Source: a virus (lineage: Duplodnaviria; Caudoviricetes). Taken from it: a DNA stretch of 64,000 nt. The first letter of the stretch is position 1; the number at the start of each line of letters is the position of its first letter. Location of the stretch: IMG/VR virus record IMGVR_UViG_3300020596_001154, positions 848-64,847 of that record. One strand, 5' to 3'. The position numbers were made by a program, and so were the translations under genes. This document shows positions 1 to 64,000 of this stretch, piece after piece. The notes beneath the pieces are model-generated. The model was given only the letters and a program-made list of their open reading frames with translations. It did not search any database and was not told the origin of the DNA.

Positions 1-803
1 TTAAAGGAGCTGGAAGCTCCGAGTTTATGTAGTAAATCATCTTTATGCTGAGCTGTCCCAACGAATAAGATCCTGGCATTCTTGGTAGCCATCGGCCTAA
101 TAGTCTGGGCATAGTAGTTAAACAGGTCTTCCCGTTGCTGTTTAGTCAAAGAGTTCTGGTTTGATAGAACATCGTCCAGAATGATAGAGTTTGGGTGATT
201 CCCTCTTAACTTGGCTGTAAAGCTCTTTACCTTGATAATGCAATCATTCTTTAACTTGACCTCGTTCTTGTTCCAAACGCTGTCCTTAGAGGTCTTCTCG
301 ATCATTAGAGCGTCCTTTAGGGCCTCATTATCTTCGATAATCTGCTTTATTTCTTCTAGAATCCGTTTTGCCTGATCCTCTGTTTCAGATAAGATCATGG
401 TAAACTTGGACTTTTGGTAAAAAGCTAGCCAGATACTTAAACAAACGCTAAAGAAATGGGACTTGCCAACCCCCCGAGGTGCCAGGGTTATGGCCCGGTC
501 GGCGTATACCTGTGCTGCGAACTTCCTATGGAAGTCCTTTACAGTGAAATGTAGTACTTGCTCAAAGAATAATAGGTAGTCAAATTCAGAGATTTCTTCA
601 ATAAAATCAGCACTTTGTAGGTAGTTTATATACTTTTCTTCAGTATTAAGCTTATGTCGCTTAATCAAGTATTCTGAGACTTCTTTTGGCAGAGGTTTGG
701 ATAAAAGTGAATGATAATAGGCATTAGGGTCCCCTAGGAAATTCTCGTCTGGAGTATCCGGCTCTGGAGAAGAAGGGGGAATTTCCTTTTCATTGTCTGA
801 CAT
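1..803 (-). CDS. terL: Terminase large subunit (N-terminal ATPase part; runs off window edge; absent from ORF track)
   Basis: Manual translation from ATG at 803: MSDNEKEIPP...FHRKF...LAPRGVGKSH (Walker A)...LRGNHPNSIILDD (Walker B)...ILFVGTAQH (motif III); frame open to window start. Confidence 0.85.
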   Translation of the reverse strand, partial: MSDNEKEIPPSSPEPDTPDENFLGDPNAYYHSLLSKPLPKEVSEYLIKRHKLNTEEKYINYLQSADFIEEISEFDYLLFFEQVLHFTVKDFHRKFAAQVYADRAITLAPRGVGKSHFFSVCLSIWLAFYQKSKFTMILSETEDQAKRILEEIKQIIEDNEALKDALMIEKTSKDSVWNKNEVKLKNDCIIKVKSFTAKLRGNHPNSIILDDVLSNQNSLTKQQREDLFNYYAQTIRPMATKNARILFVGTAQHKDDLLHKLGASSSF

Positions 804-826
804 AGTGGGGATCTTTCTTTAAAGCC

Positions 827-835
827 AGTATATCA
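827..835 (-). promoter_or_regulatory. Extended -10 promoter for terminase (TGATATACT)
   Basis: TGnTAnnnT match ~24 nt upstream of terL ATG. Confidence 0.4.
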
Positions 836-873
836 CAAGTCTATGAAATATTTTCCAATATGTAAATATTTCA

Positions 874-882
874 TGGTACACT
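874..882 (+). promoter_or_regulatory. Extended -10 promoter for head operon (TGGTACACT)
   Basis: TGnTAnnnT in AT-rich intergenic DNA; TGGTAnnnT also at 15375 and 19780. Confidence 0.45.
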
Positions 883-930
883 AAACTCTGGTTCTATTTA
901 AACTTTTACAAGTTTACGAAAGGAAGATCA

Positions 931-1560
931 ATGAGTACTGAAAATAAAGACCAAGTAAAGCCCGAAGCTAAAGTTTCAGAAGGTTCTGAAAATTCAGCAA
1001 ACGTAGCGGCTATTAAGAAAGAACTTGAAGAAAAGCTCGAATTAGAGCAAGAATTGGCCCGAGCTAAAACTCGTGCTAAAGATACCGAGTCTAAGTTGCA
1101 AGAAACTGCAGACCAATTCAAGGCCCTTGCCCAACAATTTGATGACTTGAAGAAGAAATCAATGAGTAAGGAAGAACTAGAAGCTTCTGAAAAGAAACAA
1201 CTTTCAGAAGAAAACTCTAAGTTAAAAGAAAAAGTTTCTGGCTTAGAAGTTAGCCTAAAGCAAAAAGGCATTGAGATTACTCGTATTAAAGTAGCTCATG
1301 AAGAAAGACTTCCTGCCGACCTAACCGATATGGTTACCGGAGACAGTGAAGAAGAGATTCGTGCCAAGGCTAAGAAATTAGCTGCACATCTTAGAAGTAA
1401 TAGAGAGTCTGAGACTACTATTATTAATAAAGTTAGAGAAGTTGGTACTGAAACAGGAACAAAAGAAGGTGTACAACCTCAAGGACAGCAAACGGGAAGC
1501 AAGAAACCTCAAAACTTTCAAGAAGCGAAAGACGCTCTCTATAAAAAGTTTGTCGGTTAA
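931..1560 (+). CDS. Capsid scaffolding protein
   Basis: Charged coiled-coil with LPADLTDMVTGDSEEEIRAKAKKL motif, directly upstream of MCP. Confidence 0.65.
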   Translation: MSTENKDQVKPEAKVSEGSENSANVAAIKKELEEKLELEQELARAKTRAKDTESKLQETADQFKALAQQFDDLKKKSMSKEELEASEKKQLSEENSKLKEKVSGLEVSLKQKGIEITRIKVAHEERLPADLTDMVTGDSEEEIRAKAKKLAAHLRSNRESETTIINKVREVGTETGTKEGVQPQGQQTGSKKPQNFQEAKDALYKKFVG

Positions 1561-1620
1561 TTCTCCTTGTACTTAATTGAATGTGCACTTATAATTATTA
1601 ACTAAGGGAGAGGGACTAAT

Positions 1621-2658
1621 ATGTCAATATTACGCTTTACACCGAGTTCTGGAAGTATTCTTCCTGCACTTGGGGCGAACCGCGCTGAGCTTAACGATCT
1701 TTTCGAAGATGCAGTTACTAACCAGCTTAACGATGATAACTTACTTCGAACACTTCTACCTGAATTACCTATGGTCGGAAACCCATACGGAATCAGGCTA
1801 CGAACTGGTCGCAACGCTACCGCTGCAATGAAGGCAGAACCTGCTGATGGTTCGTTCTCACAAACAGACGCTAACTTCGGAAATCAAGACCGATTACGAG
1901 CTGCTGTTTTAGCTGAAATTGTACAAATCGGTATCCAAATTTCTGACTATATGATGGCTTCGGCTTCCGGCGCAGGCGGGCTAGATATCATGGTAGAAGA
2001 AATTGAAGGCGCGACAATGGACTTCCGAGATTTGGAAGAAAAACAATTGTTTGCTATCAACTCTGGAACCATTGCTGGTGAAAGTGCACAAAACTTTACC
2101 GGACTACGACATATCATCCAAGATAGTACTCCTACTCCTACGGACACGGATACTCTTTATGGACTTGATAGAACTGCTAGCACTGTTCTTTTCTCGAATG
2201 CCCAATACGGCGCAGTTCCTGGAACGCCAGAAGCTATTACACGACAAAAGTTAGATACAGCGATGCGTGACGTATTTACGGATGGAGCTCGTGGCTCTCT
2301 TTGGATTACGAAACCTGAGCAACTCGACAGTATCAATGACTTATTTTCCGCTGGACAACGCTTCATGAATGAAGTTGAAATCGAAGCCGGATTTGTAGTT
2401 CAAAGTTACCGTGGAATTCCAATCGTTGTGTCAGTAAACTGTTCGGATACGAACGGTGCTACACTAGTAAATGACGCTGCCGGACCTGGCGATGTGTTCT
2501 TGCTTGATCGACGTTTTATCGAAAAGCGAGTTCTAAAATCTCCTTCCTTAACAGCTATTGCTAAAGATGGACCAACTGAGAAAATGTATCTTGAAGCTTT
2601 CGAAAATCTCGTAGCCAAGAAACCAAATGCTCACGCAGCTATCTACGACTTGAACTAA
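1621..2658 (+). CDS. Major capsid protein (HK97 fold)
   Basis: 345 aa; strong RBS; FTGLRHII, YRGIPIVVS and C-terminal KKPNAHAAIYDL typical of HK97-like MCPs; followed by terminator. Confidence 0.8.
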   Translation: MSILRFTPSSGSILPALGANRAELNDLFEDAVTNQLNDDNLLRTLLPELPMVGNPYGIRLRTGRNATAAMKAEPADGSFSQTDANFGNQDRLRAAVLAEIVQIGIQISDYMMASASGAGGLDIMVEEIEGATMDFRDLEEKQLFAINSGTIAGESAQNFTGLRHIIQDSTPTPTDTDTLYGLDRTASTVLFSNAQYGAVPGTPEAITRQKLDTAMRDVFTDGARGSLWITKPEQLDSINDLFSAGQRFMNEVEIEAGFVVQSYRGIPIVVSVNCSDTNGATLVNDAAGPGDVFLLDRRFIEKRVLKSPSLTAIAKDGPTEKMYLEAFENLVAKKPNAHAAIYDLN

Positions 2659-2676
2659 TAGTTCGTTGAAAATTAA

Positions 2677-2712
2677 AGAAGTGGGGTGGTAAAATACCCC
2701 ACTTCTATTTTT
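2677..2712 (+). terminator. Rho-independent terminator after MCP
   Basis: AGAAGTGGGGT-loop-ACCCCACTTCT followed by ATTTTT. Confidence 0.7.
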
Positions 2713-2728
2713 CTAGAAAGGACCTCAA

Positions 2729-3073
2729 ATGCTTCGATATGGTAAACAATCTCCTTCGTCTGATGAAGCGAGCCCTGATAAACTTAACCGAGAACGAATG
2801 GTTGAGAAAGCAGCCGCTAAATTTATCAGAAAACTTGAACTGATGGTAGAGTCTAAATTACCAAAAGAACATATTCTTGCTTCAGCAGCACAATATGGAT
2901 TAGAGACAGCTGATTATTCTAAAAAAATATCTGACTATCTCGGCATTGTAAGCCCTGCTCCTGAAACAGTATCGAAGTCTCAGAAGCCGACTCACAAAAA
3001 ATCTGAGTCGAAGAAAGAAGCTAAGACAGAAGAAGTTGTTGCAAAACAACTAGAGTCTTCTGAAGCTGAGTAA
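2729..3073 (+). CDS. Hypothetical protein (head region)
   Basis: RBS AAAGGA; operon position. Confidence 0.55.
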   Translation: MLRYGKQSPSSDEASPDKLNRERMVEKAAAKFIRKLELMVESKLPKEHILASAAQYGLETADYSKKISDYLGIVSPAPETVSKSQKPTHKKSESKKEAKTEEVVAKQLESSEAE

Positions 3074-3098
3074 CAGTCGTGAAATCGAGGGGATTTAA

Positions 3099-3524
3099 GT
3101 GTTACAGCGGAAGACCACAATTACATACTGCAAAAATTCTGACCTAAGACTCCGTTTTCCAGATATCAAAAACTATCTCGATTCCAATTGGTCCGATCAA
3201 AATGTAGAGCACTACCTCAACGAAATGAGAAACCAATCTCATTTATGGATCAACAATCAACTAGAAGCTTTTGAGCTTCAAACTTTCGCTTTAGATAACG
3301 ACAAACGCATTATCGAAGCAGACTACTCAATATATTTAGTACTAAGAGGCTCTTCCAAAAGAGTTTCTCCAGATTTACTGGAAAGATTTCTTTCAGATTC
3401 CCGTAATGGACTTGCTGAAATTGAGAAGAAAAAATCATCCAGAAAAAACCTCAATTCCCAAACGAGCCGCTTTTCCAGACAACGAACTAAGATGAAGGAT
3501 TTCGGCAACTTAGGGGACCGTTAA
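3099..3524 (+). CDS. Putative head-tail adaptor
   Basis: Size, position, N-terminal YC..SDLRLRF motif resembling gp36/gp6-type connectors. Confidence 0.4.
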   Translation: MLQRKTTITYCKNSDLRLRFPDIKNYLDSNWSDQNVEHYLNEMRNQSHLWINNQLEAFELQTFALDNDKRIIEADYSIYLVLRGSSKRVSPDLLERFLSDSRNGLAEIEKKKSSRKNLNSQTSRFSRQRTKMKDFGNLGDR

Positions 3525-4045
3525 TGGTTAAAATCACTTTAAGTGGTAAAGCCGTTGAACAGAGCGGAGGCCTTGTTAATTTCATGCAAGATTTAACAAA
3601 GGCTATAAACAGGGCTATAAACAGGTCTGTTGAAGCTGAGTCACGTAAGTTGGCTAAAACTGTAGTTCGTACATTCGAAAATCAAGCCCTACCTCTACCT
3701 GCTTTAAACGCAGACTACAAAAAACAAAAGATAAAACAAGGTTTTGACCGACGCATTGGATTTAGGACTAAGTCTATGGTCAAAGCTATTAAATTCTTTA
3801 AAAATTCTAAGCGTAAATTCTTTGTCGGTGTCAGACGTCAAAATGCTTTGGGTAGAGCTAAGACTGTACAAAAGACCGCAATTCCTAAATACGCACGTTA
3901 TTTTGAATTTGGAACGCCTAAACAACCGCCACGGGCTGTATATACCCCACTTTTAAAGGCATCCCTGCCTAAATACTCTAGAACGATTAAGCGTGAGATT
4001 AGAGTAGCTATACACGATGTTGTAACTATTTGGGGATGGATCTAA
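3524..4045 (+). CDS. Neck/tail-completion protein (HK97 gp10/virion morphogenesis-like)
   Basis: Basic protein with YARYFEFGT..QPPRA motif. Confidence 0.6.
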   Translation: MVKITLSGKAVEQSGGLVNFMQDLTKAINRAINRSVEAESRKLAKTVVRTFENQALPLPALNADYKKQKIKQGFDRRIGFRTKSMVKAIKFFKNSKRKFFVGVRRQNALGRAKTVQKTAIPKYARYFEFGTPKQPPRAVYTPLLKASLPKYSRTIKREIRVAIHDVVTIWGWI

Positions 4046-4048
4046 GTA

Positions 4049-4654
4049 ATGAATGGTATGGACTCAAGCCCATTTCCAGACCTAGGCCCTAAAACTGTAA
4101 GTAAATTACTACAGAATAGGCTGTCAGATATCGTCATTAGAGATCGACACGTCCCAGTTCAGTGGGAAAGCCCTGAAAGTTCAGAGCTTAAAGAGACCTA
4201 CCCATGTATATATCTTGAATTTTTAGACCTAGAACGTGCTGACGACCGGCAATTTTCTGGTACAATAGACTATGCCTTTAACCAGTTATCTGATGGAACT
4301 TACGCAGATTCGGTTAGGATAAAACAGCCTGATGCATACTTTGCCTCCTTCAGTGTTCATTTGTATGCAGAGAGTGTTGATGATACAATAGAGTTGGTAA
4401 CAGAGGTCAATAGAAGGATACCCTCTTTTGGTTACCAGTTTATACTAAACGATGGAAAATACCGTTTAGCGGTTCAGAGACCTGAGCCAAGTATAAATGC
4501 GGATATTGTGGAAGATGTATTCTTTCATCGCATCTATACTTATCGGATTGAAAGCTACTTGTTTGACTATAGTTCACTAACAAGTCTTCCAACCCTAGAT
4601 CAGAGTAATATAGACCTCAGCAAGGTCAACATAGAGGTAGTGGTAAAAGATTAA
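4049..4654 (+). CDS. Tail terminator (Pvc16/gp15-like)
   Basis: YPCIYLEFLD motif, acidic, just upstream of sheath. Confidence 0.5.
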   Translation: MNGMDSSPFPDLGPKTVSKLLQNRLSDIVIRDRHVPVQWESPESSELKETYPCIYLEFLDLERADDRQFSGTIDYAFNQLSDGTYADSVRIKQPDAYFASFSVHLYAESVDDTIELVTEVNRRIPSFGYQFILNDGKYRLAVQRPEPSINADIVEDVFFHRIYTYRIESYLFDYSSLTSLPTLDQSNIDLSKVNIEVVVKD

Positions 4655-4657
4655 GAT

Positions 4658-4975
4658 ATGAAAATAAGACATCTAAAAAATCAAATTAGAAGTTTTAATC
4701 TTATGAGTGGTAAATCACTTTACTTGTACCCACTAGCCGAAAATATCGAAATTTCTGAGCAAGATTTTTACCTTTCTAAAAAATTACAGCGGTACGTCAA
4801 AGACGAAAGGGCTGTAATAATTCAGGAAGATAGAGTTTACGGAGAAAGTCAAGTTAATGCCTTACAGGGCTTAGAGACTTACGAAAGAGGTCAAGCTTTC
4901 TCAACTAGTGATAATAATTCTTTGAGTAGTAATTCGAAGAAAAATAAAAAGAAGCAAAAGTCTTCGGAGGAATAA
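4658..4975 (+). CDS. Hypothetical virion-region protein
   Basis: Tightly packed ORF preceding sheath. Confidence 0.5.
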   Translation: MKIRHLKNQIRSFNLMSGKSLYLYPLAENIEISEQDFYLSKKLQRYVKDERAVIIQEDRVYGESQVNALQGLETYERGQAFSTSDNNSLSSNSKKNKKKQKSSEE

Positions 4976-4978
4976 AAA

Positions 4979-7417
4979 ATGGCAGCTCCTAAAGTCTTGA
5001 TAAGAGAAGTTCAGTCAGGAACTAATACAATTGTTGGTGTAGGCACCTCAGTTGCTGGTTTTGTTGGCTTAGCAGACAAAGGCCCTATCGGCCAAGCTCA
5101 ACTTGTAAGTTCTTTCGAACAATACACACAAGAATATGGCGATTTTAGATCGGATTCATATTTGTCTCACGCTGTCTTAGGATTTTTCCAGAACGGCGGA
5201 CAATCATGCTTCGTAGTTAGAACTGGACACTACAGCAATTTAGCCAATGGTATTTTAGAAGTTACTGAAAATGCCAAGTCGACTGTAACTATAGTTGATA
5301 GAAATGAATCGGCTTCGATTCTCCAAGTAGACGCTCTTAGCGAAGGAGATCATGGAAATGATCTAGCCATTAAAATTAGCAGAGCTTCAAATGAGTCTTC
5401 TTCTTTCAATAAAGTATTTGGTTCTGATGCGGGAGTATACACAGACAATACATCAGCTGCTAGATCTGCCGCCCTTTTCAAGGCTATGGTAGATGATGGT
5501 GGATCTTTCTCAGATTCTACTGTTGCCGCTGCTACTGCAGGTGGCGGAACTCCATTTAATGCATTAAGCGCCGCTCCTGCTATTGATGATGCTTTATATA
5601 TTGGAGCTAAAGAACGAACTTTTGATTCCATGTATTTCGGAATCTCTACGCCGGCTACGACTGCGGGTGTTGCCCAATTAGAGTATTGGAACGGATCTTC
5701 GTGGCAATCACTAAGCCCTACCACTGACCAGATCACTTCTGGTGGAATCACTTTTGGAGCCGCAGTTAATGCTAATGCTTTAGTACAATTTAGTGTTCCA
5801 GCTGACTGGAAACGAGTTTCCATAAATAGTTCATTAGGTTACTGGGTTCGATACAAAGTTACGACAGTGTTCAGCGGCACTGCCCCACAAATTAACAGAG
5901 TAAGCTTAAGTGAAGACAAACCTTTTGGTGCCTTCACAGCTGTAGCAAGTAATGTAACTGAAACAGCCGCTGCCACAGCAGTCAATGATGTTATGTATCT
6001 TGGCTCTAATTCACCTTTCAAGTATGCCGTACTTTCGTTACTAACCCCTGGAGATTCTTCAGGAATAGTAGCTTGGGAATACTGGAATGGTCAAAGTTGG
6101 TCTGCACTACAAAACATCACACAGACTGTTGCCAATGCACAACACTTACGAGCATCTGGCACTGTTGGATGGGATTCCCCAAGTGATTGGAGAAAGACCT
6201 CTATCAACAGTAGCTCAAGCTTTTATTTTGTTAGAGCACGAATTACCACAGACTATTCATCGGCTTATCCTTCATTAGACCACGCCTTACCCGCCTCAGA
6301 CTTGTTTAAACTTTCAGTCTTGCTATCAGGTACTGAAGTTGAGTCTTTTGATAACGTGCAAGTAGAAGACAGCTCCCTAGCTAGCTACGCAGAGTCTATT
6401 AATTCAGCACATGTAGCTGTTTCAGTATTGGCGAATGCAACTACTGCTCCTAACAATCGACCTATCGAAGTTGTTTCAGCAAGTCTCTCTGGAGGCCTAT
6501 ACGTAACATCTTCCGTTAATGACAATGATTATGTTGGAAGTGAAGCTTCACTATCTGGCCTAGAAGCCCTACCAGATGAAGTTAACGTTGTAGTTATCCC
6601 TGGGATCAGAACTGAAGCTGTATACAACGGTATGTTAAGTCACTGTGAGCGACAAGCAGATCGAATGGCTATACTTGAAGCCCCTGGAGATAGTAGCACA
6701 GATACACCACTTGAATTAGTTGAACTAGTTCGTGATGAAGCTGCTTTAAATTCCAGCTATGGAGCTATTTATGACTATTGGATTTTAGTTCCTGATCCTG
6801 TAACAGGCATCAGAATCGCAGTCCCACCTTCTGGGCATCTAGCCGGTATGTATGCCAGAGTAGACGAAGCTCGCGGTGTGTGGAAAGCTCCTGCTGGCGT
6901 CCAGGATGGACGACTTTTTGGAGCCCTTGGAGTAGTTCGAAAGACTTCTCAAGCTGAACGAGATTTGATGTATGATAACAAGATCAACCCGATCCGGGAC
7001 CAAGCTGGTTTCGGAGTTTACGTTGATGGATCAATTACACTAGCTCCTTTAGGAACGGATTTTGATCGAGTATCGGTCCGAAGATTGTTCTTATTTGTTG
7101 AAGAAAGTCTACAAGACGCTTCTGAAGTTTATAAGCATGAGCCTATTGACAGCAAGCTATTTGATAAAATGCGATCAAGCTATTCTTCCTTTTTACTAGA
7201 CCTTTGGAGAAAAGGTGGACTAAGAGGAACTAAAGCTTCTGATGCATTCTTTGTAATAGTGAATGATAGCAATAACCCACCTTCATCTGTTAATAAACGA
7301 CAAGTGAATGTAAAGATTGGTCTTGCAGCTCTACAACCAGCGGAGATGATCGTCCTTGAGTTCACGGTCGACAAGAGAGCCTTAAACGCCGAACTCGCAT
7401 CACAAGGTTTAGTATAA
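4979..7417 (+). CDS. Contractile tail sheath protein with inserted domains
   Basis: PKVLIREV..GVGTSVAGFVG..FFQNGG N-terminus; PPSGHLAGMYARVD..RGVWKAPAG, INPIR, VRRLFLFVEES, QPAEMIVL C-terminus. Confidence 0.95.
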   Translation: MAAPKVLIREVQSGTNTIVGVGTSVAGFVGLADKGPIGQAQLVSSFEQYTQEYGDFRSDSYLSHAVLGFFQNGGQSCFVVRTGHYSNLANGILEVTENAKSTVTIVDRNESASILQVDALSEGDHGNDLAIKISRASNESSSFNKVFGSDAGVYTDNTSAARSAALFKAMVDDGGSFSDSTVAAATAGGGTPFNALSAAPAIDDALYIGAKERTFDSMYFGISTPATTAGVAQLEYWNGSSWQSLSPTTDQITSGGITFGAAVNANALVQFSVPADWKRVSINSSLGYWVRYKVTTVFSGTAPQINRVSLSEDKPFGAFTAVASNVTETAAATAVNDVMYLGSNSPFKYAVLSLLTPGDSSGIVAWEYWNGQSWSALQNITQTVANAQHLRASGTVGWDSPSDWRKTSINSSSSFYFVRARITTDYSSAYPSLDHALPASDLFKLSVLLSGTEVESFDNVQVEDSSLASYAESINSAHVAVSVLANATTAPNNRPIEVVSASLSGGLYVTSSVNDNDYVGSEASLSGLEALPDEVNVVVIPGIRTEAVYNGMLSHCERQADRMAILEAPGDSSTDTPLELVELVRDEAALNSSYGAIYDYWILVPDPVTGIRIAVPPSGHLAGMYARVDEARGVWKAPAGVQDGRLFGALGVVRKTSQAERDLMYDNKINPIRDQAGFGVYVDGSITLAPLGTDFDRVSVRRLFLFVEESLQDASEVYKHEPIDSKLFDKMRSSYSSFLLDLWRKGGLRGTKASDAFFVIVNDSNNPPSSVNKRQVNVKIGLAALQPAEMIVLEFTVDKRALNAELASQGLV

Positions 7418-7432
7418 TAGGAGATATTTAAC

Positions 7433-7900
7433 ATGGCAAAAATGAATGCATCAGATGGCAGTCTACCTGCTTTTACATTTCGAGTAGTACTAGGCGACTT
7501 GTCAATCGGATTTTCCGAAATTTCAGGATTAAAACAGGAAACTGAAGAAATCCTTTACAGAAATGGCGACGAAGCAACTCGACAGCATAAACTCAGAGGC
7601 TTAACTACCTTTCAAGATGTAACCTTAAAACAAGGGTTACTTCGAGACGGAGTCGCTATACAAGAAGCTCTTACCACATTCAACATTGAATCTGGTACTG
7701 CACAAGCTTCCCAGTATGTTTATGGAGAAGTTCGAATTGTTCAAATGGACCAAAGCGGTGCCGATGTTCTTGAATGGACATTAGAAAATGCTTGGGTCAG
7801 TTCTGTTGAAATCGATTCTTATGATTCCAACTCTTCAGCACTACAGTTCTCTACTTTGACTTTGAAGCATGAAGGCCTACGCTACGCCAAGAAGTCCTAA
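7433..7900 (+). CDS. Tail tube protein 1 (T4 gp19/Afp1-like)
   Basis: FTFRV..GFSEISGL..YRNG..KLRG..DVTLKQG..W.LENAWVS..LKHEG. Confidence 0.85.
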   Translation: MAKMNASDGSLPAFTFRVVLGDLSIGFSEISGLKQETEEILYRNGDEATRQHKLRGLTTFQDVTLKQGLLRDGVAIQEALTTFNIESGTAQASQYVYGEVRIVQMDQSGADVLEWTLENAWVSSVEIDSYDSNSSALQFSTLTLKHEGLRYAKKS

Positions 7901-7920
7901 CAGACCTTTCTAAATATTAT

Positions 7921-7950
7921 TGGGACAGAAAGACTCTATATTCTGTCCCA
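7921..7950 (+). terminator. Inverted repeat after tube 1 (terminator/processing hairpin)
   Basis: TGGGACAGAA-10 nt-TTCTGTCCCA; right arm duplicated immediately after. Confidence 0.45.
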
Positions 7951-7975
7951 ATCTGTCCCAATTCAGTTTAACATC

Positions 7976-8455
7976 ATGCCTAAACTTACTTCTACAGTTC
8001 CTGGCGCAATTCCAGGTTTCATGTTCAGACTAGACGTACAAGGATTATCCATTGGACAAGCTTCCAAAATTGATGGACTTTCCAGTACGACAGACGTAGT
8101 TACATATAGAGGCGGAGCTGAGGGCGATACTCTTAGAAAACAAAAAGGGTTGACCCAGTATGATGATCTAGTTATCGAACACATCTATAAAGCTGACTTT
8201 ACTACATGGGCTTCGCTGGGATTAGTATTCGAACCCACCGCAGGTGCATTTGGAATATCATCCCCAATTTATAAATTTACTATTATAATCACTTTAATGG
8301 ATCATGATGGGAACGACAGGGTTCAATTCTTTGTGAAGAATGCTTGGATTAAATCTTATAAGATCAACAACTTAGATGCGAATACTTCAGCTTACGCAAT
8401 CGAGCAACTCACTTTAGCTCATGAAGGTTTTTCTAGAATAGGTGTGGACATATAA
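7976..8455 (+). CDS. Tail tube protein paralog 2
   Basis: gp19-like motifs (YRGG, KQKG, NAWIKSY, LDA, EQLTLAHEG). Confidence 0.8.
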   Translation: MPKLTSTVPGAIPGFMFRLDVQGLSIGQASKIDGLSSTTDVVTYRGGAEGDTLRKQKGLTQYDDLVIEHIYKADFTTWASLGLVFEPTAGAFGISSPIYKFTIIITLMDHDGNDRVQFFVKNAWIKSYKINNLDANTSAYAIEQLTLAHEGFSRIGVDI

Positions 8456-8994
8456 TGCCAGTATTCGAGACTTTCGATGATATAATTCCATCCTACAAAT
8501 TCTTAGTAGAAATACCAGGATTTGGGTCCGTGAATTTCTCTGCCGTAGAAGGAATGGGTTTTACCCACAGAGTCCAGAAGTACATCTCTGGAGGCACTTT
8601 CCAGTCTGCCGAATTGTATCTAGGAACAGACTATCATGATGTGACTCTTCGTCGAGGCATGAGTAGGTCAGCACAGTTATACGACTGGGCTAATCATGCC
8701 GTAGCTATCTATGACGAATATTCACAGCAAACTGAGTTTGGCCACCAATCTAAACAACAAAGTGTAGTACTTCCACACACTTATAAGGTTGATGTAACTA
8801 TTAGCCAGCTATCCGTAGCAGGCATTGTAATGAAAAAATGGGTGTTGACAGAAGCATGGGTAAAGGGTTACAATATCAGTAACTTAGATGCATCCCGTAG
8901 TGAACTAAGCTTTGAGTCTATCACACTATCATGTTCTGGAATTTTATCGGATTTCGCAGTAGACACTACCTCTCTTGCTGGAATTCTTGTCTAA
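8455..8994 (+). CDS. Tail tube protein paralog 3 (Afp5/tube-initiator-like)
   Basis: YKFLVEI, DVTLRRGM..LYDW, W.LTEAWVKGY..LDASRSELSFESITL. Confidence 0.8.
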   Translation: MPVFETFDDIIPSYKFLVEIPGFGSVNFSAVEGMGFTHRVQKYISGGTFQSAELYLGTDYHDVTLRRGMSRSAQLYDWANHAVAIYDEYSQQTEFGHQSKQQSVVLPHTYKVDVTISQLSVAGIVMKKWVLTEAWVKGYNISNLDASRSELSFESITLSCSGILSDFAVDTTSLAGILV

Positions 8995-9007
8995 GAAAGG
9001 AAAATAA

Positions 9008-9760
9008 ATGGAACCTATTTCACAATTATTTCAGTACCGAGAAAAGGAAGTTGAACTTCCCAATGGGTACTTAGATTCTGACGGAGTACTGCATAGAGCA
9101 GTTAACGTAAGAGAACTTTCTGGAGAAGAAGAAGATATCCTTTTAGATGAAACTGAGTCAAAGAATGGCACCACAATCACTAATATTCTAAATAGAGTGT
9201 GTAAGCTTAAAGACAAACCCACACAGAAATTTGTCTCCGATTTATTAATGGTGGATCAACTGTATTTACTAGTACAGACCCGGTCATTGACATATGGAGA
9301 TACATTCAAGTTTGATCAACTTTGTTCAAACCAAGCGTGCCAAAAAATTTCCAGAGTTAATCTAGAACTTAGTTCCTTGAAATTCCAAGGATCAAGTAAC
9401 CCTAAATCACTTGAAGAGACTATAGAGTTACCAAATACCGGTGTTTCTGTCAGATTCAAGAAGAATCAAGGAAAAGACCAAGGAAGTCTACAAAAGATTC
9501 AAAAGGGTGCCAAAGACAAAGTCTCGCAGTTACTCATGTACAGAATTATTGAACTGACTAAAGAAGGTGTTGAATACCCTAAAATGGTAGTCAAATCTTT
9601 GCCGGGGGAAGACCGAAAATTTCTCCGTGAATTTATGAGAAAATCTGAGGGGGATGCCGAAACAATGATAGACTTTAGTTGCTATCATTGCAGGCATGAA
9701 ATGAAAATACAACTGCCGTTTGACCAGAATTTTTTTTGCTTAACGGAGGACGTAGACTAA
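9008..9760 (+). CDS. Tail/baseplate assembly chaperone (T4 gp26-like)
   Basis: VELP.G..RELSGEEEDIL, two Cys-pair Zn sites, ends FDQNFF. Confidence 0.65.
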   Translation: MEPISQLFQYREKEVELPNGYLDSDGVLHRAVNVRELSGEEEDILLDETESKNGTTITNILNRVCKLKDKPTQKFVSDLLMVDQLYLLVQTRSLTYGDTFKFDQLCSNQACQKISRVNLELSSLKFQGSSNPKSLEETIELPNTGVSVRFKKNQGKDQGSLQKIQKGAKDKVSQLLMYRIIELTKEGVEYPKMVVKSLPGEDRKFLREFMRKSEGDAETMIDFSCYHCRHEMKIQLPFDQNFFCLTEDVD

Positions 9761-9975
9761 CGTCATCCGATTACGGGAAAGATACATACTCCCTTACACT
9801 AGATATGGGAGCTACGACTTTGGACAAGGCAGCTTTCGACATTTCTTACCACATGCACACTCCCATAAGTGATGTCTATAAAATGCCCGTAAAAAAGCGG
9901 ATGTTGTTCCAGGAATTTTTAAAAGAGCAAAAGACTTTTGAGAACCAGGAACTAAACAAAAGCCGTAAAAAATAG
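9736..9975 (+). CDS. gp51-like chaperone extension, likely reached by -1 frameshift
   Basis: -1 frame relative to upstream gene; T8 run at 9730-9737; YHMH..DVYKMPVKKR motif; precedes tape measure. Confidence 0.55.
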   Translation: MLNGGRRLTSSDYGKDTYSLTLDMGATTLDKAAFDISYHMHTPISDVYKMPVKKRMLFQEFLKEQKTFENQELNKSRKK

Positions 9976-9989
9976 CAGGTGTATCAAAA

Positions 9990-11696
9990 GTGGAAAATCT
10001 AGAGCTTGGTATAAATATTACTATTAATGGCAACGTAAACCAAGCTGCCAACCAAGCCGCTCGCGCACTGGGGAATGCCTCCAATGCTGTAGACAGGCTG
10101 AAAAGATCCTCTGAGGGATCTCTGGGTAGTTTATTAGCCATACAATCATCACTATTCGTCATAACTAAATTTGCAACTACTTTCGCCTCTTTGGGTTTTG
10201 GAATCGTAGGAGGGATAGTCGGTGCCTTCACTGCTGGTGTAAAATCTGCAGGAGAGTTTGAGAAATCTCTGGCCTTCTTAAGGGTTGCTACAGGAAAATC
10301 GTTCACTTTTGCAAAACAAGAAGTTAATCGCCTTGCTACATCTACGGACCTATCTACACAATCAATTGTTGATATGTCCAGAAGATTACTTGGAGTAGGT
10401 CTAACTGCCGACCAAGTTTTCAAAAAAGTAAAGGGCGCACAGAATTCAGGGATTGTAAATATTGCTGCGGCTATTTCCTCCCTATCCTCAATTGAACGTC
10501 CTAGAGCACTGGCCAGTATTGCGAACATATTTCAGGACTTAAGTTCTGTTAATAGACTATTAAATACAACTGTGCCACAATCCATTAAAGATGCATTTTC
10601 CTCCGCAGCGAATGATGCTGAAAAATTTAATATAGTACTAGGATTTTTAGATCAAAGATTTGGCGGCATCTTCGGTCCAGAGGGCCTAGGTGGAAGTTTC
10701 GTGTTTATTGCCACTAGAGCTTTCCAAAACTTACAGGATTTAATAAACAGAGCATTCTTACCTGCTCTAGAGAGTCTTACCCCTGTATTCCAGACTTTAG
10801 GAGCAGAGCTCACAAAGCTTAAAGACGACGAAAAATTTATTGCAGCTTTAAACAAAACATTTGTCAGTCTTGCAAAAATAGCCAGTTCCGTTTTAAAGAT
10901 CGTAGTACAAATCGGACTTGGCCTAGTAAAATTTATTGCAGCATTCCCAAATTTTACTACTGGAATTGTACTGACTACATTATTTGGGGGAGCACTTTTA
11001 GGTGTATTCGGCTTAATAATTTTCGGGGCGTCATCAGTAGCACTCCTCGGCCTATCTGTAGGAAAACTGACTACTGGACTGGCTGCTGCAAGCTCAGCAA
11101 CGGGCCTTTTCGCATTAAATTTAAAAATACTACAGGCAGCCACTAATCCAGCCAGTATTGCACTACTTGGACTTGCACTGGGCGGAATCTTAGGGCTTTT
11201 ACTATCAATAAATGAACTCCCCCACTTTATGGATAGATTTGGACAAGGGGCTAAAATGCTAGGGGTTACTCTAGGGACAATTATAAACTCTTTAATCCTC
11301 ATTGTTTCTTTAATTTCAGGAATTGTAGGGGCCGTAGCGGGATTTGCTCTGGGCGGTATCCCAGGAGCTATTGCAGGAGCTCTCGGCGGATTCGGCCTAA
11401 CATTTGCTGGATTAAGTGGCCTAACAGACTCTGGAGAACAACTTCAGAAGAATACCCTGCCTGTACAGCAAGAAACTTCTTCAATGACAAGAGTTTCTGG
11501 AGAAAGTTCAATGAACAGTAGTCTACTAGATTTAGTAGATTCTTTTCAAGAAATGCGCCAGGATCTTAATAAACTAGGCAACAGACCTATTGACATAAAT
11601 AATAACGTCATGCTTGATGGTAAGGTTGTCTCAAACACAGTTAACCAAATAAATAAGACAGAGACTGAACGACTCGGATTTATCCTACCGCCCTAA
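9990..11696 (+). CDS. Tape measure protein
   Basis: Ala/Gly/Leu-rich helical protein with hydrophobic segments, VMLDGKVV C-terminus, after chaperones. Confidence 0.8.
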   Translation: MENLELGINITINGNVNQAANQAARALGNASNAVDRLKRSSEGSLGSLLAIQSSLFVITKFATTFASLGFGIVGGIVGAFTAGVKSAGEFEKSLAFLRVATGKSFTFAKQEVNRLATSTDLSTQSIVDMSRRLLGVGLTADQVFKKVKGAQNSGIVNIAAAISSLSSIERPRALASIANIFQDLSSVNRLLNTTVPQSIKDAFSSAANDAEKFNIVLGFLDQRFGGIFGPEGLGGSFVFIATRAFQNLQDLINRAFLPALESLTPVFQTLGAELTKLKDDEKFIAALNKTFVSLAKIASSVLKIVVQIGLGLVKFIAAFPNFTTGIVLTTLFGGALLGVFGLIIFGASSVALLGLSVGKLTTGLAAASSATGLFALNLKILQAATNPASIALLGLALGGILGLLLSINELPHFMDRFGQGAKMLGVTLGTIINSLILIVSLISGIVGAVAGFALGGIPGAIAGALGGFGLTFAGLSGLTDSGEQLQKNTLPVQQETSSMTRVSGESSMNSSLLDLVDSFQEMRQDLNKLGNRPIDINNNVMLDGKVVSNTVNQINKTETERLGFILPP

Positions 11697-11704
11697 GAGG
11701 TAAT

Positions 11705-12370
11705 ATGGCATACGATTTTACAAAATATCCTGCAAACAAAGTGACGATTCAACAAGTACCCTTGTCAGATATAACTCAAAAAGACCCGAGTGCTTTATCA
11801 ATTGTTTGCTCTATTAACCCAGAGTCTATCAGTGAGTCAGTTGCGTTGAACATAGATAAAGTTCAACTGATAAACAACAACTTGCCAAGATCTATTGTAT
11901 CTGGAACAAAGGGCCGGACTGTGACTTTTACTCTACTGCTTCATGGGATGGCAAAGCCAGGTACAGCAGGGTTAAACTTTTCTGGTGGAAACTCAAGCAC
12001 TTTCATATCTGCTGCAACATCTTTGGTGCCGTTTTCAGCCAATATAATAAGAGGCATACAGACTATCCAGGATGTAATAGGTAGTATATCGAGTAAACCA
12101 GAGTACCCAACTCCACAGCAAAGTACAAACTACCTAAACGTAGACAAACAAATTTCAGACCTGTTTAAAATGCAAGTTCCTAAAGATGGAAATACTACAC
12201 ATTCACCAGTTAAGTTACTTGGATACCCTGTGTATGAAGGGATGAATTTTTACATAGAAAATATACAAGTAAACAAAAAATTCTGGGACCAACAACTCAG
12301 AACAATGTTTGCCGAAGTTCAAATTACCTTATTTCAAGTAGGCAAGAACAATCAATTCGGGAGATTTTAA
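11705..12370 (+). CDS. Baseplate tube-like/initiator protein (CIS tube, Afp7 N-like)
   Basis: INPESISES..RTVTFTLLL..YIENIQV..AEVQITL. Confidence 0.55.
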   Translation: MAYDFTKYPANKVTIQQVPLSDITQKDPSALSIVCSINPESISESVALNIDKVQLINNNLPRSIVSGTKGRTVTFTLLLHGMAKPGTAGLNFSGGNSSTFISAATSLVPFSANIIRGIQTIQDVIGSISSKPEYPTPQQSTNYLNVDKQISDLFKMQVPKDGNTTHSPVKLLGYPVYEGMNFYIENIQVNKKFWDQQLRTMFAEVQITLFQVGKNNQFGRF

Positions 12371-12699
12371 TGGCACTTATATTTGAAGGCAGTCGGTATC
12401 AGTATAAACCGCTTGAACAAGACGGCCCTGTCGTGCGAATCCCTTATTTCAAGGTAATTCAAAAAACGGACTATCCTGATAATATAACTATCAGACTAAA
12501 AGACTCTGATCGATTAGATACCTTGAGCTTCAACCTTTATGGCACCTCACACTATGATTGGGTTATAGCAGAATTCAACAATTTAAAACTGCCGTTTGAA
12601 GAATTAAAAAGCTTAGATACTATAATCGTCCCTTCCCCACAAACACTATTTAACTCAATACTGCCATCGCTTAAGAATGATTTTGAGTCACTAAGATAA
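12370..12699 (+). CDS. Baseplate wedge LysM/gp53-like protein
   Basis: SRY..DRLDTLSFNLYG..DWVIAEFN..IIVPS. Confidence 0.7.
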   Translation: MALIFEGSRYQYKPLEQDGPVVRIPYFKVIQKTDYPDNITIRLKDSDRLDTLSFNLYGTSHYDWVIAEFNNLKLPFEELKSLDTIIVPSPQTLFNSILPSLKNDFESLR

Positions 12700-14216
12700 T
12701 GAGACCATATTTAGAATTATTAATTGGAAAAAATGCGAGTACTAATTCTAAAAATATTAGAAAGTCACATATCTTTGGGGGCTCTGGTGGATCAATCTTA
12801 GATACCCGTCTGGTAAATTTTCGTTTCGAAGAAAGCGATGGAGATGATATCGACAAAAATCGTAAGGGTAGAAAAGATATAGTATCCTTTACCTTCATCG
12901 ATCAAGTCCCCGAGCTTCAAGGCTTTTTAAGTGATAGCAAGGAAATTGAAGTGGATGACCTCTTGTATATAAGGTATGGATGGATCATTGGCGACAAGGG
13001 CCAAAAAGTCCAACCAGACTTAGTGGAAAGAGAATTCAGAATTGTTAAGATAGAGCCCAAGTTTAATTCATCAATGAGTACCTTGACTGTTACAGCGTAT
13101 GATCGGTCTGCTGATTTAGACAGATTCATAACATCCATACTGTTAGACACTAAACTATCTGATGGAAGAGGAGCTGGTGCTGCTGAGAAAACACCTTTTA
13201 AAGCCGCACTCATGGAAATTGCCCGCATTGGGGGCCTTGAGTTAGATGAATCGGGAAGAGTTATTTTCGAAGACGCGCAAGGTAATACAATTGTTGAACT
13301 AGGCGGAAACTTAGCTATTCCCAGAGAGTCTTTAGCCTCATACCTCAAATATCTTGCCGAAGAAACGGGCAGTGTTTTTTATGTCGAAAACCGACGCTTA
13401 TTTTTCGGAGCTCGGAAGATGCCTTCAAGAGATAAAATTGCCGCTACAATATTAAGAGGTTCTGATAAAACCGTATTTGATGTAAAGTCTAAGGAAGATT
13501 TAAGAGTGGTCCCGTTGTTAGATATGTCGATTCAGAGAAAACTTGCAGTAGAAGGTGTTGCCTATAAGGTCCCTACACAAGATAAAAGAACGGGAGTCGT
13601 AGATGTCAGCCAAGTTTTAGCTAGTGAGTTGAGCCAGATTTTACTTATATCACTAGATATCGATTCAGGACAGCCGACTGTCCCTTTTAGACCGGCTCCT
13701 CTGTCCACAGAATACTCAAAACAATTGAACATACCAATTGGAAAAGCAGAGGAAGTTTTAAATGATGCTATCATAAGTGAACGAGTTGAGACTTTCTTTA
13801 GCAAACCCTCATTTTTCACACAGCAAGAAGTATCTACAATTCTACAACAGCCTTCACCTTCAGCAATGGAAAAAGCAGGCCAGGCTATCTTGAGACAAAA
13901 ACTTACTGATTTGACGCTGAAAGAGACCACTGCAACTGTAAAGATTTTCGGTAACCCATTGATACGACATGGTAATTTAGTTAACATAGCCGGTAATATG
14001 CCCAAAAACTACAGTGGCACTTGGTATGTACAGTCAGTGGAACACGATATTACCCCGAATAATTACTTTACTACGTTAAAATTAATGGCTGCGTCACCAG
14101 AAAACCCATTCTTTAGATCAGACATTAAGAAATTTCAACAGAAAATTAACAAGACACAACAGAAAAAGCCTAATAAACTAGGCCGTATAATACCTGATGT
14201 GGCGAAAGGCCGGTAA
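12699..14216 (+). CDS. Baseplate hub (gp27/late control D-like)
   Basis: GNPLIRHG..YSGTWYVQSVEHDI..YFTTL C-terminal motif. Confidence 0.75.
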   Translation: MRPYLELLIGKNASTNSKNIRKSHIFGGSGGSILDTRLVNFRFEESDGDDIDKNRKGRKDIVSFTFIDQVPELQGFLSDSKEIEVDDLLYIRYGWIIGDKGQKVQPDLVEREFRIVKIEPKFNSSMSTLTVTAYDRSADLDRFITSILLDTKLSDGRGAGAAEKTPFKAALMEIARIGGLELDESGRVIFEDAQGNTIVELGGNLAIPRESLASYLKYLAEETGSVFYVENRRLFFGARKMPSRDKIAATILRGSDKTVFDVKSKEDLRVVPLLDMSIQRKLAVEGVAYKVPTQDKRTGVVDVSQVLASELSQILLISLDIDSGQPTVPFRPAPLSTEYSKQLNIPIGKAEEVLNDAIISERVETFFSKPSFFTQQEVSTILQQPSPSAMEKAGQAILRQKLTDLTLKETTATVKIFGNPLIRHGNLVNIAGNMPKNYSGTWYVQSVEHDITPNNYFTTLKLMAASPENPFFRSDIKKFQQKINKTQQKKPNKLGRIIPDVAKGR

Positions 14217-14218
14217 CC

Positions 14219-15367
14219 ATGGCTGGGATAAGACAAGAAGGCAGAAGATATTTATTCGGGCTCTACAAGGGACTAGTGGCTGTTAATACAGACCCAGAGT
14301 CCAGAGGCAGAATTAAAGTAAAGATTCCAACTATTTGGAACCAACAAGTACACCCTACTTGGGCAGAACCTTCCTTTCCTAGTAACGAAGTATTTACTGT
14401 ACCAACAGTAGGGTCTCAAGTATGGATTGCATTTGAGGAAGGAGATCCCAATTCTCCTATCTATATAGGATCGTTCTTGAAGTCTTCTGAGCCCCATGTG
14501 TCCGCTAAGAATGCCTCCCCTCTAAATAGAAGCATTAAAACTGCCAATAATTTAGAAGTAAGCCTCGATGATTCCATCAATGAAATACACATTCAAATCA
14601 AGGGAACTAATACCACTGCCAATGTTCTAGTACCAGGCCCTGCTACACTAGATGCTAAAGGCGAAGCATTTATGAAACTAGAAGAGGGTGGTTTGAAGCT
14701 AAATGCATACCAGCTCACTGTAGGGGTTCACCCGAAAACCGGAGCCACTATTAAGGATGTATGGACAATTGGATATGGCCACACCGGGCCAGATGTATAC
14801 GAAGGACAGGTTATTGACGAAACCCAAGCAGATGATTTGTTTGCTGTAGATAAGACAGACTTCGAGACATCTCTATCAGCTCTGGTGAAAGTACCGTTAA
14901 ACCAGAACCAGTTCAATGCTCTAATGTCTCTGGTATATAATATCGGAATTCCAAACTTTGCGGAAAGTAACCAACTTAAGTTACTTAATGCGGGTAAGTA
15001 TACCCAGTCTGCCGCTGAATTCGCTAGCTGGAGGCTAGCACGCGGGGTAGTTTCAAGGGGGTTAGTGGCTCGGAGAGCCCGAGAACTGGCTCTTTGGAAC
15101 AGCCCAAGTGCCGCCTCAGAGTCCTCAGACCCCCCCATTAAGATAATCTTACGTAAGGATGGCAACAAAATCATCCTAGATGCAGAAGCCATAGAACTAG
15201 GTGAAGGCGCAACAGAGCCAATCGTTTTAGGGGATAGCTTCAAGAGCCTTTTTAATTCCCATGTTCATAATTATATTCCAGGAAGTCCGGGCCCTACAAC
15301 CACTACATCACCTCCGACATCATCCATGGGGTCAGGGCAATTGAGCGATATCAGCAAAGTAAAGTAG
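14219..15367 (+). CDS. Baseplate spike (gp5/gpV OB fold) with internal GH24 lysozyme domain
   Basis: DPESRGRIKVKIP..VPTVGSQVWIAFEEGDPNSPIYIGS; EEG..WTIGYGHT..NQNQFNALMSLVYNIG..GLVARRARE; HVH tip. Confidence 0.9.
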   Translation: MAGIRQEGRRYLFGLYKGLVAVNTDPESRGRIKVKIPTIWNQQVHPTWAEPSFPSNEVFTVPTVGSQVWIAFEEGDPNSPIYIGSFLKSSEPHVSAKNASPLNRSIKTANNLEVSLDDSINEIHIQIKGTNTTANVLVPGPATLDAKGEAFMKLEEGGLKLNAYQLTVGVHPKTGATIKDVWTIGYGHTGPDVYEGQVIDETQADDLFAVDKTDFETSLSALVKVPLNQNQFNALMSLVYNIGIPNFAESNQLKLLNAGKYTQSAAEFASWRLARGVVSRGLVARRARELALWNSPSAASESSDPPIKIILRKDGNKIILDAEAIELGEGATEPIVLGDSFKSLFNSHVHNYIPGSPGPTTTTSPPTSSMGSGQLSDISKVK

Positions 15368-15374
15368 TAATATA

Positions 15375-15383
15375 TGGTAGAAT
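15375..15383 (+). promoter_or_regulatory. Extended -10 promoter (TGGTAGAAT)
   Basis: Same motif as 874 and 19780; would imply gp25 start at ATG 15394. Confidence 0.35.
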
Positions 15384-15789
15384 GGAGAGTATAATGTCAA
15401 TAAGCAAAGCTTTTTTAGGGAGAGGTCTCAAATACCCGCTAAGTGTTGGAAAAGACGGCGATTTCTCTAAAAACAGAGACAATACTGACCAGGTCAGAGA
15501 CTCTATAATCTTCTTGCTACATACTAGGATCGGCGAAAGAGTCCATAGCCCACTTATTGGGTCTAGATTGATGGACTTTAAACATGAATCTAATAGCCCC
15601 CAGCTAAGGTCATTACTAGCCCAAGAGATCCTCAGGACTGTGGAAACTGGGGAACCGAGAATTTCAGACCTACAAGTAAACGTGGAATCGTCACCAAATA
15701 ATGAACGAGTTGTTTTTATTAAAATCAGCTTTACTGTAATACCGGAAAACGTAGAACAAAATCTTGTTTTCCCATTTTACCTGGATTAA
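15382..15789 (+). CDS. Baseplate wedge gp25/GPW protein
   Basis: FLGRGLKYP..LLHTRIGERVHSP.IGS..EPRI..NLVFPFYL. Confidence 0.9.
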   Translation: MESIMSISKAFLGRGLKYPLSVGKDGDFSKNRDNTDQVRDSIIFLLHTRIGERVHSPLIGSRLMDFKHESNSPQLRSLLAQEILRTVETGEPRISDLQVNVESSPNNERVVFIKISFTVIPENVEQNLVFPFYLD

Positions 15790-15791
15790 TT

Positions 15792-18485
15792 ATGTCAAAT
15801 TTAATATTAAATTCTGAAGTAAACTTAAGCACTCGTGATTTCCAAGGGCTAAGACAAGCGTTTTTCGAGTATAGTCAAGCTAACTTCTCGGACATTTGGA
15901 GTGACTATAACGAAGGTTCTTTCGCTGCTGCAATCGCAGAAATTGTAGCGTATCTTGGAGATAACTTACACTTTTATATTGACAGACAAACACAAGATAA
16001 TTTTCTGTCTACTACAAAAGATCGCCAAGCTGCCATTGAATTAGCGGCACTGATTAATTATTTTCCTGGAAATCCTAGCCCAGCCACAGGAGAAATAACA
16101 TTATCTCTAGATGTGGGCACGTTTGATTATGGAACTCCACTACTCAAAGGATTTCAAGTAAGTAACGGCAACGGAATTATTTTTGAAACTAACGACTCTG
16201 AGAGCATTTTATTTAATACAGCGAATATTACGCTCGATGTAACAGAAGGTGAAACAATTGCAGAAACTACTTCTGGAATTGGCCCTCTAGCTATAGGCAG
16301 CGGCTCGCCTTTCCAATCATACACACTGAGTAGAAAGAATGTAATTTTATCTAGGACTATAGCCGAGATTAATGACAATAGTGAATTAGTTGTTACAGTT
16401 GACGGTGACTTATATGACGTTACCGCAACACTATCTACAGCCCAATCTACAGACAAAGTTTATACGAGTAGGACCAGCGATTCTGATGAGACCGTCATTA
16501 CATTTGGAAATGGCGAGTTTGGAGTAATACCAGGAGATGGATCAGTGATCCACGCTACCTATAGAGTACTTGCTGATGAAGATCAGAGAGCTCTACAAAA
16601 TAATGGCAACTTAAATATTGACACAGTAATACAACTAATCAGTTCTAGAACTGGAGTACTGGCTGTATCTAATGATTCCCAAATGACTGGAGGTGGCCCT
16701 AGAGAGTCTCTAGAAGAAATAAAGATTAATGCTCCAGCCAGCCTATCCGCTCTAAATAGAGCCGTGTCTTTGATGGACCACTCTATTCTAGCTAAGACTG
16801 TTACAGGAGTAGCAAAGGCTCTGGCAAGAGCCGGTGAAGGTAACTTTGATGTAGTAATACATGTTGCCCCAGACGGTGGCGGATTCCCAAGCACCACGCT
16901 CAAGAATTCCGTAGTTGCTTTCTTTGACGATAAAAAAATGGCAAAGACAACTATTTTTGCTAAAGACCCAATATACCAGCCAGTTCAAATCTCCCTGAAA
17001 GTTTTTGTTGAAGATACATCCAAACAGTCTGAAGTTGTCATAGCTATTACATCGGCCGTAAACGATTTATTTGACTTTGATAATATGGAATTTGGCCGCC
17101 CAGTTTTATTAAAATCAACTGGGTTTGACAGCGACTTATTCGACTTCAATGAATATCTAGAGAGTGTTGCAGGAATAAGTAAAGTTAAGATAAACAAATT
17201 TACTCTAAAGCCAGCTATGTATGAATTACTTGATTCAAATGCCGGTACCGCACACCTGAGTTCCAGAGGGACTGTCATCAGAAATCCAGCCAGGAACTAT
17301 GAGTATAAGATTTTCATGCACACAGATACTGACTATATTTTACAAAAAGGTATTATCGGAAACTCTGCTACATTAAATGACACAACTATTACCGACCCAA
17401 ACCTAGATCTAACATTAGAGTCTGGCACAAGTACAGATGCAGGGTCAACTTTCTTACAAGACTCTAATCAATATTTCCAGCCTAACGTATTTGCTGGACA
17501 GACTCTTATTGATTCTGCAGGAACGTTCTTCCTCATTGCGTCTAACACACAAGACACAATTACTGTAACCGCTGGAACTCCAGCTGACGGTGCTTATGAA
17601 GTAGTAGAGAGATTAGTCGGCTATAAATTAAATCCAAATACATTAAGAAGCGATGTCTTTAATATTGTAGCCAATACTGGAAGCTCGGTCTCAGTAGCAA
17701 GTGGACTAGGCGCAGTGACTTCTGCGGGAGATGAGTATAGAATCTACCGACCTGAAACAAATCAGTTTGGCACTAACCCACTGGCTAACACAGCACCAGC
17801 AACTACGGGTACGATTACTTCCTATACCTACGGAAGTGGAACACTCAATAGTGTGACCGATTCAGCTCTAGCTGGCGTATACGCTGATGATGCGTTTAAT
17901 GGATACCAATATATCTTAACTGATGGAAATGGACAGTACGAAGTGACTACCGTTCTAGACTACACTGGAGTATCGGGTATATTTACTCTTGGTGGACCTA
18001 GCTCTATCACTACAGAACCTTCAGCTTCAGACGCTTATATATGTTCTCCAAAGTATATAATGGGATCTGATTCTGCGGTGAACACATCTTTATTCCCCGC
18101 AACAAGTACGGAGTTTGAGTCGTCTCTACTCATTGGAAAGGGAGATGATTACTACAATGGATCTGTCGTTAAATTCCTGACGGGAAGTAATGAAGGCATT
18201 GTCAGAAGAGTAAATGATTACGTCTCGGCCACAGGACACTTTACCGTGGATGGACTTCCAAATGCTCCATCACATGATGATGAGTTTGAAGTATCTTTTA
18301 ACTATGAAGATGACGCTGAGACGATTGTGTTTTCTACCGTAATAGATTCTAACGGCGAAAATGGAGATGAGTTCCATTTTAATGTATCTGAATTAGTTGG
18401 AGACCTTATTCCTTCAGATATTCAGATTCTGCAGATCGACACAGACACAGATCTAGTGATTAATGCTATCGGGGGAACTTCTTAA
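15792..18485 (+). CDS. Baseplate wedge gp6/J-like protein with C-terminal repeats
   Basis: RDFQGLR..WSDYNE..AYLGDNLHFYID; FGNGEFGVIP; GG..RESLEEIKINAP..NRAVSLMD. Confidence 0.9.
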   Translation: MSNLILNSEVNLSTRDFQGLRQAFFEYSQANFSDIWSDYNEGSFAAAIAEIVAYLGDNLHFYIDRQTQDNFLSTTKDRQAAIELAALINYFPGNPSPATGEITLSLDVGTFDYGTPLLKGFQVSNGNGIIFETNDSESILFNTANITLDVTEGETIAETTSGIGPLAIGSGSPFQSYTLSRKNVILSRTIAEINDNSELVVTVDGDLYDVTATLSTAQSTDKVYTSRTSDSDETVITFGNGEFGVIPGDGSVIHATYRVLADEDQRALQNNGNLNIDTVIQLISSRTGVLAVSNDSQMTGGGPRESLEEIKINAPASLSALNRAVSLMDHSILAKTVTGVAKALARAGEGNFDVVIHVAPDGGGFPSTTLKNSVVAFFDDKKMAKTTIFAKDPIYQPVQISLKVFVEDTSKQSEVVIAITSAVNDLFDFDNMEFGRPVLLKSTGFDSDLFDFNEYLESVAGISKVKINKFTLKPAMYELLDSNAGTAHLSSRGTVIRNPARNYEYKIFMHTDTDYILQKGIIGNSATLNDTTITDPNLDLTLESGTSTDAGSTFLQDSNQYFQPNVFAGQTLIDSAGTFFLIASNTQDTITVTAGTPADGAYEVVERLVGYKLNPNTLRSDVFNIVANTGSSVSVASGLGAVTSAGDEYRIYRPETNQFGTNPLANTAPATTGTITSYTYGSGTLNSVTDSALAGVYADDAFNGYQYILTDGNGQYEVTTVLDYTGVSGIFTLGGPSSITTEPSASDAYICSPKYIMGSDSAVNTSLFPATSTEFESSLLIGKGDDYYNGSVVKFLTGSNEGIVRRVNDYVSATGHFTVDGLPNAPSHDDEFEVSFNYEDDAETIVFSTVIDSNGENGDEFHFNVSELVGDLIPSDIQILQIDTDTDLVINAIGGTS

Positions 18486-19771
18486 TGAGCCTAATAATTA
18501 CAAGAATTCCTGAGAATCTAGATCCATATTTCACACAAATAGAGACGATCTGGACTGAAATTGAAGCTGCTGTAAATGATAGCGATGCACGTCTTCTATT
18601 CTTAGAAAACAACCCACCTCGCCACATTAAAGTAACTTTCATTGACCCAGTATCAACATCACTACCCTCAGGACCATCTATCACTATTGACGATGTAGTA
18701 GCCTCAAACGGGGATCTAATCTTGTTCACTAACCTAAATAGTGGAAATAACAGGGTTTATCTACTCTCTGGTATTGGAGTTAACGCAGCCTGGAGTGCAC
18801 AAGACTTCTTTGGCCCTAGCTCTACATTAGACGAAGACCCAACAGACGGAGATATGGTCACAGCTACAAAAGGAGCCTTCTTTGCCAATCAGACAGCACA
18901 GTTTGATGGTACTCAGTGGAAGGTTAATAATGTTGTTAGACTATTTAACGGCTCTAGCTTCTGGGAACTTGGTTCTATCCAAGCTCTTGATATCATTAAT
19001 AATTTTGTCGGAGAGATCTTCTCTGTACCCTATGCTGGCAGTGAGCACATGATTATAAACTTCTCTATTACTAGAGGAGCTACACATGAAACAGGTCAAA
19101 TATTCATGTCTACGGATGGAACACTTGTAGATGTATCCGTAGCTAGTACATCCCCAGGAGCCTCTGGTATAGAGTTCCAAGGCAGTATATCTGGGTCTGA
19201 TCTAGTCCTAGAGTACCTATCAGACAATTTAGGTCCAAACGGGAAGCTCAAGTACTATACACAACGCTGGTCGGATACTATAGGTGGCCCTGCGGGCATT
19301 CCTAGTTATTCTGGAACTGGCGGAAATCTGCTTGCAGCAGCTGGAAATAATAGAGAAATCCAATATAATGATGATGGTGACTTTGCAGCAGACTCAAGGT
19401 TTCAGTGGAATGCAGCAGTAGGGGCTATTAATCTAAATGGCATGGAAATTCAAGTACTTAGCCCAGAAACACCACTTTTAGACAATCAAACATCTGCAGC
19501 GACCTTTCATTCGTATGACTCGTCTGACTATAAACATGTGTTTATGGACTACTCTTTAGAGAGAGATGGCGAGACTCAAGCTGGAACTCTGGTGGTTACT
19601 AACAACCAGATAGCCGCATCTGTTACAAATGACTTCAGTTCTACAGATAGTTTGGGTATAAATTTCTTTGCTGTAATAAACGGCAGTGATGTAAATCTAC
19701 GATATACATCTACAAGTACTGGATTTAGCTCAATCTTGAGATTTGCAACCCGTAGATGGACCAATTCTTAA
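18485..19771 (+). CDS. Virion structural protein (fibre/baseplate-associated)
   Basis: GDLILFT..NNRVY motif; two copies of a beta-sandwich ending INGSDV.L.Y, shared with the end of 19836-21959. Confidence 0.6.
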   Translation: MSLIITRIPENLDPYFTQIETIWTEIEAAVNDSDARLLFLENNPPRHIKVTFIDPVSTSLPSGPSITIDDVVASNGDLILFTNLNSGNNRVYLLSGIGVNAAWSAQDFFGPSSTLDEDPTDGDMVTATKGAFFANQTAQFDGTQWKVNNVVRLFNGSSFWELGSIQALDIINNFVGEIFSVPYAGSEHMIINFSITRGATHETGQIFMSTDGTLVDVSVASTSPGASGIEFQGSISGSDLVLEYLSDNLGPNGKLKYYTQRWSDTIGGPAGIPSYSGTGGNLLAAAGNNREIQYNDDGDFAADSRFQWNAAVGAINLNGMEIQVLSPETPLLDNQTSAATFHSYDSSDYKHVFMDYSLERDGETQAGTLVVTNNQIAASVTNDFSSTDSLGINFFAVINGSDVNLRYTSTSTGFSSILRFATRRWTNS

Positions 19772-19779
19772 GCTATTCA

Positions 19780-19788
19780 TGGTATCAT
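19780..19788 (+). promoter_or_regulatory. Extended -10 promoter (TGGTATCAT)
   Basis: Intergenic, upstream of fibre gene; recurrent motif. Confidence 0.4.
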
Positions 19789-19835
19789 AAATAGGTACTT
19801 TACACAATCATATAATCACATAGGGGAAAAATCTC

Positions 19836-21959
19836 ATGGCTAACGTACACAAGTTTCAGCAGCCTGTTAGGGTAGGCGTCAAAGCTTCAGATCCAACAGG
19901 AGAACAAGGTCTCATATACTACAATTCAACGGACAACGTATTTAGAATACGGGATGATGCCGGGTATGCTACTATTGCTGATAGATCGTTTCTATCAAGC
20001 ACTTCCTCTGGAGAAGGTGCTTCCCAAATCGGTATTTTCGATACCGCAGCCAGTTTCACTTCAACTGACGTTGAAGGCGCTTTAGCAGAACTTTACACTT
20101 TAGCTTCTGCTGGTGGGTCAAGCACTTTTGCGGACAACTTATTCAGAGTTCAAGATAATGGTGATGCCAGTAAAGAAATTGAATTCTCTTTAGGTGGCGC
20201 TACTGCATCGACCAAGATGACTTTAGTCAGTTCTCAAACTGCTAATAGATCACTTACTTTACCTAATACCACCGATACTTTAGTTGCTTTAGCATTGGCT
20301 CAAACTCTTACTAACAAGACTATAGACGCTGATTCAAACACTATTACTAACATTGAAAATGCTGATATTAAAGCTGGTGCAGCTATCGACGCTGCTAAGA
20401 TTCATGATGGATCAGTAAGTAATACTGAATATGGCTATTTGGATGGAGTCACTTCTGCTATTCAAACTCAATTAAATGCCAAACAAACTACTACTTTAAC
20501 CGATGGAAACATCCTAGTAGGTAATGCATCTAACGTTGCTACTAGTGTAAACCCTTCCGGGGATGTTGATGTTTCGAATGCCGGAGTATTCTCGATCAGT
20601 GCTGGCGTAATTGTCAATGCTGATATTAATGCTTCTGCTGCGATTGACGCTGCTAAGATTCATGATGGATCAGTAAGTAATACTGAATATGGCTATTTGG
20701 ATGGAGTCACTTCTTCTATTCAGACGCAAATCACAGCAAGAGCTTTAGACTCAGCTGTCATTAAAAAAGATGGTTCAGTAGCTTTTACAGCAGATCAATC
20801 GATGGGCGGCTTTAAGTTAACTAATCTAGCTGCTCCTGCAATTAACGGTGATGCGCTTCGATTTAACCAACTAGGTGCAAACAATGGTATTGCAACACTA
20901 GACGGTGGCGGAAAAGTTCCTGTATCTCAATTACCCAGTTCGATCATGACCTACGAAGGTGTTTGGAATGCAACTACTAATAGCCCTGCCCTTTCTGATG
21001 GAACAGGAGACGCGGGACAAGTTTATAGAGTCAGTGTAGCGGGTTCCCAAAATCTAGGATCAGGATCTATTTCATTTGATGTAGGAGACTATGCAATTTA
21101 CAATTCTTCTGGAACATGGGAAAAGTCTGATACGACAGATGCAGTAGCTTCTGTTAACGGACAAACTGGAATTGTAGTTTTAGATGCCGATGATATTGCT
21201 GAAGGAACTAATGTATACTTCACAGATGAACGGGCTCAAGACGCAATTGGCGCAATGGTTGCAGATAGTTCAAAAGTATCGCTAACTTATGTTGATGGCA
21301 CGCCTTCACTCACTGCAGATATTATTGCAGGATCTTTAGTGAATGCTGATATTAACGCTTCAGCAGCTATTGATGCCGCAAAGATCCATAACGGTTCAGT
21401 AAGTAATACTGAGTTTGCATATCTTGATGGTGTTACATCTGCTATTCAAACTCAATTAAACGCCAAGGTAACAGGCCCAGCTTCCGCAACTGACAATGCT
21501 ATTGCTAGATATGACTCTACCACTGGAAAATTACTACAAGACAGTACTTCTATACTGTCCGATGCAGGTGGAATGACTATTGCTGATCTCTGGAGAAGAG
21601 GCGATGGAAACTTAACTAATTATGTAGAAGAAGAATATAACCATTCTCAGACCCTTACTGCATCTACTACTGCTGTAGCATCAGCATTTACATTTGACAG
21701 TACTGTAGTTAAAGCAATTACAATTGAGTACACCATTCTTTCTGGAAACGAAAGAAGAGTTGGAAAGATTATGGTTGTTGGAGACAATCTTGTTTCTGTA
21801 GCTTCAGGCGCAACAAGCTTAACTGACGAAATGAGTGAAACCGATGATGTTGGAGTTACCTGGACTGCCGCTCTTAATGGAGGTGATGTAGAGCTCAGCT
21901 ATACGACCAGCGCCGGGGCTAAAACAATGAGATCTGATATCAAACGATATCTTGCCTAA
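19836..21959 (+). CDS. Tail fibre protein 1
   Basis: QTLTNKTID, LDGVTSAIQTQL repeats, ATLDGGGKVPVSQLP, VASVNGQTG fibre motifs. Confidence 0.75.
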   Translation: MANVHKFQQPVRVGVKASDPTGEQGLIYYNSTDNVFRIRDDAGYATIADRSFLSSTSSGEGASQIGIFDTAASFTSTDVEGALAELYTLASAGGSSTFADNLFRVQDNGDASKEIEFSLGGATASTKMTLVSSQTANRSLTLPNTTDTLVALALAQTLTNKTIDADSNTITNIENADIKAGAAIDAAKIHDGSVSNTEYGYLDGVTSAIQTQLNAKQTTTLTDGNILVGNASNVATSVNPSGDVDVSNAGVFSISAGVIVNADINASAAIDAAKIHDGSVSNTEYGYLDGVTSSIQTQITARALDSAVIKKDGSVAFTADQSMGGFKLTNLAAPAINGDALRFNQLGANNGIATLDGGGKVPVSQLPSSIMTYEGVWNATTNSPALSDGTGDAGQVYRVSVAGSQNLGSGSISFDVGDYAIYNSSGTWEKSDTTDAVASVNGQTGIVVLDADDIAEGTNVYFTDERAQDAIGAMVADSSKVSLTYVDGTPSLTADIIAGSLVNADINASAAIDAAKIHNGSVSNTEFAYLDGVTSAIQTQLNAKVTGPASATDNAIARYDSTTGKLLQDSTSILSDAGGMTIADLWRRGDGNLTNYVEEEYNHSQTLTASTTAVASAFTFDSTVVKAITIEYTILSGNERRVGKIMVVGDNLVSVASGATSLTDEMSETDDVGVTWTAALNGGDVELSYTTSAGAKTMRSDIKRYLA

Positions 21960-22456
21960 TAAATTCTAAGAGTGTGGGCCTAGAAATTTATCTAGAGCCC
22001 TCCTTTGTGGAAATGGAAACGAAGGAGTAGACAATGGCTAGTAATGATTTTTGGAAAGTCCGTAAAGGTATCGTAATCAAATCGACCCCCGCGGACCCCT
22101 CAACTCCTGACAATGGGAGTCTCTGGTATAATTCCACATTAAATAAATTCCGTAAAAGAGAGAATGGCGTAACAATTGATTTAGATGACTCTGGTTCTGA
22201 TGTACATGGACCAGGAGCATCTACAGACAATGCTGTTGTTCGATGGGATGGTACGACCGGCCAGACTACTCAAAACTCTACGGTCACTATCAGTGACGCA
22301 GGGATTGTGGCTGGAGCATCTATAGACGCTGACACCAATACAATTACTAACATTGAAAATGCTGATATTAAAGCTGGTGCTGCGATTGACGCTGCTAAGA
22401 TTCATGATGGATCAGTAAGTAATACTGAATATGGCTATTTGGATGGAGTCACTTCT
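20388..22456 (+). repeat. Three identical 69-bp copies shared by two fibre genes (20388-20456, 20646-20714, 22388-22456)
   Basis: GACGCTGCTAAGATTCATGATGGATCAGTAAGTAATACTGAATATGGCTATTTGGATGGAGTCACTTCT; a fourth, diverged copy near 21373. Confidence 0.9.
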
Positions 22457-24871
22457 TCTATTCAAACACAGTTCAGTAATAAAGTAACTGGACCAGCCTC
22501 AGCTACCGATAATGCAGTAGTTAGGTATAACTTAACTACTGGTAAACTGGCTCAAGATTCACTAGTAACTATTAGCGATACTGGTGCTGTAACTGGACTG
22601 ACTACTTTAGTAGCTTCTGGTAGCGTGACTGCAGCTTCTTTGATTCCAACTAGTGCCACTATACCGGCAAATGGAATGTATTTACATGGTACCGGAGTAC
22701 CAGGTATTTCTTCTAATAGCTTAGCTGCAGCTACTTTTTCATCAAATGGTACAGATACCTGGATAGGATTACACGCCACCTCCGGGAATAAAGGTATAAT
22801 TCTAAATCAAGTAACTAATGGAGTCACCGCCATAACAGGTGGAAATAGCTCGTCGAGTGCGGGAAATATCCATCTCTATGGTCAAACACACGCAACAAAA
22901 GCTAATGATATTGAACTAAGATCTGCAACCGCCATAAAATTAGGCTGGGACGATTCTGCAACACTATGGACAGCAACTGGAACATTTAATATTACACAAA
23001 ATGCAGGTATTGGCGGCACGGCTTCCTCATCCTTTGTTTTAAGAGTGGGCGAAACTAACCCTTTAACTGGAGCGACTCAAGTAGGTGTAGGAATACCGAT
23101 AGCTGGCACATCCGCAGCAACAGGTTCTATAGAAGGTATCAGGGCTACTGCCAATACTGGGGCAGCATTTACAGCTCCTTTTGTTTATAATTACTATAGT
23201 AATATTGCTACGAAGTTTGTAGGTTCTACGATTACCAGACGAATGGGGTTTGCTGGAGATCCAGTAACTGGCGGCACCAATAATGCTTTTCTTTCTGATA
23301 ACTTTTCATTCACGGGTGACTGGTTCATTAACTCTACTAGTTCAAATGCCACCGGATTATCAGGTGCATTAGACTTAGCTCAAATTGCTAAACCTTCCAA
23401 CCCTGCTGCTAGTAGAAATAGACTTTATTTCAAATCAGATGGAAACTTATATAAATTAGATTCAGCTGGAACGGAAGCTGGTAATATTAATAACGGTGGT
23501 AATACCTTCGGCGGTACCATTACAATTGGTACAAATGATGCCTTTCCTATTAGCTTCACTACAAATAGCATTGTAAAAGGAAGTATTACATCTGCGGGGG
23601 CTTGGACACTTGGAGCTGCTGCTGCCACCCAGGCGCATGTAATTAACGGCAGTCTTACTTCCACCTTATCTAACACTGCTGCGTCATTTATTCCAACTAG
23701 CTCGTCAATTCCAGCGTTGGGCATATACACAAGTTTCGCCAATCGAGTAACAATTGCAGCTAACTCTATAAGAGCGGCGGAGATTGGCGAATCATCAGGT
23801 AATGGGTTTATTGTTTTAGGCACTTCATCAGGAGGCTCATCTTCTGTACTCAGCGCCGTAAACGACGGCTCTGTAGCTTACAGCAGTAGCGGTAGCTCCA
23901 ATAGCGGTGGAAACCTACAAGTTTTCGGCCCTAGTCATGCGACACTACCAAATCGAATAAACCTAAGACAAAGTTCGACAACTGTTTTGTCAGTAGCGGA
24001 AACAACTGGACTTATTACAATTGGGGCTGCTGCTTCCACCCAGGCGCATGTAATTAATGGCAGTCTTTCAATTAATATCAATGCGGACACTACTTCTAGA
24101 CTAACCTTAGGAAATTCCAACTCTGGCGCTTCATCGTTTACAAACTTGATATTAAACAACAGTGGGTCGATCGGTAGTCAAGTGTCTATAAATTCACTTC
24201 TATCTGGGGCGGCAGCGAGTGTTGTCATAGCCTCACCTGGTGGGACGACCTTGACACGTTTTGGAAACACAACTACTTCAAAATATTGGATAGTAGGACA
24301 AGAAGCCAGTGCTAGCGATCAATTCGTAATCGCAAGAGGAACCGACATAGCGGCCAATCAATTTTTAAGAATTTCTGATGCTGGACTTATTACAATTGGA
24401 GCTTCCAGTTCGACGACTGTGGGAGTAGGCGGACAATTTAAAACAATTGTCGCTGAAGCGAATAACATCACCACGGCTGAAACGGATCTGCAGTCTTTCA
24501 CCGTTCCCGCCAACATGCTCGTCAACAATGGAGACGCCATTGAGTTCGAATGGTTCGGTACGATGACGACTGCAACGAACAAGAGAATTAAACTTTTCGT
24601 GAATGGTGCGGCCAGTATCAATACAGGTTCCTTGGCGTTTGGATCGGCTCGTTGGAAGCTGAAGTGCTACCTGCATAAATCGGCTTCGGACGTCGTTAAA
24701 GGTTGGGCGGTTTTTGAATCCGACCAAGCCGTGCTGACTCAGACGGTAGTTTATATCGAACAAGTGATTACTCTGAGTTCCAGCTTTATTGTAAAGATCA
24801 CCGGAACCGGAACGAACACGAGCGATATTATAGGTCGTGGAGCTTACAGCCGGTGGTACCCGGCACATTAA
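22034..24871 (+). CDS. Tail fibre protein 2 (candidate receptor-binding protein)
   Basis: GPASATDNAVVR repeats, Gly/Ser/Thr/Ala-rich, internal repeat GAAA.TQAHVINGSL. Confidence 0.75.
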   Translation: MASNDFWKVRKGIVIKSTPADPSTPDNGSLWYNSTLNKFRKRENGVTIDLDDSGSDVHGPGASTDNAVVRWDGTTGQTTQNSTVTISDAGIVAGASIDADTNTITNIENADIKAGAAIDAAKIHDGSVSNTEYGYLDGVTSSIQTQFSNKVTGPASATDNAVVRYNLTTGKLAQDSLVTISDTGAVTGLTTLVASGSVTAASLIPTSATIPANGMYLHGTGVPGISSNSLAAATFSSNGTDTWIGLHATSGNKGIILNQVTNGVTAITGGNSSSSAGNIHLYGQTHATKANDIELRSATAIKLGWDDSATLWTATGTFNITQNAGIGGTASSSFVLRVGETNPLTGATQVGVGIPIAGTSAATGSIEGIRATANTGAAFTAPFVYNYYSNIATKFVGSTITRRMGFAGDPVTGGTNNAFLSDNFSFTGDWFINSTSSNATGLSGALDLAQIAKPSNPAASRNRLYFKSDGNLYKLDSAGTEAGNINNGGNTFGGTITIGTNDAFPISFTTNSIVKGSITSAGAWTLGAAAATQAHVINGSLTSTLSNTAASFIPTSSSIPALGIYTSFANRVTIAANSIRAAEIGESSGNGFIVLGTSSGGSSSVLSAVNDGSVAYSSSGSSNSGGNLQVFGPSHATLPNRINLRQSSTTVLSVAETTGLITIGAAASTQAHVINGSLSININADTTSRLTLGNSNSGASSFTNLILNNSGSIGSQVSINSLLSGAAASVVIASPGGTTLTRFGNTTTSKYWIVGQEASASDQFVIARGTDIAANQFLRISDAGLITIGASSSTTVGVGGQFKTIVAEANNITTAETDLQSFTVPANMLVNNGDAIEFEWFGTMTTATNKRIKLFVNGAASINTGSLAFGSARWKLKCYLHKSASDVVKGWAVFESDQAVLTQTVVYIEQVITLSSSFIVKITGTGTNTSDIIGRGAYSRWYPAH

Positions 24872-24935
24872 GAGTGGCTAACAAAATAACCCTTGATTCG
24901 AGTTTTTAAGTAATAGTTGTATGCAATAACCTATG

Positions 24936-24964
24936 TTGACTAACTAACAGACATTTGATAGATT
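24936..24964 (+). promoter_or_regulatory. Sigma70-type promoter
   Basis: TTGACT-17 bp-TAGATT upstream of 24986. Confidence 0.55.
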
Positions 24965-24985
24965 TACATAGAAAGGATACTAAAA

Positions 24986-25300
24986 ATGACTGAAAAAGAA
25001 ACACCAAAAGAACCAGAATACGAGTCCAAGAAACTCTCAGAAACTCATGCACTTACAGTACAAAACATGAAACTGAGGGCAGAATTAAATAATGCCAAGA
25101 TGCAAGACTTACAAAAAGATCTAGAATCTCTTAAGGGAGCTCTAGGTGCATATGTAAATTCGATCAAAGGGGAATATTTCCCTGGAACTGATTCAGTAAT
25201 GCTTAATGTAGAAGAAGGTCTTCTACTTAAGAAAATTGAATCAAAAGCAGAGCAAGAACAAGAAGTTGCAGAGACTTCCGAGTTAGCTGCTTCTAAGTAA
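24986..25300 (+). CDS. Small coiled-coil protein (possible fibre chaperone)
   Basis: RBS AAAGGA; follows fibre gene. Confidence 0.5.
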   Translation: MTEKETPKEPEYESKKLSETHALTVQNMKLRAELNNAKMQDLQKDLESLKGALGAYVNSIKGEYFPGTDSVMLNVEEGLLLKKIESKAEQEQEVAETSELAASK

Positions 25301-25332
25301 ACTGTCTCTCTAGTTTGCTTTAATAGGATAAC

Positions 25333-27432
25333 ATGACAGAAATCACTTCATTTAGTGTTGAAACTAATTTTAAGCCGAATTCTATTAAAGCATCATGGTC
25401 TTTATCTGGAACTTTACAGGTAGATGAACGTGTGATAATCAGACGTGCATTAACTACATACCCTAAGACCCCTGATGAAGGGACCTTAGTGCTTGATAGT
25501 ACTGCAGATTCTGTAGTCACACTAGAGGATAATGACCTAGAAGAAAACCGCTATTTCTATTATACGATTTTCATCAAAGACACAAGCACCGGACTATATA
25601 CAGAGCAGACTGGATCAAACATCGGATTTGCTCTGTCGTACAAAGACTGGCAATCAGCCAACTCAGTATACCAACTTTTCCCAGAAGAAACTAAGGCCTT
25701 AGATGAACAAGGATCTGGAGACCTAAACCGCCTTTGTCTGTCCATAGGGAATATGATGGATCTATATAGATCTGAAGTATTTGTTATGGAGTACAACAGA
25801 AAGCCAGATAAGGCCCCAGATAATCTATTAGACTTCTTCTCAGAGAGTTTCGGTTTCCCAGCAGAACGAGGGATAGACTTAAATACCTTACGAAGAATCG
25901 GAGAAGGTATTGTATCTGTATACAAAAGAAAAGGCACTATCCCAGGTATTCAAGACTTTATAAAGCTTTTCACAGAGTTTGACAGTAAGATTATCGAGAG
26001 TGATACTCCAAATTTCTTATTGTACGATGATGTCTCAGAGCTATACAGAGGAACCCTAACCTCTACTGGGATCAATTTCGCCACAGACAGCACACAGAAC
26101 TGGGCAGTAGATCAGTGGCTTGGTGGTACGTTCCAAGACCAAGACCAAATTCGTAACTACAGAATTACTTCCAATAGCCTAGATACACTACAGTTAAATT
26201 CAGCCCCACCCGCTATTGTTTCAGATTCAGGTACTATCGGACAAGGCCTCGATGATACCATCACAGATACCGCTGGAAACCTATCTCCAGTAACTGGCAC
26301 AGCTTCAGGTGGACAGGTCAATGAACTAAGGTCTGTAAGCCTACTAGGTACTTTCCCAGACCAGTACTGGAATCTCTCTTATTGCATTATTACTTCAGGA
26401 GCTAATGCTGGACTAAGACAGATTGTAAACAGCTTTGACTCAGATACAGGAACCTTGACTTTTGATGGAGACTTCCCAGCTCCTATCTCAGTTGGCGTTA
26501 CATTTTCACTTCAACGGTATTTACATGTTTATATTCCAGGCCTTACAGGCCTTGATGACCATGAGCTTGCTGGCAGACTACTTACTGTAACTGCAGGCAC
26601 GAATTTAGGCCAGGAAGCCAAGATTGCCAGGAACTGGGAGTTTGATGGAGGAACTCAGATAGTTCTTTCTATACCATTCACTCTAGCCACAGACAATACT
26701 TCGGATGTAGAAATAGCCGACACAGGCATATTCTTTCAAGATACCAGCCAATCCTGGACTCCAGATGAATGGCGAGGCTATAAGATAACTATAGATGGGA
26801 CAGATACCTTCAATATAGTAACTAACAATGCTGATACCTTGCAACTATCCCCAGTCCATAATAACCAAGGAAGTCCAGAGACTTACCAGTTTTTTAACCT
26901 AGCTGATAACTATCCTACAGCCACACACTCTTATGATATATACAACCAATACTTTGTGGCTAATGGAACACACAGGTTTATGGTCAGTGATCTAACTCCA
27001 CCAAGCTTCTACGGCACTTCCAATGACCCAGGCCAATTCCTGTTTGGGGGTACGACTAGAAGTATTGCTAGTATTGGCGGAGTAGGAGAATTTGAGTTGC
27101 CAATCGTCATCCTAGGTGCTATTGTAGAGTCTGGAAGATCGACTGACATTACTGTAAGTACTCTTACAGACAGTTCTGCGAACTTCCCAGTAAACGGATA
27201 TGTAGGGTATAAATTAAACCCTAATGACCAGCAGATTTTAGATTTTGAGATTGTGTCTAACACAGCCACACAAATTACAGTAGTTGGAAATATTACCTTG
27301 GTTGCGCAAACTGCAAATAATTACTATATTATAAATAAGTCAAACTCAGCGAAGACTACACGATTGCATCAAACAATTTCACAATTTATGCCCTATAACT
27401 TAAAACCAATTATAACCCACGAGTTTTCTTAA
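25333..27432 (+). CDS. Baseplate wedge protein (P2 gpI/T4 gp7-like) with repeat domains
   Basis: PDKAPDNLLDFF..YKRKGTIPGI..F motif; ends FMPYNL. Confidence 0.7.
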   Translation: MTEITSFSVETNFKPNSIKASWSLSGTLQVDERVIIRRALTTYPKTPDEGTLVLDSTADSVVTLEDNDLEENRYFYYTIFIKDTSTGLYTEQTGSNIGFALSYKDWQSANSVYQLFPEETKALDEQGSGDLNRLCLSIGNMMDLYRSEVFVMEYNRKPDKAPDNLLDFFSESFGFPAERGIDLNTLRRIGEGIVSVYKRKGTIPGIQDFIKLFTEFDSKIIESDTPNFLLYDDVSELYRGTLTSTGINFATDSTQNWAVDQWLGGTFQDQDQIRNYRITSNSLDTLQLNSAPPAIVSDSGTIGQGLDDTITDTAGNLSPVTGTASGGQVNELRSVSLLGTFPDQYWNLSYCIITSGANAGLRQIVNSFDSDTGTLTFDGDFPAPISVGVTFSLQRYLHVYIPGLTGLDDHELAGRLLTVTAGTNLGQEAKIARNWEFDGGTQIVLSIPFTLATDNTSDVEIADTGIFFQDTSQSWTPDEWRGYKITIDGTDTFNIVTNNADTLQLSPVHNNQGSPETYQFFNLADNYPTATHSYDIYNQYFVANGTHRFMVSDLTPPSFYGTSNDPGQFLFGGTTRSIASIGGVGEFELPIVILGAIVESGRSTDITVSTLTDSSANFPVNGYVGYKLNPNDQQILDFEIVSNTATQITVVGNITLVAQTANNYYIINKSNSAKTTRLHQTISQFMPYNLKPIITHEFS

Positions 27433-27459
27433 TTTGTATAAGATAACAGGAGATAGATA

Positions 27460-29208
27460 ATGGCCAATTTCGATGATACTTATGATGAAACAAGGAATCT
27501 TGTTGAGGTTGAATTCCAGAATGGAAAAGAAATTAAGCCCAATGAACTTAACGAGGCCCAAAGGATTGAACGTGTAAGACGCAGAAGAACAATCCAAGCA
27601 CTAAAGAATGGGCTTAATAGTTTTAACGGAGACGGTTTTAAAGTTGTTGAGAATTCCCCTAATACCAACCAGATTAAACTGTCTGCTGGAACTGGTTTTG
27701 TTGGAGGAGAAATTATCAGCCTAGAGAACGACTTAGTTGTTACAGGACTTACTACTCCAGGAGCACCTAGAGTAGATGAAGTTTACCTAGAAGTTAGAGA
27801 AGTTGAGCGAGACTCTACTACGTTTCCAGATACTGGAAATATTGCAATTGGAGAAACAACAACAAGATTACAACTTGTTGTTTCAGCTCAAGTAGCTGAA
27901 GGTGGTGTAACTCCAGCATCTACTGGAGAATTACATGTTGGCGGCATTGTTCGATTCCACATTGCCACACTGAATCGAGATGCCAATAATACTGTGACTA
28001 CAGCTGAAATTACTGACACACGACCTCTTATTGGAATTTCAGTTCCAGAAGGTGGTACAGGACAATCCTCATTCGACAACGGAAAACTTATTGTAGGTAA
28101 TGGAGGAGTAAACCCACTAACTCAAATTGCGCAAGTATCTGATGGCAGAATTCTCAGGGACGAAGGTGCGGGTAATGACCCAAGCTGGGACACTGTTAAT
28201 AATGTTCTCACAGACACTTTAGATAATTCAGGTATTGTAGCTATTCAAGCTTTAGATGGAGACCCTGATACAGTTCACGGATACAACATCGAAAGATCTG
28301 TAAGTGGCGGTGATTTAATAATATCTTTGAAGAATAATCTTGGAACTGATCCATCTGCTAGTAACCCAGTCTACTATTCTTACAACACTTCTTTAGGAGC
28401 TTACGTAAAAGCTGCCGTCACTTCAGCTCTGTCTATAACGATTGTCGCCGCTCAAAGCTTTGGATACGATACAGTCGCAGACGCAGAACTTTTTGTGTAC
28501 TTAATATACGACTCTGTCGATTTGACAAGTCGATTGGCTGTAGCTAGAAGATCTCACTATGATAATGGCCGATTCCATCAAGTGTTCCCACTTAATGTCA
28601 ACACACTTGAAACGGAAATCACTAGTAATGTTGTCTCAGGTATTTCCGCAACTCCACGACTATTGTGCCGAATCCCAGTATCAAGATCAGGGGCCGCTTG
28701 GACTGGATTCTTTGAATCAACAACCTTGATGCGTGATATGGATATTTCGAATCCTTCTACCGCTACTGCTTTATATGTAGCACACAAAAGAGTACTAACA
28801 GCTAGCGGCGGTATCTTAGGGGCTGTAGCCATCAGCAGTTCTTCAGGAATCTTTCAGACATCTTCAAGCTCATATGTCAATGTCACAAACCTATCAGTGA
28901 CGCTCACACGTTCGGGAAACCGACCCGTTAGAGTTGAACTACAGACTAGTGATGTGTCAGATAACCAGACAGGGGTTTTTGGAGGAACAGGCATTGGTTA
29001 CATAAAATTTTTAAGGGATGCAGTTGTTCTTGGAACTGTGTCCGTACAGCCGGCTGGTGATGCGAACGGGCCTCTAAACGGTGTGCCTTTGGCTACGATT
29101 GACGGCGGAAATCTGCCTTCAGCTACTCACACATATACAGTACAGGCGAGAGTAGCAACTGGAACTTTACAGATAATTCGATTGAGATTAATTGTCCACG
29201 AAATGTAA
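27460..29208 (+). CDS. Baseplate-attached tail fibre/adaptor
   Basis: FDDTYDE..VEFQNGK..ELNEAQ N-terminus typical of myovirus/CIS fibre anchors; EGGTGQSS fibre motif. Confidence 0.65.
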   Translation: MANFDDTYDETRNLVEVEFQNGKEIKPNELNEAQRIERVRRRRTIQALKNGLNSFNGDGFKVVENSPNTNQIKLSAGTGFVGGEIISLENDLVVTGLTTPGAPRVDEVYLEVREVERDSTTFPDTGNIAIGETTTRLQLVVSAQVAEGGVTPASTGELHVGGIVRFHIATLNRDANNTVTTAEITDTRPLIGISVPEGGTGQSSFDNGKLIVGNGGVNPLTQIAQVSDGRILRDEGAGNDPSWDTVNNVLTDTLDNSGIVAIQALDGDPDTVHGYNIERSVSGGDLIISLKNNLGTDPSASNPVYYSYNTSLGAYVKAAVTSALSITIVAAQSFGYDTVADAELFVYLIYDSVDLTSRLAVARRSHYDNGRFHQVFPLNVNTLETEITSNVVSGISATPRLLCRIPVSRSGAAWTGFFESTTLMRDMDISNPSTATALYVAHKRVLTASGGILGAVAISSSSGIFQTSSSSYVNVTNLSVTLTRSGNRPVRVELQTSDVSDNQTGVFGGTGIGYIKFLRDAVVLGTVSVQPAGDANGPLNGVPLATIDGGNLPSATHTYTVQARVATGTLQIIRLRLIVHEM

Positions 29209-29301
29209 TGATTTTAAGGTCTTATCCTCATTGTCAAATCACCGTATATGTGGTAGAAAGATAGTAATGAATATAAAACAAAATTGGACTAGGAGTTTTT
29301 C

Positions 29302-30600
29302 ATGAGCGATATGGCAGATAAAGCTAAACTAATTTCTAGTTTCAGAGCCCTTTGGGAGATCAAAGGATCTAAGCCTAACACTCGTGAGGCAGAAAAATCG
29401 GGCATTTCAGATCGACAAGTCAGAAAACATTTCGGTGGATGGACAGCACTTCAAGACCTCGCCGTCCCGGCAGCTTACGTTTTGCCACAAGATGGCACGA
29501 TCATTGTTGGAAGATACAAAAGCCTTGCCAGGTCCGAGAAGAGAAAGAACGTAATCCAAGCCCACGAAATCGAACAGTATTTTCAAGAACTTGGCGCAGC
29601 TCTTTTAAAACAAGAACTAAAGCCTGTAAGGCTAAATAAAAAAGACATCAAGAAACATTTGAAATCGCTTCAGTCTCCGACTAGTACAGAGAGGGAACTT
29701 ATCAGTATCTTAAGTGATACACACTACGGGCTCAATGTATTCCCAGAAGAAGTTAACGGCAGAAATAGTTTCTCATGGAAAGAAGCTTGCAGAAGATCTG
29801 CTTTTTTCGCCAAAGAAATCAGCGAGTATAAACTACACCACAGAGACAGAACCAAAAAGTTACATTTCCTAGTTTTAGGTGATATTTTAAACGGCCAAAT
29901 CCACGGAATTGGCGGTCTAGACAATGATCTAATGACAATTCAGATGTGTGGTGCTTACCACATTCTATTCCATATGATTTCATACCTGTTAAACCACTTT
30001 GATACTATTGAGTTCACAGGGATTACGGGAAATCATGAACGATTTCTACATAGAGATAAGGGTGGAAGACCTACGTCACAGAAGTGGGATAACTTTATTA
30101 ACCCAATTTATTACACACTTTCAGCTCAGTTTAAAGGACGAGTAAAGTTTACTATACCACGAGGCCACCAGGCCTTTGTCGATACCATCGGAGGCAGACT
30201 CTGTTGTGTGCACGGAGACACAAACTTTTCTGCAATAGGTAATCCAGGAACTTCTATCAACATGAAATCCCTATCCCATCAGGTAGAATCCTTCTCCAAT
30301 GCGGAAGTTAAAGCTGGTAAACCTGCTATTAAAGCTCTCCTTGCAGGTCACGTCCATCAAGAGTTACAGGCACGTACAATGAATGGTATAGATGTAGTTG
30401 TGAATAGCTGCTTATCTGGCCTAGATGGATTTGCCAATAGCCTCACAATTAACTCTTCTCTTCCTAGCCAGACAATTATTGAAGCTACTAAAGACTACGC
30501 GATCGGGGATGTACGAAGAGTCAGATTCACAGAAGAGATCGATAACAACAAATCGCTGGACTTGATTATCCCAACATATAAAGGCGAGATAGTATTCTAA
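29302..30600 (+). CDS. Calcineurin-like metallophosphoesterase with N-terminal HTH-like region
   Basis: SDTHYG, LGDILNG, GNHE, VHGD, GHVH motifs. Confidence 0.85.
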   Translation: MSDMADKAKLISSFRALWEIKGSKPNTREAEKSGISDRQVRKHFGGWTALQDLAVPAAYVLPQDGTIIVGRYKSLARSEKRKNVIQAHEIEQYFQELGAALLKQELKPVRLNKKDIKKHLKSLQSPTSTERELISILSDTHYGLNVFPEEVNGRNSFSWKEACRRSAFFAKEISEYKLHHRDRTKKLHFLVLGDILNGQIHGIGGLDNDLMTIQMCGAYHILFHMISYLLNHFDTIEFTGITGNHERFLHRDKGGRPTSQKWDNFINPIYYTLSAQFKGRVKFTIPRGHQAFVDTIGGRLCCVHGDTNFSAIGNPGTSINMKSLSHQVESFSNAEVKAGKPAIKALLAGHVHQELQARTMNGIDVVVNSCLSGLDGFANSLTINSSLPSQTIIEATKDYAIGDVRRVRFTEEIDNNKSLDLIIPTYKGEIVF

Positions 30601-30668
30601 ATGAAACAGGTACTTACGACTACAGACAGTACTCAGAAACATGTTAAACTGAACTGGGGGAGAATATA

Positions 30669-30824
30669 ATGGGCTTTGGTAACTGTCCCTTTGGGCAACA
30701 CCCTTTTGGTCATGGATGTGCAACTGTAACTTTAGTTGACAATATCTTTATTGAAGGCTTTAAAGCCACTCTTGACACTGAGATCCCTAATCCCCCACGA
30801 GCCACAAAGGCTATAGAGGAGTAA
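30669..30824 (+). CDS. 51-aa protein with GFG..PFG..PFG motif (absent from ORF track)
   Basis: MGFGNCPFGQHPFGHGCATV...; GGGGAG RBS; stop abuts next gene. Confidence 0.5.
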   Translation: MGFGNCPFGQHPFGHGCATVTLVDNIFIEGFKATLDTEIPNPPRATKAIEE

Positions 30825-30825
30825 T

Positions 30826-31728
30826 ATGTCCGCACTTATTACATGGAAACCGAATGAAGATTCTGATAATATAACCTCCTATCATATTGAGCGGTCTATT
30901 GTAGGGGTAGAGACTTCAAACGTATCTCCCTATGCTATTACTGCTGGCCAGACTATTCAAATACGTATAGACGGTGGGAACCTACTCACTATAGCTTTAA
31001 ACGCTATTACAAGCGGCGCTGCAACTGCAGCCCAGATAGCTACCATTCTAGACGCAGCCCTAAATGCTCACGGAGGCTCTACCAAAGTTAGCTCTAACGG
31101 AACGAAAGTTATTATCTACTCTAACCGACAGACAGATAGAGGTGGAGTTAATATAAAGGGTGGTACAGCCCTTGCAGGGTTAGGAATCCTTGCAGGCATA
31201 CGCAAGTTTCAATCAGAAGTTGTTGATATTGCTCAAGTTTCACATCCGACCGATACTTATACAGATGAAGATGGTGACGCAGGATATCAATACAGACTCA
31301 GAGCTGAGAACTCTTCCTCGGCCCTTTCAGGGCCTACAGCATGGTTCTCCCCGTTCAAAGAGGTTATCCCAACTTCAGTGATCTACGGCTATTTAATTGA
31401 CCCTGAAGGAAAGGCCCTGGAAGACACCAGGGTACAGTTTGGTCCTCCCATCAACAAAAGACCCTCTGATGATGCACTAAGCGGCTTCCAGCCTAATTCC
31501 TCAGCCCAGGTAGGCATTTCCCTAGATCATAAAGAAGTTTACTCTGATGCAAACGGTTACTTCCAGTTTGTAGTCCCAGCTAACACGCCTATACGGATTA
31601 AGATTGACTCCGTAGGCCATGACTTTGTATATAAAACTCCTACTGCTGGGTCACAAAAAGACTTTACCGACCTAACAGAAGCTACCTCCTACGCAAGTTT
31701 TGCACTAGAAGGTGGATGGGGCATCTAA
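30826..31728 (+). CDS. Virion structural protein (FN3/Ig-like and carboxypeptidase-regulatory-like domains)
   Basis: ITW..ITSYHIERS..YTD..YQYRLRAENS; GYLIDPEGKAL..SDANGYFQF. Confidence 0.55.
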   Translation: MSALITWKPNEDSDNITSYHIERSIVGVETSNVSPYAITAGQTIQIRIDGGNLLTIALNAITSGAATAAQIATILDAALNAHGGSTKVSSNGTKVIIYSNRQTDRGGVNIKGGTALAGLGILAGIRKFQSEVVDIAQVSHPTDTYTDEDGDAGYQYRLRAENSSSALSGPTAWFSPFKEVIPTSVIYGYLIDPEGKALEDTRVQFGPPINKRPSDDALSGFQPNSSAQVGISLDHKEVYSDANGYFQFVVPANTPIRIKIDSVGHDFVYKTPTAGSQKDFTDLTEATSYASFALEGGWGI

Positions 31729-32503
31729 GGTGAGTAACTTAAGTTTACAGTTTTTAGGCCCGATTAATTATAAAGCCGAGATTCCTGAATCCCGGCTGTT
31801 TTTTCCACAGACAGGGGTAGCTATGCAGATGATTGAACTAAGAAGAAACGACAAACGGAGCTTCAATGTTCTTGTTAAGGACAATTTCGCCCGAGTCGTA
31901 AACTTACAAGGGGCTAGTATAAAGTTCGTCCTTAGGTCCAGAGATGCTATCCTAGGCCCAGACGGTGAGAGAGTCATTGTTGCCACACAGGAAGCTGTAA
32001 CTATCTATGATCAGCTATCTTATGAGCACATAGGCCAGTTCAATGTTGTATTAGGTGAGGATGCTACTGAGACTGCAGGACAGTATAGAGCAGAGTTTCA
32101 AGTACAACTCAAAGGCATTGCCCAGAACAGAAAGACCCCAGAGTATGCTCTAGCGGATGACCAGACCCTCGTTTTGCTCGTTGACGGTGAAGAGCAGACC
32201 ATTACTTTTGACTCTAACGATTTTGTTGATATATCTAATGCCACAGCTGCAGAAGTCGTGGCGGCTATTAATGCCCAGATTACAGGAGCTATTGCTTACG
32301 TGGTCCGGGCTAATATATGTGATAGCTATATTTTGATCCATTCGACCTCAGAGAACGGGTCTATTCAGGCCCACAGCGGGTCTGCTATCGATGCTCTAGG
32401 GTTCAACACCCTACTTCAAAGAGACCAAACAGTAAGCTTGCCAGATGAAACACTTATTGTTAATATCAAAGAAGATCTAGACGAGCAGGAAGTTATAGAC
32501 TAA
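31712..32503 (+). CDS. Virion structural protein (BppU-like N-terminus)
   Basis: LRRNDKR..VNLQGASIKF..TETAGQYRAEFQV. Confidence 0.45.
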   Translation: MDGASKVSNLSLQFLGPINYKAEIPESRLFFPQTGVAMQMIELRRNDKRSFNVLVKDNFARVVNLQGASIKFVLRSRDAILGPDGERVIVATQEAVTIYDQLSYEHIGQFNVVLGEDATETAGQYRAEFQVQLKGIAQNRKTPEYALADDQTLVLLVDGEEQTITFDSNDFVDISNATAAEVVAAINAQITGAIAYVVRANICDSYILIHSTSENGSIQAHSGSAIDALGFNTLLQRDQTVSLPDETLIVNIKEDLDEQEVID

Positions 32504-32519
32504 TAGAAAGTGTAGCATT

Positions 32520-32741
32520 ATGAAAGTACATTTAGTATTCACCCTGCCGGAAGACAAAGCTGACCATAAATCGGCCCTGGAGGGGCCTTCTATGGCAATA
32601 GCTCTACAAGAGATTTACGATCAAATCATACGTAAGCGTCTGAAATATGGAGAGTTATCTGATTCTGACGCGAAACTTCTGGAAGAAATTAAAACAGAAT
32701 TCTTTGAGATACTAGACCAACATGATCTGGAGCTATACTGA
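32520..32741 (+). CDS. Hypothetical phage protein
   Basis: MKVHLVFTLPED..RKRLKYG pattern common in small phage proteins. Confidence 0.55.
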   Translation: MKVHLVFTLPEDKADHKSALEGPSMAIALQEIYDQIIRKRLKYGELSDSDAKLLEEIKTEFFEILDQHDLELY

Positions 32742-32940
32742 TGATGAAGAAGTCTTATATCTGAAACAAAGAATCTCTTTTCTTGAAGCTCAAATCAGCC
32801 TACAGAGTGCATTCAGATCTTACCCACTCAGATCTCAAATGCCCGAATGCCGGCATCACATATATGCAGGCCCGTCATCAAACTGTGTTAACTGTGGCAT
32901 GCAGTGTCCTGTACTCGGGTTTACAGGCCACTTGACTTAA
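32722..32940 (+). CDS. Hypothetical Zn-binding protein
   Basis: CxH..CxxC. Confidence 0.45.
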   Translation: MIWSYTDDEEVLYLKQRISFLEAQISLQSAFRSYPLRSQMPECRHHIYAGPSSNCVNCGMQCPVLGFTGHLT

Positions 32941-32960
32941 ACACATCCACCTCGTATATT
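32932..32960 (+). promoter_or_regulatory. Sigma70-type promoter, probably giving a leaderless SNF2 mRNA
   Basis: TTGACT-17 bp-TATATT; ATG 32968 lies 8 nt downstream with no RBS. Confidence 0.55.
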
Positions 32961-32967
32961 GTATGTT

Positions 32968-34464
32968 ATGAGTGAGATACCTCTTTGGCTTCAGTCTCCA
33001 CCGCCCAATCTGAAGCTCGACCAATTTAAGCTTCCACTGTATCCATTCCAAAATTCTGGGGCAATCTTCTTAGCACAAAACCCCAACAGCCTTTTACGGG
33101 ACTCTGTGGGACTTGGGAAATGCCCACAATCTCTTGCAGCGTTTAATGCTCTTGTACGGAAACAACCCACCTTAAAATGTTTAATCGTAGTCCCGGCTTC
33201 TCTCATCCACCAGTGGAAAGACGAGATTGAGAAATTCACTACTTTCAAATCTATTATCTATCGAGGTCAGAAAAAGACTAGAGATAATATAATGAAAACT
33301 TTTATAAGAGATCCAGAGATCCAGTGCCTTATAACTAACTATGAAATTGTCAGAAGGGACGAGGATAATTTCTTGGATCTACACCGTGAGTTTCCGTACA
33401 TCATTATATTCGACGAGGCCCAGAAAATAAAGAACCACAGATCTAAAACAGCACAGGCAATTAAGCTGCTATCAATGCGCTCTAGTGGAAATAAACTTCT
33501 TACAGCTACACCTGTATTCAATAACGTCCTAGATCTTTACGGACTATTTAAAATAATTAACCCGGCAGTTTTTGGGACGTATGTAAACTTCATGAATAAT
33601 TTTACTAATTATTATATGATGGATATGGGTAGTTACCAAATTCCTGTATACCAAGGCCCTAAAAATATCCCGCTACTTAAAGATAAAATCAAGGGCTATG
33701 TATTTGGCCGAGAAAAAAAAGACGTGTATAATCAACTACCTCCACTCACTTTCTCAGATAGATTTGTTGCCTTACCAGAACATCATCAAGAGATTTATGA
33801 TGCACTTGAGCAAGAGAAGCTAATTGTGGATGATGTTGAAACTAAGGATATCGACAGGCTGGCAGCTCTCACTCACATGCAGAGTTGTGCTGATGCTGTA
33901 GAGCATTTAAACACTACTGTAGCTCCTTCACACCCTAAAATAGACGAGTGTATCCAGATCATTGAAGAAGAGTTTGATGACGACAAAATCATTGTGTACT
34001 CTAAGTTTACCCGGACAATAGACATTCTAAATGCAGAACTAAAGAAAAAGAATATCGCCCACTTTAACATTGACGGCAGAATAGACGCAGCCCAAAGAGA
34101 TGCGAATAAGAAAGCGTGGGAAAATCATCCTGGAAAAGCCATCCTAGTTATCAGCTCTGCTGGTGGGGCTGGTTTAAATCTGCAAGCTGCTGGGACTATC
34201 ATCTTTTTAAACCGACCCTGGTCTTACGGAGAGCTATTACAAGTTTGCGGACGTATCCATAGAATCGGGACTAAGCATGAGAAATTGCTGATCATTAACT
34301 TATACTGTGAAGGCACCATTGACGAAGACATAAGAGATACGTTAAAGTCAAAGGAAGCCGTGTTTAATCGCCTATTCATTCAGGGAGGAGAAAATCTTGC
34401 AGAAAAAGACTTCAGCAGAGAAATCTGGAACAAAGCCTATCAAAGAGCTACTGCAAAAATTTAA
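32968..34464 (+). CDS. SNF2/DEAD-box superfamily 2 helicase
   Basis: LYPFQ, DSVGLGK, DEAQKIKN, LTATPVFN, GLNLQAA, QVCGRIHRIG. Confidence 0.9.
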   Translation: MSEIPLWLQSPPPNLKLDQFKLPLYPFQNSGAIFLAQNPNSLLRDSVGLGKCPQSLAAFNALVRKQPTLKCLIVVPASLIHQWKDEIEKFTTFKSIIYRGQKKTRDNIMKTFIRDPEIQCLITNYEIVRRDEDNFLDLHREFPYIIIFDEAQKIKNHRSKTAQAIKLLSMRSSGNKLLTATPVFNNVLDLYGLFKIINPAVFGTYVNFMNNFTNYYMMDMGSYQIPVYQGPKNIPLLKDKIKGYVFGREKKDVYNQLPPLTFSDRFVALPEHHQEIYDALEQEKLIVDDVETKDIDRLAALTHMQSCADAVEHLNTTVAPSHPKIDECIQIIEEEFDDDKIIVYSKFTRTIDILNAELKKKNIAHFNIDGRIDAAQRDANKKAWENHPGKAILVISSAGGAGLNLQAAGTIIFLNRPWSYGELLQVCGRIHRIGTKHEKLLIINLYCEGTIDEDIRDTLKSKEAVFNRLFIQGGENLAEKDFSREIWNKAYQRATAKI

Positions 34465-34564
34465 TGTTGTGATTTATAAATCACCTACAGGACTTCAGTA
34501 TATAAAAGAAGATCATGGAACAAACCAACACCCTCCAGTAGTTTTGCTAAAAAGTATTTGGGAA

Positions 34565-34673
34565 GCCCTAGGCAAACACAAAGATTCTAAAGCAGCTTAC
34601 AAGGCCTACCTAGCAGACAAGAAGGCATCAACAAAAGGAGAAACAAAGTGAACAAAGAATCGGAGATAAAGAC
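34565..34673 (+). repeat. Left copy of 109-bp imperfect direct repeat flanking the HEAT gene
   Basis: Gap-free alignment to 35872-35980. Confidence 0.85.
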
Positions 34674-35958
34674 AGCTGCTCTCATTAAAGCTCTCAAAGA
34701 TAAAGATCGGGGTGTTCGCTTGTCTGCTGCCAAAGCCCTAAGCAATCACACAGACTCTAAAGCTACCAACGCTCTCATTAAAGCTCTCGAAGATAAAAAT
34801 CTACATGTTCGCTGGTATGCTGCCGTAGCTCTAGGCAAACACAAAGATTCTAAAGCTACCGATGCCCTCATTAAAGCTCTCAAAGGTAAAAATCTACATG
34901 TTCGCTGGTATGCTACCATAGCCCTAGGCAAACACAAAGATTCTAAAGCAGCTACCGATGCTCTCATTGAAGCTTTCGAAGATCAAGATTCGGGTGTTCG
35001 CATGTCTGCTGCCAGAGCCCTAGGCAATCACAAAGATTCTAAAGCAGCTACTGATGCTCTCATTAAAGCTCTCCGAGATGAAGATTGGTATGTTCGCAAG
35101 TCTGCTACCATAGCCCTAGGCACTCGCACAGATTCTAAAGCCGCTACCTATGCTCTCATTAAAGCTCTCGAAGATCAAGATTCGGGTGTTCGCTGGTATG
35201 CTACCATAGCCCTAGGCAAACACAAAGATTCTAAAGCCGCTATCGATGCTCTCCTTAAAGCTCTCAAAGATGAAGATCGGAGTGTTCGCTTGTATGCTGC
35301 CAAAGCTCTAGGCAAACACAAAGATTCTAAAGTTACCGATGCTCTCATTAAAGCTCTCGAAGATAAAGATTGGTATGTTCGCAAGTCTGCTGCCATAGCC
35401 CTAGGCAATCACAAAGATTCTAAAGCGGCTACCGATGCTCTCATTAAAGCTCTCGAAGATAAAGATTGGTATGTTCGCAAGTCTGCTATCATAGCCCTAG
35501 GCACTCGCACAGATTCTAAAGCCGCTACCGATGCTCTCCTTAAAGCTTTCGAAGATAAAGATTGGCATGTTCGCTGGTCTGCTGCCTTAGCCCTAGGCAA
35601 TCACAAAGATTCTAAAGCTACCGATGCTCTCCTTAAAGCTCTCAAAGATGAAAATCCGGGTGTTCGCTGGTATGCTATCGACGCCCTAGGCAATCACAAA
35701 GATTCTAAAGCCGCTACCGATGCTCTCCTTAAAGCTCTCGAAGATAAAGATCCGAATGTTCGCAGGTATGCTGCCATAGCCATAGGCAAACACAAAGATT
35801 TTAAAGCTACCGATGCTCTCCTTAAAGCTCTCAAAGATAAAGATTGGTATGTTCGCAGGTATGCTGCCAGAGCCCTAGGCAATTACAAAGATTCTAAAGC
35901 AGCACACAAGGGGTTCAATGCAGACGAGAAGGCTTTTAAAAAAGGAGAAACAGAATGA
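34648..35958 (+). CDS. HEAT-repeat (PBS-lyase/alphaRep-like) protein, 13 repeats
   Basis: ALIKALxDxDxxVRxxAxxALGxHKDSK(A)ATD x13; GTG start with AAGGAG RBS. Confidence 0.9.
   Translation: MNKESEIKTAALIKALKDKDRGVRLSAAKALSNHTDSKATNALIKALEDKNLHVRWYAAVALGKHKDSKATDALIKALKGKNLHVRWYATIALGKHKDSKAATDALIEAFEDQDSGVRMSAARALGNHKDSKAATDALIKALRDEDWYVRKSATIALGTRTDSKAATYALIKALEDQDSGVRWYATIALGKHKDSKAAIDALLKALKDEDRSVRLYAAKALGKHKDSKVTDALIKALEDKDWYVRKSAAIALGNHKDSKAATDALIKALEDKDWYVRKSAIIALGTRTDSKAATDALLKAFEDKDWHVRWSAALALGNHKDSKATDALLKALKDENPGVRWYAIDALGNHKDSKAATDALLKALEDKDPNVRRYAAIAIGKHKDFKATDALLKALKDKDWYVRRYAARALGNYKDSKAAHKGFNADEKAFKKGETE
34678..35900 (+). repeat. Tandem array of 93/96-bp units
   Basis: Near-invariant blocks GTTCGC, GCCCTAGGC, GATTCTAAAG. 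Confidence 0.95.
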
Positions 35959-35980
35959 CCAAAGAATCGGAGATAAAGAC
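35872..35980 (+). repeat. Right copy of 109-bp direct repeat
   Basis: Matches 34565-34673. Confidence 0.85.
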
Positions 35981-36104
35981 CGCCTACCTATCAGCACGTC
36001 ATGCTTACGCTGGGGCTCGAAATAACTACTATGTAGCACGTGATGCTTACACATTAGCAAGTGATGGTCTAGACCACTACGGCGAGTTAAACAGAAGAAA
36101 ATAA
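35955..36104 (+). CDS. 49-aa heptad-repeat microprotein (absent from ORF track)
   Basis: MTKESEIKTA-YLSARHA-YAGARNN-YYVARDA-YTLASDG-...; ATGA and TAATG overlaps; RBS. Confidence 0.6.
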   Translation: MTKESEIKTAYLSARHAYAGARNNYYVARDAYTLASDGLDHYGELNRRK

Positions 36105-36676
36105 TGAGCGAAAATAAAAAACTACACAGTTATGAAGGCGAGAAAGCCACAAGGACCGGAGCTTACTACGAAAAGCTCCTGAAGAAGTTCTGTGGCCCAG
36201 ACTATCATAACTTACTTAGACCACAGAAGAGATCAGAAGTCCGACAGTTTCTTAGGTTTAGTAAGACTTCACTAGTCTACGGCATTCCCCAGGAAGTCAA
36301 TTGCTTTCGAACCGAAGCTTTCAATATTATCGTACACAACCATTTAACTGCCGTTAGAACTAACGACACAGCCCTAGTCAAATTAAACTTCCATGAACTA
36401 GGAGAGTTACCAGACACCACTATTGAAAACAGCATGGAACTTTTAACCCCAGATTTCCTTTGGCTAGATATCTGTACCACGAAAAATTCCTTCATCCCAC
36501 ATCAAATTATGTTGATAGTTAACATGCGAATGGAACAAGGCAAGCGTACAGTGATCTACTCTCCAGCAGCGGATGACCGGGCTTGGCAGCGTCTATATGA
36601 ATCAGACGTTTTCATTAAGTTCCTGAATAGGTTTAAAGAAAAGTCACAGGCTCTCGAAGTTAAGGGGTACGAATGA
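36104..36676 (+). CDS. Hypothetical; possible degenerate DnaC-like helicase loader
   Basis: DFLWLD..RMEQGKRTVIYS resembles the DnaC/IstB C-half; upstream of DnaB; no Walker A. Confidence 0.35.
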   Translation: MSENKKLHSYEGEKATRTGAYYEKLLKKFCGPDYHNLLRPQKRSEVRQFLRFSKTSLVYGIPQEVNCFRTEAFNIIVHNHLTAVRTNDTALVKLNFHELGELPDTTIENSMELLTPDFLWLDICTTKNSFIPHQIMLIVNMRMEQGKRTVIYSPAADDRAWQRLYESDVFIKFLNRFKEKSQALEVKGYE

Positions 36677-38019
36677 GCGAAGCAACACAATATTCCTATA
36701 ACGTTCTTTCAGGCTTATTCTCTGATAGAGTAATTAAACTGAAAGCGCAGATCAAGCAGAGCTACTTCACAGACCCAGCTCAAATGCAGCTATACACTTT
36801 CTGCACTGAATTTTATGCGAGTACTAAAACTGTACCAACAGTTCAAGTTGTAGAAGATGCATTTAAAGATAAACTGTGGGACATCCAACAAGAAGTAAAG
36901 ACAATTCTCGGCAAGCTCAATGTACTAATTGATGACGCCCTTTTCGAACACTCACTACAGAATTTCATACAAGACCATAAGATTTCACTCCTGGTCAGTA
37001 ACTCAAAAAAGGTCGCAAATGTACAGTCCATTGGCTTCGACAAAGTGCTAGATGATACTCGTAAAGTCCTGAACACAATTACCGGCATTGAGAATTCAAA
37101 GCTCAATATCTACAACTCTGATATTAAAGATGATGTTGACTCCTTCTTAACGAGAACGTTCGATAAGACTATTGATACTCCGGGCATCCCTGTTAGAAAT
37201 CCCATCATCAACAGAATTACTGGTGGTATGCAGCCGAAGCGCCTGTGGGTTATAGCTGGAGCTTCGGGTGAATGTAAGTCTACCTATCTTAAAAATCTAG
37301 CGTACGATTCTTTAATCGCTGGCGCTAATACTTTCTACTGTACTGTGGAAGAAGACCAAGATCAGGTTCTTAGAGTACTAACTACTATTCACGTCTTTAG
37401 AAAGTATAGTGTTATCCTAGAATCTGCCAAATATAAAACCTACACTGCTGAGGAAGAAAAACTATTCAGACAAGCCCAAGAAGACTTCCTTAGCTTGAGC
37501 AGCAACATAACTATTTTTGAATTGCCGCAACGCTATAGCTACTCTAATTTTGAGAGCATGTTAACGCAACAGAACTCAATCAAAAAGATCGACGCAGTAT
37601 TTCTAGATTACTTACTGCTCCTAAAGCCGGACAGTAAAAGATCTCAGCAGCATGAAGAGAGTGAACAGCTCTACAATGAAGCTAGACAGCTGGCTAATGG
37701 ATTCGACGGGGGCCGTGGTATATTTGTTTGTACCGCCCACCAAGTTAATCGAGAAGGCTGGAAGAAGGCTAAGAAACGTGGTCATTATGTAGCCGAGGAT
37801 TTAGCCAAGACAGTAGCAGCACAACAAGCCCCAGATTTAGTTATTGCTAATTATCTTGATCCTGAGCTTAGATCTCAAAATGAACTCAGACAAAACCTGC
37901 TAAAGAACAGAGGTGGAGAATTCTACAATGAACCTTGGATCTGTCCCATTCAGTTAGAGTGTGGAATTATCAACCCTCCTCTTGATATGGATGACATTCC
38001 AAAAGACCTTAAGCTATGA
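36673..38019 (+). CDS. Replicative DNA helicase (DnaB/gp41 family)
   Basis: GASGECKS Walker A, FLDYLLLL, AHQVNREG, LKNRGG. Confidence 0.85.
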   Translation: MSEATQYSYNVLSGLFSDRVIKLKAQIKQSYFTDPAQMQLYTFCTEFYASTKTVPTVQVVEDAFKDKLWDIQQEVKTILGKLNVLIDDALFEHSLQNFIQDHKISLLVSNSKKVANVQSIGFDKVLDDTRKVLNTITGIENSKLNIYNSDIKDDVDSFLTRTFDKTIDTPGIPVRNPIINRITGGMQPKRLWVIAGASGECKSTYLKNLAYDSLIAGANTFYCTVEEDQDQVLRVLTTIHVFRKYSVILESAKYKTYTAEEEKLFRQAQEDFLSLSSNITIFELPQRYSYSNFESMLTQQNSIKKIDAVFLDYLLLLKPDSKRSQQHEESEQLYNEARQLANGFDGGRGIFVCTAHQVNREGWKKAKKRGHYVAEDLAKTVAAQQAPDLVIANYLDPELRSQNELRQNLLKNRGGEFYNEPWICPIQLECGIINPPLDMDDIPKDLKL

Positions 38020-38141
38020 GTTTACGAGAAATATATAGTAGATTTGAACTAGAGTTTCACGTAGACTTACCCAGTGTATATTTTGGAGTTGTACATAACC
38101 ACTTGGGGTTCAATCAATGGGTTTGGAGTATTCATAGATGA
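38016..38141 (+). CDS. Microprotein family member 1 (41 aa)
   Basis: MSLREIYSRFELEF...WVWSIHR; ATGA overlaps at both ends. Confidence 0.6.
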   Translation: MSLREIYSRFELEFHVDLPSVYFGVVHNHLGFNQWVWSIHR

Positions 38142-38281
38142 GCGTTGACGAAGTATACAAGTGTTTTAACCTGCACTTTTACAGAGCCGATGATAACGCA
38201 GGTGGATGGTGTGGCCTCTATAACTCCGACAAATTCGGACCCAAATTCAGCTATCTCTGGTGGATCGGAGTATTTAAGTGA
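38138..38281 (+). CDS. Microprotein family member 2 (47 aa)
   Basis: MSVDEVYKCFNLHF...GLY...YLWWIGVFK. Confidence 0.6.
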   Translation: MSVDEVYKCFNLHFYRADDNAGGWCGLYNSDKFGPKFSYLWWIGVFK

Positions 38282-38412
38282 TGAGCCTAGAAAGAGTACT
38301 GATTAGCTTTGGCCTAGAGTGCCGAGTCAACTATTTCTGGTTTGGAATACATCGAGTCACCGCACCAGTCTACACAATAATCTGGGATATGTCTTTGAGG
38401 CCAACCAAATGA
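38281..38412 (+). CDS. Microprotein family member 3 (43 aa)
   Basis: MSLERVLISFGLEC...FGIH...IIWDM; ATGA overlap with next gene. Confidence 0.6.
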   Translation: MSLERVLISFGLECRVNYFWFGIHRVTAPVYTIIWDMSLRPTK

Positions 38413-38855
38413 ATGGGCTTAAGTTTACACTACAAGTATTAAAAGACTACGGCTACGAGATCCCGCAGATCAATAGAAACATCTGCTGCCTTTTCCATGA
38501 AGAAACTCGTCCATCAGCCAGACTCTACGAAACAGGAAGCTACCACTGCTGGTCAGGTAAGTGTGGCGCACACTTCTCCGATGGCCTAGGCGCTATCATG
38601 CAGATTGAGGGCTGTCACTACAAAGACGCACTGACAATTGCTGGGAATAGATACGGATTTCAAGTACCTGAAAAAGACATGGTATCTATGAAAGAGTTTT
38701 ATTCACTAGAAGAGGCAATAGTAAAAAAGGTTATCGAACAAAAACCTATGCTATTCTTGTCAGTCTACAAAACTTTAGATACAATCATATCAGAACGTGA
38801 TTTAGATAAAATGAAAAAGCTTTATACAAAACTATCTCAAGGAGAAATTAAGTGA
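38409..38855 (+). CDS. Primase zinc-binding domain (CHC2), stand-alone
   Basis: CCLFHEETRPSARLY..YHCWSGKCG; start moved to ATG 38409. Confidence 0.75.
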   Translation: MNGLKFTLQVLKDYGYEIPQINRNICCLFHEETRPSARLYETGSYHCWSGKCGAHFSDGLGAIMQIEGCHYKDALTIAGNRYGFQVPEKDMVSMKEFYSLEEAIVKKVIEQKPMLFLSVYKTLDTIISERDLDKMKKLYTKLSQGEIK

Positions 38856-40885
38856 GTAAAGAGTGGATGAATTCATGCTCCTTTACTTTAGTAGACTCTA
38901 AAGAGAAGCTCACATACCTAAAGACTCAAATTGAGTCAGCTCAATTCGTAGGATTGGATCTAGAAACTACTGGACTTGACTGGCTATCAGACTGGATTGT
39001 TGGCGTAGCTATTTCTACCGGAGAAGATCAAGGCTACTATATTCCTATCGACCACAAAGATTCTAACAATCTCAGCATTGCTTTGGTAAAACAAGAGTTG
39101 CATGAGATCCTTCTAAAGAAGAAAGTTATCTACTTCAATGCCGCATTCGACCGAAGTATGCTTATCAAAGCAGATATGGATGTTCCTGGAGAAGATGCAA
39201 TGCTTCTTATCTACCACAAAAATACAGAGAAGTATAAGGCAGTCGGTTTAAAGAAAGCCTCTAAAGAGTTCTTGAACCGGGAAATGATCGAGTTCAAAGA
39301 CCTATTCACAGACGAAGAGAAGAAGCGGGTAGACCGAAAAGTTCCGAGCCTAAAGTTGAATAAAAAACCAGCCACAGATTGCCTAGCCTATGCCTGTAGC
39401 GATGCGATTAATACTTGGTTACTTTATAAGAAAGAGCGACATAGACTCCCGCCGAGAATGGAAAGTGTTTATGAGATCGACAATAAATTTATAGACTATA
39501 TCTTAGCCATTCAAGATACAGGCTTCGATGTAGACCTCAAGTATCTTTCAGAATTACGTAAGCGTATTCAAGGTAAGATATCGATGCTGCAAGATCGAAT
39601 GAATGCCGCAGCTGGGTTTGAAGTGAACCCCAATGCCTCCGCATCTATTTGGAAAGCACTGACCTCCTTCGGTGTAGAGCCCACTAAGTTCACGGAGAAA
39701 TCCAATAAGCCAGCCTTTGACGCAGATACTCTAGATGGAGTTGATCACCCGTTTGCTAAAGATGTTAGTGATTACAAGATCTTAACTAAGACCCTTTCAA
39801 CCTACATAGACGCTCTAGAACAAGGTATCCATCCTAAAACAGGACGCTGCCACTCCCTATACCCCTATACTTTTACCTCTACAGGCCGCCTCTCCTCTAC
39901 TGCTATGAAGGATACTAACATGAAGAAGTTAGGTATCAATGCACAGCAGGTAGCTAAGATGATCATATCGGACTCAAAACATGAGTTCTTTCAAGAGTTT
40001 AAGTCTGATTCTATCAGAAAAGCAATCATCCCTCCTAAGGGTTATATCCTAGGCTCCTTAGACTGGTCAGCTGTAGAGCTCCGTATTGCAGCACACTTCT
40101 CCCAAGAACCCATCTGGCTAGAAGGGTTTAGGAAGAATGAAGACTTACATCAGAAGCTAGCAGATACTATTAACAATAAGCTAGGTCTAAACATAGATAG
40201 AACTAAAGCCAAGAATGCCCAGTTTAATATGTTATACGCTTTCTACTGGTCCACCTTTGCTGAGAACCAAGGAATCTCTATGGAAGAGGCTGAGATGCTC
40301 TATAAGGCCTTCTTCAGCACAGTGGTATACTATGACCGCTGGAGAGAGAGCTATAAGAAGCAAGCCTATACCCAGGGCTATTCAGAGACCATGTATGGAC
40401 GTAGGCGTGTAGTGGGTAGCTATGCTGAAGCCAGAGATCTACAGAACTATCTCAAAAACTTAGATAAAAAGTATGAGAACTATAGCCGTGAGGAAAAGAG
40501 TCTGTACCGACAGTACCGTATGAAACGGTCTCAGGGAGACCGGGAAGCTATAAACCATAGGGTCCAAGGGACTTGCCTAGACTTTATGAAGATAGCTGGG
40601 ATTAAGATTTGCAAGGAAATGGCCCGGGAAGGGCTTTGGAGAACAGATGTAATCCCAATGATGGTCGTCCATGATGAAGCCAACTTTGCAGTAAAGGGCG
40701 AGATATTGACTATTGACCGGTCCGGGACGGACCCTTTAGTTATAGTATCTCCTGAAGCCACGGCCAACCTAGCCAAGATCAAGAAGATCATGGAGAACGT
40801 AGCCCCCGCTAACTTTTCTGTACCCCTTGTTTGTGAAGTAGAAGCCGGTTTAAACTGGAAAGAACTCTACAAACTTAAGGTTTAA
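38852..40885 (+). CDS. polA: Family A DNA polymerase with 3'-5' exonuclease
   Basis: DLETTGL, FNAAFD, YACSDA; TGRLSS, DWSAVELRIAAH, RTKAKNAQF..LY, VHDE. Confidence 0.95.
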   Translation: MSKEWMNSCSFTLVDSKEKLTYLKTQIESAQFVGLDLETTGLDWLSDWIVGVAISTGEDQGYYIPIDHKDSNNLSIALVKQELHEILLKKKVIYFNAAFDRSMLIKADMDVPGEDAMLLIYHKNTEKYKAVGLKKASKEFLNREMIEFKDLFTDEEKKRVDRKVPSLKLNKKPATDCLAYACSDAINTWLLYKKERHRLPPRMESVYEIDNKFIDYILAIQDTGFDVDLKYLSELRKRIQGKISMLQDRMNAAAGFEVNPNASASIWKALTSFGVEPTKFTEKSNKPAFDADTLDGVDHPFAKDVSDYKILTKTLSTYIDALEQGIHPKTGRCHSLYPYTFTSTGRLSSTAMKDTNMKKLGINAQQVAKMIISDSKHEFFQEFKSDSIRKAIIPPKGYILGSLDWSAVELRIAAHFSQEPIWLEGFRKNEDLHQKLADTINNKLGLNIDRTKAKNAQFNMLYAFYWSTFAENQGISMEEAEMLYKAFFSTVVYYDRWRESYKKQAYTQGYSETMYGRRRVVGSYAEARDLQNYLKNLDKKYENYSREEKSLYRQYRMKRSQGDREAINHRVQGTCLDFMKIAGIKICKEMAREGLWRTDVIPMMVVHDEANFAVKGEILTIDRSGTDPLVIVSPEATANLAKIKKIMENVAPANFSVPLVCEVEAGLNWKELYKLKV

Positions 40886-40925
40886 TATAGTCTGCTGTAT
40901 TTAACCTTAAATAGACCAGCCCCTG

Positions 40926-40954
40926 TTGACAGTAAAACTAATTATTGATAAGGT
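40926..40954 (+). promoter_or_regulatory. Sigma70-type promoter
   Basis: TTGACA-17 bp-TAAGGT upstream of SSB. Confidence 0.55.
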
Positions 40955-40989
40955 AAACTCAAGAGTTAACCATCCATGAAAGGAACTAT

Positions 40990-41997
40990 ATGACCATACA
41001 ACCCAATTTCTCAGACGGTGAATTAGATCTAGACTCCCTTAATTCGGGAACGAAAAAGAAGTATGCCAAGATTATGTCTGTCCCTGCTGGGAAATCTACC
41101 TTTAGAATTTTACCCGTAACAGGGGGAAAGAAACCGTTTGTAGAGCATTGGTATCAATGGTTCAAGTTTGTAACTACGACTCCGGATGGAGAGTCTAAGA
41201 CTTTCTGGTCTACAGGGAAGACAGCTGAGTTCAATAACCCTATCAGAGTTAAGCTCCAAGCTATTGGAAAACGTAAGTCTGAATTAGAAAAGGCTCATGG
41301 AGAATCCGTTGTTAATAGCAATGGACAGACAAGCTTTAAAGTTAATGAAGAGAAGCTGCCTAAAGATATCCAAACTGAGTATCGAAAGCTTAAAGCAGCT
41401 GAGCGGTATTTGAAGTCTACACGTCACGTGTTCTGTAATGCAGCCACTTTAGACGGAAGCCACACAGTTCTACGTATGCCTAAGACTGCTTATGAGTTAG
41501 TTAAGAATGAAGTTATTCGTTTGAAGAATGAAGGTGAAACTCTTAATGCTTTAAGTCTTTCAGATTCAACTACTGTTGCTGAAGGAAAAACTACACCGAG
41601 TTTTGGTGTATGGTTTGATTTTGATCGTACAGGAGAAGGACTTGGAACTAAGTATGTTATTAAAGTTCGAAAGACTCGCACGAAAGTTGAAATTAATGGA
41701 AAGACTTTGATTGATGAGCAGTTTGACCACACCCCTCTTTCAGATGAAATTCAATCTAACTATGCAAGCATGGTTGTAGATCTAGACACTCTTATCCCTT
41801 CTTACACCAATGAGGAACTCACCGAGATTCTTAAAGGCAACAAGAAAGTTGTGGATTTGAAGAATGGCTATACTCCTAAGGAAACTTCAGGAGCTAGCGA
41901 GCAGGAAGTATCTAGTGGAGATGCGCTGGAAGGACTGTCCTTGGATGATTCTGAAGTATCAGCCTTGCAAGATGATATTCCAACTATCGATCTTTAA
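40990..41997 (+). CDS. Single-stranded DNA-binding protein (gp32-like)
   Basis: FRILP..PFVEH, RTGEGLGTKY, acidic C-terminal tail. Confidence 0.7.
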   Translation: MTIQPNFSDGELDLDSLNSGTKKKYAKIMSVPAGKSTFRILPVTGGKKPFVEHWYQWFKFVTTTPDGESKTFWSTGKTAEFNNPIRVKLQAIGKRKSELEKAHGESVVNSNGQTSFKVNEEKLPKDIQTEYRKLKAAERYLKSTRHVFCNAATLDGSHTVLRMPKTAYELVKNEVIRLKNEGETLNALSLSDSTTVAEGKTTPSFGVWFDFDRTGEGLGTKYVIKVRKTRTKVEINGKTLIDEQFDHTPLSDEIQSNYASMVVDLDTLIPSYTNEELTEILKGNKKVVDLKNGYTPKETSGASEQEVSSGDALEGLSLDDSEVSALQDDIPTIDL

Positions 41998-42032
41998 ACA
42001 GCCAGAGGCTTCATAACTGAAAGTACCTTTAA

Positions 42033-42566
42033 ATGAAATTAGATGAAATTTACGGTGAGTTAATTAATCTTAATGAGATCTCTATACCTCCCGATGCGAA
42101 AGATCGCGGGTATGATTATATCTTTGAGATTGTAAGTCGGATTAGATCAGCACAGGATTTCTGTACAAGGTATTTAGTTGACTGTAATCAGAAGCTTAGC
42201 GCATCTAAAAAGATATTACTTGCACGGCAAAGTGAAATTGATATGTATGTGTTTGAAGCCCTTAAAGTCAGGAAGTATTTAGAGCAGATCAAGTCTTTTC
42301 CAGAGAGAAAAGAAATGATTAAGCTAGAAGCTATTACTTCTATTGACATTAGAGGGGCTGAAGAACAGCATGATGCTCTATCTAATCTGAAGGATGCTCT
42401 TTCTAACACCCTTACTAATCTAAGGACAGCGAAGGAAGAACTCAACATGATTATTGGATTACTTAAACAAGAGTTCAAAGACTCAAACTCGGGAGCTATG
42501 TGGAACAATCCACTACCTTCTAATAACCATGAAAACCCTCTCAAGGACATGGAGTTTTTAGAGTAA
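42033..42566 (+). CDS. Coiled-coil protein, possible UvsY-like mediator
   Basis: Helical; located between SSB and recombination genes. Confidence 0.35.
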   Translation: MKLDEIYGELINLNEISIPPDAKDRGYDYIFEIVSRIRSAQDFCTRYLVDCNQKLSASKKILLARQSEIDMYVFEALKVRKYLEQIKSFPERKEMIKLEAITSIDIRGAEEQHDALSNLKDALSNTLTNLRTAKEELNMIIGLLKQEFKDSNSGAMWNNPLPSNNHENPLKDMEFLE

Positions 42567-43288
42567 TGAACTTCAACGATGAACTAGATTTAGGGACATT
42601 AGATGCAGCTCCAGAGCTTGTACCACAAGCTGTAGTTGTTAACGAGACCTCTAAGGCAGTGAAGCTCGGTGGTAAACTAGGGCACTTTAATATTGTAGGT
42701 ACGCACACCAATTTCAAATCGTTCACTGCTGTAGTCCTAGATGTAAAGACCAAACGTATGTGGTTCATGGGAAATGGGACCTCTTACTTCTGCCGGTCTG
42801 ATGATTCTAATAAACCTATCCAGTCAAGTTCTGAGAACTATAAACAACAGGCTCCGTCCTGCGGGATCTGTCCGAAAGCTAAGTGGAATGGAAGACAGAA
42901 GCCACCAGACTGTCAAAACTCTTTAGACCTAACCCTAGCCACTTTAACAGATGGTGTGCCTAAAGTTCTAGAAGTCTCCTTTAAAAGCTCTGGTATGAAA
43001 GAGATAAAGAATGCTCTAGAATACATGTCAGAGAACGGAGGGCTGACTTTCAGCAAGCTTAAACTAGAGACCCAGATAATTGAAGGGAGAAACTTCGATT
43101 ATTTTACTGTTGCTGTGGGAGAAATTTCCCAATTGACAGATGAAGAGCGAGGGTCTATCCTACCTTTAGTGACTAAGTATTCCCCTAAAACTGAAACCAT
43201 TCATTGGGAACAGCCCGCTGAGATTGAAATCACCAGTGATGAGGTTTCCTCTTTCAGCAGCAACTTAATTGAAATAGATTTGGAGTAA
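42566..43288 (+). CDS. Phage protein with Cys motif (SSB-like OB/Zn family)
   Basis: CRSDD..P..CGICPKAKW..C; acidic tail. Confidence 0.45.
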   Translation: MNFNDELDLGTLDAAPELVPQAVVVNETSKAVKLGGKLGHFNIVGTHTNFKSFTAVVLDVKTKRMWFMGNGTSYFCRSDDSNKPIQSSSENYKQQAPSCGICPKAKWNGRQKPPDCQNSLDLTLATLTDGVPKVLEVSFKSSGMKEIKNALEYMSENGGLTFSKLKLETQIIEGRNFDYFTVAVGEISQLTDEERGSILPLVTKYSPKTETIHWEQPAEIEITSDEVSSFSSNLIEIDLE

Positions 43289-43291
43289 CCA

Positions 43292-43795
43292 GTGTTTAAA
43301 GTTTATCTAGTACAAGTATTTAACTTATTAATAGTAGTGCCAATTATCATAATTACTGGACTAGGTGTGAATGCCTTACTCCCGAATGTAAATCAGGGAA
43401 TTGTATTTGCTTTCACTGTGTTTCTCACAGCTGCCGTATTACTTGTTATCGATGCAGCAACGGCAGAATTTATCAAGTGGAAGTCTATGAGGACACTAAA
43501 GCAATACGGGTTTAAGACTGCTGGGGAAGCAGAGAAAGTTATGAGAGACTACACGGACTATCAGACACAGCTCTATCTCCTCCCACCTGAAGCTAAGAGA
43601 GAGATTATAGATAAGAGTAATAGAACTGAGCAGCTCATTAAAGATTATGAAGGAAGGCCCCCGTTCTTTTTCCAGAACTTAGGGATGACTAAAGAAGAAG
43701 CTATTGAACAAGTTAAGAATGATTGCACGACTTGGCTAAAGCAGAGAGGATATCCAGTATGGGAATTTCCCCTAAAAAACCAGGACAAGTCGTAA
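43292..43795 (+). CDS. Membrane protein (2 TM)
   Basis: Two N-terminal hydrophobic helices. Confidence 0.55.
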   Translation: MFKVYLVQVFNLLIVVPIIIITGLGVNALLPNVNQGIVFAFTVFLTAAVLLVIDAATAEFIKWKSMRTLKQYGFKTAGEAEKVMRDYTDYQTQLYLLPPEAKREIIDKSNRTEQLIKDYEGRPPFFFQNLGMTKEEAIEQVKNDCTTWLKQRGYPVWEFPLKNQDKS

Positions 43796-44478
43796 TAGGG
43801 TTAGACCTTTCTACTAAGCCGGGTTACGCAATCCTAGCTGACGGAGAAAGACTTGCCTCTGGGACTTCGAGACCCCCAAGCCCCCTGTCTAGTATGAAGG
43901 GTGAATACCCATTTACTTACGTAGGTTTTACCCAGTCTGTTGTTGAAAACTTACTGTACAAAGTCATGACCCATATTCAGTTTTCTAAGTTACAGAATTC
44001 TGATGTAGATGTTATTGTGATTGAAGAGACAACTGCGAGTTCTCAAAACTACTCTCAAAAAATCTTAGAGTTTATTCACTATGAGTTTTTGAAGACAGTC
44101 ACCGCTATATTCCCCGAAGCTAAAGTGGTCTATATACGTGATTTAGTTTGGAAAAAGGCCAATGATGCGCATATGAACGCTGAAGAAAAGAAAAATAATT
44201 TAAAGCTTAGTCGACTAAAGAAAAAGAAGGCGGAAGAAAATCCAAATCTGAAGAAGATTATAGTCAAGAAAGACACTGACGGAACCCCAATTAAAAAAGT
44301 ATCCAGACAAGATGCTTACATAAGAAAAGCAAATGAAATATTCAGCTTAGATTTGAAATTAGAAAATGAGGACGAGGCAGCAGCGTTATTATTAGCGAGA
44401 GCTTATCTCACAGGCGCCCCCCATTGCAATGGGCGACTTGATGGAGGAGTATATGTCAAAAAACCTGACGGGATTTAA
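43759..44478 (+). CDS. RuvC-like Holliday junction resolvase
   Basis: VIGLDLSTKPGYA, VIVIEE, WKK, EDEAAALLLA; start set at ATG 43759. Confidence 0.7.
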   Translation: MGISPKKPGQVVIGLDLSTKPGYAILADGERLASGTSRPPSPLSSMKGEYPFTYVGFTQSVVENLLYKVMTHIQFSKLQNSDVDVIVIEETTASSQNYSQKILEFIHYEFLKTVTAIFPEAKVVYIRDLVWKKANDAHMNAEEKKNNLKLSRLKKKKAEENPNLKKIIVKKDTDGTPIKKVSRQDAYIRKANEIFSLDLKLENEDEAAALLLARAYLTGAPHCNGRLDGGVYVKKPDGI

Positions 44479-44596
44479 AATTAATACTTGGACATTTGAG
44501 TCTAAGTTCAACAAGTTACTCTGCAATGTTAGATGTTCTTGCGGACTTGTGTGGCAGCGCCAGGATAAAAACATTTTATATGGTAAATCAAACTGA
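44453..44596 (+). pseudogene. Truncated HNH/AP2-type homing endonuclease N-terminus
   Basis: GGAGGAG RBS then MSKNLTGFKINTWT...CNVRCSCG...NILYGKSN*. Confidence 0.55.
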
Positions 44597-44888
44597 AAGG
44601 AAAAACAATGCAAAAATATCAAGGCTCAAAGCAAAGAAAAAAGCAACAAGCCCGGAAAAGAAACGGATTGTCATCAGGAAAGATAATGATGGCAACCCCA
44701 TCAAAAGGGTTACTAGGCAAGATGCGTACATTCGTACTGCGAATGAGATCTTTGGCCTCGCGCTTACTCGCGAAAATGAGGACGAAACTGTGACGCTCTT
44801 AGTAGCAAAAGCTTATCTAATGGGCGCTCCTACCTACAACGGACTAATTACAGGAGGCCTGCTGCCCAAAAAAGGAGAAACAAAGTGA
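44580..44888 (+). pseudogene. Diverged duplicate of the 3' part of the RuvC-like gene
   Basis: KDNDGNPIKRVTRQDAYIRTANEIF..ENEDE..AYLMGAP vs KDTDGTPIKKVSRQDAYIRKANEIF..ENEDE..AYLTGAP; lacks N-terminal catalytic motifs. Confidence 0.75.
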
Positions 44889-45304
44889 GTGATGATATGT
44901 CCATGTCAGATACTTTTAAGACTTTGGGTCTTCATGTGCCTGCTCAGACTACTTCAAACGTAGACCTTGTGAAGCGGGAAAGAGATCTAGCTGTAGAAAA
45001 AATAGCTGAGAAATTAGAGAGTGTGAAGCTACAGATCGACAGACAGTTTAATCATCTAGAATCACAATTGAATCAGAAACTAGCTGATGTAGGCATGAAC
45101 GTAATGTCAGCAGAGATGGAAAACTTGAAAATGTTTATGCAAAATATAAATGTAAATGTTTACAGTGGCCCACAGTATTACAGCAAGATTAACGGGCTTT
45201 ATGATTTCACTCCGATGAGTGACGACATTATATATCTGAAAAAAACTGTGAATATTTTAGCTAGAGTAATTCTCAAATACCATGGACAGGGTACAGGATA
45301 TTAA
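44885..45304 (+). CDS. Hypothetical coiled-coil protein
   Basis: GTG start with AAGGAG RBS. Confidence 0.55.
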   Translation: MSDDMSMSDTFKTLGLHVPAQTTSNVDLVKRERDLAVEKIAEKLESVKLQIDRQFNHLESQLNQKLADVGMNVMSAEMENLKMFMQNINVNVYSGPQYYSKINGLYDFTPMSDDIIYLKKTVNILARVILKYHGQGTGY

Positions 45305-45306
45305 TT

Positions 45307-46407
45307 ATGGCAAAGAAACCTAAAGACAAAAATGAAAAGCGTCCTGAGAATACAGGACTAGCAGCTTTCAGAGAATACAATAAGAAAGTTGCTTCTGATG
45401 TGATTGAGGAAGAGTTAGAAGCAAAGACTTCCCAAGATGTAATCTCCTCTGGCTCCATCATAATTGACCATATTTTAGGTGTAGGTGGTTTCGTGAAAGG
45501 AACTATCCATGAAATTGCAGGAGAGCAGCACTCAGGTAAATCGACCATCTGTTTACAGACAGCACGAAATTCTCAGAGAGAAGGTAACTCTGTAGCCTAC
45601 CTTAATACAGAACAATCTCTAGATAAAAAATATGCCCTGTCCTTAGGTGTGAACATGGAAGACAAGAGTCTTTGGTATTATTCGACCCACAATAGTTATG
45701 AAGGCTTAGCCACAACGATTAACGGCCTTATAAATGTTGGAGATATCCGAACAATTATTATAGACTCAGTCACAGGATTCGAGAAGAAAGAAGTTCTAGA
45801 TGAAGACACATCTCATGGAGCTACCCAGATAGGGACTGCAGCAAGATTCTGGAGCGACTACCTTAAAAAGCTAGCCTCACTAGCCCACAAAAATAATGTT
45901 TTGATCTTAGCTACAAACCAAACCAGAGTAGCCAATATTGGAGTCTACGGCTCTAACCCCATTAAAGATACCACAGGCGGAAATGCTTTGAAGTACTGGA
46001 AGACAACATCTTTGCATCTTCAGGGATCTAAAGCCAAGGCTGAAGACAGTGTGGATGACTTCGGAGATAAATATTACCGGGTTAACGAAGACTACACAAA
46101 GGTTGTAGCCAAGGTAGACAAGAACAAGTGGGCACCATCCTATAAATCTGCCATCGGAAAGATTGTACCGTACTTAGGCTATGATAACTATGAAGCTTTA
46201 TTTAAACTAGCTACTACCAAAGGACTGGTTCAAATAGCAGGAGCTTGGATATCTTATAGAAATGAAGAAGACCCAGACCACTTTAAAGTCCAGGGCCGCC
46301 CAGCTGCTCAAGAAAGAATTAAGAATAGTCCCTCGATACTTAAGAAACTTATAGAGGATGTAGGCCTTGCAAACCCCGAAAATTACTTCCCGAACTCTAA
46401 GTTTTAG
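45307..46407 (+). CDS. recA: RecA/UvsX recombinase
   Basis: SGSIIIDHILGVGGF, GEQHSGKST, IIIDSV, TNQTR, TTGGNALKY. Confidence 0.9.
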   Translation: MAKKPKDKNEKRPENTGLAAFREYNKKVASDVIEEELEAKTSQDVISSGSIIIDHILGVGGFVKGTIHEIAGEQHSGKSTICLQTARNSQREGNSVAYLNTEQSLDKKYALSLGVNMEDKSLWYYSTHNSYEGLATTINGLINVGDIRTIIIDSVTGFEKKEVLDEDTSHGATQIGTAARFWSDYLKKLASLAHKNNVLILATNQTRVANIGVYGSNPIKDTTGGNALKYWKTTSLHLQGSKAKAEDSVDDFGDKYYRVNEDYTKVVAKVDKNKWAPSYKSAIGKIVPYLGYDNYEALFKLATTKGLVQIAGAWISYRNEEDPDHFKVQGRPAAQERIKNSPSILKKLIEDVGLANPENYFPNSKF

Positions 46408-46418
46408 AGAGGAACATT

Positions 46419-46835
46419 ATGTCCGACTGGAAGGAATCTCAAAAGCTAACTTGGAGGCAACTCTTTACCAAGCTAAAGCACACAATGGAATATATTGCTG
46501 TGTCGTTCGAGACAGTAAAAGACGAATTCTTTTCAGTTATCAGGGAATCTGGCACGATACTAGTCTCTGTTTCCGGTTTTGGATGGAGTTTATTAGTAAA
46601 ACCACGTAAGAATTTAGCTGAAACCCTCCTCATCATGACCCCGGCTGTAGTTCTTACAGCTGGGGTTTTTTACCTTAAGTTTTGGATATTTTTAATAGCT
46701 ACCCTCATGTATTTAGCTGTCTTTTTTATCCTCATATCTATTAACCTCTATGATCTGCCCGACCGCCTTGTCAAGTATGGCTACCTATGGTATGTATTAG
46801 GTATAGTGTCTTTGATTTTTAGTTTCTTCTTGTAG
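46419..46835 (+). CDS. Membrane protein
   Basis: Three hydrophobic segments. Confidence 0.55.
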   Translation: MSDWKESQKLTWRQLFTKLKHTMEYIAVSFETVKDEFFSVIRESGTILVSVSGFGWSLLVKPRKNLAETLLIMTPAVVLTAGVFYLKFWIFLIATLMYLAVFFILISINLYDLPDRLVKYGYLWYVLGIVSLIFSFFL

Positions 46836-46845
46836 GAGATCAGTT

Positions 46846-47055
46846 GTGGAAATGCCCGAAGGTTGGAAAAGATTCGATATTGCTACAGACAAAGATTCTG
46901 GTGAATGCTATAAACAATATGATTGCGAAATAGTACGAGATCTCATGAAAGAAATGGCAGAAGCACTAGAGGCTATTGAATTGTGGCTCGTAGAGAAATA
47001 CATTAACAATTATGAAGACTTAAAGATTAAAGAGAATGGGGATGTGTATGCCTAG
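46846..47055 (+). CDS. Hypothetical protein
   Basis: AGGAG RBS. Confidence 0.5.
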   Translation: MEMPEGWKRFDIATDKDSGECYKQYDCEIVRDLMKEMAEALEAIELWLVEKYINNYEDLKIKENGDVYA

Positions 47056-47284
47056 TTATACTTATTTATGCGCTGACTGCCGTGTACAGAGCCAGCTTAT
47101 GCATGGACTGTCGAGTAAGACCGTCCCGGTCTGCCCTAAATGTGGGTCAGAATGCCTAAAAAGGGTGCTTAGAGGCTCTGGATTTCACATTGCCGGCCCT
47201 GGTGTCTATCGAGAGGGATTCTCGCAGTATAGGGCTCCTCTGACTACCCCAGACGGGGAACTATTTAAGGGAGATAAGAAGTGA
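47048..47284 (+). CDS. FmdB-type zinc-ribbon protein
   Basis: MPSYTYLCADC..CPKCGS..LKRV..GPGVY. Confidence 0.75.
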   Translation: MPSYTYLCADCRVQSQLMHGLSSKTVPVCPKCGSECLKRVLRGSGFHIAGPGVYREGFSQYRAPLTTPDGELFKGDKK

Positions 47285-47463
47285 AAAAGAAAAAATTAAC
47301 GTATAAAATTGAGCCCAAACCACAGACATTTATCACACGACTAATTAGAAAGATCATTAAATATGTAATTAAAAGGGGGTGGGCCGGGGAATTGAAAATA
47401 CCTAGCGAGTTCTTCGAGAGTGTGAGTCTAAAAGGTCTTCTTAATCCTGGAAGGAAACTGTAA
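47281..47463 (+). CDS. Hypothetical basic protein
   Basis: Overlapping start, RBS. Confidence 0.45.
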   Translation: MKKKKLTYKIEPKPQTFITRLIRKIIKYVIKRGWAGELKIPSEFFESVSLKGLLNPGRKL

Positions 47464-47724
47464 ATGAAAGAACTAGATACGTTACAAGCCCGCTATGCAA
47501 AGGTTGCAGACCGAATCAAAGAGATTGAGTTGGAAAATGCAATGAAGAAGAAGAAGCTTCAAGAAAACCGAGATGAAATCGTCAAGTTAGGCTTCGACCC
47601 GGACAAGTTAGACACCCAAATCCCAGCCATCAAACAAAAAATCCAAGCACGTTTACAGGAGATTGAAGTTCAGGTAGATTTACTATATGTGGAGCTTGGG
47701 TTAGGCAATGAAAAACAAGGATGA
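47464..47724 (+). CDS. Small coiled-coil protein
   Basis: Heptad pattern with LGFDPDKL hinge. Confidence 0.5.
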   Translation: MKELDTLQARYAKVADRIKEIELENAMKKKKLQENRDEIVKLGFDPDKLDTQIPAIKQKIQARLQEIEVQVDLLYVELGLGNEKQG

Positions 47725-48541
47725 TCTAGAAAATTATCTCGTCTACGGGATTCATATTCAGAATCGAAAGATATTCTTTGGATCTCCCATGACTTCAGAA
47801 GATGCTGATGATGACTTCGGATCTTGTTCTGTAGCCATGGCCATCAGAGCCATTGACCTAATGGTCAGCATGAACTCCAAACCTATTGAATTACATATAA
47901 CAAGTTCCGGTGGCCTCGTATACCACATGATGGGCCTTAAAGATAAGATGCTGGAGAGCCCAGTGAAGTTTATATTTTACGGACGAGGTCTTATATCTTC
48001 CGCTGCTACATGGATTCTTGCGTGTTCAGATGAACGTTACTTAAGTCAAGACTGTACTGTCATGATTCATAACGGGGGTACTCACCGAGAGAATGAGTCT
48101 GGTACTACACGAATGACAGACCAGACCATTGATACTGAAGAAGATGAGCGACTCCAAGACAGACTGAACCAAATTTTCAGCGACAATAGTAGAATGCCTA
48201 AAAGCTTTTGGGATACCATAGTTCAACGGGATTGTTATCTGACAGCTGAAGAGGCTGTTATGCTGGGTTTAGCGGATGAAATCATTCCCTATAAAAAGAG
48301 ACTAAACCTAAGACAAAAACGACAGTCACTATTAAAGGCCCACCCCACTAAAAGGCAGATGGAATTACTGGCCAAGAAATTACTTGCGCGAGTTCGAATG
48401 AACCACATGGCTAAGGATGTGCAAGTACAACTTCCTGTGGAAGCAGCTGAGGAACTTCCAGCATACGATAGATCAGAATTAGAACTAGAGAAACTTAATG
48501 GAGATGGTAATGGAATCAAAACTGAACCTACTGCAGAGTAA
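47708..48541 (+). CDS. ClpP-like serine protease
   Basis: RKIFF, PIELHITSSGG, GLISSAATWIL, VMIH, DCYLTAEEAVMLGLADEI. Confidence 0.8.
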   Translation: MKNKDDLENYLVYGIHIQNRKIFFGSPMTSEDADDDFGSCSVAMAIRAIDLMVSMNSKPIELHITSSGGLVYHMMGLKDKMLESPVKFIFYGRGLISSAATWILACSDERYLSQDCTVMIHNGGTHRENESGTTRMTDQTIDTEEDERLQDRLNQIFSDNSRMPKSFWDTIVQRDCYLTAEEAVMLGLADEIIPYKKRLNLRQKRQSLLKAHPTKRQMELLAKKLLARVRMNHMAKDVQVQLPVEAAEELPAYDRSELELEKLNGDGNGIKTEPTAE

Positions 48542-49118
48542 AATCTCGACCAAGTTAAGTGAGAAGAAGATTCTCTCCGATCAACTCTCTGACATAGATC
48601 GAGAGATTAAGAACCTATCTACCCGCACTATCAACTACAATAAGGCCGCAGCATTCTGTGATGTACTCATTGAGAAAATGAATGCCGCTTCAGTAGAAGA
48701 CATCGAGAAGCTAGTCACAGAAACTTTGCAGTTTATTTTTGAGAGACCTTATGAATTCACCATGAAGCCTCATGTAAGCCGGGGATCTGTTACGTATAAC
48801 TTCGGTTTAAAGATTGATGATAGGGAAATAGACAATATTATGGATAGCGAAGGGGGGGGCATTGTCTCAGTCATCTCGATTATCATGAGGATTGTTACTA
48901 TCTTAATCACAGACCCTCCCATGAATAGATTACTAGTGCTAGACGAAAGTCTCGGGATGCTATCAGCCCAGTACATTGATAACGCTGCTCGATTCATAAA
49001 GCAATTGGGAAGTAAATTAGGATTTAAAATAGTCCTCGTGACGCACCAAGAAGAGTTTAAGACCCACGCTGATGTGGTCTATGAAGTTACAAAGGGCGAA
49101 GTGAGGCTTACCAAATGA
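48498..49118 (+). CDS. SbcC/Rad50 (gp46-like) C-terminal half
   Basis: Coiled-coil, signature SEGGG, Walker B LVLDE, H-loop VTHQ; no Walker A. Confidence 0.8.
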   Translation: MEMVMESKLNLLQSKISTKLSEKKILSDQLSDIDREIKNLSTRTINYNKAAAFCDVLIEKMNAASVEDIEKLVTETLQFIFERPYEFTMKPHVSRGSVTYNFGLKIDDREIDNIMDSEGGGIVSVISIIMRIVTILITDPPMNRLLVLDESLGMLSAQYIDNAARFIKQLGSKLGFKIVLVTHQEEFKTHADVVYEVTKGEVRLTK

Positions 49119-49273
49119 GCTTGAGTGGAATACTAGGCGCGTTTAACCTCGATCTTGAGTCTGACTCGACTCCTGTAAGCTGTAAGGCGGGGCCGGCCCA
49201 CTACTTGAGTCTGTGGGAAATAACTGACAATAACTACAAGAGACTAGTTTGGCTTTTACATGGCACCAATTAA
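49115..49273 (+). CDS. Microprotein family member 4 (52 aa)
   Basis: MSLSGILGAFNLDL...LVWLLHGTN; ATGA overlap. Confidence 0.55.
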   Translation: MSLSGILGAFNLDLESDSTPVSCKAGPAHYLSLWEITDNNYKRLVWLLHGTN

Positions 49274-50024
49274 AAAAGTAATTCTCAGTTACTCTAAAGT
49301 ATCGACGTACAAGTGCCCTCGTAAGTACATGTATCAATATGTACAACGCATGCCTAAAAAAGACAATGGTCGATTCTCATTACCTGGTCGCGCAATACAA
49401 AAGCTCTTCGAATTATTTGTAAACTCGAAACAATTTAGCAATGGGTCTAAATGGCTTTATGAAAATGTGGCTGTTGTTTTCTACAATGAGTACAAACGGT
49501 ATGAAGCCACTACAACTTTCTTAAAGGGTGAAGAGTATGAGGATGTTCTTCATGAAGTAGTTGACATGATTCCTAATTGCTACGATTTATTTATTAAAAA
49601 GAAATGGAACTACGGGAAGATCTCTAGTGAGATTCGATTTCAAACAGACCTCACTGGGTCTATATCTCTTATGGGGGATATGGACTTTCTGATTGAGACT
49701 AAAACTGAAACAATTTTAATGGACTTTAAGTCAACGGCCAAAGGTCTAAGTGGTATAGACAAAGAACAGCTTCTGATCTACAACCACCTTTATAAATCTA
49801 AGTACGGAAAGTATCCCGATCAAACCTATTTCTTTTTATGTCGTGATAATCAACTAGTCAGAGTGACTATTAAAGACGATGAGATGGAAGCCCTGATTAG
49901 TAAGCTTGTTAAGGTAGGCGAGGGTATCCAGAATGAGGACTACCATAAGGTCCCAAGCAAAGAGAACTGCGGCTGGTGTCCGTACAAGAAGTCTTGCTTT
50001 GCACCGGAGAAACCACCATGGTAA
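49260..50024 (+). CDS. PD-(D/E)XK (RecB/Cas4-like) exonuclease
   Basis: LSYSK..CPRKY, GDMD..DFKS, QLLIY, CGWCPYKKSC. Confidence 0.85.
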   Translation: MAPIKKVILSYSKVSTYKCPRKYMYQYVQRMPKKDNGRFSLPGRAIQKLFELFVNSKQFSNGSKWLYENVAVVFYNEYKRYEATTTFLKGEEYEDVLHEVVDMIPNCYDLFIKKKWNYGKISSEIRFQTDLTGSISLMGDMDFLIETKTETILMDFKSTAKGLSGIDKEQLLIYNHLYKSKYGKYPDQTYFFLCRDNQLVRVTIKDDEMEALISKLVKVGEGIQNEDYHKVPSKENCGWCPYKKSCFAPEKPPW

Positions 50025-50119
50025 ATGAAGTGCTCACAAAATTCGGTCTGTATTATATTGACTATGGTCAAGATTACCTTCAAGTCGGAGTGCTCCTCAG
50101 GTTTACTAAAAAAATTTAG
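50018..50119 (+). CDS. Microprotein family member 5 (33 aa, possibly truncated)
   Basis: MVNEVLTKFGLYY...VGVL; overlaps nuclease stop. Confidence 0.45.
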   Translation: MVNEVLTKFGLYYIDYGQDYLQVGVLLRFTKKI

Positions 50120-50171
50120 ACTTTGAAATCCATCAAATTTTTCCTCGCCCAATTTTTTTCAAAAAGGTTTT

Positions 50172-51278
50172 TTATACATTCTCAATAGATTTTTGAGTTT
50201 GTTCTGGCAATACCTGACCACACTCAGTGCAAGTGCTTGATAAATCATGTATTTTATGCTGTAATTCTAGATATTCCTTCTTTATAACAGAAACATCATC
50301 ATACTGAACGTTTTTGATCAATACCCTGTACTTCTCTAGGTCAGCCATAAGCTCAAGAGCCCTCATCAACTTAGAAGTATCTGGAATATCCTGTACTACC
50401 CTAGACCCAACTGCCTCCAGCAGCTTTATTAACCTACTAGGATCTTCTGGCCTCTTATAGTCTGGCGTTAGCTGGCAATACTCAGACAAGATTATCAATT
50501 TACTAGGGTTTTCCGGTCTACTAGGTAAAGGTGTTAGCTGGCAATACTCAGACAAGATTATCAATTTACTAGGGTTTTCCGGTCTACTAGGTAAAGGTGT
50601 TAGCTTATACTGTCGATTACTCTCTATAAGCTCTTCCACTCTACTTAAGTCCTTTGATAGCTTCTCAATCTGTGATCGACTCTCTAGGATGCTCTGTAAG
50701 CGACTATTCAACCCTTCAGGGTCTCCTAGATCCACTAACTTAGTTTGGATAGCCTCACGGTCAATCTGGCGAATAGAGAGTGTAGATGCCATCTCTGAGC
50801 TATCCTTGGCTATTCGAGACTTAGCTGATTTAACCTTCCCTGCCTGGGATAGAGAGGAAAGCAGCTTAGAGACTTCAGAATCACTAAAAGATACAAGAAA
50901 GGGTGAATCCCATTGCTGTGAAATGTTTACGTAATATTTCTTTTTATCTACCTCAATAGGCTGGAAGCCTAGGTCTGCAATTTGCTGCAGTTGATCTCTG
51001 CCGATTGCCCGAAGCTCGGGGCCGCCATTAATTGAGTATCCTGTGCTTGAATCTCGTAAGTACTTGATTTTATTGCCGTCATCCAGCTCTAGTTCGATTT
51101 CCAGGCTTTTGGCACCATGTCTTATAAAGCTTTTAGAGGGGATATTATAAAGTAGGGTCTTAAAGGCACGTACAATAGCAGTCTTTCCTGATGAAGAGTG
51201 ACCGACTATCACAGTAAAGGGCTGTATGTCTAATACAGACTCTTTGTGGCTCTGAAAGTTTTTAAGTGTTAGTTTCAT
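50172..51278 (-). CDS. SbcC/Rad50 (gp46-like) N-terminal half
   Basis: LKNFQSH, Walker A GHSSSGKT, Q-loop, coiled-coil, zinc hook CTECG at C-terminus. Confidence 0.85.
   Translation of the reverse strand: MKLTLKNFQSHKESVLDIQPFTVIVGHSSSGKTAIVRAFKTLLYNIPSKSFIRHGAKSLEIELELDDGNKIKYLRDSSTGYSINGGPELRAIGRDQLQQIADLGFQPIEVDKKKYYVNISQQWDSPFLVSFSDSEVSKLLSSLSQAGKVKSAKSRIAKDSSEMASTLSIRQIDREAIQTKLVDLGDPEGLNSRLQSILESRSQIEKLSKDLSRVEELIESNRQYKLTPLPSRPENPSKLIILSEYCQLTPLPSRPENPSKLIILSEYCQLTPDYKRPEDPSRLIKLLEAVGSRVVQDIPDTSKLMRALELMADLEKYRVLIKNVQYDDVSVIKKEYLELQHKIHDLSSTCTECGQVLPEQTQKSIENV
50467..50604. repeat. Perfect 66-bp tandem duplication in SbcC-N
   Basis: Encodes LTPLPSRPENPSKLIILSEYCQ twice. Confidence 0.9.
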
Positions 51279-51415
51279 ACTAAATTAATATAGTGCCCAA
51301 TTATCCAAATATAGCTAGCAGAGTTTTCATCGTATAAGCCAAGACTTCTGGAGTCTTTTAGTTTCCAAGTTAAGTATTCTAAGTTAAAAATACGAAGTGT
51401 TTCAACTACCGACAT
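51275..51415 (-). CDS. Microprotein family member 6 (46 aa)
   Basis: MSVVETLRIFNLEY...GLY...YIWIIG; ATGA overlap with SbcC-N. Confidence 0.6.
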   Translation of the reverse strand: MSVVETLRIFNLEYLTWKLKDSRSLGLYDENSASYIWIIGHYINLV

Positions 51416-52352
51416 AAGACTCCAATATCTCTCGTACTTCAGGCTCAAGATCAGACTCTTTTATAAGAGTATTTATGTCTAGCTGTGTAGAATCCCGCAT
51501 GGATTGAACTCGTTCTAAGAAACCTTTAAGCTCGTCTTTTTTCTCCGATTTAATTTCCCTTTTCCAGTCTTTAAAGATGTCCGATTTTATTTGTATGGGT
51601 AAATACTCCGTTGAAATAGTGGATTTGCCGGCTGAATCCCATGCCACTGTTATAAGAGTAATCTGAGGTACTCGGTCAATTTCTTCAGACGCTGTGTTTG
51701 TACGTCTGAAAGCTCCTGGCTGAACAAAAATCTGCCCTTTACTGTTTATCATCTGCGGGAGACTAGTGTGCTCATGCCCATTACAGAATAGATTTACGTT
51801 AGATTGTGTAAATTCCTCTATGCCTAGTCTGTCTTCACTGTAGAACTTGCCTGACTTTAAACCTATCATCATATGTATGAGCCCTATAAGAGGCGCATCT
51901 TGTTCTGGGTTTATCGCAGAAAATCGACTCATATCAGTAGTGTACGAGTGGTCGAATCCCGCTATTCCGACTCTATTCTGGCCGTTTTGGGTTGATACAT
52001 ACTGTGGAATATTAGTTGCTCTAGTTAAAATCCCGGATTCAAACATAAACTTTAAAGGGTGATTGTCGATAGAGTTAAGGGAGGTATCGTGGTTTCCTGC
52101 GATTGCAAAAACCTGTAGACCAAGCAGTTTGATATGTTGTGCCGCTTTTATGGAAGTTTCATAAGAAATTTTGGTTCCATGCTTTGAGTCGAATAAATCT
52201 CCCGAAATTAAAACCGCAGCTACATTATACTGATCACAGTATTTCCTGACTTGCTGGAATTTGCCAGAAAGGGTCTCCATGATATCGTCTACCCGGTAAC
52301 TGTTAGAACCCGTCCAGTGTATATCAGTCAAATGTACGAAACTTATTTTCAT
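51402..52352 (-). CDS. SbcD/Mre11 (gp47-like) nuclease
   Basis: TDIH, GDLFD, GNHD, GHEH, QPGAF.R. Confidence 0.85.
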   Translation of the reverse strand: MKISFVHLTDIHWTGSNSYRVDDIMETLSGKFQQVRKYCDQYNVAAVLISGDLFDSKHGTKISYETSIKAAQHIKLLGLQVFAIAGNHDTSLNSIDNHPLKFMFESGILTRATNIPQYVSTQNGQNRVGIAGFDHSYTTDMSRFSAINPEQDAPLIGLIHMMIGLKSGKFYSEDRLGIEEFTQSNVNLFCNGHEHTSLPQMINSKGQIFVQPGAFRRTNTASEEIDRVPQITLITVAWDSAGKSTISTEYLPIQIKSDIFKDWKREIKSEKKDELKGFLERVQSMRDSTQLDINTLIKESDLEPEVREILESYVGS

Positions 52353-52918
52353 AACAAACCCTCTATAAACGAGTTTAACTGAGACTTTAGGGATTCGTCA
52401 AGACCCTTTTGAAGCATTCCGTTCGGGTCTTTTTCACCCTTTAGCCGAAAGTTGTAGATATTGTATCTTAGGCCAAATTTCTCTAGCACTTTCTCAGCTG
52501 CTTTCTGACCCGCTTGGTCGTTATCAAAGAACAGTACAAATTTATCAGTATATCTGCTGAAAATCTTTAAGTGGCTCTCATTCAACCGAGCGGAAAGAAC
52601 TGAAAAGGATAGGAATCCCAATTTCTCTAGTGATAACGTGTCGATAGGCGCTTCTGTAATTACAATAGGCTTACCAAAGAAGGCTTGTTTTAGGTTCTCT
52701 GCATTATAAATAGCGGGGCTCTCAGCTTCTTTTAAAAGGTATATGTACTTAGGGTCTTGGCCTGGACGGTACTCTAACTGCCCTCTGAAATGACTGTATT
52801 CATCCTTCAAGGGGATGCTGATACAGAATCTGGACGAATGGTAGACGATCTCATGCCTTTTTAGCTGGTCTTCGTCTAGTTTTCGGTCGTTTATTAGATG
52901 TAGAAGCTGTTCGTTCAT
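52349..52918 (-). CDS. Primase Toprim catalytic domain, stand-alone
   Basis: PKY, ITEAPID, FDNDQAGQKA, KDPN; no Zn-finger. Confidence 0.8.
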   Translation of the reverse strand: MNEQLLHLINDRKLDEDQLKRHEIVYHSSRFCISIPLKDEYSHFRGQLEYRPGQDPKYIYLLKEAESPAIYNAENLKQAFFGKPIVITEAPIDTLSLEKLGFLSFSVLSARLNESHLKIFSRYTDKFVLFFDNDQAGQKAAEKVLEKFGLRYNIYNFRLKGEKDPNGMLQKGLDESLKSQLNSFIEGLL

Positions 52919-53352
52919 TTCTTCTTGTCTTTAAGCTTTTGCCTGGCTTTGTCTTGGGCATTTCTAAAATTCTTATATAATTCGGGGTTAGTCTGCTTAA
53001 CCTTCTCAGCCTTTACTCTTGCCGCTTCTTTTTTGGCCTCTTTGCCGGCATCGAAATCCTTCTTAAGATCTAGGTCTGCTGCGCTGATAAAATACTCCGG
53101 TGGTTTCGTAAACTCTCGTGACAGCTCATATTCAGAAGGCATACCTAACTCAGCGTTTGACTGCGGAACATCATAATTATTCTTAAACGCTGCACCTTTT
53201 ATAACTATACCGGGAGCTGCGTACACACGCTCTGTTTCCACACCACATTGCGTATCAGCATTTCTACATATGGGATTAGCCTTCGGCTTCATAGCAGAAA
53301 TGATCTCTATTTGATCAGAGCACACGATACACTGGAACGTAAACTTAGGCAT
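52915..53352 (-). CDS. FmdB-type zinc-ribbon protein
   Basis: MPKFTFQCIVC..C..CG..ERV..IKG. Confidence 0.6.
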   Translation of the reverse strand: MPKFTFQCIVCSDQIEIISAMKPKANPICRNADTQCGVETERVYAAPGIVIKGAAFKNNYDVPQSNAELGMPSEYELSREFTKPPEYFISAADLDLKKDFDAGKEAKKEAARVKAEKVKQTNPELYKNFRNAQDKARQKLKDKKK

Positions 53353-53683
53353 TTTCCGCAGACTCTGCCTTAGCTTTGCGAGGTTTTTTAGAGGAGATTG
53401 AGACTGGCTCGTTAGCTGCTTCTTTTACAGGAGCTAGAGCGGGAGTAAACTTGTCTTTTAGTCCTGAATTTCTAATCTGTGCTCTAAGAGAGTCCATAGT
53501 TGTAGGATTATAGTCTTGTCGGCCCAGTAATCGGTTCATCATATTCGAAAGCTCGAAAATATTGGGCAGTGAATCCTTTAGTCCAGGCGAGAGTAAAAAT
53601 AATTCTACGAACTCAGCTATAAGTTTATTCACATCTGCTGATGTCAGTTCGACCGTGTAGTTAATGTGTTTTTCACCGTTCAT
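53345..53683 (-). CDS. Hypothetical protein
   Basis: Coupled ORF with GGAGG RBS. Confidence 0.55.
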   Translation of the reverse strand: MNGEKHINYTVELTSADVNKLIAEFVELFLLSPGLKDSLPNIFELSNMMNRLLGRQDYNPTTMDSLRAQIRNSGLKDKFTPALAPVKEAANEPVSISSKKPRKAKAESAENA

Positions 53684-53865
53684 TTATTACCTCCTGGGTT
53701 ATAGTACTTACTCGCAATAAAATTAATGTTCATCACAGCAAAGAATATGGCCAGTGTGAATAGTATTACCCATCCAGTATTACCGACAGCCAGGTTTATA
53801 AGAAGAAAGGGGGCTGTGATCATTAACACAAATATGTTTAAGTTTAAAATCAATCTTTTGTTCAT
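53680..53865 (-). CDS. Small 2-TM membrane protein
   Basis: Two hydrophobic helices. Confidence 0.55.
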   Translation of the reverse strand: MNKRLILNLNIFVLMITAPFLLINLAVGNTGWVILFTLAIFFAVMNINFIASKYYNPGGNK

Positions 53866-54533
53866 GGTTTCTCTTTTCTAAAAAGTTCGTACAGACTCTT
53901 GTCTAGCCTGTGGTTAAAAGTAACTCCAATTGAGTCTAGCTTCTTCTCAACTTCTTTAATAGCGGTCAGAGCCACTTCTTCGGACTCCCACTCTTCTTCA
54001 GGATCGGCTTCTACTTCAATGAACCGGCCCACTTCTTTGAAGTCCTCATTGTAGCAAATATAATAAACTAGTACCACATTATTTTTAAGCCAGTAGATCC
54101 AACACATCTTATAGATTTGAAAGTTGAACCAGTAGCCTTTCTCTTTTGCATCAGAAAGTACCTTATCTAAATCCACTGTCAATTCAATAGCAGCATTTGA
54201 AGGCTCTTTGAGTAAAGACCCCTTGTCCATTCCAATCATCTTAAGGAAGGAATTATAAGTATCAATATCAGACTTCCTACTTAAATTTATCTCGGTTCTC
54301 TCAACATTATTAGACGCGACAGTTTTGGCTTTAGATGTCAGCTCTCTTTTTGCAGAAGTAGAGCCGCTTCGGTCTCTAATAAACTGATCCTTGTTTGCAG
54401 GGTCAGTATAGTAGTGATCCCATGATCCAACTTCTAAGAATTTTTTAATCGGAAACTCTTCGAAAATCTTCTTGACCTTCAACAGACCAAGCTCATTTTT
54501 CTGATACTTAAATTCTATCTCTTTGAATTTCAT
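53862..54533 (-). CDS. CYTH / triphosphate tunnel metalloenzyme
   Basis: EIEFK (ExExK), DHYY, RDR, LTSK, RTEIN, FIEVE, SLYEL. Confidence 0.75.
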   Translation of the reverse strand: MKFKEIEFKYQKNELGLLKVKKIFEEFPIKKFLEVGSWDHYYTDPANKDQFIRDRSGSTSAKRELTSKAKTVASNNVERTEINLSRKSDIDTYNSFLKMIGMDKGSLLKEPSNAAIELTVDLDKVLSDAKEKGYWFNFQIYKMCWIYWLKNNVVLVYYICYNEDFKEVGRFIEVEADPEEEWESEEVALTAIKEVEKKLDSIGVTFNHRLDKSLYELFRKEKP

Positions 54534-54564
54534 AGTTTTATTCTTACCTAACTAGGGCCTTCTG

Positions 54565-54996
54565 TCAATTCATCAGCGGGTTTTTGATATCCTTGTGGGT
54601 CACAAACGTAGTTTTATGAGTCTTTTCAAGTACTAAGGGCTGCTGATCTACGCGGAGGTTTTGCTCCATATAGAGGGAAGTTATCAGGAATTGGTCGATA
54701 TAGGACTCTATATCTAAGTTCTGTAGCTTAGCGAGGTGCTTAGTGAACTTAGGGAGCTGTAATGTAATTGTCGTACTGAAGGTATCCGCGTCTTTCAAGG
54801 ATAGATGCGGGAACTTCATGGGCTGCATCTTCCCAAGCTGATATAGTTCCTTTGCGTAAGAAAATTTTCGCTTCAATGGATTTAATTTTTGAAGGAATTT
54901 AAACATTAAAGATACCTTACTTTCTCTAAAGTGAGCCATGGTTTCAGACTCACCAAGACTCGCCCTTCTTATTAGGCATATGGATAGTGACTCCAT
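54565..54996 (-). CDS. Hypothetical protein
   Basis: ORF in operon; start uncertain. Confidence 0.45.
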   Translation of the reverse strand: MESLSICLIRRASLGESETMAHFRESKVSLMFKFLQKLNPLKRKFSYAKELYQLGKMQPMKFPHLSLKDADTFSTTITLQLPKFTKHLAKLQNLDIESYIDQFLITSLYMEQNLRVDQQPLVLEKTHKTTFVTHKDIKNPLMN

Positions 54997-56230
54997 AGGG
55001 AGCTTTAGCCCTTGAGTTCATTACCCATAGACTCTGATAGGTCACAAGGTCTTTGTTTGGGAAGTCACCATAACCGTCTGTGAGCATGATTACAGCGTTA
55101 AACCGCCCTTCCAGGGCCTTCTCATGCACAGGCACGAAACTCGTGCCTCCTGAGGTTGATCTGGCCCGATGGAAGCCGTTGAATTTATAGTAGTTTGTAA
55201 TCCTTGTATCAAAAGCAGCTACCCATATCTCTACACCTTGGCCATGGATCGCGTAGATCTCGTTCATTGCTTCCGCCCACTCACCATCTGTATAGGAGCC
55301 GGACTCATCAAGACCCACTAGGATCCTAAGCTTCGGCTGCTTCTTAAACCCTGGTAGTTCTCCTGGGAATCGTCTATTGACCTTCTTCCAGTTATTGTGG
55401 CGGTCTGTGGATATAAGGCTATGTACAAACTGTCTTAATATAGTAACCCAAGGCAAGGCTTTCTTCTTTTCAAGATCTACCATGAAGGCTGTGATCTCGC
55501 CTGGAAGGCGTCCTCTGGTTCGACTCTCAGCTTCTTTCAGAGCATTATACACAATATTATCAACTAGATCTGGATCTTTTAGGCTTTCCTCAAAGTAACT
55601 GTGATCACTCTCAACAAGAGGACCACCACCACTTCCAGTGGAATTCATCCCGAGATTTTCCATCAACTCACTGTTCGATATAAGGGATATATAGTACTTG
55701 ATCCAATCCTCGCCTTGTTTTTGGTCGAAAAATTCTGGGAATACAAAGCCACCACTCTTAAGAATCTCTTCCAATTTACCAGACAACTCCTTTTTGGCGT
55801 CTTCTGTCTTAGCAGTCTTAATCTGGTCCATAACACCCTTAGCTGCCATTACAGTGCTAAGACCTTGTTTAGGATCATCTTTTAAGGCTTGGTTGAAGCT
55901 ATTAATCTCTGCGTCTACCGCGTAGTTAAACACCATCATGTTAGCTGGCTTTTTGAGCTTCGAGGAATATTGTTCATGAGCTTTTTGCTGAAACTGTTGG
56001 ATATGTCTTCGTACAATATGTTGGAATTCATGTTCAATTACGCCAGCTTGAGTCTTTAGAGGCATTTCAGAAAGCATCTTCTGATTCAGGACCATCTCTA
56101 AAGTGTTCTTGACTAGTACACAGGCTGGGTATTCGATCTTATTATCTACCCTGATTTTGCAGCTTCTAAACAAGTTAGCATAGAAGGGGCTTCTTTTTAG
56201 GAGTTCAAACGCGATTTCATCGACAAACAT
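54950..56230 (-). CDS. DUF2201-type metallopeptidase plus VWA domain
   Basis: HEFQH..H zincin motif, N.A.D.EIN, MIDAS DESGS, GGTSF, LTDGY. Confidence 0.85.
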   Translation of the reverse strand: MFVDEIAFELLKRSPFYANLFRSCKIRVDNKIEYPACVLVKNTLEMVLNQKMLSEMPLKTQAGVIEHEFQHIVRRHIQQFQQKAHEQYSSKLKKPANMMVFNYAVDAEINSFNQALKDDPKQGLSTVMAAKGVMDQIKTAKTEDAKKELSGKLEEILKSGGFVFPEFFDQKQGEDWIKYYISLISNSELMENLGMNSTGSGGGPLVESDHSYFEESLKDPDLVDNIVYNALKEAESRTRGRLPGEITAFMVDLEKKKALPWVTILRQFVHSLISTDRHNNWKKVNRRFPGELPGFKKQPKLRILVGLDESGSYTDGEWAEAMNEIYAIHGQGVEIWVAAFDTRITNYYKFNGFHRARSTSGGTSFVPVHEKALEGRFNAVIMLTDGYGDFPNKDLVTYQSLWVMNSRAKAPYGVTIHMPNKKGESW

Positions 56231-56243
56231 ACACCCTCCAGCT

Positions 56244-56432
56244 TTAAAAATCGTAGGTCTTTTTAAGAACTACTTTCTTTTCTTTCCCGCATTTCACACA
56301 AGAAAGATTCCTCGTTTCGTGCAGAACTTGGGAGGTTCTAGAGCCATTTTGCACTCTAGAAAAACCTCCCTTCTGCTTATATAGATGACGACATAAGGAG
56401 CGGCTCAATAGAAACATGAATCCAGTCCACAT
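56244..56432 (-). CDS. Small Zn-finger-like protein
   Basis: CxH..CxKCG. Confidence 0.45.
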   Translation of the reverse strand: MWTGFMFLLSRSLCRHLYKQKGGFSRVQNGSRTSQVLHETRNLSCVKCGKEKKVVLKKTYDF

Positions 56433-57730
56433 TAAACGCCCTTTTGAGCATTTATAAAGGAGTCGATTTCAGAAGATTCTTCTTGAATTCTCCCATATAG
56501 GTTCATGTGAGTTGTAGAAACATTGCCCCATAGATATAGCATAACTAATTGATGGGCGTTAGCTCTGTCTAGATTATCCTTCACAGAAGCTTCGTTAACG
56601 ATGATCTTATGGGTCATATAGTTATACGAGAACTGATAGAAATAATCTTTAGGTAATTGACCTAAGAAGTCGATTAAATTCGAGAACTTAGTCTTATCTA
56701 GTAGTCGTTCAAAGTGTTCTTTTACTTCGGCAACTCTAACCTTTTTAAGCGTGGAATCTTCACTGTCGATATCATTTACGTAACCTGTAAAGGTTATTTG
56801 AGTTCTCAGTTTTTCAACTAAGCCAATGATTCCAGTCAATATAGTATTAACACTCTGTGAGACTAGATCTTCTCGACCTTCTTTACGAAACTCAGCAAAC
56901 TTAGTCTTATTCTGGTCCCAAGAATCGAACACATCTTCGAAAGATAGTGGCTTCTCTTGAGAGTCCATAAAAGCTAGATAACTTGCAGCTGCTTCTCTTC
57001 CTAAAGTCGAGGACAAGATATCACTAATGATCTCAGAGTCAGTTAATGACTTAGGATCAATAAGCTCGGCAGCTCTAAATAACTTAGACGCCATTTCCTG
57101 TGTTCTAGGCGTAGGTTCGATTGGAATGCCTGTCTCTAATTTCTTAGATAATCCCATATGTTCATTTTGAAATTCCATGAACCGTAATAAATCTTTATGG
57201 AAAATACCTGATTCTTTTCCGTATCTTAGAACTTCTTCAGCCTGAGGTTCAAACGGAATGATAACAAATCGTTTAATAAAGGCAGAACTCATGACGTTAG
57301 CAGTGGTGTACTCAGAAGTACTAGGGTTAATAGCTGCTATGACTACTGAATCTTGGTGTAAATAGTGATTATGAACACGTTTCTCATACACTAATTGAAA
57401 TAGAGCAGACTCTACATCTCTGTTGGCCTGATTCACTTCATCTAGGAAGAGTACGATAGGGCCTTCTAGCATCCACTCAGGACGTGCCCACTTAGTGTTC
57501 TTCTCATTACTGTTAACTTTAGTGGATTCAACTAGGTAGGGGAGTCCGATAAGGTCTCCGATATCCTGTTGAGATGCCATCAACTTAATGACCGTATGGT
57601 TAGGTAGTATAGACTTGGCCGTCTGTTCAACTACAGCACTTTTACCAATCCCTGAATGCCCAATAAGCAATGCAGGAACGTTACCTTTCATGCAATACTC
57701 AAGTAGTCTTTGTGTTCTTTTGATATTCAT
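56432..57730 (-). CDS. MoxR-like AAA+ ATPase
   Basis: GHSGIGKS, DLIGLP, LFLDEVN, AAINP, PTPR; adjacent to VWA partner. Confidence 0.85.
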   Translation of the reverse strand: MNIKRTQRLLEYCMKGNVPALLIGHSGIGKSAVVEQTAKSILPNHTVIKLMASQQDIGDLIGLPYLVESTKVNSNEKNTKWARPEWMLEGPIVLFLDEVNQANRDVESALFQLVYEKRVHNHYLHQDSVVIAAINPSTSEYTTANVMSSAFIKRFVIIPFEPQAEEVLRYGKESGIFHKDLLRFMEFQNEHMGLSKKLETGIPIEPTPRTQEMASKLFRAAELIDPKSLTDSEIISDILSSTLGREAAASYLAFMDSQEKPLSFEDVFDSWDQNKTKFAEFRKEGREDLVSQSVNTILTGIIGLVEKLRTQITFTGYVNDIDSEDSTLKKVRVAEVKEHFERLLDKTKFSNLIDFLGQLPKDYFYQFSYNYMTHKIIVNEASVKDNLDRANAHQLVMLYLWGNVSTTHMNLYGRIQEESSEIDSFINAQKGV

Positions 57731-57816
57731 CGTCTCTCCTCGTCATCTAATAGTCTATCGAATTCAAACTCTATGCTTAAACCGTATCATGCAGTTCGAG
57801 AATAGACAAGGGGGTC

Positions 57817-58086
57817 CTAGAAAATATTTGGGAGATGTTTAGTTTGCTTTTTGTGGCGGTATCTGCTGAGAGCCCGTTTGAATTCGGGGTTTCTAATGCG
57901 GCTTAGTTCTTCGTCCACTCCTTTGACAGTGGAAAGACTGCAGCTAAAGCAAGCCTTTAGCACTTCCCTTGCTTCTTCATACTCAAAGCCGTAGACAGCC
58001 TTAAATTCTAGTTCGCCTGTTATAGGGGTGTTTAGAGCGTCTAGCTCCTTGGTTTGAACGTGAATATCCCTCTTTAATTTGCTCAT
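57817..58086 (-). CDS. Hypothetical protein
   Basis: AAGGAAG RBS. Confidence 0.5.
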   Translation of the reverse strand: MSKLKRDIHVQTKELDALNTPITGELEFKAVYGFEYEEAREVLKACFSCSLSTVKGVDEELSRIRNPEFKRALSRYRHKKQTKHLPNIF

Positions 58087-58165
58087 TTTCTTCCTTTCCA
58101 GTTAATTACAACACTTACTAAAAAACGGTGTTAGAGGTCAACAGTACTGGGAGGCAACTGCTAAA

Positions 58166-58408
58166 TTAACTATCCTCTGGTGACTCGCCCTCTGAAATAC
58201 TCATAACTAGGTCCAACTCTTCAGCAAAAACTTGTTGCACCCATGCTCTGATAGCATCGGTTTGTGCTAATAGCATAGCCTTTCTAAAAACATTGTTATT
58301 AGGAAAAGCCATATCCATTGCCCTTGAGATAAACATAATCTTTGATGCGTCTGTTTGAATAGACTGTGTTAGTTCTTTGTACTCTTCTAATGTTTTTTCT
58401 TCACTCAT
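58166..58408 (-). CDS. Hypothetical protein
   Basis: ORF in operon. Confidence 0.5.
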   Translation of the reverse strand: MSEEKTLEEYKELTQSIQTDASKIMFISRAMDMAFPNNNVFRKAMLLAQTDAIRAWVQQVFAEELDLVMSISEGESPEDS

Positions 58409-58569
58409 AAATCGCCCTTGATCTTTTTGATTGAAATAATTAGGTCATCCACAATTAAGTCTGTACCTTCTGCCAGTTCTTGTCTAGACCAGTGACGAGT
58501 TTGTAGTTTCGTGTTGATCTCCACTTTTCCATCTTCAGAAGTTAAAATCGCTATGTATTCTCTGCTCAT
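58405..58569 (-). CDS. 54-aa hypothetical protein (absent from ORF track)
   Basis: MSREYIAILTSEDG...; ATGA overlaps at both ends. Confidence 0.5.
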   Translation of the reverse strand: MSREYIAILTSEDGKVEINTKLQTRHWSRQELAEGTDLIVDDLIISIKKIKGDL

Positions 58570-58859
58570 TTAATGATCTCCGGCTTATCTTGTTTTGGAA
58601 TAGCCCACTGCTTAAGTTCAAACTCTTCCATCTGACGGTTTAATCTGACATCACAGTTTCTGAAAACGTGCACCATTCTATAAGTCTCGCCATCAGGAGC
58701 CTTGTTAATAATCTGGCCGCTCTCAATGCATACATTACCTTTTAAATTTACCAGGTATTGGTCTTTCTCTTTAAGAAAAAGCGTTGCGTTGACTGTCTTT
58801 GACGTGCAGGCACTCAAGAATATTAAAGTCAAAACCAATACTGCTAATAAGATCTTCAT
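58566..58859 (-). CDS. Lipoprotein
   Basis: Signal peptide with LSAC lipobox. Confidence 0.65.
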   Translation of the reverse strand: MKILLAVLVLTLIFLSACTSKTVNATLFLKEKDQYLVNLKGNVCIESGQIINKAPDGETYRMVHVFRNCDVRLNRQMEEFELKQWAIPKQDKPEIIK

Positions 58860-59149
58860 TAAAAGTCAAATCCAACGCTTAGAAGTAAATTACCATTTGT
58901 GTGTGCCTCTACACCTAGAGCTACTTCGTCAGAAACTTTTCTTTCGTAGCCAATGCCGCCTACTGCACCTCTATTGATAGAGATTGTATTGGCATTATGG
59001 TTAAGCTCATTGTTAGGTCCAATACCGAATAAGCCTCGAATCCTATTCTTCTTAGAAGCTGAAGACTTCTCAGCCTGAGCGGATTCGTTTGCAAAGGTAT
59101 CGCCCATTAATGGCGTAGCTAAAAGTATTAAAATCAAAAATAGTTTCAT
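58859..59149 (-). CDS. Secreted small protein with C-terminal beta-signal
   Basis: Signal peptide; amphipathic strands ending LLSVGFDF. Confidence 0.55.
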   Translation of the reverse strand: MKLFLILILLATPLMGDTFANESAQAEKSSASKKNRIRGLFGIGPNNELNHNANTISINRGAVGGIGYERKVSDEVALGVEAHTNGNLLLSVGFDF

Positions 59150-59160
59150 TGTCGTCTCCT

Positions 59161-59862
59161 TTATGGTTGGAATACATTTCCAAATTGGTCGGTTAGAACG
59201 TTTGAGTTGTTTACACTAAATGAACAGCCAGAGCCATCAGTCGTGGTGAAACTCCCAGCAACTAGTTTGCTTAGACGTACTGTGAGTGCGCTGCCATTTT
59301 GGGAGAAGGAACTCACTAGACTGCCATTTTCAAGTCTTAGAATAACTTCTCTGAAAGCTGTTACAATACTGGGACAAGGAGTGATTAACTCTTTGATTTG
59401 ATACTGTGATGAACTTCCTGGAACTCCTTGATTACCCTGAACTCCTTGATCACCCTGAACTCCTTGATCACCCTGAACTCCTTGATCACCCTGAACTCCT
59501 TGATCACCCTGAACTCCTTGATCACCCTGCTGGCCTTCGTTTCCATCACATACGACACTTGCGCTTGTGACTTCAGAATCTTGTAGACTACCATCTCTGT
59601 TAAGGTCTGGTCCTGACTTAATAAGGGCCCCCGATTCAGATGTACAGACGCTAGAATCTGCAGTAAATCTTGCAGAACTAATGAGGCTGTTTTTACCACT
59701 AGAGCCATCTAACCCATTTACTCCTGCAGCTCCTGCAGCTCCTTGAAGCAGGGTGTAGGTTTCGTCTCCACATCCTACTAAAAATAGGGTTGCCGATGCA
59801 CAAACAGCGGAAACTAAAATTAATTTTGCTGCTCCGTACATTACTAGTTTAACTGGGTCCAT
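59161..59862 (-). CDS. Collagen-like lipoprotein
   Basis: LVGC lipobox, DLNRDGSLQDSE loop, (GDQGVQ)n triple-helix repeats. Confidence 0.75.
   Translation of the reverse strand: MDPVKLVMYGAAKLILVSAVCASATLFLVGCGDETYTLLQGAAGAAGVNGLDGSSGKNSLISSARFTADSSVCTSESGALIKSGPDLNRDGSLQDSEVTSASVVCDGNEGQQGDQGVQGDQGVQGDQGVQGDQGVQGDQGVQGNQGVPGSSSQYQIKELITPCPSIVTAFREVILRLENGSLVSSFSQNGSALTVRLSKLVAGSFTTTDGSGCSFSVNNSNVLTDQFGNVFQP
59421..59529. repeat. 18-bp tandem repeat x6 (collagen GDQGVQ)
   Basis: GAACTCCTTGATCACCCT units. Confidence 0.9.
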
Positions 59863-59885
59863 GATATTGTCCTTTCTAAAAATGG

Positions 59886-59924
59886 GCCGAAGCTACAAAG
59901 AGGGGGTAAGTTTGCAGCCTCGGC
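59886..59924 (-). other. 14-bp RNA stem-loop in intergenic leader
   Basis: GCCGAGGCTGCAAA / TTTGTAGCTTCGGC; the two mismatches are G-U pairs only on the minus-strand RNA. Confidence 0.5.
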
Positions 59925-59958
59925 TTCCGGCTTTCCTAACGGGGAAGTATAGGAAATT

Positions 59959-60459
59959 CTATTTAAAATTAATCCTAAGTCCACCTATAAAAAATGTTAC
60001 CACATAGTTTGAGTTAGCGCCAGCCTCTATAGAAATATTCTTCGTGATAGGAATGTCTACATAAGCGTTGGCCACTACTGTGGGTACAATCTCTACCACA
60101 CTATTTCTAATAGACCCTGGAAATTTGTCTACTTTGTTAGTAGTTTCACGTACATAGAGTCCGGCAGCTGCTCCCAAATGTAGGTGTGAAAAATATGTCC
60201 ACACTGGACCGGCCATCAACGTACCAGCATTTTTACCGAACGAGTCTTTAAAGTACACTGCAGCACCTTGGAAATTCTTATGGCGGTAAAGGAAGCCCAA
60301 AGCTGGGTGAAAGGTCCAAGTCCCATCTTCAGATAGTTTATAAGGCATGGCATCTCTAACCGTATCATCCACATTCAGAATCCCATGCAATGTTACTGCT
60401 ACTGGACTGATTGTCAGCGAGTGGCCTATAACTGCTGCGTATAGTAGAACTGAAATCAT
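59959..60459 (-). CDS. Putative outer-membrane beta-barrel protein
   Basis: Alternating hydrophobic strands, C-terminal GLRINFK. Confidence 0.55.
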   Translation of the reverse strand: MISVLLYAAVIGHSLTISPVAVTLHGILNVDDTVRDAMPYKLSEDGTWTFHPALGFLYRHKNFQGAAVYFKDSFGKNAGTLMAGPVWTYFSHLHLGAAAGLYVRETTNKVDKFPGSIRNSVVEIVPTVVANAYVDIPITKNISIEAGANSNYVVTFFIGGLRINFK

Positions 60460-60678
60460 TTATTTCTCGATTTTAGTATAAGAGTAGCCACCGTTTCGGA
60501 CTCTTTTAAAGAAGAAGCTCCCTTTAGATTCTGCAGACTGGAAGTCTTCATATATATCTAGAGGCACATCCTTATATTGATAGACAATCCCGCTTTTAAA
60601 GCGTACTTCTAAAACCTTCTCGGTTTTCTTATACCCAATAGAGGCAATATTTGTTGAATCGACAGCAGTTCTTCTCAT
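60460..60678 (-). CDS. KTSC domain protein
   Basis: VDSTNIASIGY..LEVRFKSG.VYQY.DVP..AESKGSFF. Confidence 0.9.
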   Translation of the reverse strand: MRRTAVDSTNIASIGYKKTEKVLEVRFKSGIVYQYKDVPLDIYEDFQSAESKGSFFFKRVRNGGYSYTKIEK

Positions 60679-61082
60679 ATAGAGGTTCTCCCTTTGTTCA
60701 TTTCATTTAGTATTCGCGTGGCTACAGCTGAAATCTGTTTGTTTCTGAGATATACGCAATAAGCAGATAGAATTTGAGTGTGACTTTTTGTCATTGCATC
60801 AAATACACAGCTAAAGCCGAGGTCTTTTTTCAGCTTCTTTTTAGTAGAAGCCCAGTTCACGAACTTAACTTTACCCTTAAGTTTTAGAAGACCTAATCCT
60901 GCCGGCAATTCGAAAGTAACTTCTATTGGAGTATTTGGAAGTAGAAGCTCTTCACTATATATGAAGACTCCTTTTGAAGAGATATCCCTCAAATTTTTAT
61001 TCATATAGGAGTCATCTAATAATTTAAGAGTGGCTCTTTCAGATATTAACGGTATGCGAATTTCACTTCGTCGTTCTTTCAT
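60675..61082 (-). CDS. PilZ domain protein
   Basis: RxxxR (ERRSEIRIP) and DxSxxG (DISSKG) motifs. Confidence 0.8.
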   Translation of the reverse strand: MKERRSEIRIPLISERATLKLLDDSYMNKNLRDISSKGVFIYSEELLLPNTPIEVTFELPAGLGLLKLKGKVKFVNWASTKKKLKKDLGFSCVFDAMTKSHTQILSAYCVYLRNKQISAVATRILNEMNKGRTSI

Positions 61083-61414
61083 TTTGTTATCCCTCTCGTA
61101 ACCTTATTGAAGTTTACGTATTCATATGTATAGTAGTCACCAGCTTTAGGATCATTCAAGTATTCAGCCTCTGAAATATTTTCCCCGTCCGCTCTACTAT
61201 AGCCGGTCACTTGCTTGATTTCCCCTTCAATATCTAGGCTAACTCCACTTAGAGAGATGCCTCTAGTTTGCGCAAAGATTTCCAAGGCTTTTTCAATTGC
61301 TTCTTCTTCGGAGTGTGCTTTCACTTCAATAGGCTCTAAGTTAGTTCCACAGTTAAGGCCATTAACGCTATCGCAATCTATGCCGTGGTAGGGGGTAATC
61401 GTATATAGGTTCAT
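61079..61414 (-). CDS. Hypothetical protein
   Basis: VKAHSEEEAIEKA motif common in small phage proteins. Confidence 0.5.
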   Translation of the reverse strand: MNLYTITPYHGIDCDSVNGLNCGTNLEPIEVKAHSEEEAIEKALEIFAQTRGISLSGVSLDIEGEIKQVTGYSRADGENISEAEYLNDPKAGDYYTYEYVNFNKVTRGITK

Positions 61415-61620
61415 GATATAAGCCTTTCTAAAAATCTAATCAACTTGTCTATATATAGGACCTTGCTTTTTTCAGCCGCGTCATTGCTGCCTTCAAGTTG
61501 TTCTTTGTCCGCTATGAGTTCATCTATATAGGTTCGGATCTTAGAAGCTGGGATGAGTCTACTTGAAAGTTCAATTCCCATAAGTTTTTCAACTTCCTTA
61601 ATCAATTTAATTTCTTCCAA
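61411..61620 (-). CDS. Hypothetical protein
   Basis: Coupled ORF. Confidence 0.45.
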   Translation of the reverse strand: MEEIKLIKEVEKLMGIELSSRLIPASKIRTYIDELIADKEQLEGSNDAAEKSKVLYIDKLIRFLERLIS

Positions 61621-61829
61621 TGATTTAGGTTTATTACTTTTTCAGTTCGTAACTTTATCTTGGTGCCTGCTTTGATATCCCAAAGTTTTCTAGTCAAAGC
61701 GCCCATTTCTTCACAAGTTCTCTTATAGATCTCGATAGATTCTGAATCCTTTGGGTTTAAAGTCTTAAGTTTAAAACTTAAAGTCTCTAATTCACACTCA
61801 ATCGCTGCTTTTGAAAACGAATTAGTCAT
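61602..61829 (-). CDS. Hypothetical protein
   Basis: Coupled ORF. Confidence 0.45.
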   Translation of the reverse strand: MTNSFSKAAIECELETLSFKLKTLNPKDSESIEIYKRTCEEMGALTRKLWDIKAGTKIKLRTEKVINLNHWKKLN

Positions 61830-62125
61830 TAATTTCCTTCTCCGTTTCGGTCAGCTACTTCAAAGTATTCGAAAAGTGTATTCGAGGCGATATCTAGTAC
61901 GTTAACTCCTCGACTCACTGAAGCTAGATGGTTAAAGTCTTCAGATGCTGGATTGGTTTCTTTGGCAAGACCATTAGCATAGATTTCTGCTTCCTCATAT
62001 TTTCTGAAGGAAACGAGCTGGTCTATCATACCGTCATTAGTCTGGATCACTGTATATAGTAGAGTCTGTTTTTCTTTAGTTCCCATTTTTGCCTCCCTGT
62101 ATTCTATTAAGTTCTTTATTTGCAA
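61829..62125 (-). CDS. Hypothetical protein (true start probably the internal MGTKE)
   Basis: GGAGG RBS before the internal ATG. Confidence 0.45.
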   Translation of the reverse strand: MQIKNLIEYREAKMGTKEKQTLLYTVIQTNDGMIDQLVSFRKYEEAEIYANGLAKETNPASEDFNHLASVSRGVNVLDIASNTLFEYFEVADRNGEGN

Positions 62126-62472
62126 ATTCTAAATTAGATCTCAAATTCGTGTGCTCCTCTAAAGAGAGGCTCAGATTTTTATCTTCTAGTAAAGACTCTA
62201 TTAAAGTCTTTTGAAGCTTCAGCATAATCGCGACTGGGTCTTTCATACTCTCAATCCTTTCTACACACTTGAATTCGCGTCACTTCAGGCATATCAAATG
62301 CCTTATCTACATTATGGAACACAACTGGGGAAATGTCTATGCCCCCCGTGCAAATTTCAGGCATATTCATATATCTAATCCAATACAGGTCTAATCATTT
62401 CACCAAACACGCCTTTCCATCAAAATTAATTTGAAAGATCTTAAGACGTTGCTCAAGTTCTTTTATCATCGA

Positions 62473-62637
62473 TTATTTTCCGTGCAAAGTAATAGTTACT
62501 ATATCTCCTTCTTTGGCCATTTTAAGTTCTTTATCCTTTGGAAGCTTAAACGTTGCTTCACTTCGAAGCCACCAAATACTATCTTTATTTTCTAATATGA
62601 CACTATTGTCATTTACCTCTAGGACTTGGCATTTCAT
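62473..62637 (-). CDS. 54-aa hypothetical protein (absent from ORF track)
   Basis: MKCQVLEVND...KEGDIVTITL; ATGA overlap. Confidence 0.45.
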   Translation of the reverse strand: MKCQVLEVNDNSVILENKDSIWWLRSEATFKLPKDKELKMAKEGDIVTITLHGK

Positions 62638-62963
62638 TTGATTTCCCTTTCAGTTAATACTAATGTAAATTCTGGAGTAATATGAGAAGCTATCATAAAT
62701 ATAGGCTTTTTATACATTGGAGATCCTTTTTTCTGCAGTTTCTTAATACTTTTGGCTCTATTTTTAGCTTCCTTTAAAATGTTTTCAAGTTCGTTAAACC
62801 TTAATATATAAGTAAAGCATTCTTCCCCCAATGCGGTTACTTCTTTCATCCATATACGTCTACTAACTACTTCTAATTTTTTAATATATATCTTCCCATC
62901 GCCTAATTTCTTCAGTTCTTTTTTAGTATACTTTTTCAACACCTTTGAATTAATAACGGCCAT
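62634..62963 (-). CDS. Hypothetical basic protein
   Basis: AAAGGA RBS. Confidence 0.5.
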   Translation of the reverse strand: MAVINSKVLKKYTKKELKKLGDGKIYIKKLEVVSRRIWMKEVTALGEECFTYILRFNELENILKEAKNRAKSIKKLQKKGSPMYKKPIFMIASHITPEFTLVLTEREIK

Positions 62964-63088
62964 ATAGTTCCTTTCAATACATTATACTAATTAAATCTAA
63001 AAATCCTCCTGAGCGGGAACACAGGGACATATATGAGCGCAAATTGACATCGCAATAGATTTTGCGCTATATTTAATTTATAGCGTAA

Positions 63089-63292
63089 TTAATTCCTATC
63101 AAAATCAAACAGATCATCTTTTAAAATACTATCAAAATCAGGTTCATACAATGAAATGAGATTTTTAGCACGTCTTTCAACTTCTTCATCTGTGGGAAAT
63201 CGACCCAAACTTTGGAATAATTGAGATTCGGCTTCAATCCACATATCTTCCCAAATGGGGTCTTGGCCATAATAGTTAGTTGGATATTTCAT
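63089..63292 (-). CDS. Hypothetical protein
   Basis: GGAGG RBS; LGRFPTDEEV. Confidence 0.5.
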   Translation of the reverse strand: MKYPTNYYGQDPIWEDMWIEAESQLFQSLGRFPTDEEVERRAKNLISLYEPDFDSILKDDLFDFDRN

Positions 63293-63319
63293 TCTTATTC
63301 CCTCCGTATACTTATGGTA

Positions 63320-63613
63320 TCAGAAATTAATACCAATTACAAGACTACTACCTAAAATTCCTAAGCCATCGGCCATCAAATCTTTGGCATGCTCTCTGCC
63401 TGTATTCCTGTTGCCATCCATGATTTCCTTAGATATTCCAATAGCACTAGTCGTTAATATTGACGTAATTAAACATGGAACTTTTTTTTCTATTACTTTT
63501 TCGCATACCGAATAGACAGTATGATTAATCGCCCATGATAGCCCAAAATGGGCAACTTTATCAACTGGAATTTGACCAATAGTTAAAGTTGACAATAAAA
63601 CTAAATTAATCAT
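63320..63613 (-). CDS. YfiM/VanZ-like small membrane protein
   Basis: DKVAHF..GISKEIMD..DLMADGLG. Confidence 0.6.
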   Translation of the reverse strand: MINLVLLSTLTIGQIPVDKVAHFGLSWAINHTVYSVCEKVIEKKVPCLITSILTTSAIGISKEIMDGNRNTGREHAKDLMADGLGILGSSLVIGINF

Positions 63614-63640
63614 AATAATTTATTTTCCATTCCACTGTAA

Positions 63641-63829
63641 TCATTTCATTCGTCCTAAAATGCTAGTCAATAACATATCTTTAATGTTTAACAGATTTAA
63701 AACTCTGTCGTTGTCATATAAAGGTCTATCCAATTCAGAATTGATTAGAGCATTGATCTTTAATTCATAAGAAACTTGATTAATAACAGCTAAAAAGTCT
63801 TTTTCGTTTTGATTTAACGTATTATTCAT
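63641..63829 (-). CDS. Hypothetical protein
   Basis: AT-rich ORF. Confidence 0.4.
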   Translation of the reverse strand: MNNTLNQNEKDFLAVINQVSYELKINALINSELDRPLYDNDRVLNLLNIKDMLLTSILGRMK

Positions 63830-64000
63830 AGTTTACAATACTCACTTAATCTTTACTAAAATCACGTAGATCGCAGTTCCTATTAATAGACCAATGACTA
63901 TTTCCAGTATTCTATTCATTTTTGCATATACTTTGGCCTTTTCTTTCAATTTTCTAATTTGAGTATCTACGCCAAAATTAGGAGCTTTGATATTTTCCAC

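Follow-up and report, generated by a model that had tools for sequence, protein, structure and literature searches.

A 13-unit HEAT-repeat array in a phage genome, with signs of diversifying selection on its alphaRep-equivalent surface codons

The HEAT-repeat gene of a myovirus-like phage (Duplodnaviria; Caudoviricetes) encodes a putative alpha-solenoid binder, which in our preferred reading evolves by gain, loss and exchange of its repeat units under diversifying selection, with no dedicated mutator. We place the probability of this reading at roughly 0.7. The gene is located in the window, by which we mean the whole stretch of 64,000 nucleotides that was analysed (positions 848 to 64,847 of the IMG/VR record IMGVR_UViG_3300020596_001154); the record itself comprises 64,847 bases and is estimated to be 50% complete. 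The gene, its array and their surroundings are:

32959..34464, + strand: upstream neighbour, a SNF2-family helicase (Pfam SNF2-rel_dom, 1.3e-42; Helicase_C, 1.1e-18; phrog_62)
34397..34651, + strand: upstream small ORF, of 84 aa if counted from the first TTG, although the true start may be further in; its C-terminus consists of a partial HEAT unit and the tail of the HEAT gene
34564..34676, + strand: upstream copy of the junction repeat, 113 nt, comprising half a HEAT unit (ALGKHKDSKAA), the tail, AAAGGAG, a stop/start overlap and the head N-K-E-S-E-I-K-T-A
34648..35958, + strand: HEAT-repeat gene, an open frame of 436 aa, whose GTG start shares the sequence GTGA with the stop codon of the preceding ORF
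34675..35904, + strand: tandem array of 13 units, of which six measure 93 bp (31 aa) and seven 96 bp (32 aa)
35871..35983, + strand: downstream copy of the junction repeat, comprising the end of u13, the tail, AAAGGAG, an ATGA overlap and the head with which the following small ORF opens
35955..36104, + strand: downstream small ORF, 49 aa, with the head M-T-K-E-S-E-I-K-T-A as in the HEAT gene, and identical in contig L004 from a second metagenome
36673..38019, + strand: downstream neighbour, a DnaB-like replicative helicase, with genes for a primase zinc finger and a family-A DNA polymerase coming next

The 13 units of 93 or 96 bp that the original prediction had described are reproduced by Tandem Repeats Finder (34677-35903, period 96, 12.9 copies, 84% matches, score 1530) as well as by anchoring on an invariant GTT CGC (Val-Arg), which delimits u1, u2, u7, u10, u12 and u13 as the units of 93 bp and the other seven as units of 96 bp. 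A nucleotide profile derived from the units recovers 13 full units within the window (E 2e-31 to 1.1e-27). Over codon columns 1-29, 52 of the 87 nucleotide columns are invariant across the units, and the variable ones fall on 15 of the 29 first codon positions, 13 of the second and 7 of the third. The codon directly 3' of GTT CGC is TTG, TGG, ATG, AAG or AGG, and the codon preceding GTT is GGT, CAT, TAT, AGT or AAT, each in 13/13 units, in agreement with the NNG and NNT columns noticed earlier. The codon table also contains the patchwork of sub-blocks pointed out at that stage, with ACT CGC ACA common to u5 and u9, and CAA GAT TCG GGT common to u4 and u6. Seven codon columns are hypervariable (12, 13, 16, 17, 19, 20 and 24), and columns 8, 10, 25 and 26 are likewise variable; the initial list of variable sites was accurate in every detail it gave, but incomplete, since it omitted these latter columns.

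The product of the gene matches the Pfam families HEAT_2 (PF13646; 306.4 bits versus a cut-off of 27.7, E 3.8e-93, six stretches) and HEAT_PBS (PF03130; 202.6 bits versus a gathering cut-off of 20.9, eight stretches). A single-sequence AlphaFold2 prediction (mean pLDDT 91.8, pTM 0.81) contains 27 helices, two per unit, and in this model the protein is predicted to form a continuous alpha-solenoid of stacked antiparallel helix pairs. Within unit 8 of the model (residues 231-262), columns 12-20 reside on the helix that spans residues 242-253, and column 24 follows immediately after this helix. The best Protein Data Bank matches are all alphaRep proteins, with E values from 4.4e-83 to 5e-11, which supports the suggestion that the gene encodes a natural alphaRep-like HEAT array. 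The alphaRep library, as described in PMC3754942, is randomised at helix-B positions 18, 19, 22, 23, 26 and 30, which are the equivalents of columns 12, 13, 16, 17, 20 and 24 of the phage array. These six columns are the most variable of the array, and column 19 (alphaRep position 25) varies in addition; thus, 6/7 hypervariable columns map to the helix-2 positions that the original prediction had named. With units of 31 or 32 aa, a scaffold that is kept and variability at the six library positions, the protein falls within the alphaRep-type subfamily. The likeness is, however, circular and to be expected, because alphaRep was designed from the natural HEAT family and copies both its consensus and its variable positions.

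The artificial alphaRep proteins (for example PDB 3ltj, 4zv6 and 6fsq), which derive from a natural thermostable HEAT-like source, share with the phage array the 31-residue helix-turn-helix unit, the scaffold consensus ..LIKALKD.D..VR..AA.ALG.. and a number of units that varies from protein to protein. In contrast, the phage protein is natural, has no designed N- or C-caps, comprises units of 31 or 32 residues, has the linker ..HKDSKA(A)T where alphaRep has ..IGDERAV, and varies at positions beyond the alphaRep set, namely column 19 and columns 8, 10, 25 and 26.

Evidence for diversifying selection comes from comparing the units with each other by the Nei-Gojobori method, where the scaffold is taken as columns 1-29 minus the 11 variable columns. 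The seven hypervariable columns yield a pN of 0.40 and a pS of 0.12 (dN/dS about 4.5), versus 0.060 and 0.053 (dN/dS 1.1) for the scaffold columns. The scaffold codons are therefore near-invariant, as had been claimed, with a synonymous difference of 0.053 per site, and the dN/dS check that accompanied this claim, run on these two groups of columns, finds a ratio well above 1 only at the surface codons. By a minimum-step count, the seven columns have undergone 23 replacement steps versus 5.1 expected at the synonymous rate of the array (Poisson P = 5e-9), whereas the scaffold has 11 versus 12.1 expected. The excess of replacement over synonymous change in the seven columns is about 4.5-fold to 5.7-fold. 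We consider it quite unlikely that such a pattern arose with no positive selection, on an unconstrained surface of a structural or scaffolding solenoid that has no specific evolving partner and whose remaining codons are equalised by gene conversion. The scaffold ratio near 1 suits such a neutral history, as does a dominant allele that is seemingly fixed within samples, and in cellular genomes the HEAT_PBS family as a whole is variable at the same positions, as seen in its database relatives and genomic arrays and stated in PMC3754942. Neutrality nevertheless caps replacement at the synonymous rate per site, which the seven columns exceed by the factor given above, and gene conversion works on whole tracts and is alone unable to spare replacement differences.

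Only 3/32 of the minimum steps at variable codons fall on third positions, which departs from 1/3 (P = 0.0018) but is compatible with the 18.6% expected under a filter that passes replacements only (P = 0.13). Because such a filter accounts for the 3/32, the NNG/NNT pattern and the frozen third positions need no special mechanism. With its ratio near 1, the scaffold bears few visible traces of purifying selection over this short time scale, and the units of the array are probably young or homogenised copies of one another.

Natural bacterial and archaeal HEAT_2/HEAT_PBS proteins belong to the same Pfam families as the phage protein, which scores far above the cut-off. In total, 1214 database proteins match it at E <= 0.001 and show their variation on the same motif pattern; the nearest relative has 46% identity among proteins of near-equal length and 53% among shorter ones, 88 of which match at E <= 1e-10. 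Eleven comparator loci were found among cellular genomes, and eight of these were used (L008-L015), the matches of the other three (L016-L018) spanning only 52-59 query residues. The synonymous pS between units is 0.55-0.81 in the eight bacterial and archaeal arrays versus 0.053 in the phage scaffold by the same analysis, a control that is coarse in that no more than 3-6 partial units of each array were picked up by the profile. The cellular arrays are saturated at synonymous sites, unlike the phage array.

Counterparts in phages are scarce. A search of 50,697 phage records returns 0 matches at E <= 1e-8 and two weak ones at E <= 0.01, and a search of viral contigs with the HEAT protein returns one weak locus (L003). 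At the DNA level, a strict unit pattern in degenerate form is matched by two contigs in the viral collection once the record of the window is disregarded, and an exact 29-nt unit pattern has 0 matches in viral contigs and 0 in genome contigs. The unrelated viral contig L019 carries a 4-unit array with identical scaffold codons and differences at columns 12, 13, 17, 20 and 24. The fold search against viral models yields only four matches at E <= 0.001, all without known function, and nothing relevant on phage-encoded HEAT arrays emerged from a full-text literature search. HEAT arrays of the alphaRep type appear to be very rare in phages, and the phage gene is a fresh case of the already known HEAT_2/HEAT_PBS family of alphaRep type.

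Turnover of the units is evident from a second allele on contig L004, the flanks of which differ from those of the window at 9/6191 upstream and 2/2814 downstream alignment columns (about 99.9% identity). This allele has 9 units (309 aa) versus 13 in the window. Units 1-7 match those of the window except for one synonymous base, whereas unit 8 corresponds to the 5' part of window u9 fused to a u10/u1-like 3' end, and unit 9 combines pieces of u11, u12 and u13 and carries four further changes. A comparable mosaic is present within the window, where u6 equals u4 over columns 8-13 and u3 over columns 16-26, and 138/231 informative site pairs are incompatible with a single tree. A PHI-like test of neighbouring sites inside the 87-nt unit gives no signal (725/2000 permutations at or below the observed value), and by a Mantel test adjacent units are no more alike than distant ones (r = 0.09; reached by 1112/5000 permutations), so that part of the mosaic may stem from recurrent mutation at a small number of selected sites. 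The phage encodes RecA-like, Cas4-like and SbcCD-like proteins of its own. With 13 versus 9 units in near-identical genomes and replacement exceeding synonymous change only at surface codons, the combination of inter-repeat recombination and selection put forward in the original prediction stands. The dedicated diversification system that it also envisaged finds no support, given seven units that are the same in both strains save the one synonymous base.

The complete alleles compared are those of the window and L004, each a short-read assembly of a repeat, and mis-joined reads might in principle have created the order and number of the units, part of the mosaic and the difference between 13 and 9. 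Over their 96 bp the units agree at 84%, the two contigs were both assembled from metagenomes, and Logan unitigs break inside the array, with no listed piece that spans it. We nonetheless regard an artefact of this kind as very unlikely: units 1-7 recur base for base, apart from the single base already mentioned, in an independent contig, and exact unitigs of 102-240 nt span several unit junctions in runs X1, X2 and X7. Moreover, unit 9 of L004 has codons that are absent from the window array (TCG GAT, CTC, and GCT in column 1) and is thus not a re-join of the same reads, and the codon-level pattern is present within each unit, independent of unit order.

Unitigs identical to the window across u1, u7, u12 and u13 have a word depth of 44-55 in X1 and 11-24 in X2, where single-copy flanks have 53-56 and 15, respectively. 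The dominant allele looks fixed within samples, and since Logan contigs drop rare variants, minor alleles could exist. Polymorphism of the kind to be sought in the reads is seen in unit number between genomes; within X1 and X2, the window-identical unitigs reach flank depth. Depth over the array rises to 950 versus 56 in the flanks, an excess that is uninformative because unitigs collapse words common to the 13 units, and that we do not count as a sign of further arrays. Coverage gaps are observed in X7 and X9.

The concentration of variation on the first two bases of the codon, with the third base kept constant (NNG, NNT and NNA columns), resembles the AAY-templated variation of diversity-generating retroelements (DGR), in which a reverse transcriptase copies an adenine-rich template and would here rewrite the variable codons of the units. 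The phage gene shares with DGR targets a focus of variation on the first two positions of a few surface codons. Such an origin is, however, highly improbable here. The search for a reverse transcriptase, carried out on the record as had been proposed, gives 0 RVT_1 matches in the 64,847 bases, and the same search is positive in 3/14 control genomes; as the record is only about half complete, a reverse transcriptase may lie elsewhere in the genome. Profile and blastn searches find no template copy in the window outside 34563-35904, the next match having an E value of 0.2. Nor is there adenine specificity, with adenine invariant in 14 columns across the 13 units and 10/35 variable columns never holding A. 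The differences between the strains consist of unit number and mosaics rather than rewritten codons in units 1-7, and the unitigs identical to the window at flank depth extend across variable codons. DGR targets have a single variable region at the 3' end of the gene, and thus at the C-terminus of the protein, mostly within C-type-lectin or Ig-like folds, which is unlike a HEAT solenoid of 13 tandem units. The targeted or DGR-like mutagenesis that had been entertained at the outset is accordingly not borne out. An analogy to unit turnover is found in TAL effector repeats and in the ankyrin and LRR arrays of symbionts and large viruses, which likewise consist of near-identical tandem units with a few variable recognition residues each and recombination-driven polymorphism in unit number, but differ from the phage array in fold and organism.

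HEAT_PBS is also the repeat of the CpcE, CpcF and NblB proteins, and the gene could be taken for a phycobilisome-directed protein of a cyanophage, either a bilin lyase like CpcE and CpcF or a degradation factor like NblB, an identity that we consider extremely doubtful. The NCBIfam matches to CpcE (186.9 bits), NblB (132.5) and CpcF (109.5) are far under the curated cut-offs of 330, 300 and 220, respectively, and represent generic repeat similarity summed over several stretches. CpcE is also matched in the Protein Data Bank (5n3u, E 1.2e-12), and the microbial-mat habitat would suit a cyanophage, yet no host could be assigned from the window, which lacks a tRNA gene, or from phage DNA polymerases, the nearest of which, by tblastn, are <= 27.6% identical. 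Two further identities were rejected. Tad8 (PF25189), an inhibitor of type II Thoeris described in PMC13728456 as a loop-inserting homodimer, reaches a summed 31.2 bits, above the whole-protein cut-off of 27, but 0 stretches pass alone, and the best covers residues 132-150 only (profile positions 24-42 of 76). The matches to PADLOC defence proteins are confined to HEAT segments (729-949 of 1972 in HEAT-ARM_XIII, 424-499 of 503 in RT_UG21). Both the Tad8 and the PADLOC matches reflect generic repeat similarity.

A profile scan of the neighbouring ORFs establishes the phage context of the array: the genome is myovirus-like and carries the HEAT gene within its replication module, and this phage is known only from microbial-mat and hypersaline metagenomes. 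No integrase is present among the 73 ORFs scanned (E <= 1e-5). A blastn search with 5,061 bases finds no match among the 50,697 phage records. Searches of viral contigs for syntenic phages gave nothing usable with the SNF2 helicase, and with the DNA polymerase 12 loci at 22-25% identity, which are unusable for synteny.

The HEAT gene is flanked by a junction repeat, identified by a repeat search and alignment, whose two copies share 83% identity at a spacing of 1307; the junction motif occurs twice in the window versus 0 times in 100 shuffles. The AAAGGAG within the junction is a Shine-Dalgarno-like motif. The upstream small ORF resembles the HEAT units, as indicated by a second protein match (E 5.7e-5) and by the nucleotide unit profile at 34563-34597 (E 8.3e-8), and has no Pfam, PHROG, PADLOC or NCBIfam family; the downstream small ORF likewise has no family among the profile collections searched, PADLOC and NCBIfam included. 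The mat metagenomes hold more variants of the head and tail junctions and of the units, and in a relative from a hypersaline lake the flanks are nearly the same, with other units and another tail. These variants, the flanking 113-nt duplication, the lake relative that keeps its flanks but differs in units and tail, and the near-identical genomes with 13 and 9 units hint that the gene might be one of a phage-borne cassette family of HEAT-array binders. The conserved junctions at head and tail, in which the next gene also has its ribosome-binding site, would let co-occurring phages swap arrays or units and so retarget a binder of host proteins by combinatorial shuffling. We put this forward tentatively, as possible but rather unlikely. 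The host target retargeted in this way may be, for example, a defence protein that the binder inhibits. If true, cassette shuffling would give the alphaRep library, which is built by polymerising micro-genes, a parallel in nature.

For the unit turnover under diversifying selection that we favour, we infer the following course. The HEAT gene would be translationally coupled to its neighbours in the replication module, and homologous recombination between units during phage replication, by unequal crossing-over and gene conversion, would add, remove and reshuffle units while keeping the scaffold codons alike. Selection would prefer units that differ at the helix-B residues lining the concave face, so that the changes retained are nearly all replacements in the first two bases of a few codons. 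The protein would most likely act inside the infected cell, presumably binding a host or phage protein through its variable face, and a role in host takeover or anti-defence would fit the signs of diversifying selection.

The array presents a clean signature of selection for differing surface residues on a nearly frozen scaffold, an allele length that differs between genomes about 99.9% identical elsewhere, and a natural display of the principle that alphaRep engineering has copied; a new mutagenesis mechanism is not indicated. Such HEAT arrays are widespread in bacteria and archaea, and very few of their natural partners are known. Its selection signature and varying allele length make the phage gene an accessible candidate for a phage protein that acquires new targets through its binding surface, host defence perhaps being among them.

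The HEAT gene carries 13 tandem units (u1–u13, numbered 5' to 3'), which, when anchored on the invariant GTT CGC, span positions 34675-35904; six are 93 bp long and the other seven 96 bp. Over 34677-35903, Tandem Repeats Finder reports a period of 96 with 12.9 copies and 84% matches.

34648-35958, + strand: HEAT gene, ORF of 436 aa with a GTG start

The unit codon table bears out the array of 93/96 bp units and the codons described in the original prediction, including the NNG codon directly 3' of GTT CGC, the NNT codon directly 5' of GTT, and the blocks ACT CGC ACA (common to u5 and u9) and CAA GAT TCG GGT (common to u4 and u6). Across the 29 aligned codon columns, 52 of the 87 nucleotide columns are invariant, and variable nucleotide columns are found at 15/29, 13/29 and 7/29 of codon positions 1, 2 and 3, respectively. 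In addition to seven hypervariable codon columns (12, 13, 16, 17, 19, 20 and 24), variation is present in columns 8, 10, 25 and 26, beyond the sites originally named; the columns outside these 11 are referred to here as the scaffold.

The encoded protein matches the Pfam families HEAT_2 (306 bits) and HEAT_PBS (203 bits), both far over the cut-offs. A sequence search of the Protein Data Bank (E <= 1e-10) yields 22 distinct sequences, 20 of which are artificial alphaRep proteins, i.e. engineered HEAT-type binders, or alphaRep fusions (lowest E 4.4e-83), the other two being the natural HEAT-repeat protein 6veh (E 1e-27) and CpcE 5n3u (E 1.2e-12). AlphaFold2, run on the single sequence, gives a confident model (pLDDT 91.8, pTM 0.81) that contains 27 helices, namely two per unit and a C-terminal helix of lower confidence. 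Within unit 8 of the model (residues 231-262), columns 12-20 reside on helix 242-253, with column 24 directly after it; columns 13, 16, 17, 20 and 24 are spaced i, i+3, i+4, i+7 and i+11 and therefore lie on one helix face. In the alphaRep library, the variable positions of the 31-residue motif are 18, 19, 22, 23, 26 and 30 (PMC3754942), and with Val-Arg set at 20-21 these randomised positions coincide with columns 12, 13, 16, 17, 20 and 24 of the phage array. The claimed likeness to alphaRep is thus real, but circular, since alphaRep copied this natural HEAT family; the library description states that it mimics the side-chain distribution among its natural repeats (PMC3754942). Database homologues have the same protein-level motif, varying at equivalent places, and the unusual feature of the phage array is found at the DNA level, not in the protein-level motif.

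The proposed comparison of dN/dS among units, run on grouped columns by the Nei-Gojobori method over the 13 units, gives a ratio of 4.5 for the seven hypervariable columns (pN 0.40, pS 0.12) versus 1.1 for the scaffold (pN 0.060, pS 0.053). A minimum-step count, which is independent of pairwise averaging and takes its expectation from the array's own synonymous rate, finds 23 replacement steps in the hypervariable columns versus 5.1 expected (P = 5e-9), and 11 versus 12.1 expected in the scaffold. Eight HEAT arrays of archaea and bacteria, taken from genomes and analysed with the same unit profile, are synonymously saturated (pS 0.55-0.81) and have a hypervariable-column pN of 0.50-0.66; this control is coarse, with 3-6 partial units recovered per array and three further loci left out owing to short matches. 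The low pS of the phage units against these saturated arrays indicates that the units were either copied very recently or are maintained in a similar state, and their surface residues nearly match the diversity of old arrays despite this recent or homogenised state.

Of the 32 minimum steps at variable codons, 3 are third-position changes, a fraction that differs from 1/3 (P = 0.0018) but is compatible with the 18.6% expected for replacement changes only (P = 0.13). The frozen third positions are explained by low neutral divergence together with a filter retaining amino-acid changes. Targeted mutagenesis resembling that of a diversity-generating retroelement (DGR), which had been raised as an alternative driver, is not supported, and the sequence signature of the array is not that of a DGR: adenine is fixed in all 13 units at 14 nucleotide columns and never present in 10 of the 35 variable ones. 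As originally observed, neither a reverse transcriptase nor a template is found: the RVT_1 family has zero matches in the record, although this is about half complete and the rest of the genome could encode one (the same search is positive in 3 of 14 control genomes), and apart from the 13 units the only unit-like copy in the window is a partial unit at 34563-34597. On this evidence, a dedicated mutator is not needed.

A metagenome scan with the SNF2 helicase recovers a single near-identical contig, L004. Aligned with the window, it shows 9 differences over 6191 columns upstream and 2 over 2814 columns downstream. Its HEAT gene encodes 9 units (309 aa), of which units 1-7 equal window units 1-7 except for one synonymous base, whereas unit 8 combines a 5' part from u9 with a 3' end resembling u10 or u1, and unit 9 is pieced together from u11, u12 and u13 and has four more changes, of which two affect columns 12 and 13. 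These mosaic ends and the shorter array constitute a recombination signature with a breakpoint inside the array, not that of mutagenesis spread evenly across all units. The invariance of the array among populations and relatives that would have counted against the original prediction is thus not seen. L004 also lacks two bases, window 31856-31857, which breaks the 263-aa ORF at 31712-32503 and leaves a 109-aa ORF; this deletion may represent a frameshifted allele or a fault of the assembly. A further base, at window 38646 within the ORF for the primase zinc finger, is also missing from L004.

Within the window array, u6 equals u4 over columns 8-13 and u3 over columns 16-26, and 138 of the 231 informative site pairs conflict with one common tree. 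Incompatibility shows no increase as sites lie further apart in the 87-nt unit (725 of 2000 permutations <= the observed value), and neighbouring units are no more similar to each other than units far apart in the array (Mantel r = 0.09; 1112 of 5000 permutations). As both tests lack signal, recurrent selected mutation may add to conversion.

The stretch 33800-36800 is present in 11 public runs, comprising 10 microbial-mat metagenomes (2018) and one hypersaline-lake metagenome (2017), compared via Logan contigs, which inform only on presence and approximate word depth and from which rare variants are lost. In run X1, possibly the source sample of the window, unitigs identical to the window over variable codons of u1, u7, u12 and u13 have depths of 55.4, 53.9, 49.5 and 44, compared with 56.1 and 52.8 for single-copy flanks; the corresponding values in run X2 are 23.9, 12.5, 15.4 and 10.6, compared with 15.1 and 15. 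These depths are compatible with a single dominant allele rather than a swarm. The mat metagenomes also contain unit variants, such as GGT>GAT at 35660, which is deeper than the window-type unit. In run X9, pieces of the flanks, 125-251 bases long, each have 0-4 mismatches to the window, but a 427-base contig aligns to 35053-35237 with 22 differences before jumping to 35920 across 19 unrelated letters; mapped onto units, 15 of its 18 listed differences fall within the 11 variable columns. The 13 versus 9 units with mosaics, together with the replacement excess in the hypervariable columns, favour inter-repeat recombination with strong selection, one of the drivers originally suggested, whereas a dedicated phage diversification system is not borne out. 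The array follows the ordinary repeat-protein route of unit turnover and selection on recognition residues, unusually clearly, and this mechanism is not new.

What is new is the phage-borne member; the HEAT repeat family itself is well known. A tblastn search of 50,697 phage records gives no match at E <= 1e-8 and two weak ones at E <= 0.01, and full-text literature searches, judged from their listings, give nothing on such HEAT arrays encoded by phages. When one canonical unit is written as a strict degenerate pattern, it matches two contigs of the viral collection besides the window's own record, one of them the unrelated viral contig L019.

L019, 1287-2276, - strand: HEAT-type protein, 329 aa

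This protein has an N-terminal coiled-coil-like part, four alphaRep-type HEAT units and a cysteine-rich zinc-ribbon-like C-terminus. Its units 2-4 have identical scaffold codons and differ in columns 12, 13, 17, 20 and 24, and thereby repeat the codon pattern of the window array on a small scale.

The HEAT gene is bracketed by a direct repeat of 113 nt, the copies being 83% identical:

34564-34676: direct repeat, first copy
35871-35983: direct repeat, second copy

Each copy starts with a second unit half, ALG.[HY]KDSKAA, and continues through a short tail and AAAGGAG to an overlapping stop and start (GTGA or ATGA) and a head [NT]-K-E-S-E-I-K-T-A; the window has two occurrences of the junction motif, compared with none in 100 shuffles. 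Thus, the end of the small upstream ORF and the beginning of the 49-aa ORF downstream resemble those of the HEAT gene. From this arrangement the three ORFs look translationally coupled, and the repeat resembles the boundary of a cassette or the remnant of a tandem gene duplication. More head/tail junction variants are found in mat samples (loose ends at 34563, 34936, 35589 and 35966; runs X1, X2 and X7), one with the head codons fused directly to ...ALGKHKDSK and another, a tail/head junction, reading GCTTTTAAAAAAGGAGATATAAAATGACG. More arrays or genes of this head-tail family are probably present in the community or the missing genome half.

The window (GC content 40.6%) is nearly the whole 64,847-base IMG/VR record, which is labelled a provirus with a CheckV completeness of 50. 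Pfam scans of 73 ORFs reveal the gene content of a contractile-tailed phage, with an SU10-type major capsid protein, sheath, baseplate gp25, J and V, lysozyme and tail tube proteins. Following these structural genes is a replication/recombination module (Pfam; PHROGs) with SNF2 and DnaB-like helicases, primase zinc finger, family-A DNA polymerase, RecA, ClpP, Cas4-like nuclease and SbcCD-like proteins, and the HEAT gene sits between the two helicases:

7433-8994: three consecutive gp19-like tail tube paralogues (Pfam Phage_T4_gp19, E 6e-25, 6e-21 and 2e-20)
32959-34464: SNF2 helicase, neighbour of the HEAT gene
36673-38019: DnaB-like helicase, neighbour on the other side

Despite the provirus label, no integrase is detected among the 73 ORFs (E <= 1e-5), and neither tRNA genes nor obvious host genes are seen in the window; the gene content resembles that of a lytic myovirus, contrary to the label. 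The leftward arm (59161-61082, - strand) encodes a collagen-triple-helix repeat protein, a KTSC-domain protein and a PilZ-domain protein, an odd cargo in a phage.

None of the libraries assigns the HEAT protein a function: PHROGs has no family for it, and the four matches in a viral fold library (E <= 0.001) include none of known role. CpcE, CpcF and NblB (NCBIfam) score far under their cut-offs, PADLOC matches are limited to HEAT segments of longer defence-candidate models, and the Tad8 score sums repeat similarity, with no single stretch passing. The location among replication genes, without a link to the structural module, and the diverse residues selected on one scaffold face suggest that the HEAT protein works inside the cell as a binder, with a host or phage protein as its partner, for which a role in host takeover or anti-defence would be the most natural guess.

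Follow-up and report, generated by a model that had tools for sequence, protein, structure and literature searches.

The genome examined is that of an uncultured, contractile-tailed phage from microbial mats (a record of 64,847 bases; 64.8 kb), of which a stretch of 64,000 nucleotides is referred to here as the window. Six small ORFs of 33–52 codons (m1–m6; Table 1) occupy four distinct sites and both strands, within the replication module and away from the head genes. Their coordinates and sequences were checked and are exactly those of the first-pass annotation, and the neighbouring genes named there were confirmed by Pfam and PHROGs, namely a DnaB-type helicase, a primase zinc finger (CHC2 zinc ribbon PF01807; E 1.8e-6), both SbcC halves, a PD-(D/E)XK nuclease, and SbcD. 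A ClpP-type protease (PF00574; E 6.6e-20) is encoded in the same module. The primase and SbcC genes of the module are both split, with their halves on opposite strands, indicating that the region has been rearranged. No seventh family member was found in the 64,847-base record, and the 43-aa form of m3 is absent from the public protein collection.

Table 1. Positions of the six small ORFs and of two other genes of the replication module
Feature	Position	Strand	Length (aa)	Remarks
m1	38016..38141	+	41	First of the tandem trio m1-m2-m3
m2	38138..38281	+	47	
m3	38281..38412	+	43	44 aa if the GTG at 38278 is used
m4	49115..49273	+	52	
m5	50018..50119	+	33	Marginal, shortened member without Ser2 and the middle strand
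m6	51275..51415	-	46	Between SbcD and the SbcC N-terminal half
Primase zinc finger	38409..38855			
ClpP-type protease	47708..48541			

All six ORFs overlap adjoining stops or starts, as proposed at first pass and now checked base by base, and each start overlaps the stop or 3′ end of the upstream gene. An ATGA start/stop overlap is present at three junctions (helicase/m1, where the helicase TGA overlaps the m1 ATG, m1/m2, and SbcC-C/m4); at m2/m3 the overlap reads TGATG, the nuclease stop and the m5 start overlap by 7 nt, and the SbcD 3′ end and the m6 start overlap by 14 nt. On the downstream side, the ATG of the primase zinc-finger gene (38409) overlaps the m3 stop, the ATG of SbcC-N (51278) overlaps the m6 stop (ATGA), and the nuclease start overlaps the 3′ end of m4 by 14 nt. 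m5 is the last gene ahead of the convergent SbcC-N gene, and there is no gene downstream of it that could be coupled. The 389-nt gap between the helicase and primase genes is tiled exactly by m1, m2, and m3 in three different frames, and m4, m5, and m6 fill gaps of 123–147 nt in the same overlapping way. GGAG or GAGG occurs 4–10 nt upstream of five of the six starts; that of m2 (GGAG) is located 9 nt upstream, within the m1 coding sequence, and the last codons of both m1 and m2 contain a GGAG serving the next gene. The exact tiling, the start/stop overlaps, and these upstream sites argue that the ORFs are real genes.

Similarity among the six proteins and coding signal

Leave-one-out HMMs were searched against about 1709–1714 six-frame segments of the 64.8-kb genome. 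With full-length sequences, the left-out member ranked first in five of the six cases (E 8.2e-5 for m1, 3.5e-5 for m2, 0.55 for m3, 0.42 for m4, and 2.5e-3 for m6), and m5 ranked second (E 1.6). With the first 15 residues only, all six ranked first, with E values from 3.5e-4 to 0.27 (0.038 for m3, 0.27 for m4, and 0.074 for m5); m3, m4, and m5 are individually non-significant. When sum-of-pairs local alignment scores were compared with those of 1000 shuffles, z was 7.9 for the full length, 15.3 for residues 1–15, and 8.8 for residues 3–15, and in each case none of the 1000 shuffles scored as high. The alignment is thus better than shuffled controls, and these two sets of statistics indicate real paralogy, with m5 as a marginal member.

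The similarity is concentrated at the N-terminus. Only M1, F10, and L12 are invariant alignment columns, and the family consensus of the helix and first strand described below is MS[LV]xE[VI]LxxF[NG]LE. m2 is closest to m6 (35% identity), and m1 and m2 are 26% identical. Part of the motif is imposed by gene arrangement, because the ATGA overlap makes codon 2 of m1–m4 an AGN codon, which can encode Ser or Arg only; after removal of the first two residues, m3 and m4 were no longer recovered (ranks 95 and 66). Ser2 of m6 is encoded by TCG and is therefore not forced in this way. The N-terminal part of the motif claimed at first pass consequently exceeds chance in both the leave-one-out and the shuffle tests, with the reservation that its ‘MS’ is partly forced. 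The central ‘G-hydrophobic’ and terminal ‘W’ strands that had also been claimed found little support: residues 16 to the end gave z 2.1 for six members (32 of 1000 shuffles as high) and 2.9 for five (5 of 1000), the signal came mainly from the m2–m6 pair (z 4.1), and leave-one-out profiles of this part alone recovered no member.

The six share no DNA repeats, in agreement with the earlier remark that DNA-level similarity was not apparent. Different codons are used in 43 of 72 identical-residue codon pairs, and pairwise nucleotide identity over codons 3–15 is 0.47 at codon position 1, 0.56 at position 2, and 0.37 at position 3. The differing codons, the low value at position 3, and the lack of repeats indicate selection on the protein rather than on the DNA. 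This protein-level conservation with synonymous codon divergence, combined with the significant N-terminal similarity, upholds the previous proposal of a diversified paralog family.

Judged by the codon usage of the phage itself, the proposed frame is the best of six for five ORFs, which also argues for real genes; for m2, a different frame outscores it. The scores of m1 to m6 are +4.0, −0.9, +2.1, +5.4, +8.0, and +14.6 bits, m6 being the best, and 46-codon pieces of long genes score 16.3 ± 7.3 bits. The signal of the six ORFs is much weaker than that of the long genes, which counts against the coding interpretation favoured below.

Predicted fold and searches for relatives

AlphaFold2, with the six-sequence alignment of the paralogs themselves as input, predicted the same alpha-beta-beta-beta topology for m1 (H3–9, E12–17, E22–29, and E32–40; pLDDT 78.7) and m2 (H3–9, E12–16, E22–31, and E34–44; pLDDT 87.7, pTM 0.59), consistent with the helix plus three-strand mini-fold suggested at first pass. 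The agreement between two proteins of 26% identity supports the family explanation, and a mini-fold common to the family is predicted with confidence. In the models, the N-terminal motif (the helix and strand 1) is positioned within the folded core and does not form a free tail. No known fold matching the prediction was found: in a structure search of 48,161 chains none reached Z 5, all matches being far below the level that the tool treats as meaningful. Many of these weak matches are single beta-propeller blades (best Z 3.9, rmsd 2.4 Å over 43 residues).

No relatives outside this phage were found in 1.84 billion representative proteins, phage records, IMG/VR, and GTDB contigs. Because cross-genome conservation is the strongest test of a small gene, this result counts against the favoured reading. 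Distant phage relatives of roughly 100 kb contain helicases with 74, 60, and 45% identity (P0006–P0008). None of the six matched Pfam or PADLOC (models of defence-system proteins) at E values up to 10. The family, which was not recognised at first pass, thus matched no family, fold, or homolog.

Several known families were considered and rejected. The CHC2 zinc ribbon (PF01807) matched none of the six, hhalign of the six against the zinc-finger neighbour gave a probability of 0.1, and the alignment contains no conserved Cys or His column that could supply four zinc ligands. The C-terminal fragment of a split intein has a conserved His-Asn at its end, followed in frame by an extein whose first residue is Cys, Ser, or Thr; all six ORFs end at a stop codon, with the next gene in a different frame, and their last residues (R, K, K, N, I, and V in m1 to m6) include no terminal His-Asn. 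C-type lectin-like domains are 110–130 aa in length, compared with 33–52 aa here; the six-member profile retrieved two lectin rows only from PDB sequences (E 0.51 and 5.6), and neither m2 alone nor m6 alone recovered lectin domains in this search. phrog_10047 and phrog_4907 matched one ORF each (m1, E 0.012; m5, E 0.004, within this genome), and both also match in control genomes.

Possible origin and role of the family

The explanation that we tentatively favour, at slightly less than an even chance, is that the six ORFs are real protein-coding genes and constitute a lineage-restricted, amplified, and diverged paralog family of ~45-residue small binder proteins located beside replication genes. 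In each mini-protein, an N-terminal amphipathic helix would pack on a three-stranded antiparallel sheet, with the helix and first strand as the conserved core and the β2-β3 hairpin free to vary. We infer that the genes are translated and that local amplification first generated the m1-m2-m3 tandem trio, after which divergence and dispersal within the replication/recombination module would have given rise to the other copies. Through translational coupling to the upstream genes, the mini-proteins would be made together with the helicase, primase, SbcCD, and nuclease. By analogy with small proteins of other phages, they may serve as small modulators that bind other proteins, either acting against the host or its defences or regulating enzymes of DNA metabolism, and the variable hairpin would set binding specificity.

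The freedom of the hairpin is suggested by the SNPs within m1 and m2: all three (at residues 16, 20, and 38, all assigned to the hairpin) are non-synonymous, a pattern that could equally signify no constraint at all. Two of them (38073 and 38250) are supported by a single low-depth contig, and the m1 change V16A is also present as an independent protein record (P0018). All five SNPs in the primase, polymerase, and UvsX genes are synonymous.

The first-pass annotation suggested inhibitors of host defences, a possible role for which the small anti-toxin genes of T4 offer an analogy. These genes lie between genes 61 (primase) and 41 (helicase). Genes 61.2 (adfA), 61.4 (tifA, 85 aa), and 61.5 (dmd) are described as encoding small inhibitors of host toxins, and tifA as escaping defence through a copy number that rises under selection by tandem segmental amplification (PMC9391042). 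Like the six ORFs, they are small phage genes amid replication genes, those of T4 being described as early genes (PMC9391042), and the m1-m2-m3 array between the helicase and primase genes resembles an old, diverged amplification of the tifA type. However, no sequence or fold relation was found between the two sets, the six are paralogs, unlike the T4 genes, and they are smaller than TifA (33–52 versus 85 aa) and are distributed over four sites. A second parallel is p56 of phi29, described as an early protein of 56 aa that consists of three antiparallel strands and one helical region and inhibits host UDG (uracil-DNA glycosylase) by binding (PMC3239192). It is likewise a tiny phage protein with three strands and a helix, but it is an acidic DNA mimic, an obligate dimer, and the product of a single gene, and it was not among the best 50 Foldseek matches against the PDB. 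The six mini-proteins are aromatic-rich and not markedly acidic (Trp 4.2% versus 0.8% in the long proteins of the phage).

A more specific proposal, which we regard as rather unlikely, is that the paralogs are interchangeable mini-binders with a fixed helix-strand core and a fast-evolving hairpin, each tuned to a different host repair or defence protein or neighbouring phage enzyme and derived from an amplification-divergence ‘accordion’ in the replication module. If so, the fold would be new, and the paralogs would constitute a new class of phage counter-defence proteins, about as small as a folded domain can be. The present status of the six is, with good support, that of an orphan family and not of a mechanism. 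Genes of <50 codons routinely go undetected, and showing that they are real is difficult; here, the internal evidence consists of six diverged paralogs in one genome. If real proteins, they would add a new ~45-residue fold and provide a natural example of small accessory genes expanded by amplification and divergence beside phage replication machinery. Their practical value hinges on the finding of binding partners.

Other interpretations

The sharp drop in conservation from the N-terminus (z 15.3) to the remaining residues (z 2.1) would also be expected if the conserved 13–15 N-terminal residues served as a signal for targeting or recognition and the variable part that follows were a payload. 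Candidates for such a signal are a capsid-targeting sequence, a protease or adaptor recognition tag, for which the ClpP-type protease of the module might be relevant, and a leader, in the manner of the T-even internal proteins. The latter are described as diverse small phage proteins with only a short conserved N-terminal sequence in common (PMC3012670), a pattern that the six ORFs share. Here, however, the motif is part of the AlphaFold2-predicted fold, no larger protein of the record bears it, removal of the tag would leave a cargo of just 20–38 residues, and the genes are not near head genes. Cleavage of T4 capsid tags occurs after Glu (L/I-x-E), and residue 13 of m1 to m6 is E, H, E, D, Y, and E (Glu in three of six), so that no conserved x-L-E cleavage site is apparent. 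We consider this interpretation decidedly unlikely.

The arrangement of the junctions raises the question of whether the ORFs mainly hand ribosomes on, fixing how much helicase, primase, SbcC, and SbcD are made relative to one another, while the peptides matter little. All six start on the stop of the upstream gene, m3, m4, and m6 end on or overlap the next start, the last codons of m1 and m2 hold the GGAG of the next gene, and the C-terminal parts are weakly constrained. Such spacers would nevertheless need neither an amino-acid motif that persists while its codons change synonymously (43 of 72 pairs differing) nor a confidently predicted common fold; furthermore, m5 has nothing downstream to couple to, and small ORFs elsewhere in the window that are likewise coupled do not carry the motif. 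This role appears improbable.

The family reading would take another form if the paralogs assembled together, for example as a ring of blade-like units, into one structural or DNA-handling particle. The tandem, coupled m1-m2-m3 genes favour equal amounts, a three-strand sheet has free edges, and single beta-propeller blades account for many of the weak structure matches (best Z 3.9). Against these stand the lack of any chain at Z 5 or more among 48,161 and the spread of the six genes over four sites and two strands, which make this assembly quite improbable in our view.

The occurrence of copies at four different junctions on both strands, in a region that the split primase and SbcC genes show to be rearranged, would fit the earlier idea of a self-spreading mini-gene, copying itself into gene junctions, but this idea fared poorly: a 33–52-residue peptide without an enzyme motif cannot move itself, the copies share neither DNA similarity nor terminal or flanking repeats, searches of other genomes revealed no copy, and four metagenome runs contained no presence/absence joints at the region that would indicate filled and empty sites. 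Such mobility is very improbable. It seems equally far-fetched that chance alone left the six frames open in short spacers between genes, with a motif picked by eye; the weak codon signal, the lack of homologs elsewhere, the individual non-significance of m3, m4, and m5, and the partly forced ‘MS’ point in this direction, but the leave-one-out E values that m1, m2, and m6 obtained in the search of all six frames of the genome, the z of 8.8 for residues 3–15, the exact tiling of gaps with Shine-Dalgarno sites, and the confident fold common to m1 and m2 argue against it. m1 has already been called as a gene in public collections and m5 in JGI/IMG, and a variant of m4 (S4G; P0003) is present in another assembly.

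Arrangement of the six micro-ORFs

All six micro-ORFs reported by the first-pass annotation (m1–m6; 33–52 aa) are present in the window with the sequences quoted there, and its statement that they overlap neighbouring genes also holds, the start of each one overlapping the end of the gene upstream (see the table below). In addition, m3 and m6 each end at an ATG start codon, m3 at that of the primase zinc-finger gene and m6 at that of the SbcC N-terminal half. Through the start and end overlaps of m1–m3, these ORFs, each in a different frame, fill the 389-nt space between the helicase and primase genes. A GGAG or GAGG sequence is located 4–10 nt upstream of the start in five of the six ORFs but not in m1. 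The neighbouring genes had been identified correctly, and encode a DnaB_C helicase, a CHC2 zinc-finger protein, a PDDEXK_1 nuclease, a Metallophos-type SbcD, and the two separately encoded SbcC halves. m1, m2, m4, m5, and m6 have been called as genes in public collections; the 43-aa m3 sequence is absent from the public protein collection.

Coordinates, in the window, of the micro-ORFs and other features discussed in the text
Feature	Position	Strand	Details
96-nt tandem repeat	34677-35903		12.9 copies, within a 436-aa ORF of PBS-lyase-type HEAT repeats (HEAT_PBS E 5.3e-63)
Helicase C-terminal end	37980-38019		...DMDDIPKDLKL
m1	38016-38141	+	ATGA overlap with helicase
m2	38138-38281	+	ATGA overlap with m1
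m3	38281-38412	+	TGATG overlap with m2
Primase CHC2 zinc-finger protein	38409-38855	+	148 aa; PF01807 E 1.8e-6
35-base match	38814-38848		primase/polymerase junction
C-terminal end of 335-aa ORF	41960-41997		...LQDDIPTIDL; ORF 3' of polymerase
ClpP-family protease	47708-48541		PF00574 E 6.6e-20; PHROG 'head maturation protease'
SbcC C-terminal half	48498-49118	+	phrog_15167 ATPase; weak SMC_N match
m4	49115-49273	+	ATGA overlap with SbcC C-terminal half
m5 frame 5' of its ATG	49976-50017		overlaps nuclease 3' end
m5	50018-50119	+	7-nt overlap with nuclease
SbcC N-terminal half	50172-51278	-	AAA_23, SbcC-like
66-nt tandem duplication	50426-50605		in SbcC N-terminal half; repeated peptide LTPLPSRPENPSKLIILSEYCQ
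m6	51275-51415	-	14-nt overlap with SbcD
Primase Toprim protein	52349-52918	-	189 aa; PF13155 E 1.2e-15

Conservation of the N-terminal motif

In a leave-one-out analysis, in which an HMM built from five members was searched against all 1714 stop-to-stop segments of the phage genome, the left-out full-length member was the best non-training match in five of the six cases (E 8.2e-5 for m1, 3.5e-5 for m2, 0.55 for m3, 0.42 for m4, and 2.5e-3 for m6), and m5 ranked second (E 1.6). When only the first 15 residues were used, all six members ranked first (E 3.5e-4 to 0.27), and HMMs of the part from residue 16 onward recovered no member (ranks 19–824). The sum-of-pairs scores of local alignments, compared with those of 1000 composition-preserving shuffles, gave z values of 15.3 for residues 1–15 and 8.8 for residues 3–15. 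For residues 16 to the end, the value was 2.1 for the six members (32 of 1000 shuffles) and 2.9 without m5 (5 of 1000), with m2 and m6 forming the one clear pair (z 4.1). These HMM and shuffle statistics indicate that the family is real, with its conservation residing in the N-terminal motif, and make chance resemblance an unlikely explanation. The N-terminal part of the shared pattern originally described therefore stands, but its two C-terminal 'strands' represent only a loose pattern. Part of the motif is attributable to gene overlap: the ATGA overlap in m1–m4 forces codon 2 to be AGN, and Ser2 is therefore partly a by-product, and m3 and m4 were lost from the leave-one-out analysis when the first two residues were removed. 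The Ser2 codon of m6 is TCG, however, so that serine was chosen there rather than forced. A search of the whole record for a seventh member found none.

As had been noted by eye, there is no DNA-level similarity, and no DNA repeats were found among m1–m6. In codons 3–15, pairwise nucleotide identity was 0.47 at the first, 0.56 at the second, and 0.37 at the third codon position, and 43 of the 72 codon pairs specifying the same residue used unlike codons, which is the signature of old duplicates under selection at the peptide level. Codon usage provides weaker evidence: the proposed frame outscored both other same-strand frames in five of the six ORFs, with margins of -0.9 to +14.6 bits across the six compared with 16.3 ± 7.3 for 46-codon pieces of long genes, and in m2 an opposite-strand frame outscored the proposed one. 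A nucleotide-shuffle control for codon usage was set aside because in-frame stops arise in the shuffles. Tryptophan accounts for 4.2% of residues in m1–m6 versus 0.8% in the long proteins of the phage.

Overall, m1, m2, and m6, and probably m3 and m4, are very likely to be real genes and paralogs, and the family membership of m5 is marginal. Read from a GTG upstream of the m5 ATG, the same frame encodes (V)SVQEVLLC, a second and partial echo of the family motif, and the HMM gave two domains on the m5 segment.

Four further sequencing runs, represented by low-depth contigs only and >99% identical to the window, contained 22 differences in 13.6 kb. Three of these are located in m1/m2 (V16A, S20R, and S38N), and all three change the protein and fall outside the motif; V16A recurs as a separate protein record. 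Among the remaining 19, 10 are non-synonymous and 9 synonymous, and all five differences in the primase, polymerase, and UvsX genes are synonymous. An S4G variant of m4 was also found, at a variable position of the motif. The m1/m2 differences are small in number and fit either a fast-changing hairpin or weak constraint. As for the proposal that the ORFs are mobile mini-genes, no presence/absence forms were seen in the four runs.

Searches for relatives, predicted fold, and possible role

The family had not been recognized initially, and Pfam, PHROGs, NCBIfam, and PADLOC likewise gave nothing usable; two weak PHROG matches (phrog_10047 and phrog_4907) were non-specific. A word-index search of 5.8 billion proteins yielded seven candidates, in which nothing was found beyond the four called proteins of this phage, and none of 557 candidates scored in a search for longer, fused forms reached E 10 or better. 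A scan of 1.84 billion representatives with the HMM gave nine rows: four corresponded to proteins of the phage itself, and the remaining five to long proteins matched in 4–50 stretches, of which the four inspected (P0015 excluded) were all internally repetitive. In tblastn searches of 50,697 phage records, m6 had no match and m2 had six rows, all at chance level (E 3–10). A degenerate two-motif DNA pattern, which recovered both tandem pairs in the window and matched none of 100 shuffles, gave one false match in IMG/VR (inside a repeat protein) and 19 matches in GTDB contigs, all unrelated. Two Clostridia MAG contigs (L012, positions 1990-2303, and L022) encode a 201-aa protein without a Pfam match, ending in ...TMSLDEILKAFNLGDKAKN, the gene of which has its 3' end present three times as 123-nt DNA copies; the search pattern itself partly imposed its likeness to the motif, which was taken as chance. 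Three other identities were rejected: that of a primase CHC2 ribbon copy without zinc (no ligands in m1–m6), that of a C-terminal split-intein fragment (because of the stops and frames at the junctions), and that of the WIGL segment of a C-type lectin (two matches, at E 0.51 and 5.6, which single members did not reproduce). This micro-protein family is previously undescribed and, in these database searches, so far confined to one uncultured phage lineage.

The helix plus three-strand mini-fold suggested earlier is supported by AlphaFold2 models, obtained with an alignment of the six sequences as input, which agreed between m2 (helix 3–9; strands 12–16, 22–31, and 34–44; mean pLDDT 87.7, pTM 0.59) and m1 (helix 3–9; strands 12–17, 22–29, and 32–40; pLDDT 78.7, pTM 0.42). 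The models place the conserved motif, i.e. the helix and strand 1, in the core. This confidently predicted fold matches no known fold: the best Foldseek E values were 0.91 against PDB and 0.25 against BFVD, and VIA-align against 48,161 chains gave a best Z of 3.9, with none at 5 or more; many of its weak rows were single beta-propeller blades.

Through translational coupling, small folded proteins would be made along with the replication and recombination enzymes; each would combine a constant helix-strand core with a hairpin that varies, and the family probably grew through tandem amplification and dispersal. Their most likely function would be protein binding, the targets being host defence or repair factors or else enzymes of the phage itself. 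The closest parallels, none of them homologous to m1–m6, are as follows: each of the T4 genes 61.2, 61.4, and 61.5 inhibits a host toxin, with tandem amplification raising the potency of tifA (PMC9391042), and the 56-residue phi29 p56, with three strands plus a helix, blocks host UDG (PMC3239192). The T-even internal proteins, whose sole common part is a capsid-targeting sequence (PMC3012670), show the same sharp split between a conserved N-terminus and a variable remainder, the arrangement envisaged in the less likely reading of the motif as a tag attached to cargo. Other, less likely readings are that the ORFs serve as coupling spacers between the genes that they overlap, or their products as subunits of a hetero-oligomer.

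The phage and other features of its genome

The window covers 64,000 of the 64,847 bases of the record, a single-contig virus classified as a provirus in IMG/VR, with a CheckV completeness estimate of 50%. Genes for a scaffold protein, a major head protein, a tail sheath, three tube paralogs, and baseplate proteins are present, and this is therefore a contractile-tailed phage. Its DNA polymerase shares <28% identity with any entry of the 50,697 phage records, and megablast of a 16-kb region against the same records found no match. Searches of IMG/VR, JGI metagenomes, and GTDB contigs with the helicase and UvsX detected nothing except L001, a further contig of the same phage with one single-base difference (an indel at 38646) in the 2.17 kb compared. 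Helicase relatives in the protein collection show 74, 60, and about 45% identity, and their source contigs are roughly 100 kb. DNA near-identical to the window was found in microbial-mat metagenome runs and one hypersaline-lake run. Contigs from two runs (X7 and X10) share with the window no more than the 35 bases listed for the primase/polymerase junction, beyond which their sequence is unlike, indicating a diverged phage relative in the same habitat. No RNA genes were detected in the window with Rfam or by tRNA scanning, and the promoter (41 versus 36.7 ± 6.8) and terminator (16 versus 12.9 ± 4.3) scans were no better than shuffles.

Two genes 13.5 kb apart, one on each strand, encode the two parts of the primase, and the SbcC halves are likewise encoded on opposite strands. 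The Toprim-SbcD-m6-SbcC N-terminal block has the appearance of an inverted segment, the two ends of which interrupt primase and SbcC. The copy structure of the 96-nt repeat differs between the window contig and L001, and a cyanobacterial host may be suggested by the HEAT_PBS-repeat gene together with the mat habitat. The acidic 'DDIP' tails of the helicase and the 335-aa ORF, which resemble SSB C-terminal tails, may be shared docking peptides. The gene for the ClpP-family protease belongs to the replication/recombination module and is 45 kb away from those for the scaffold and major head proteins.
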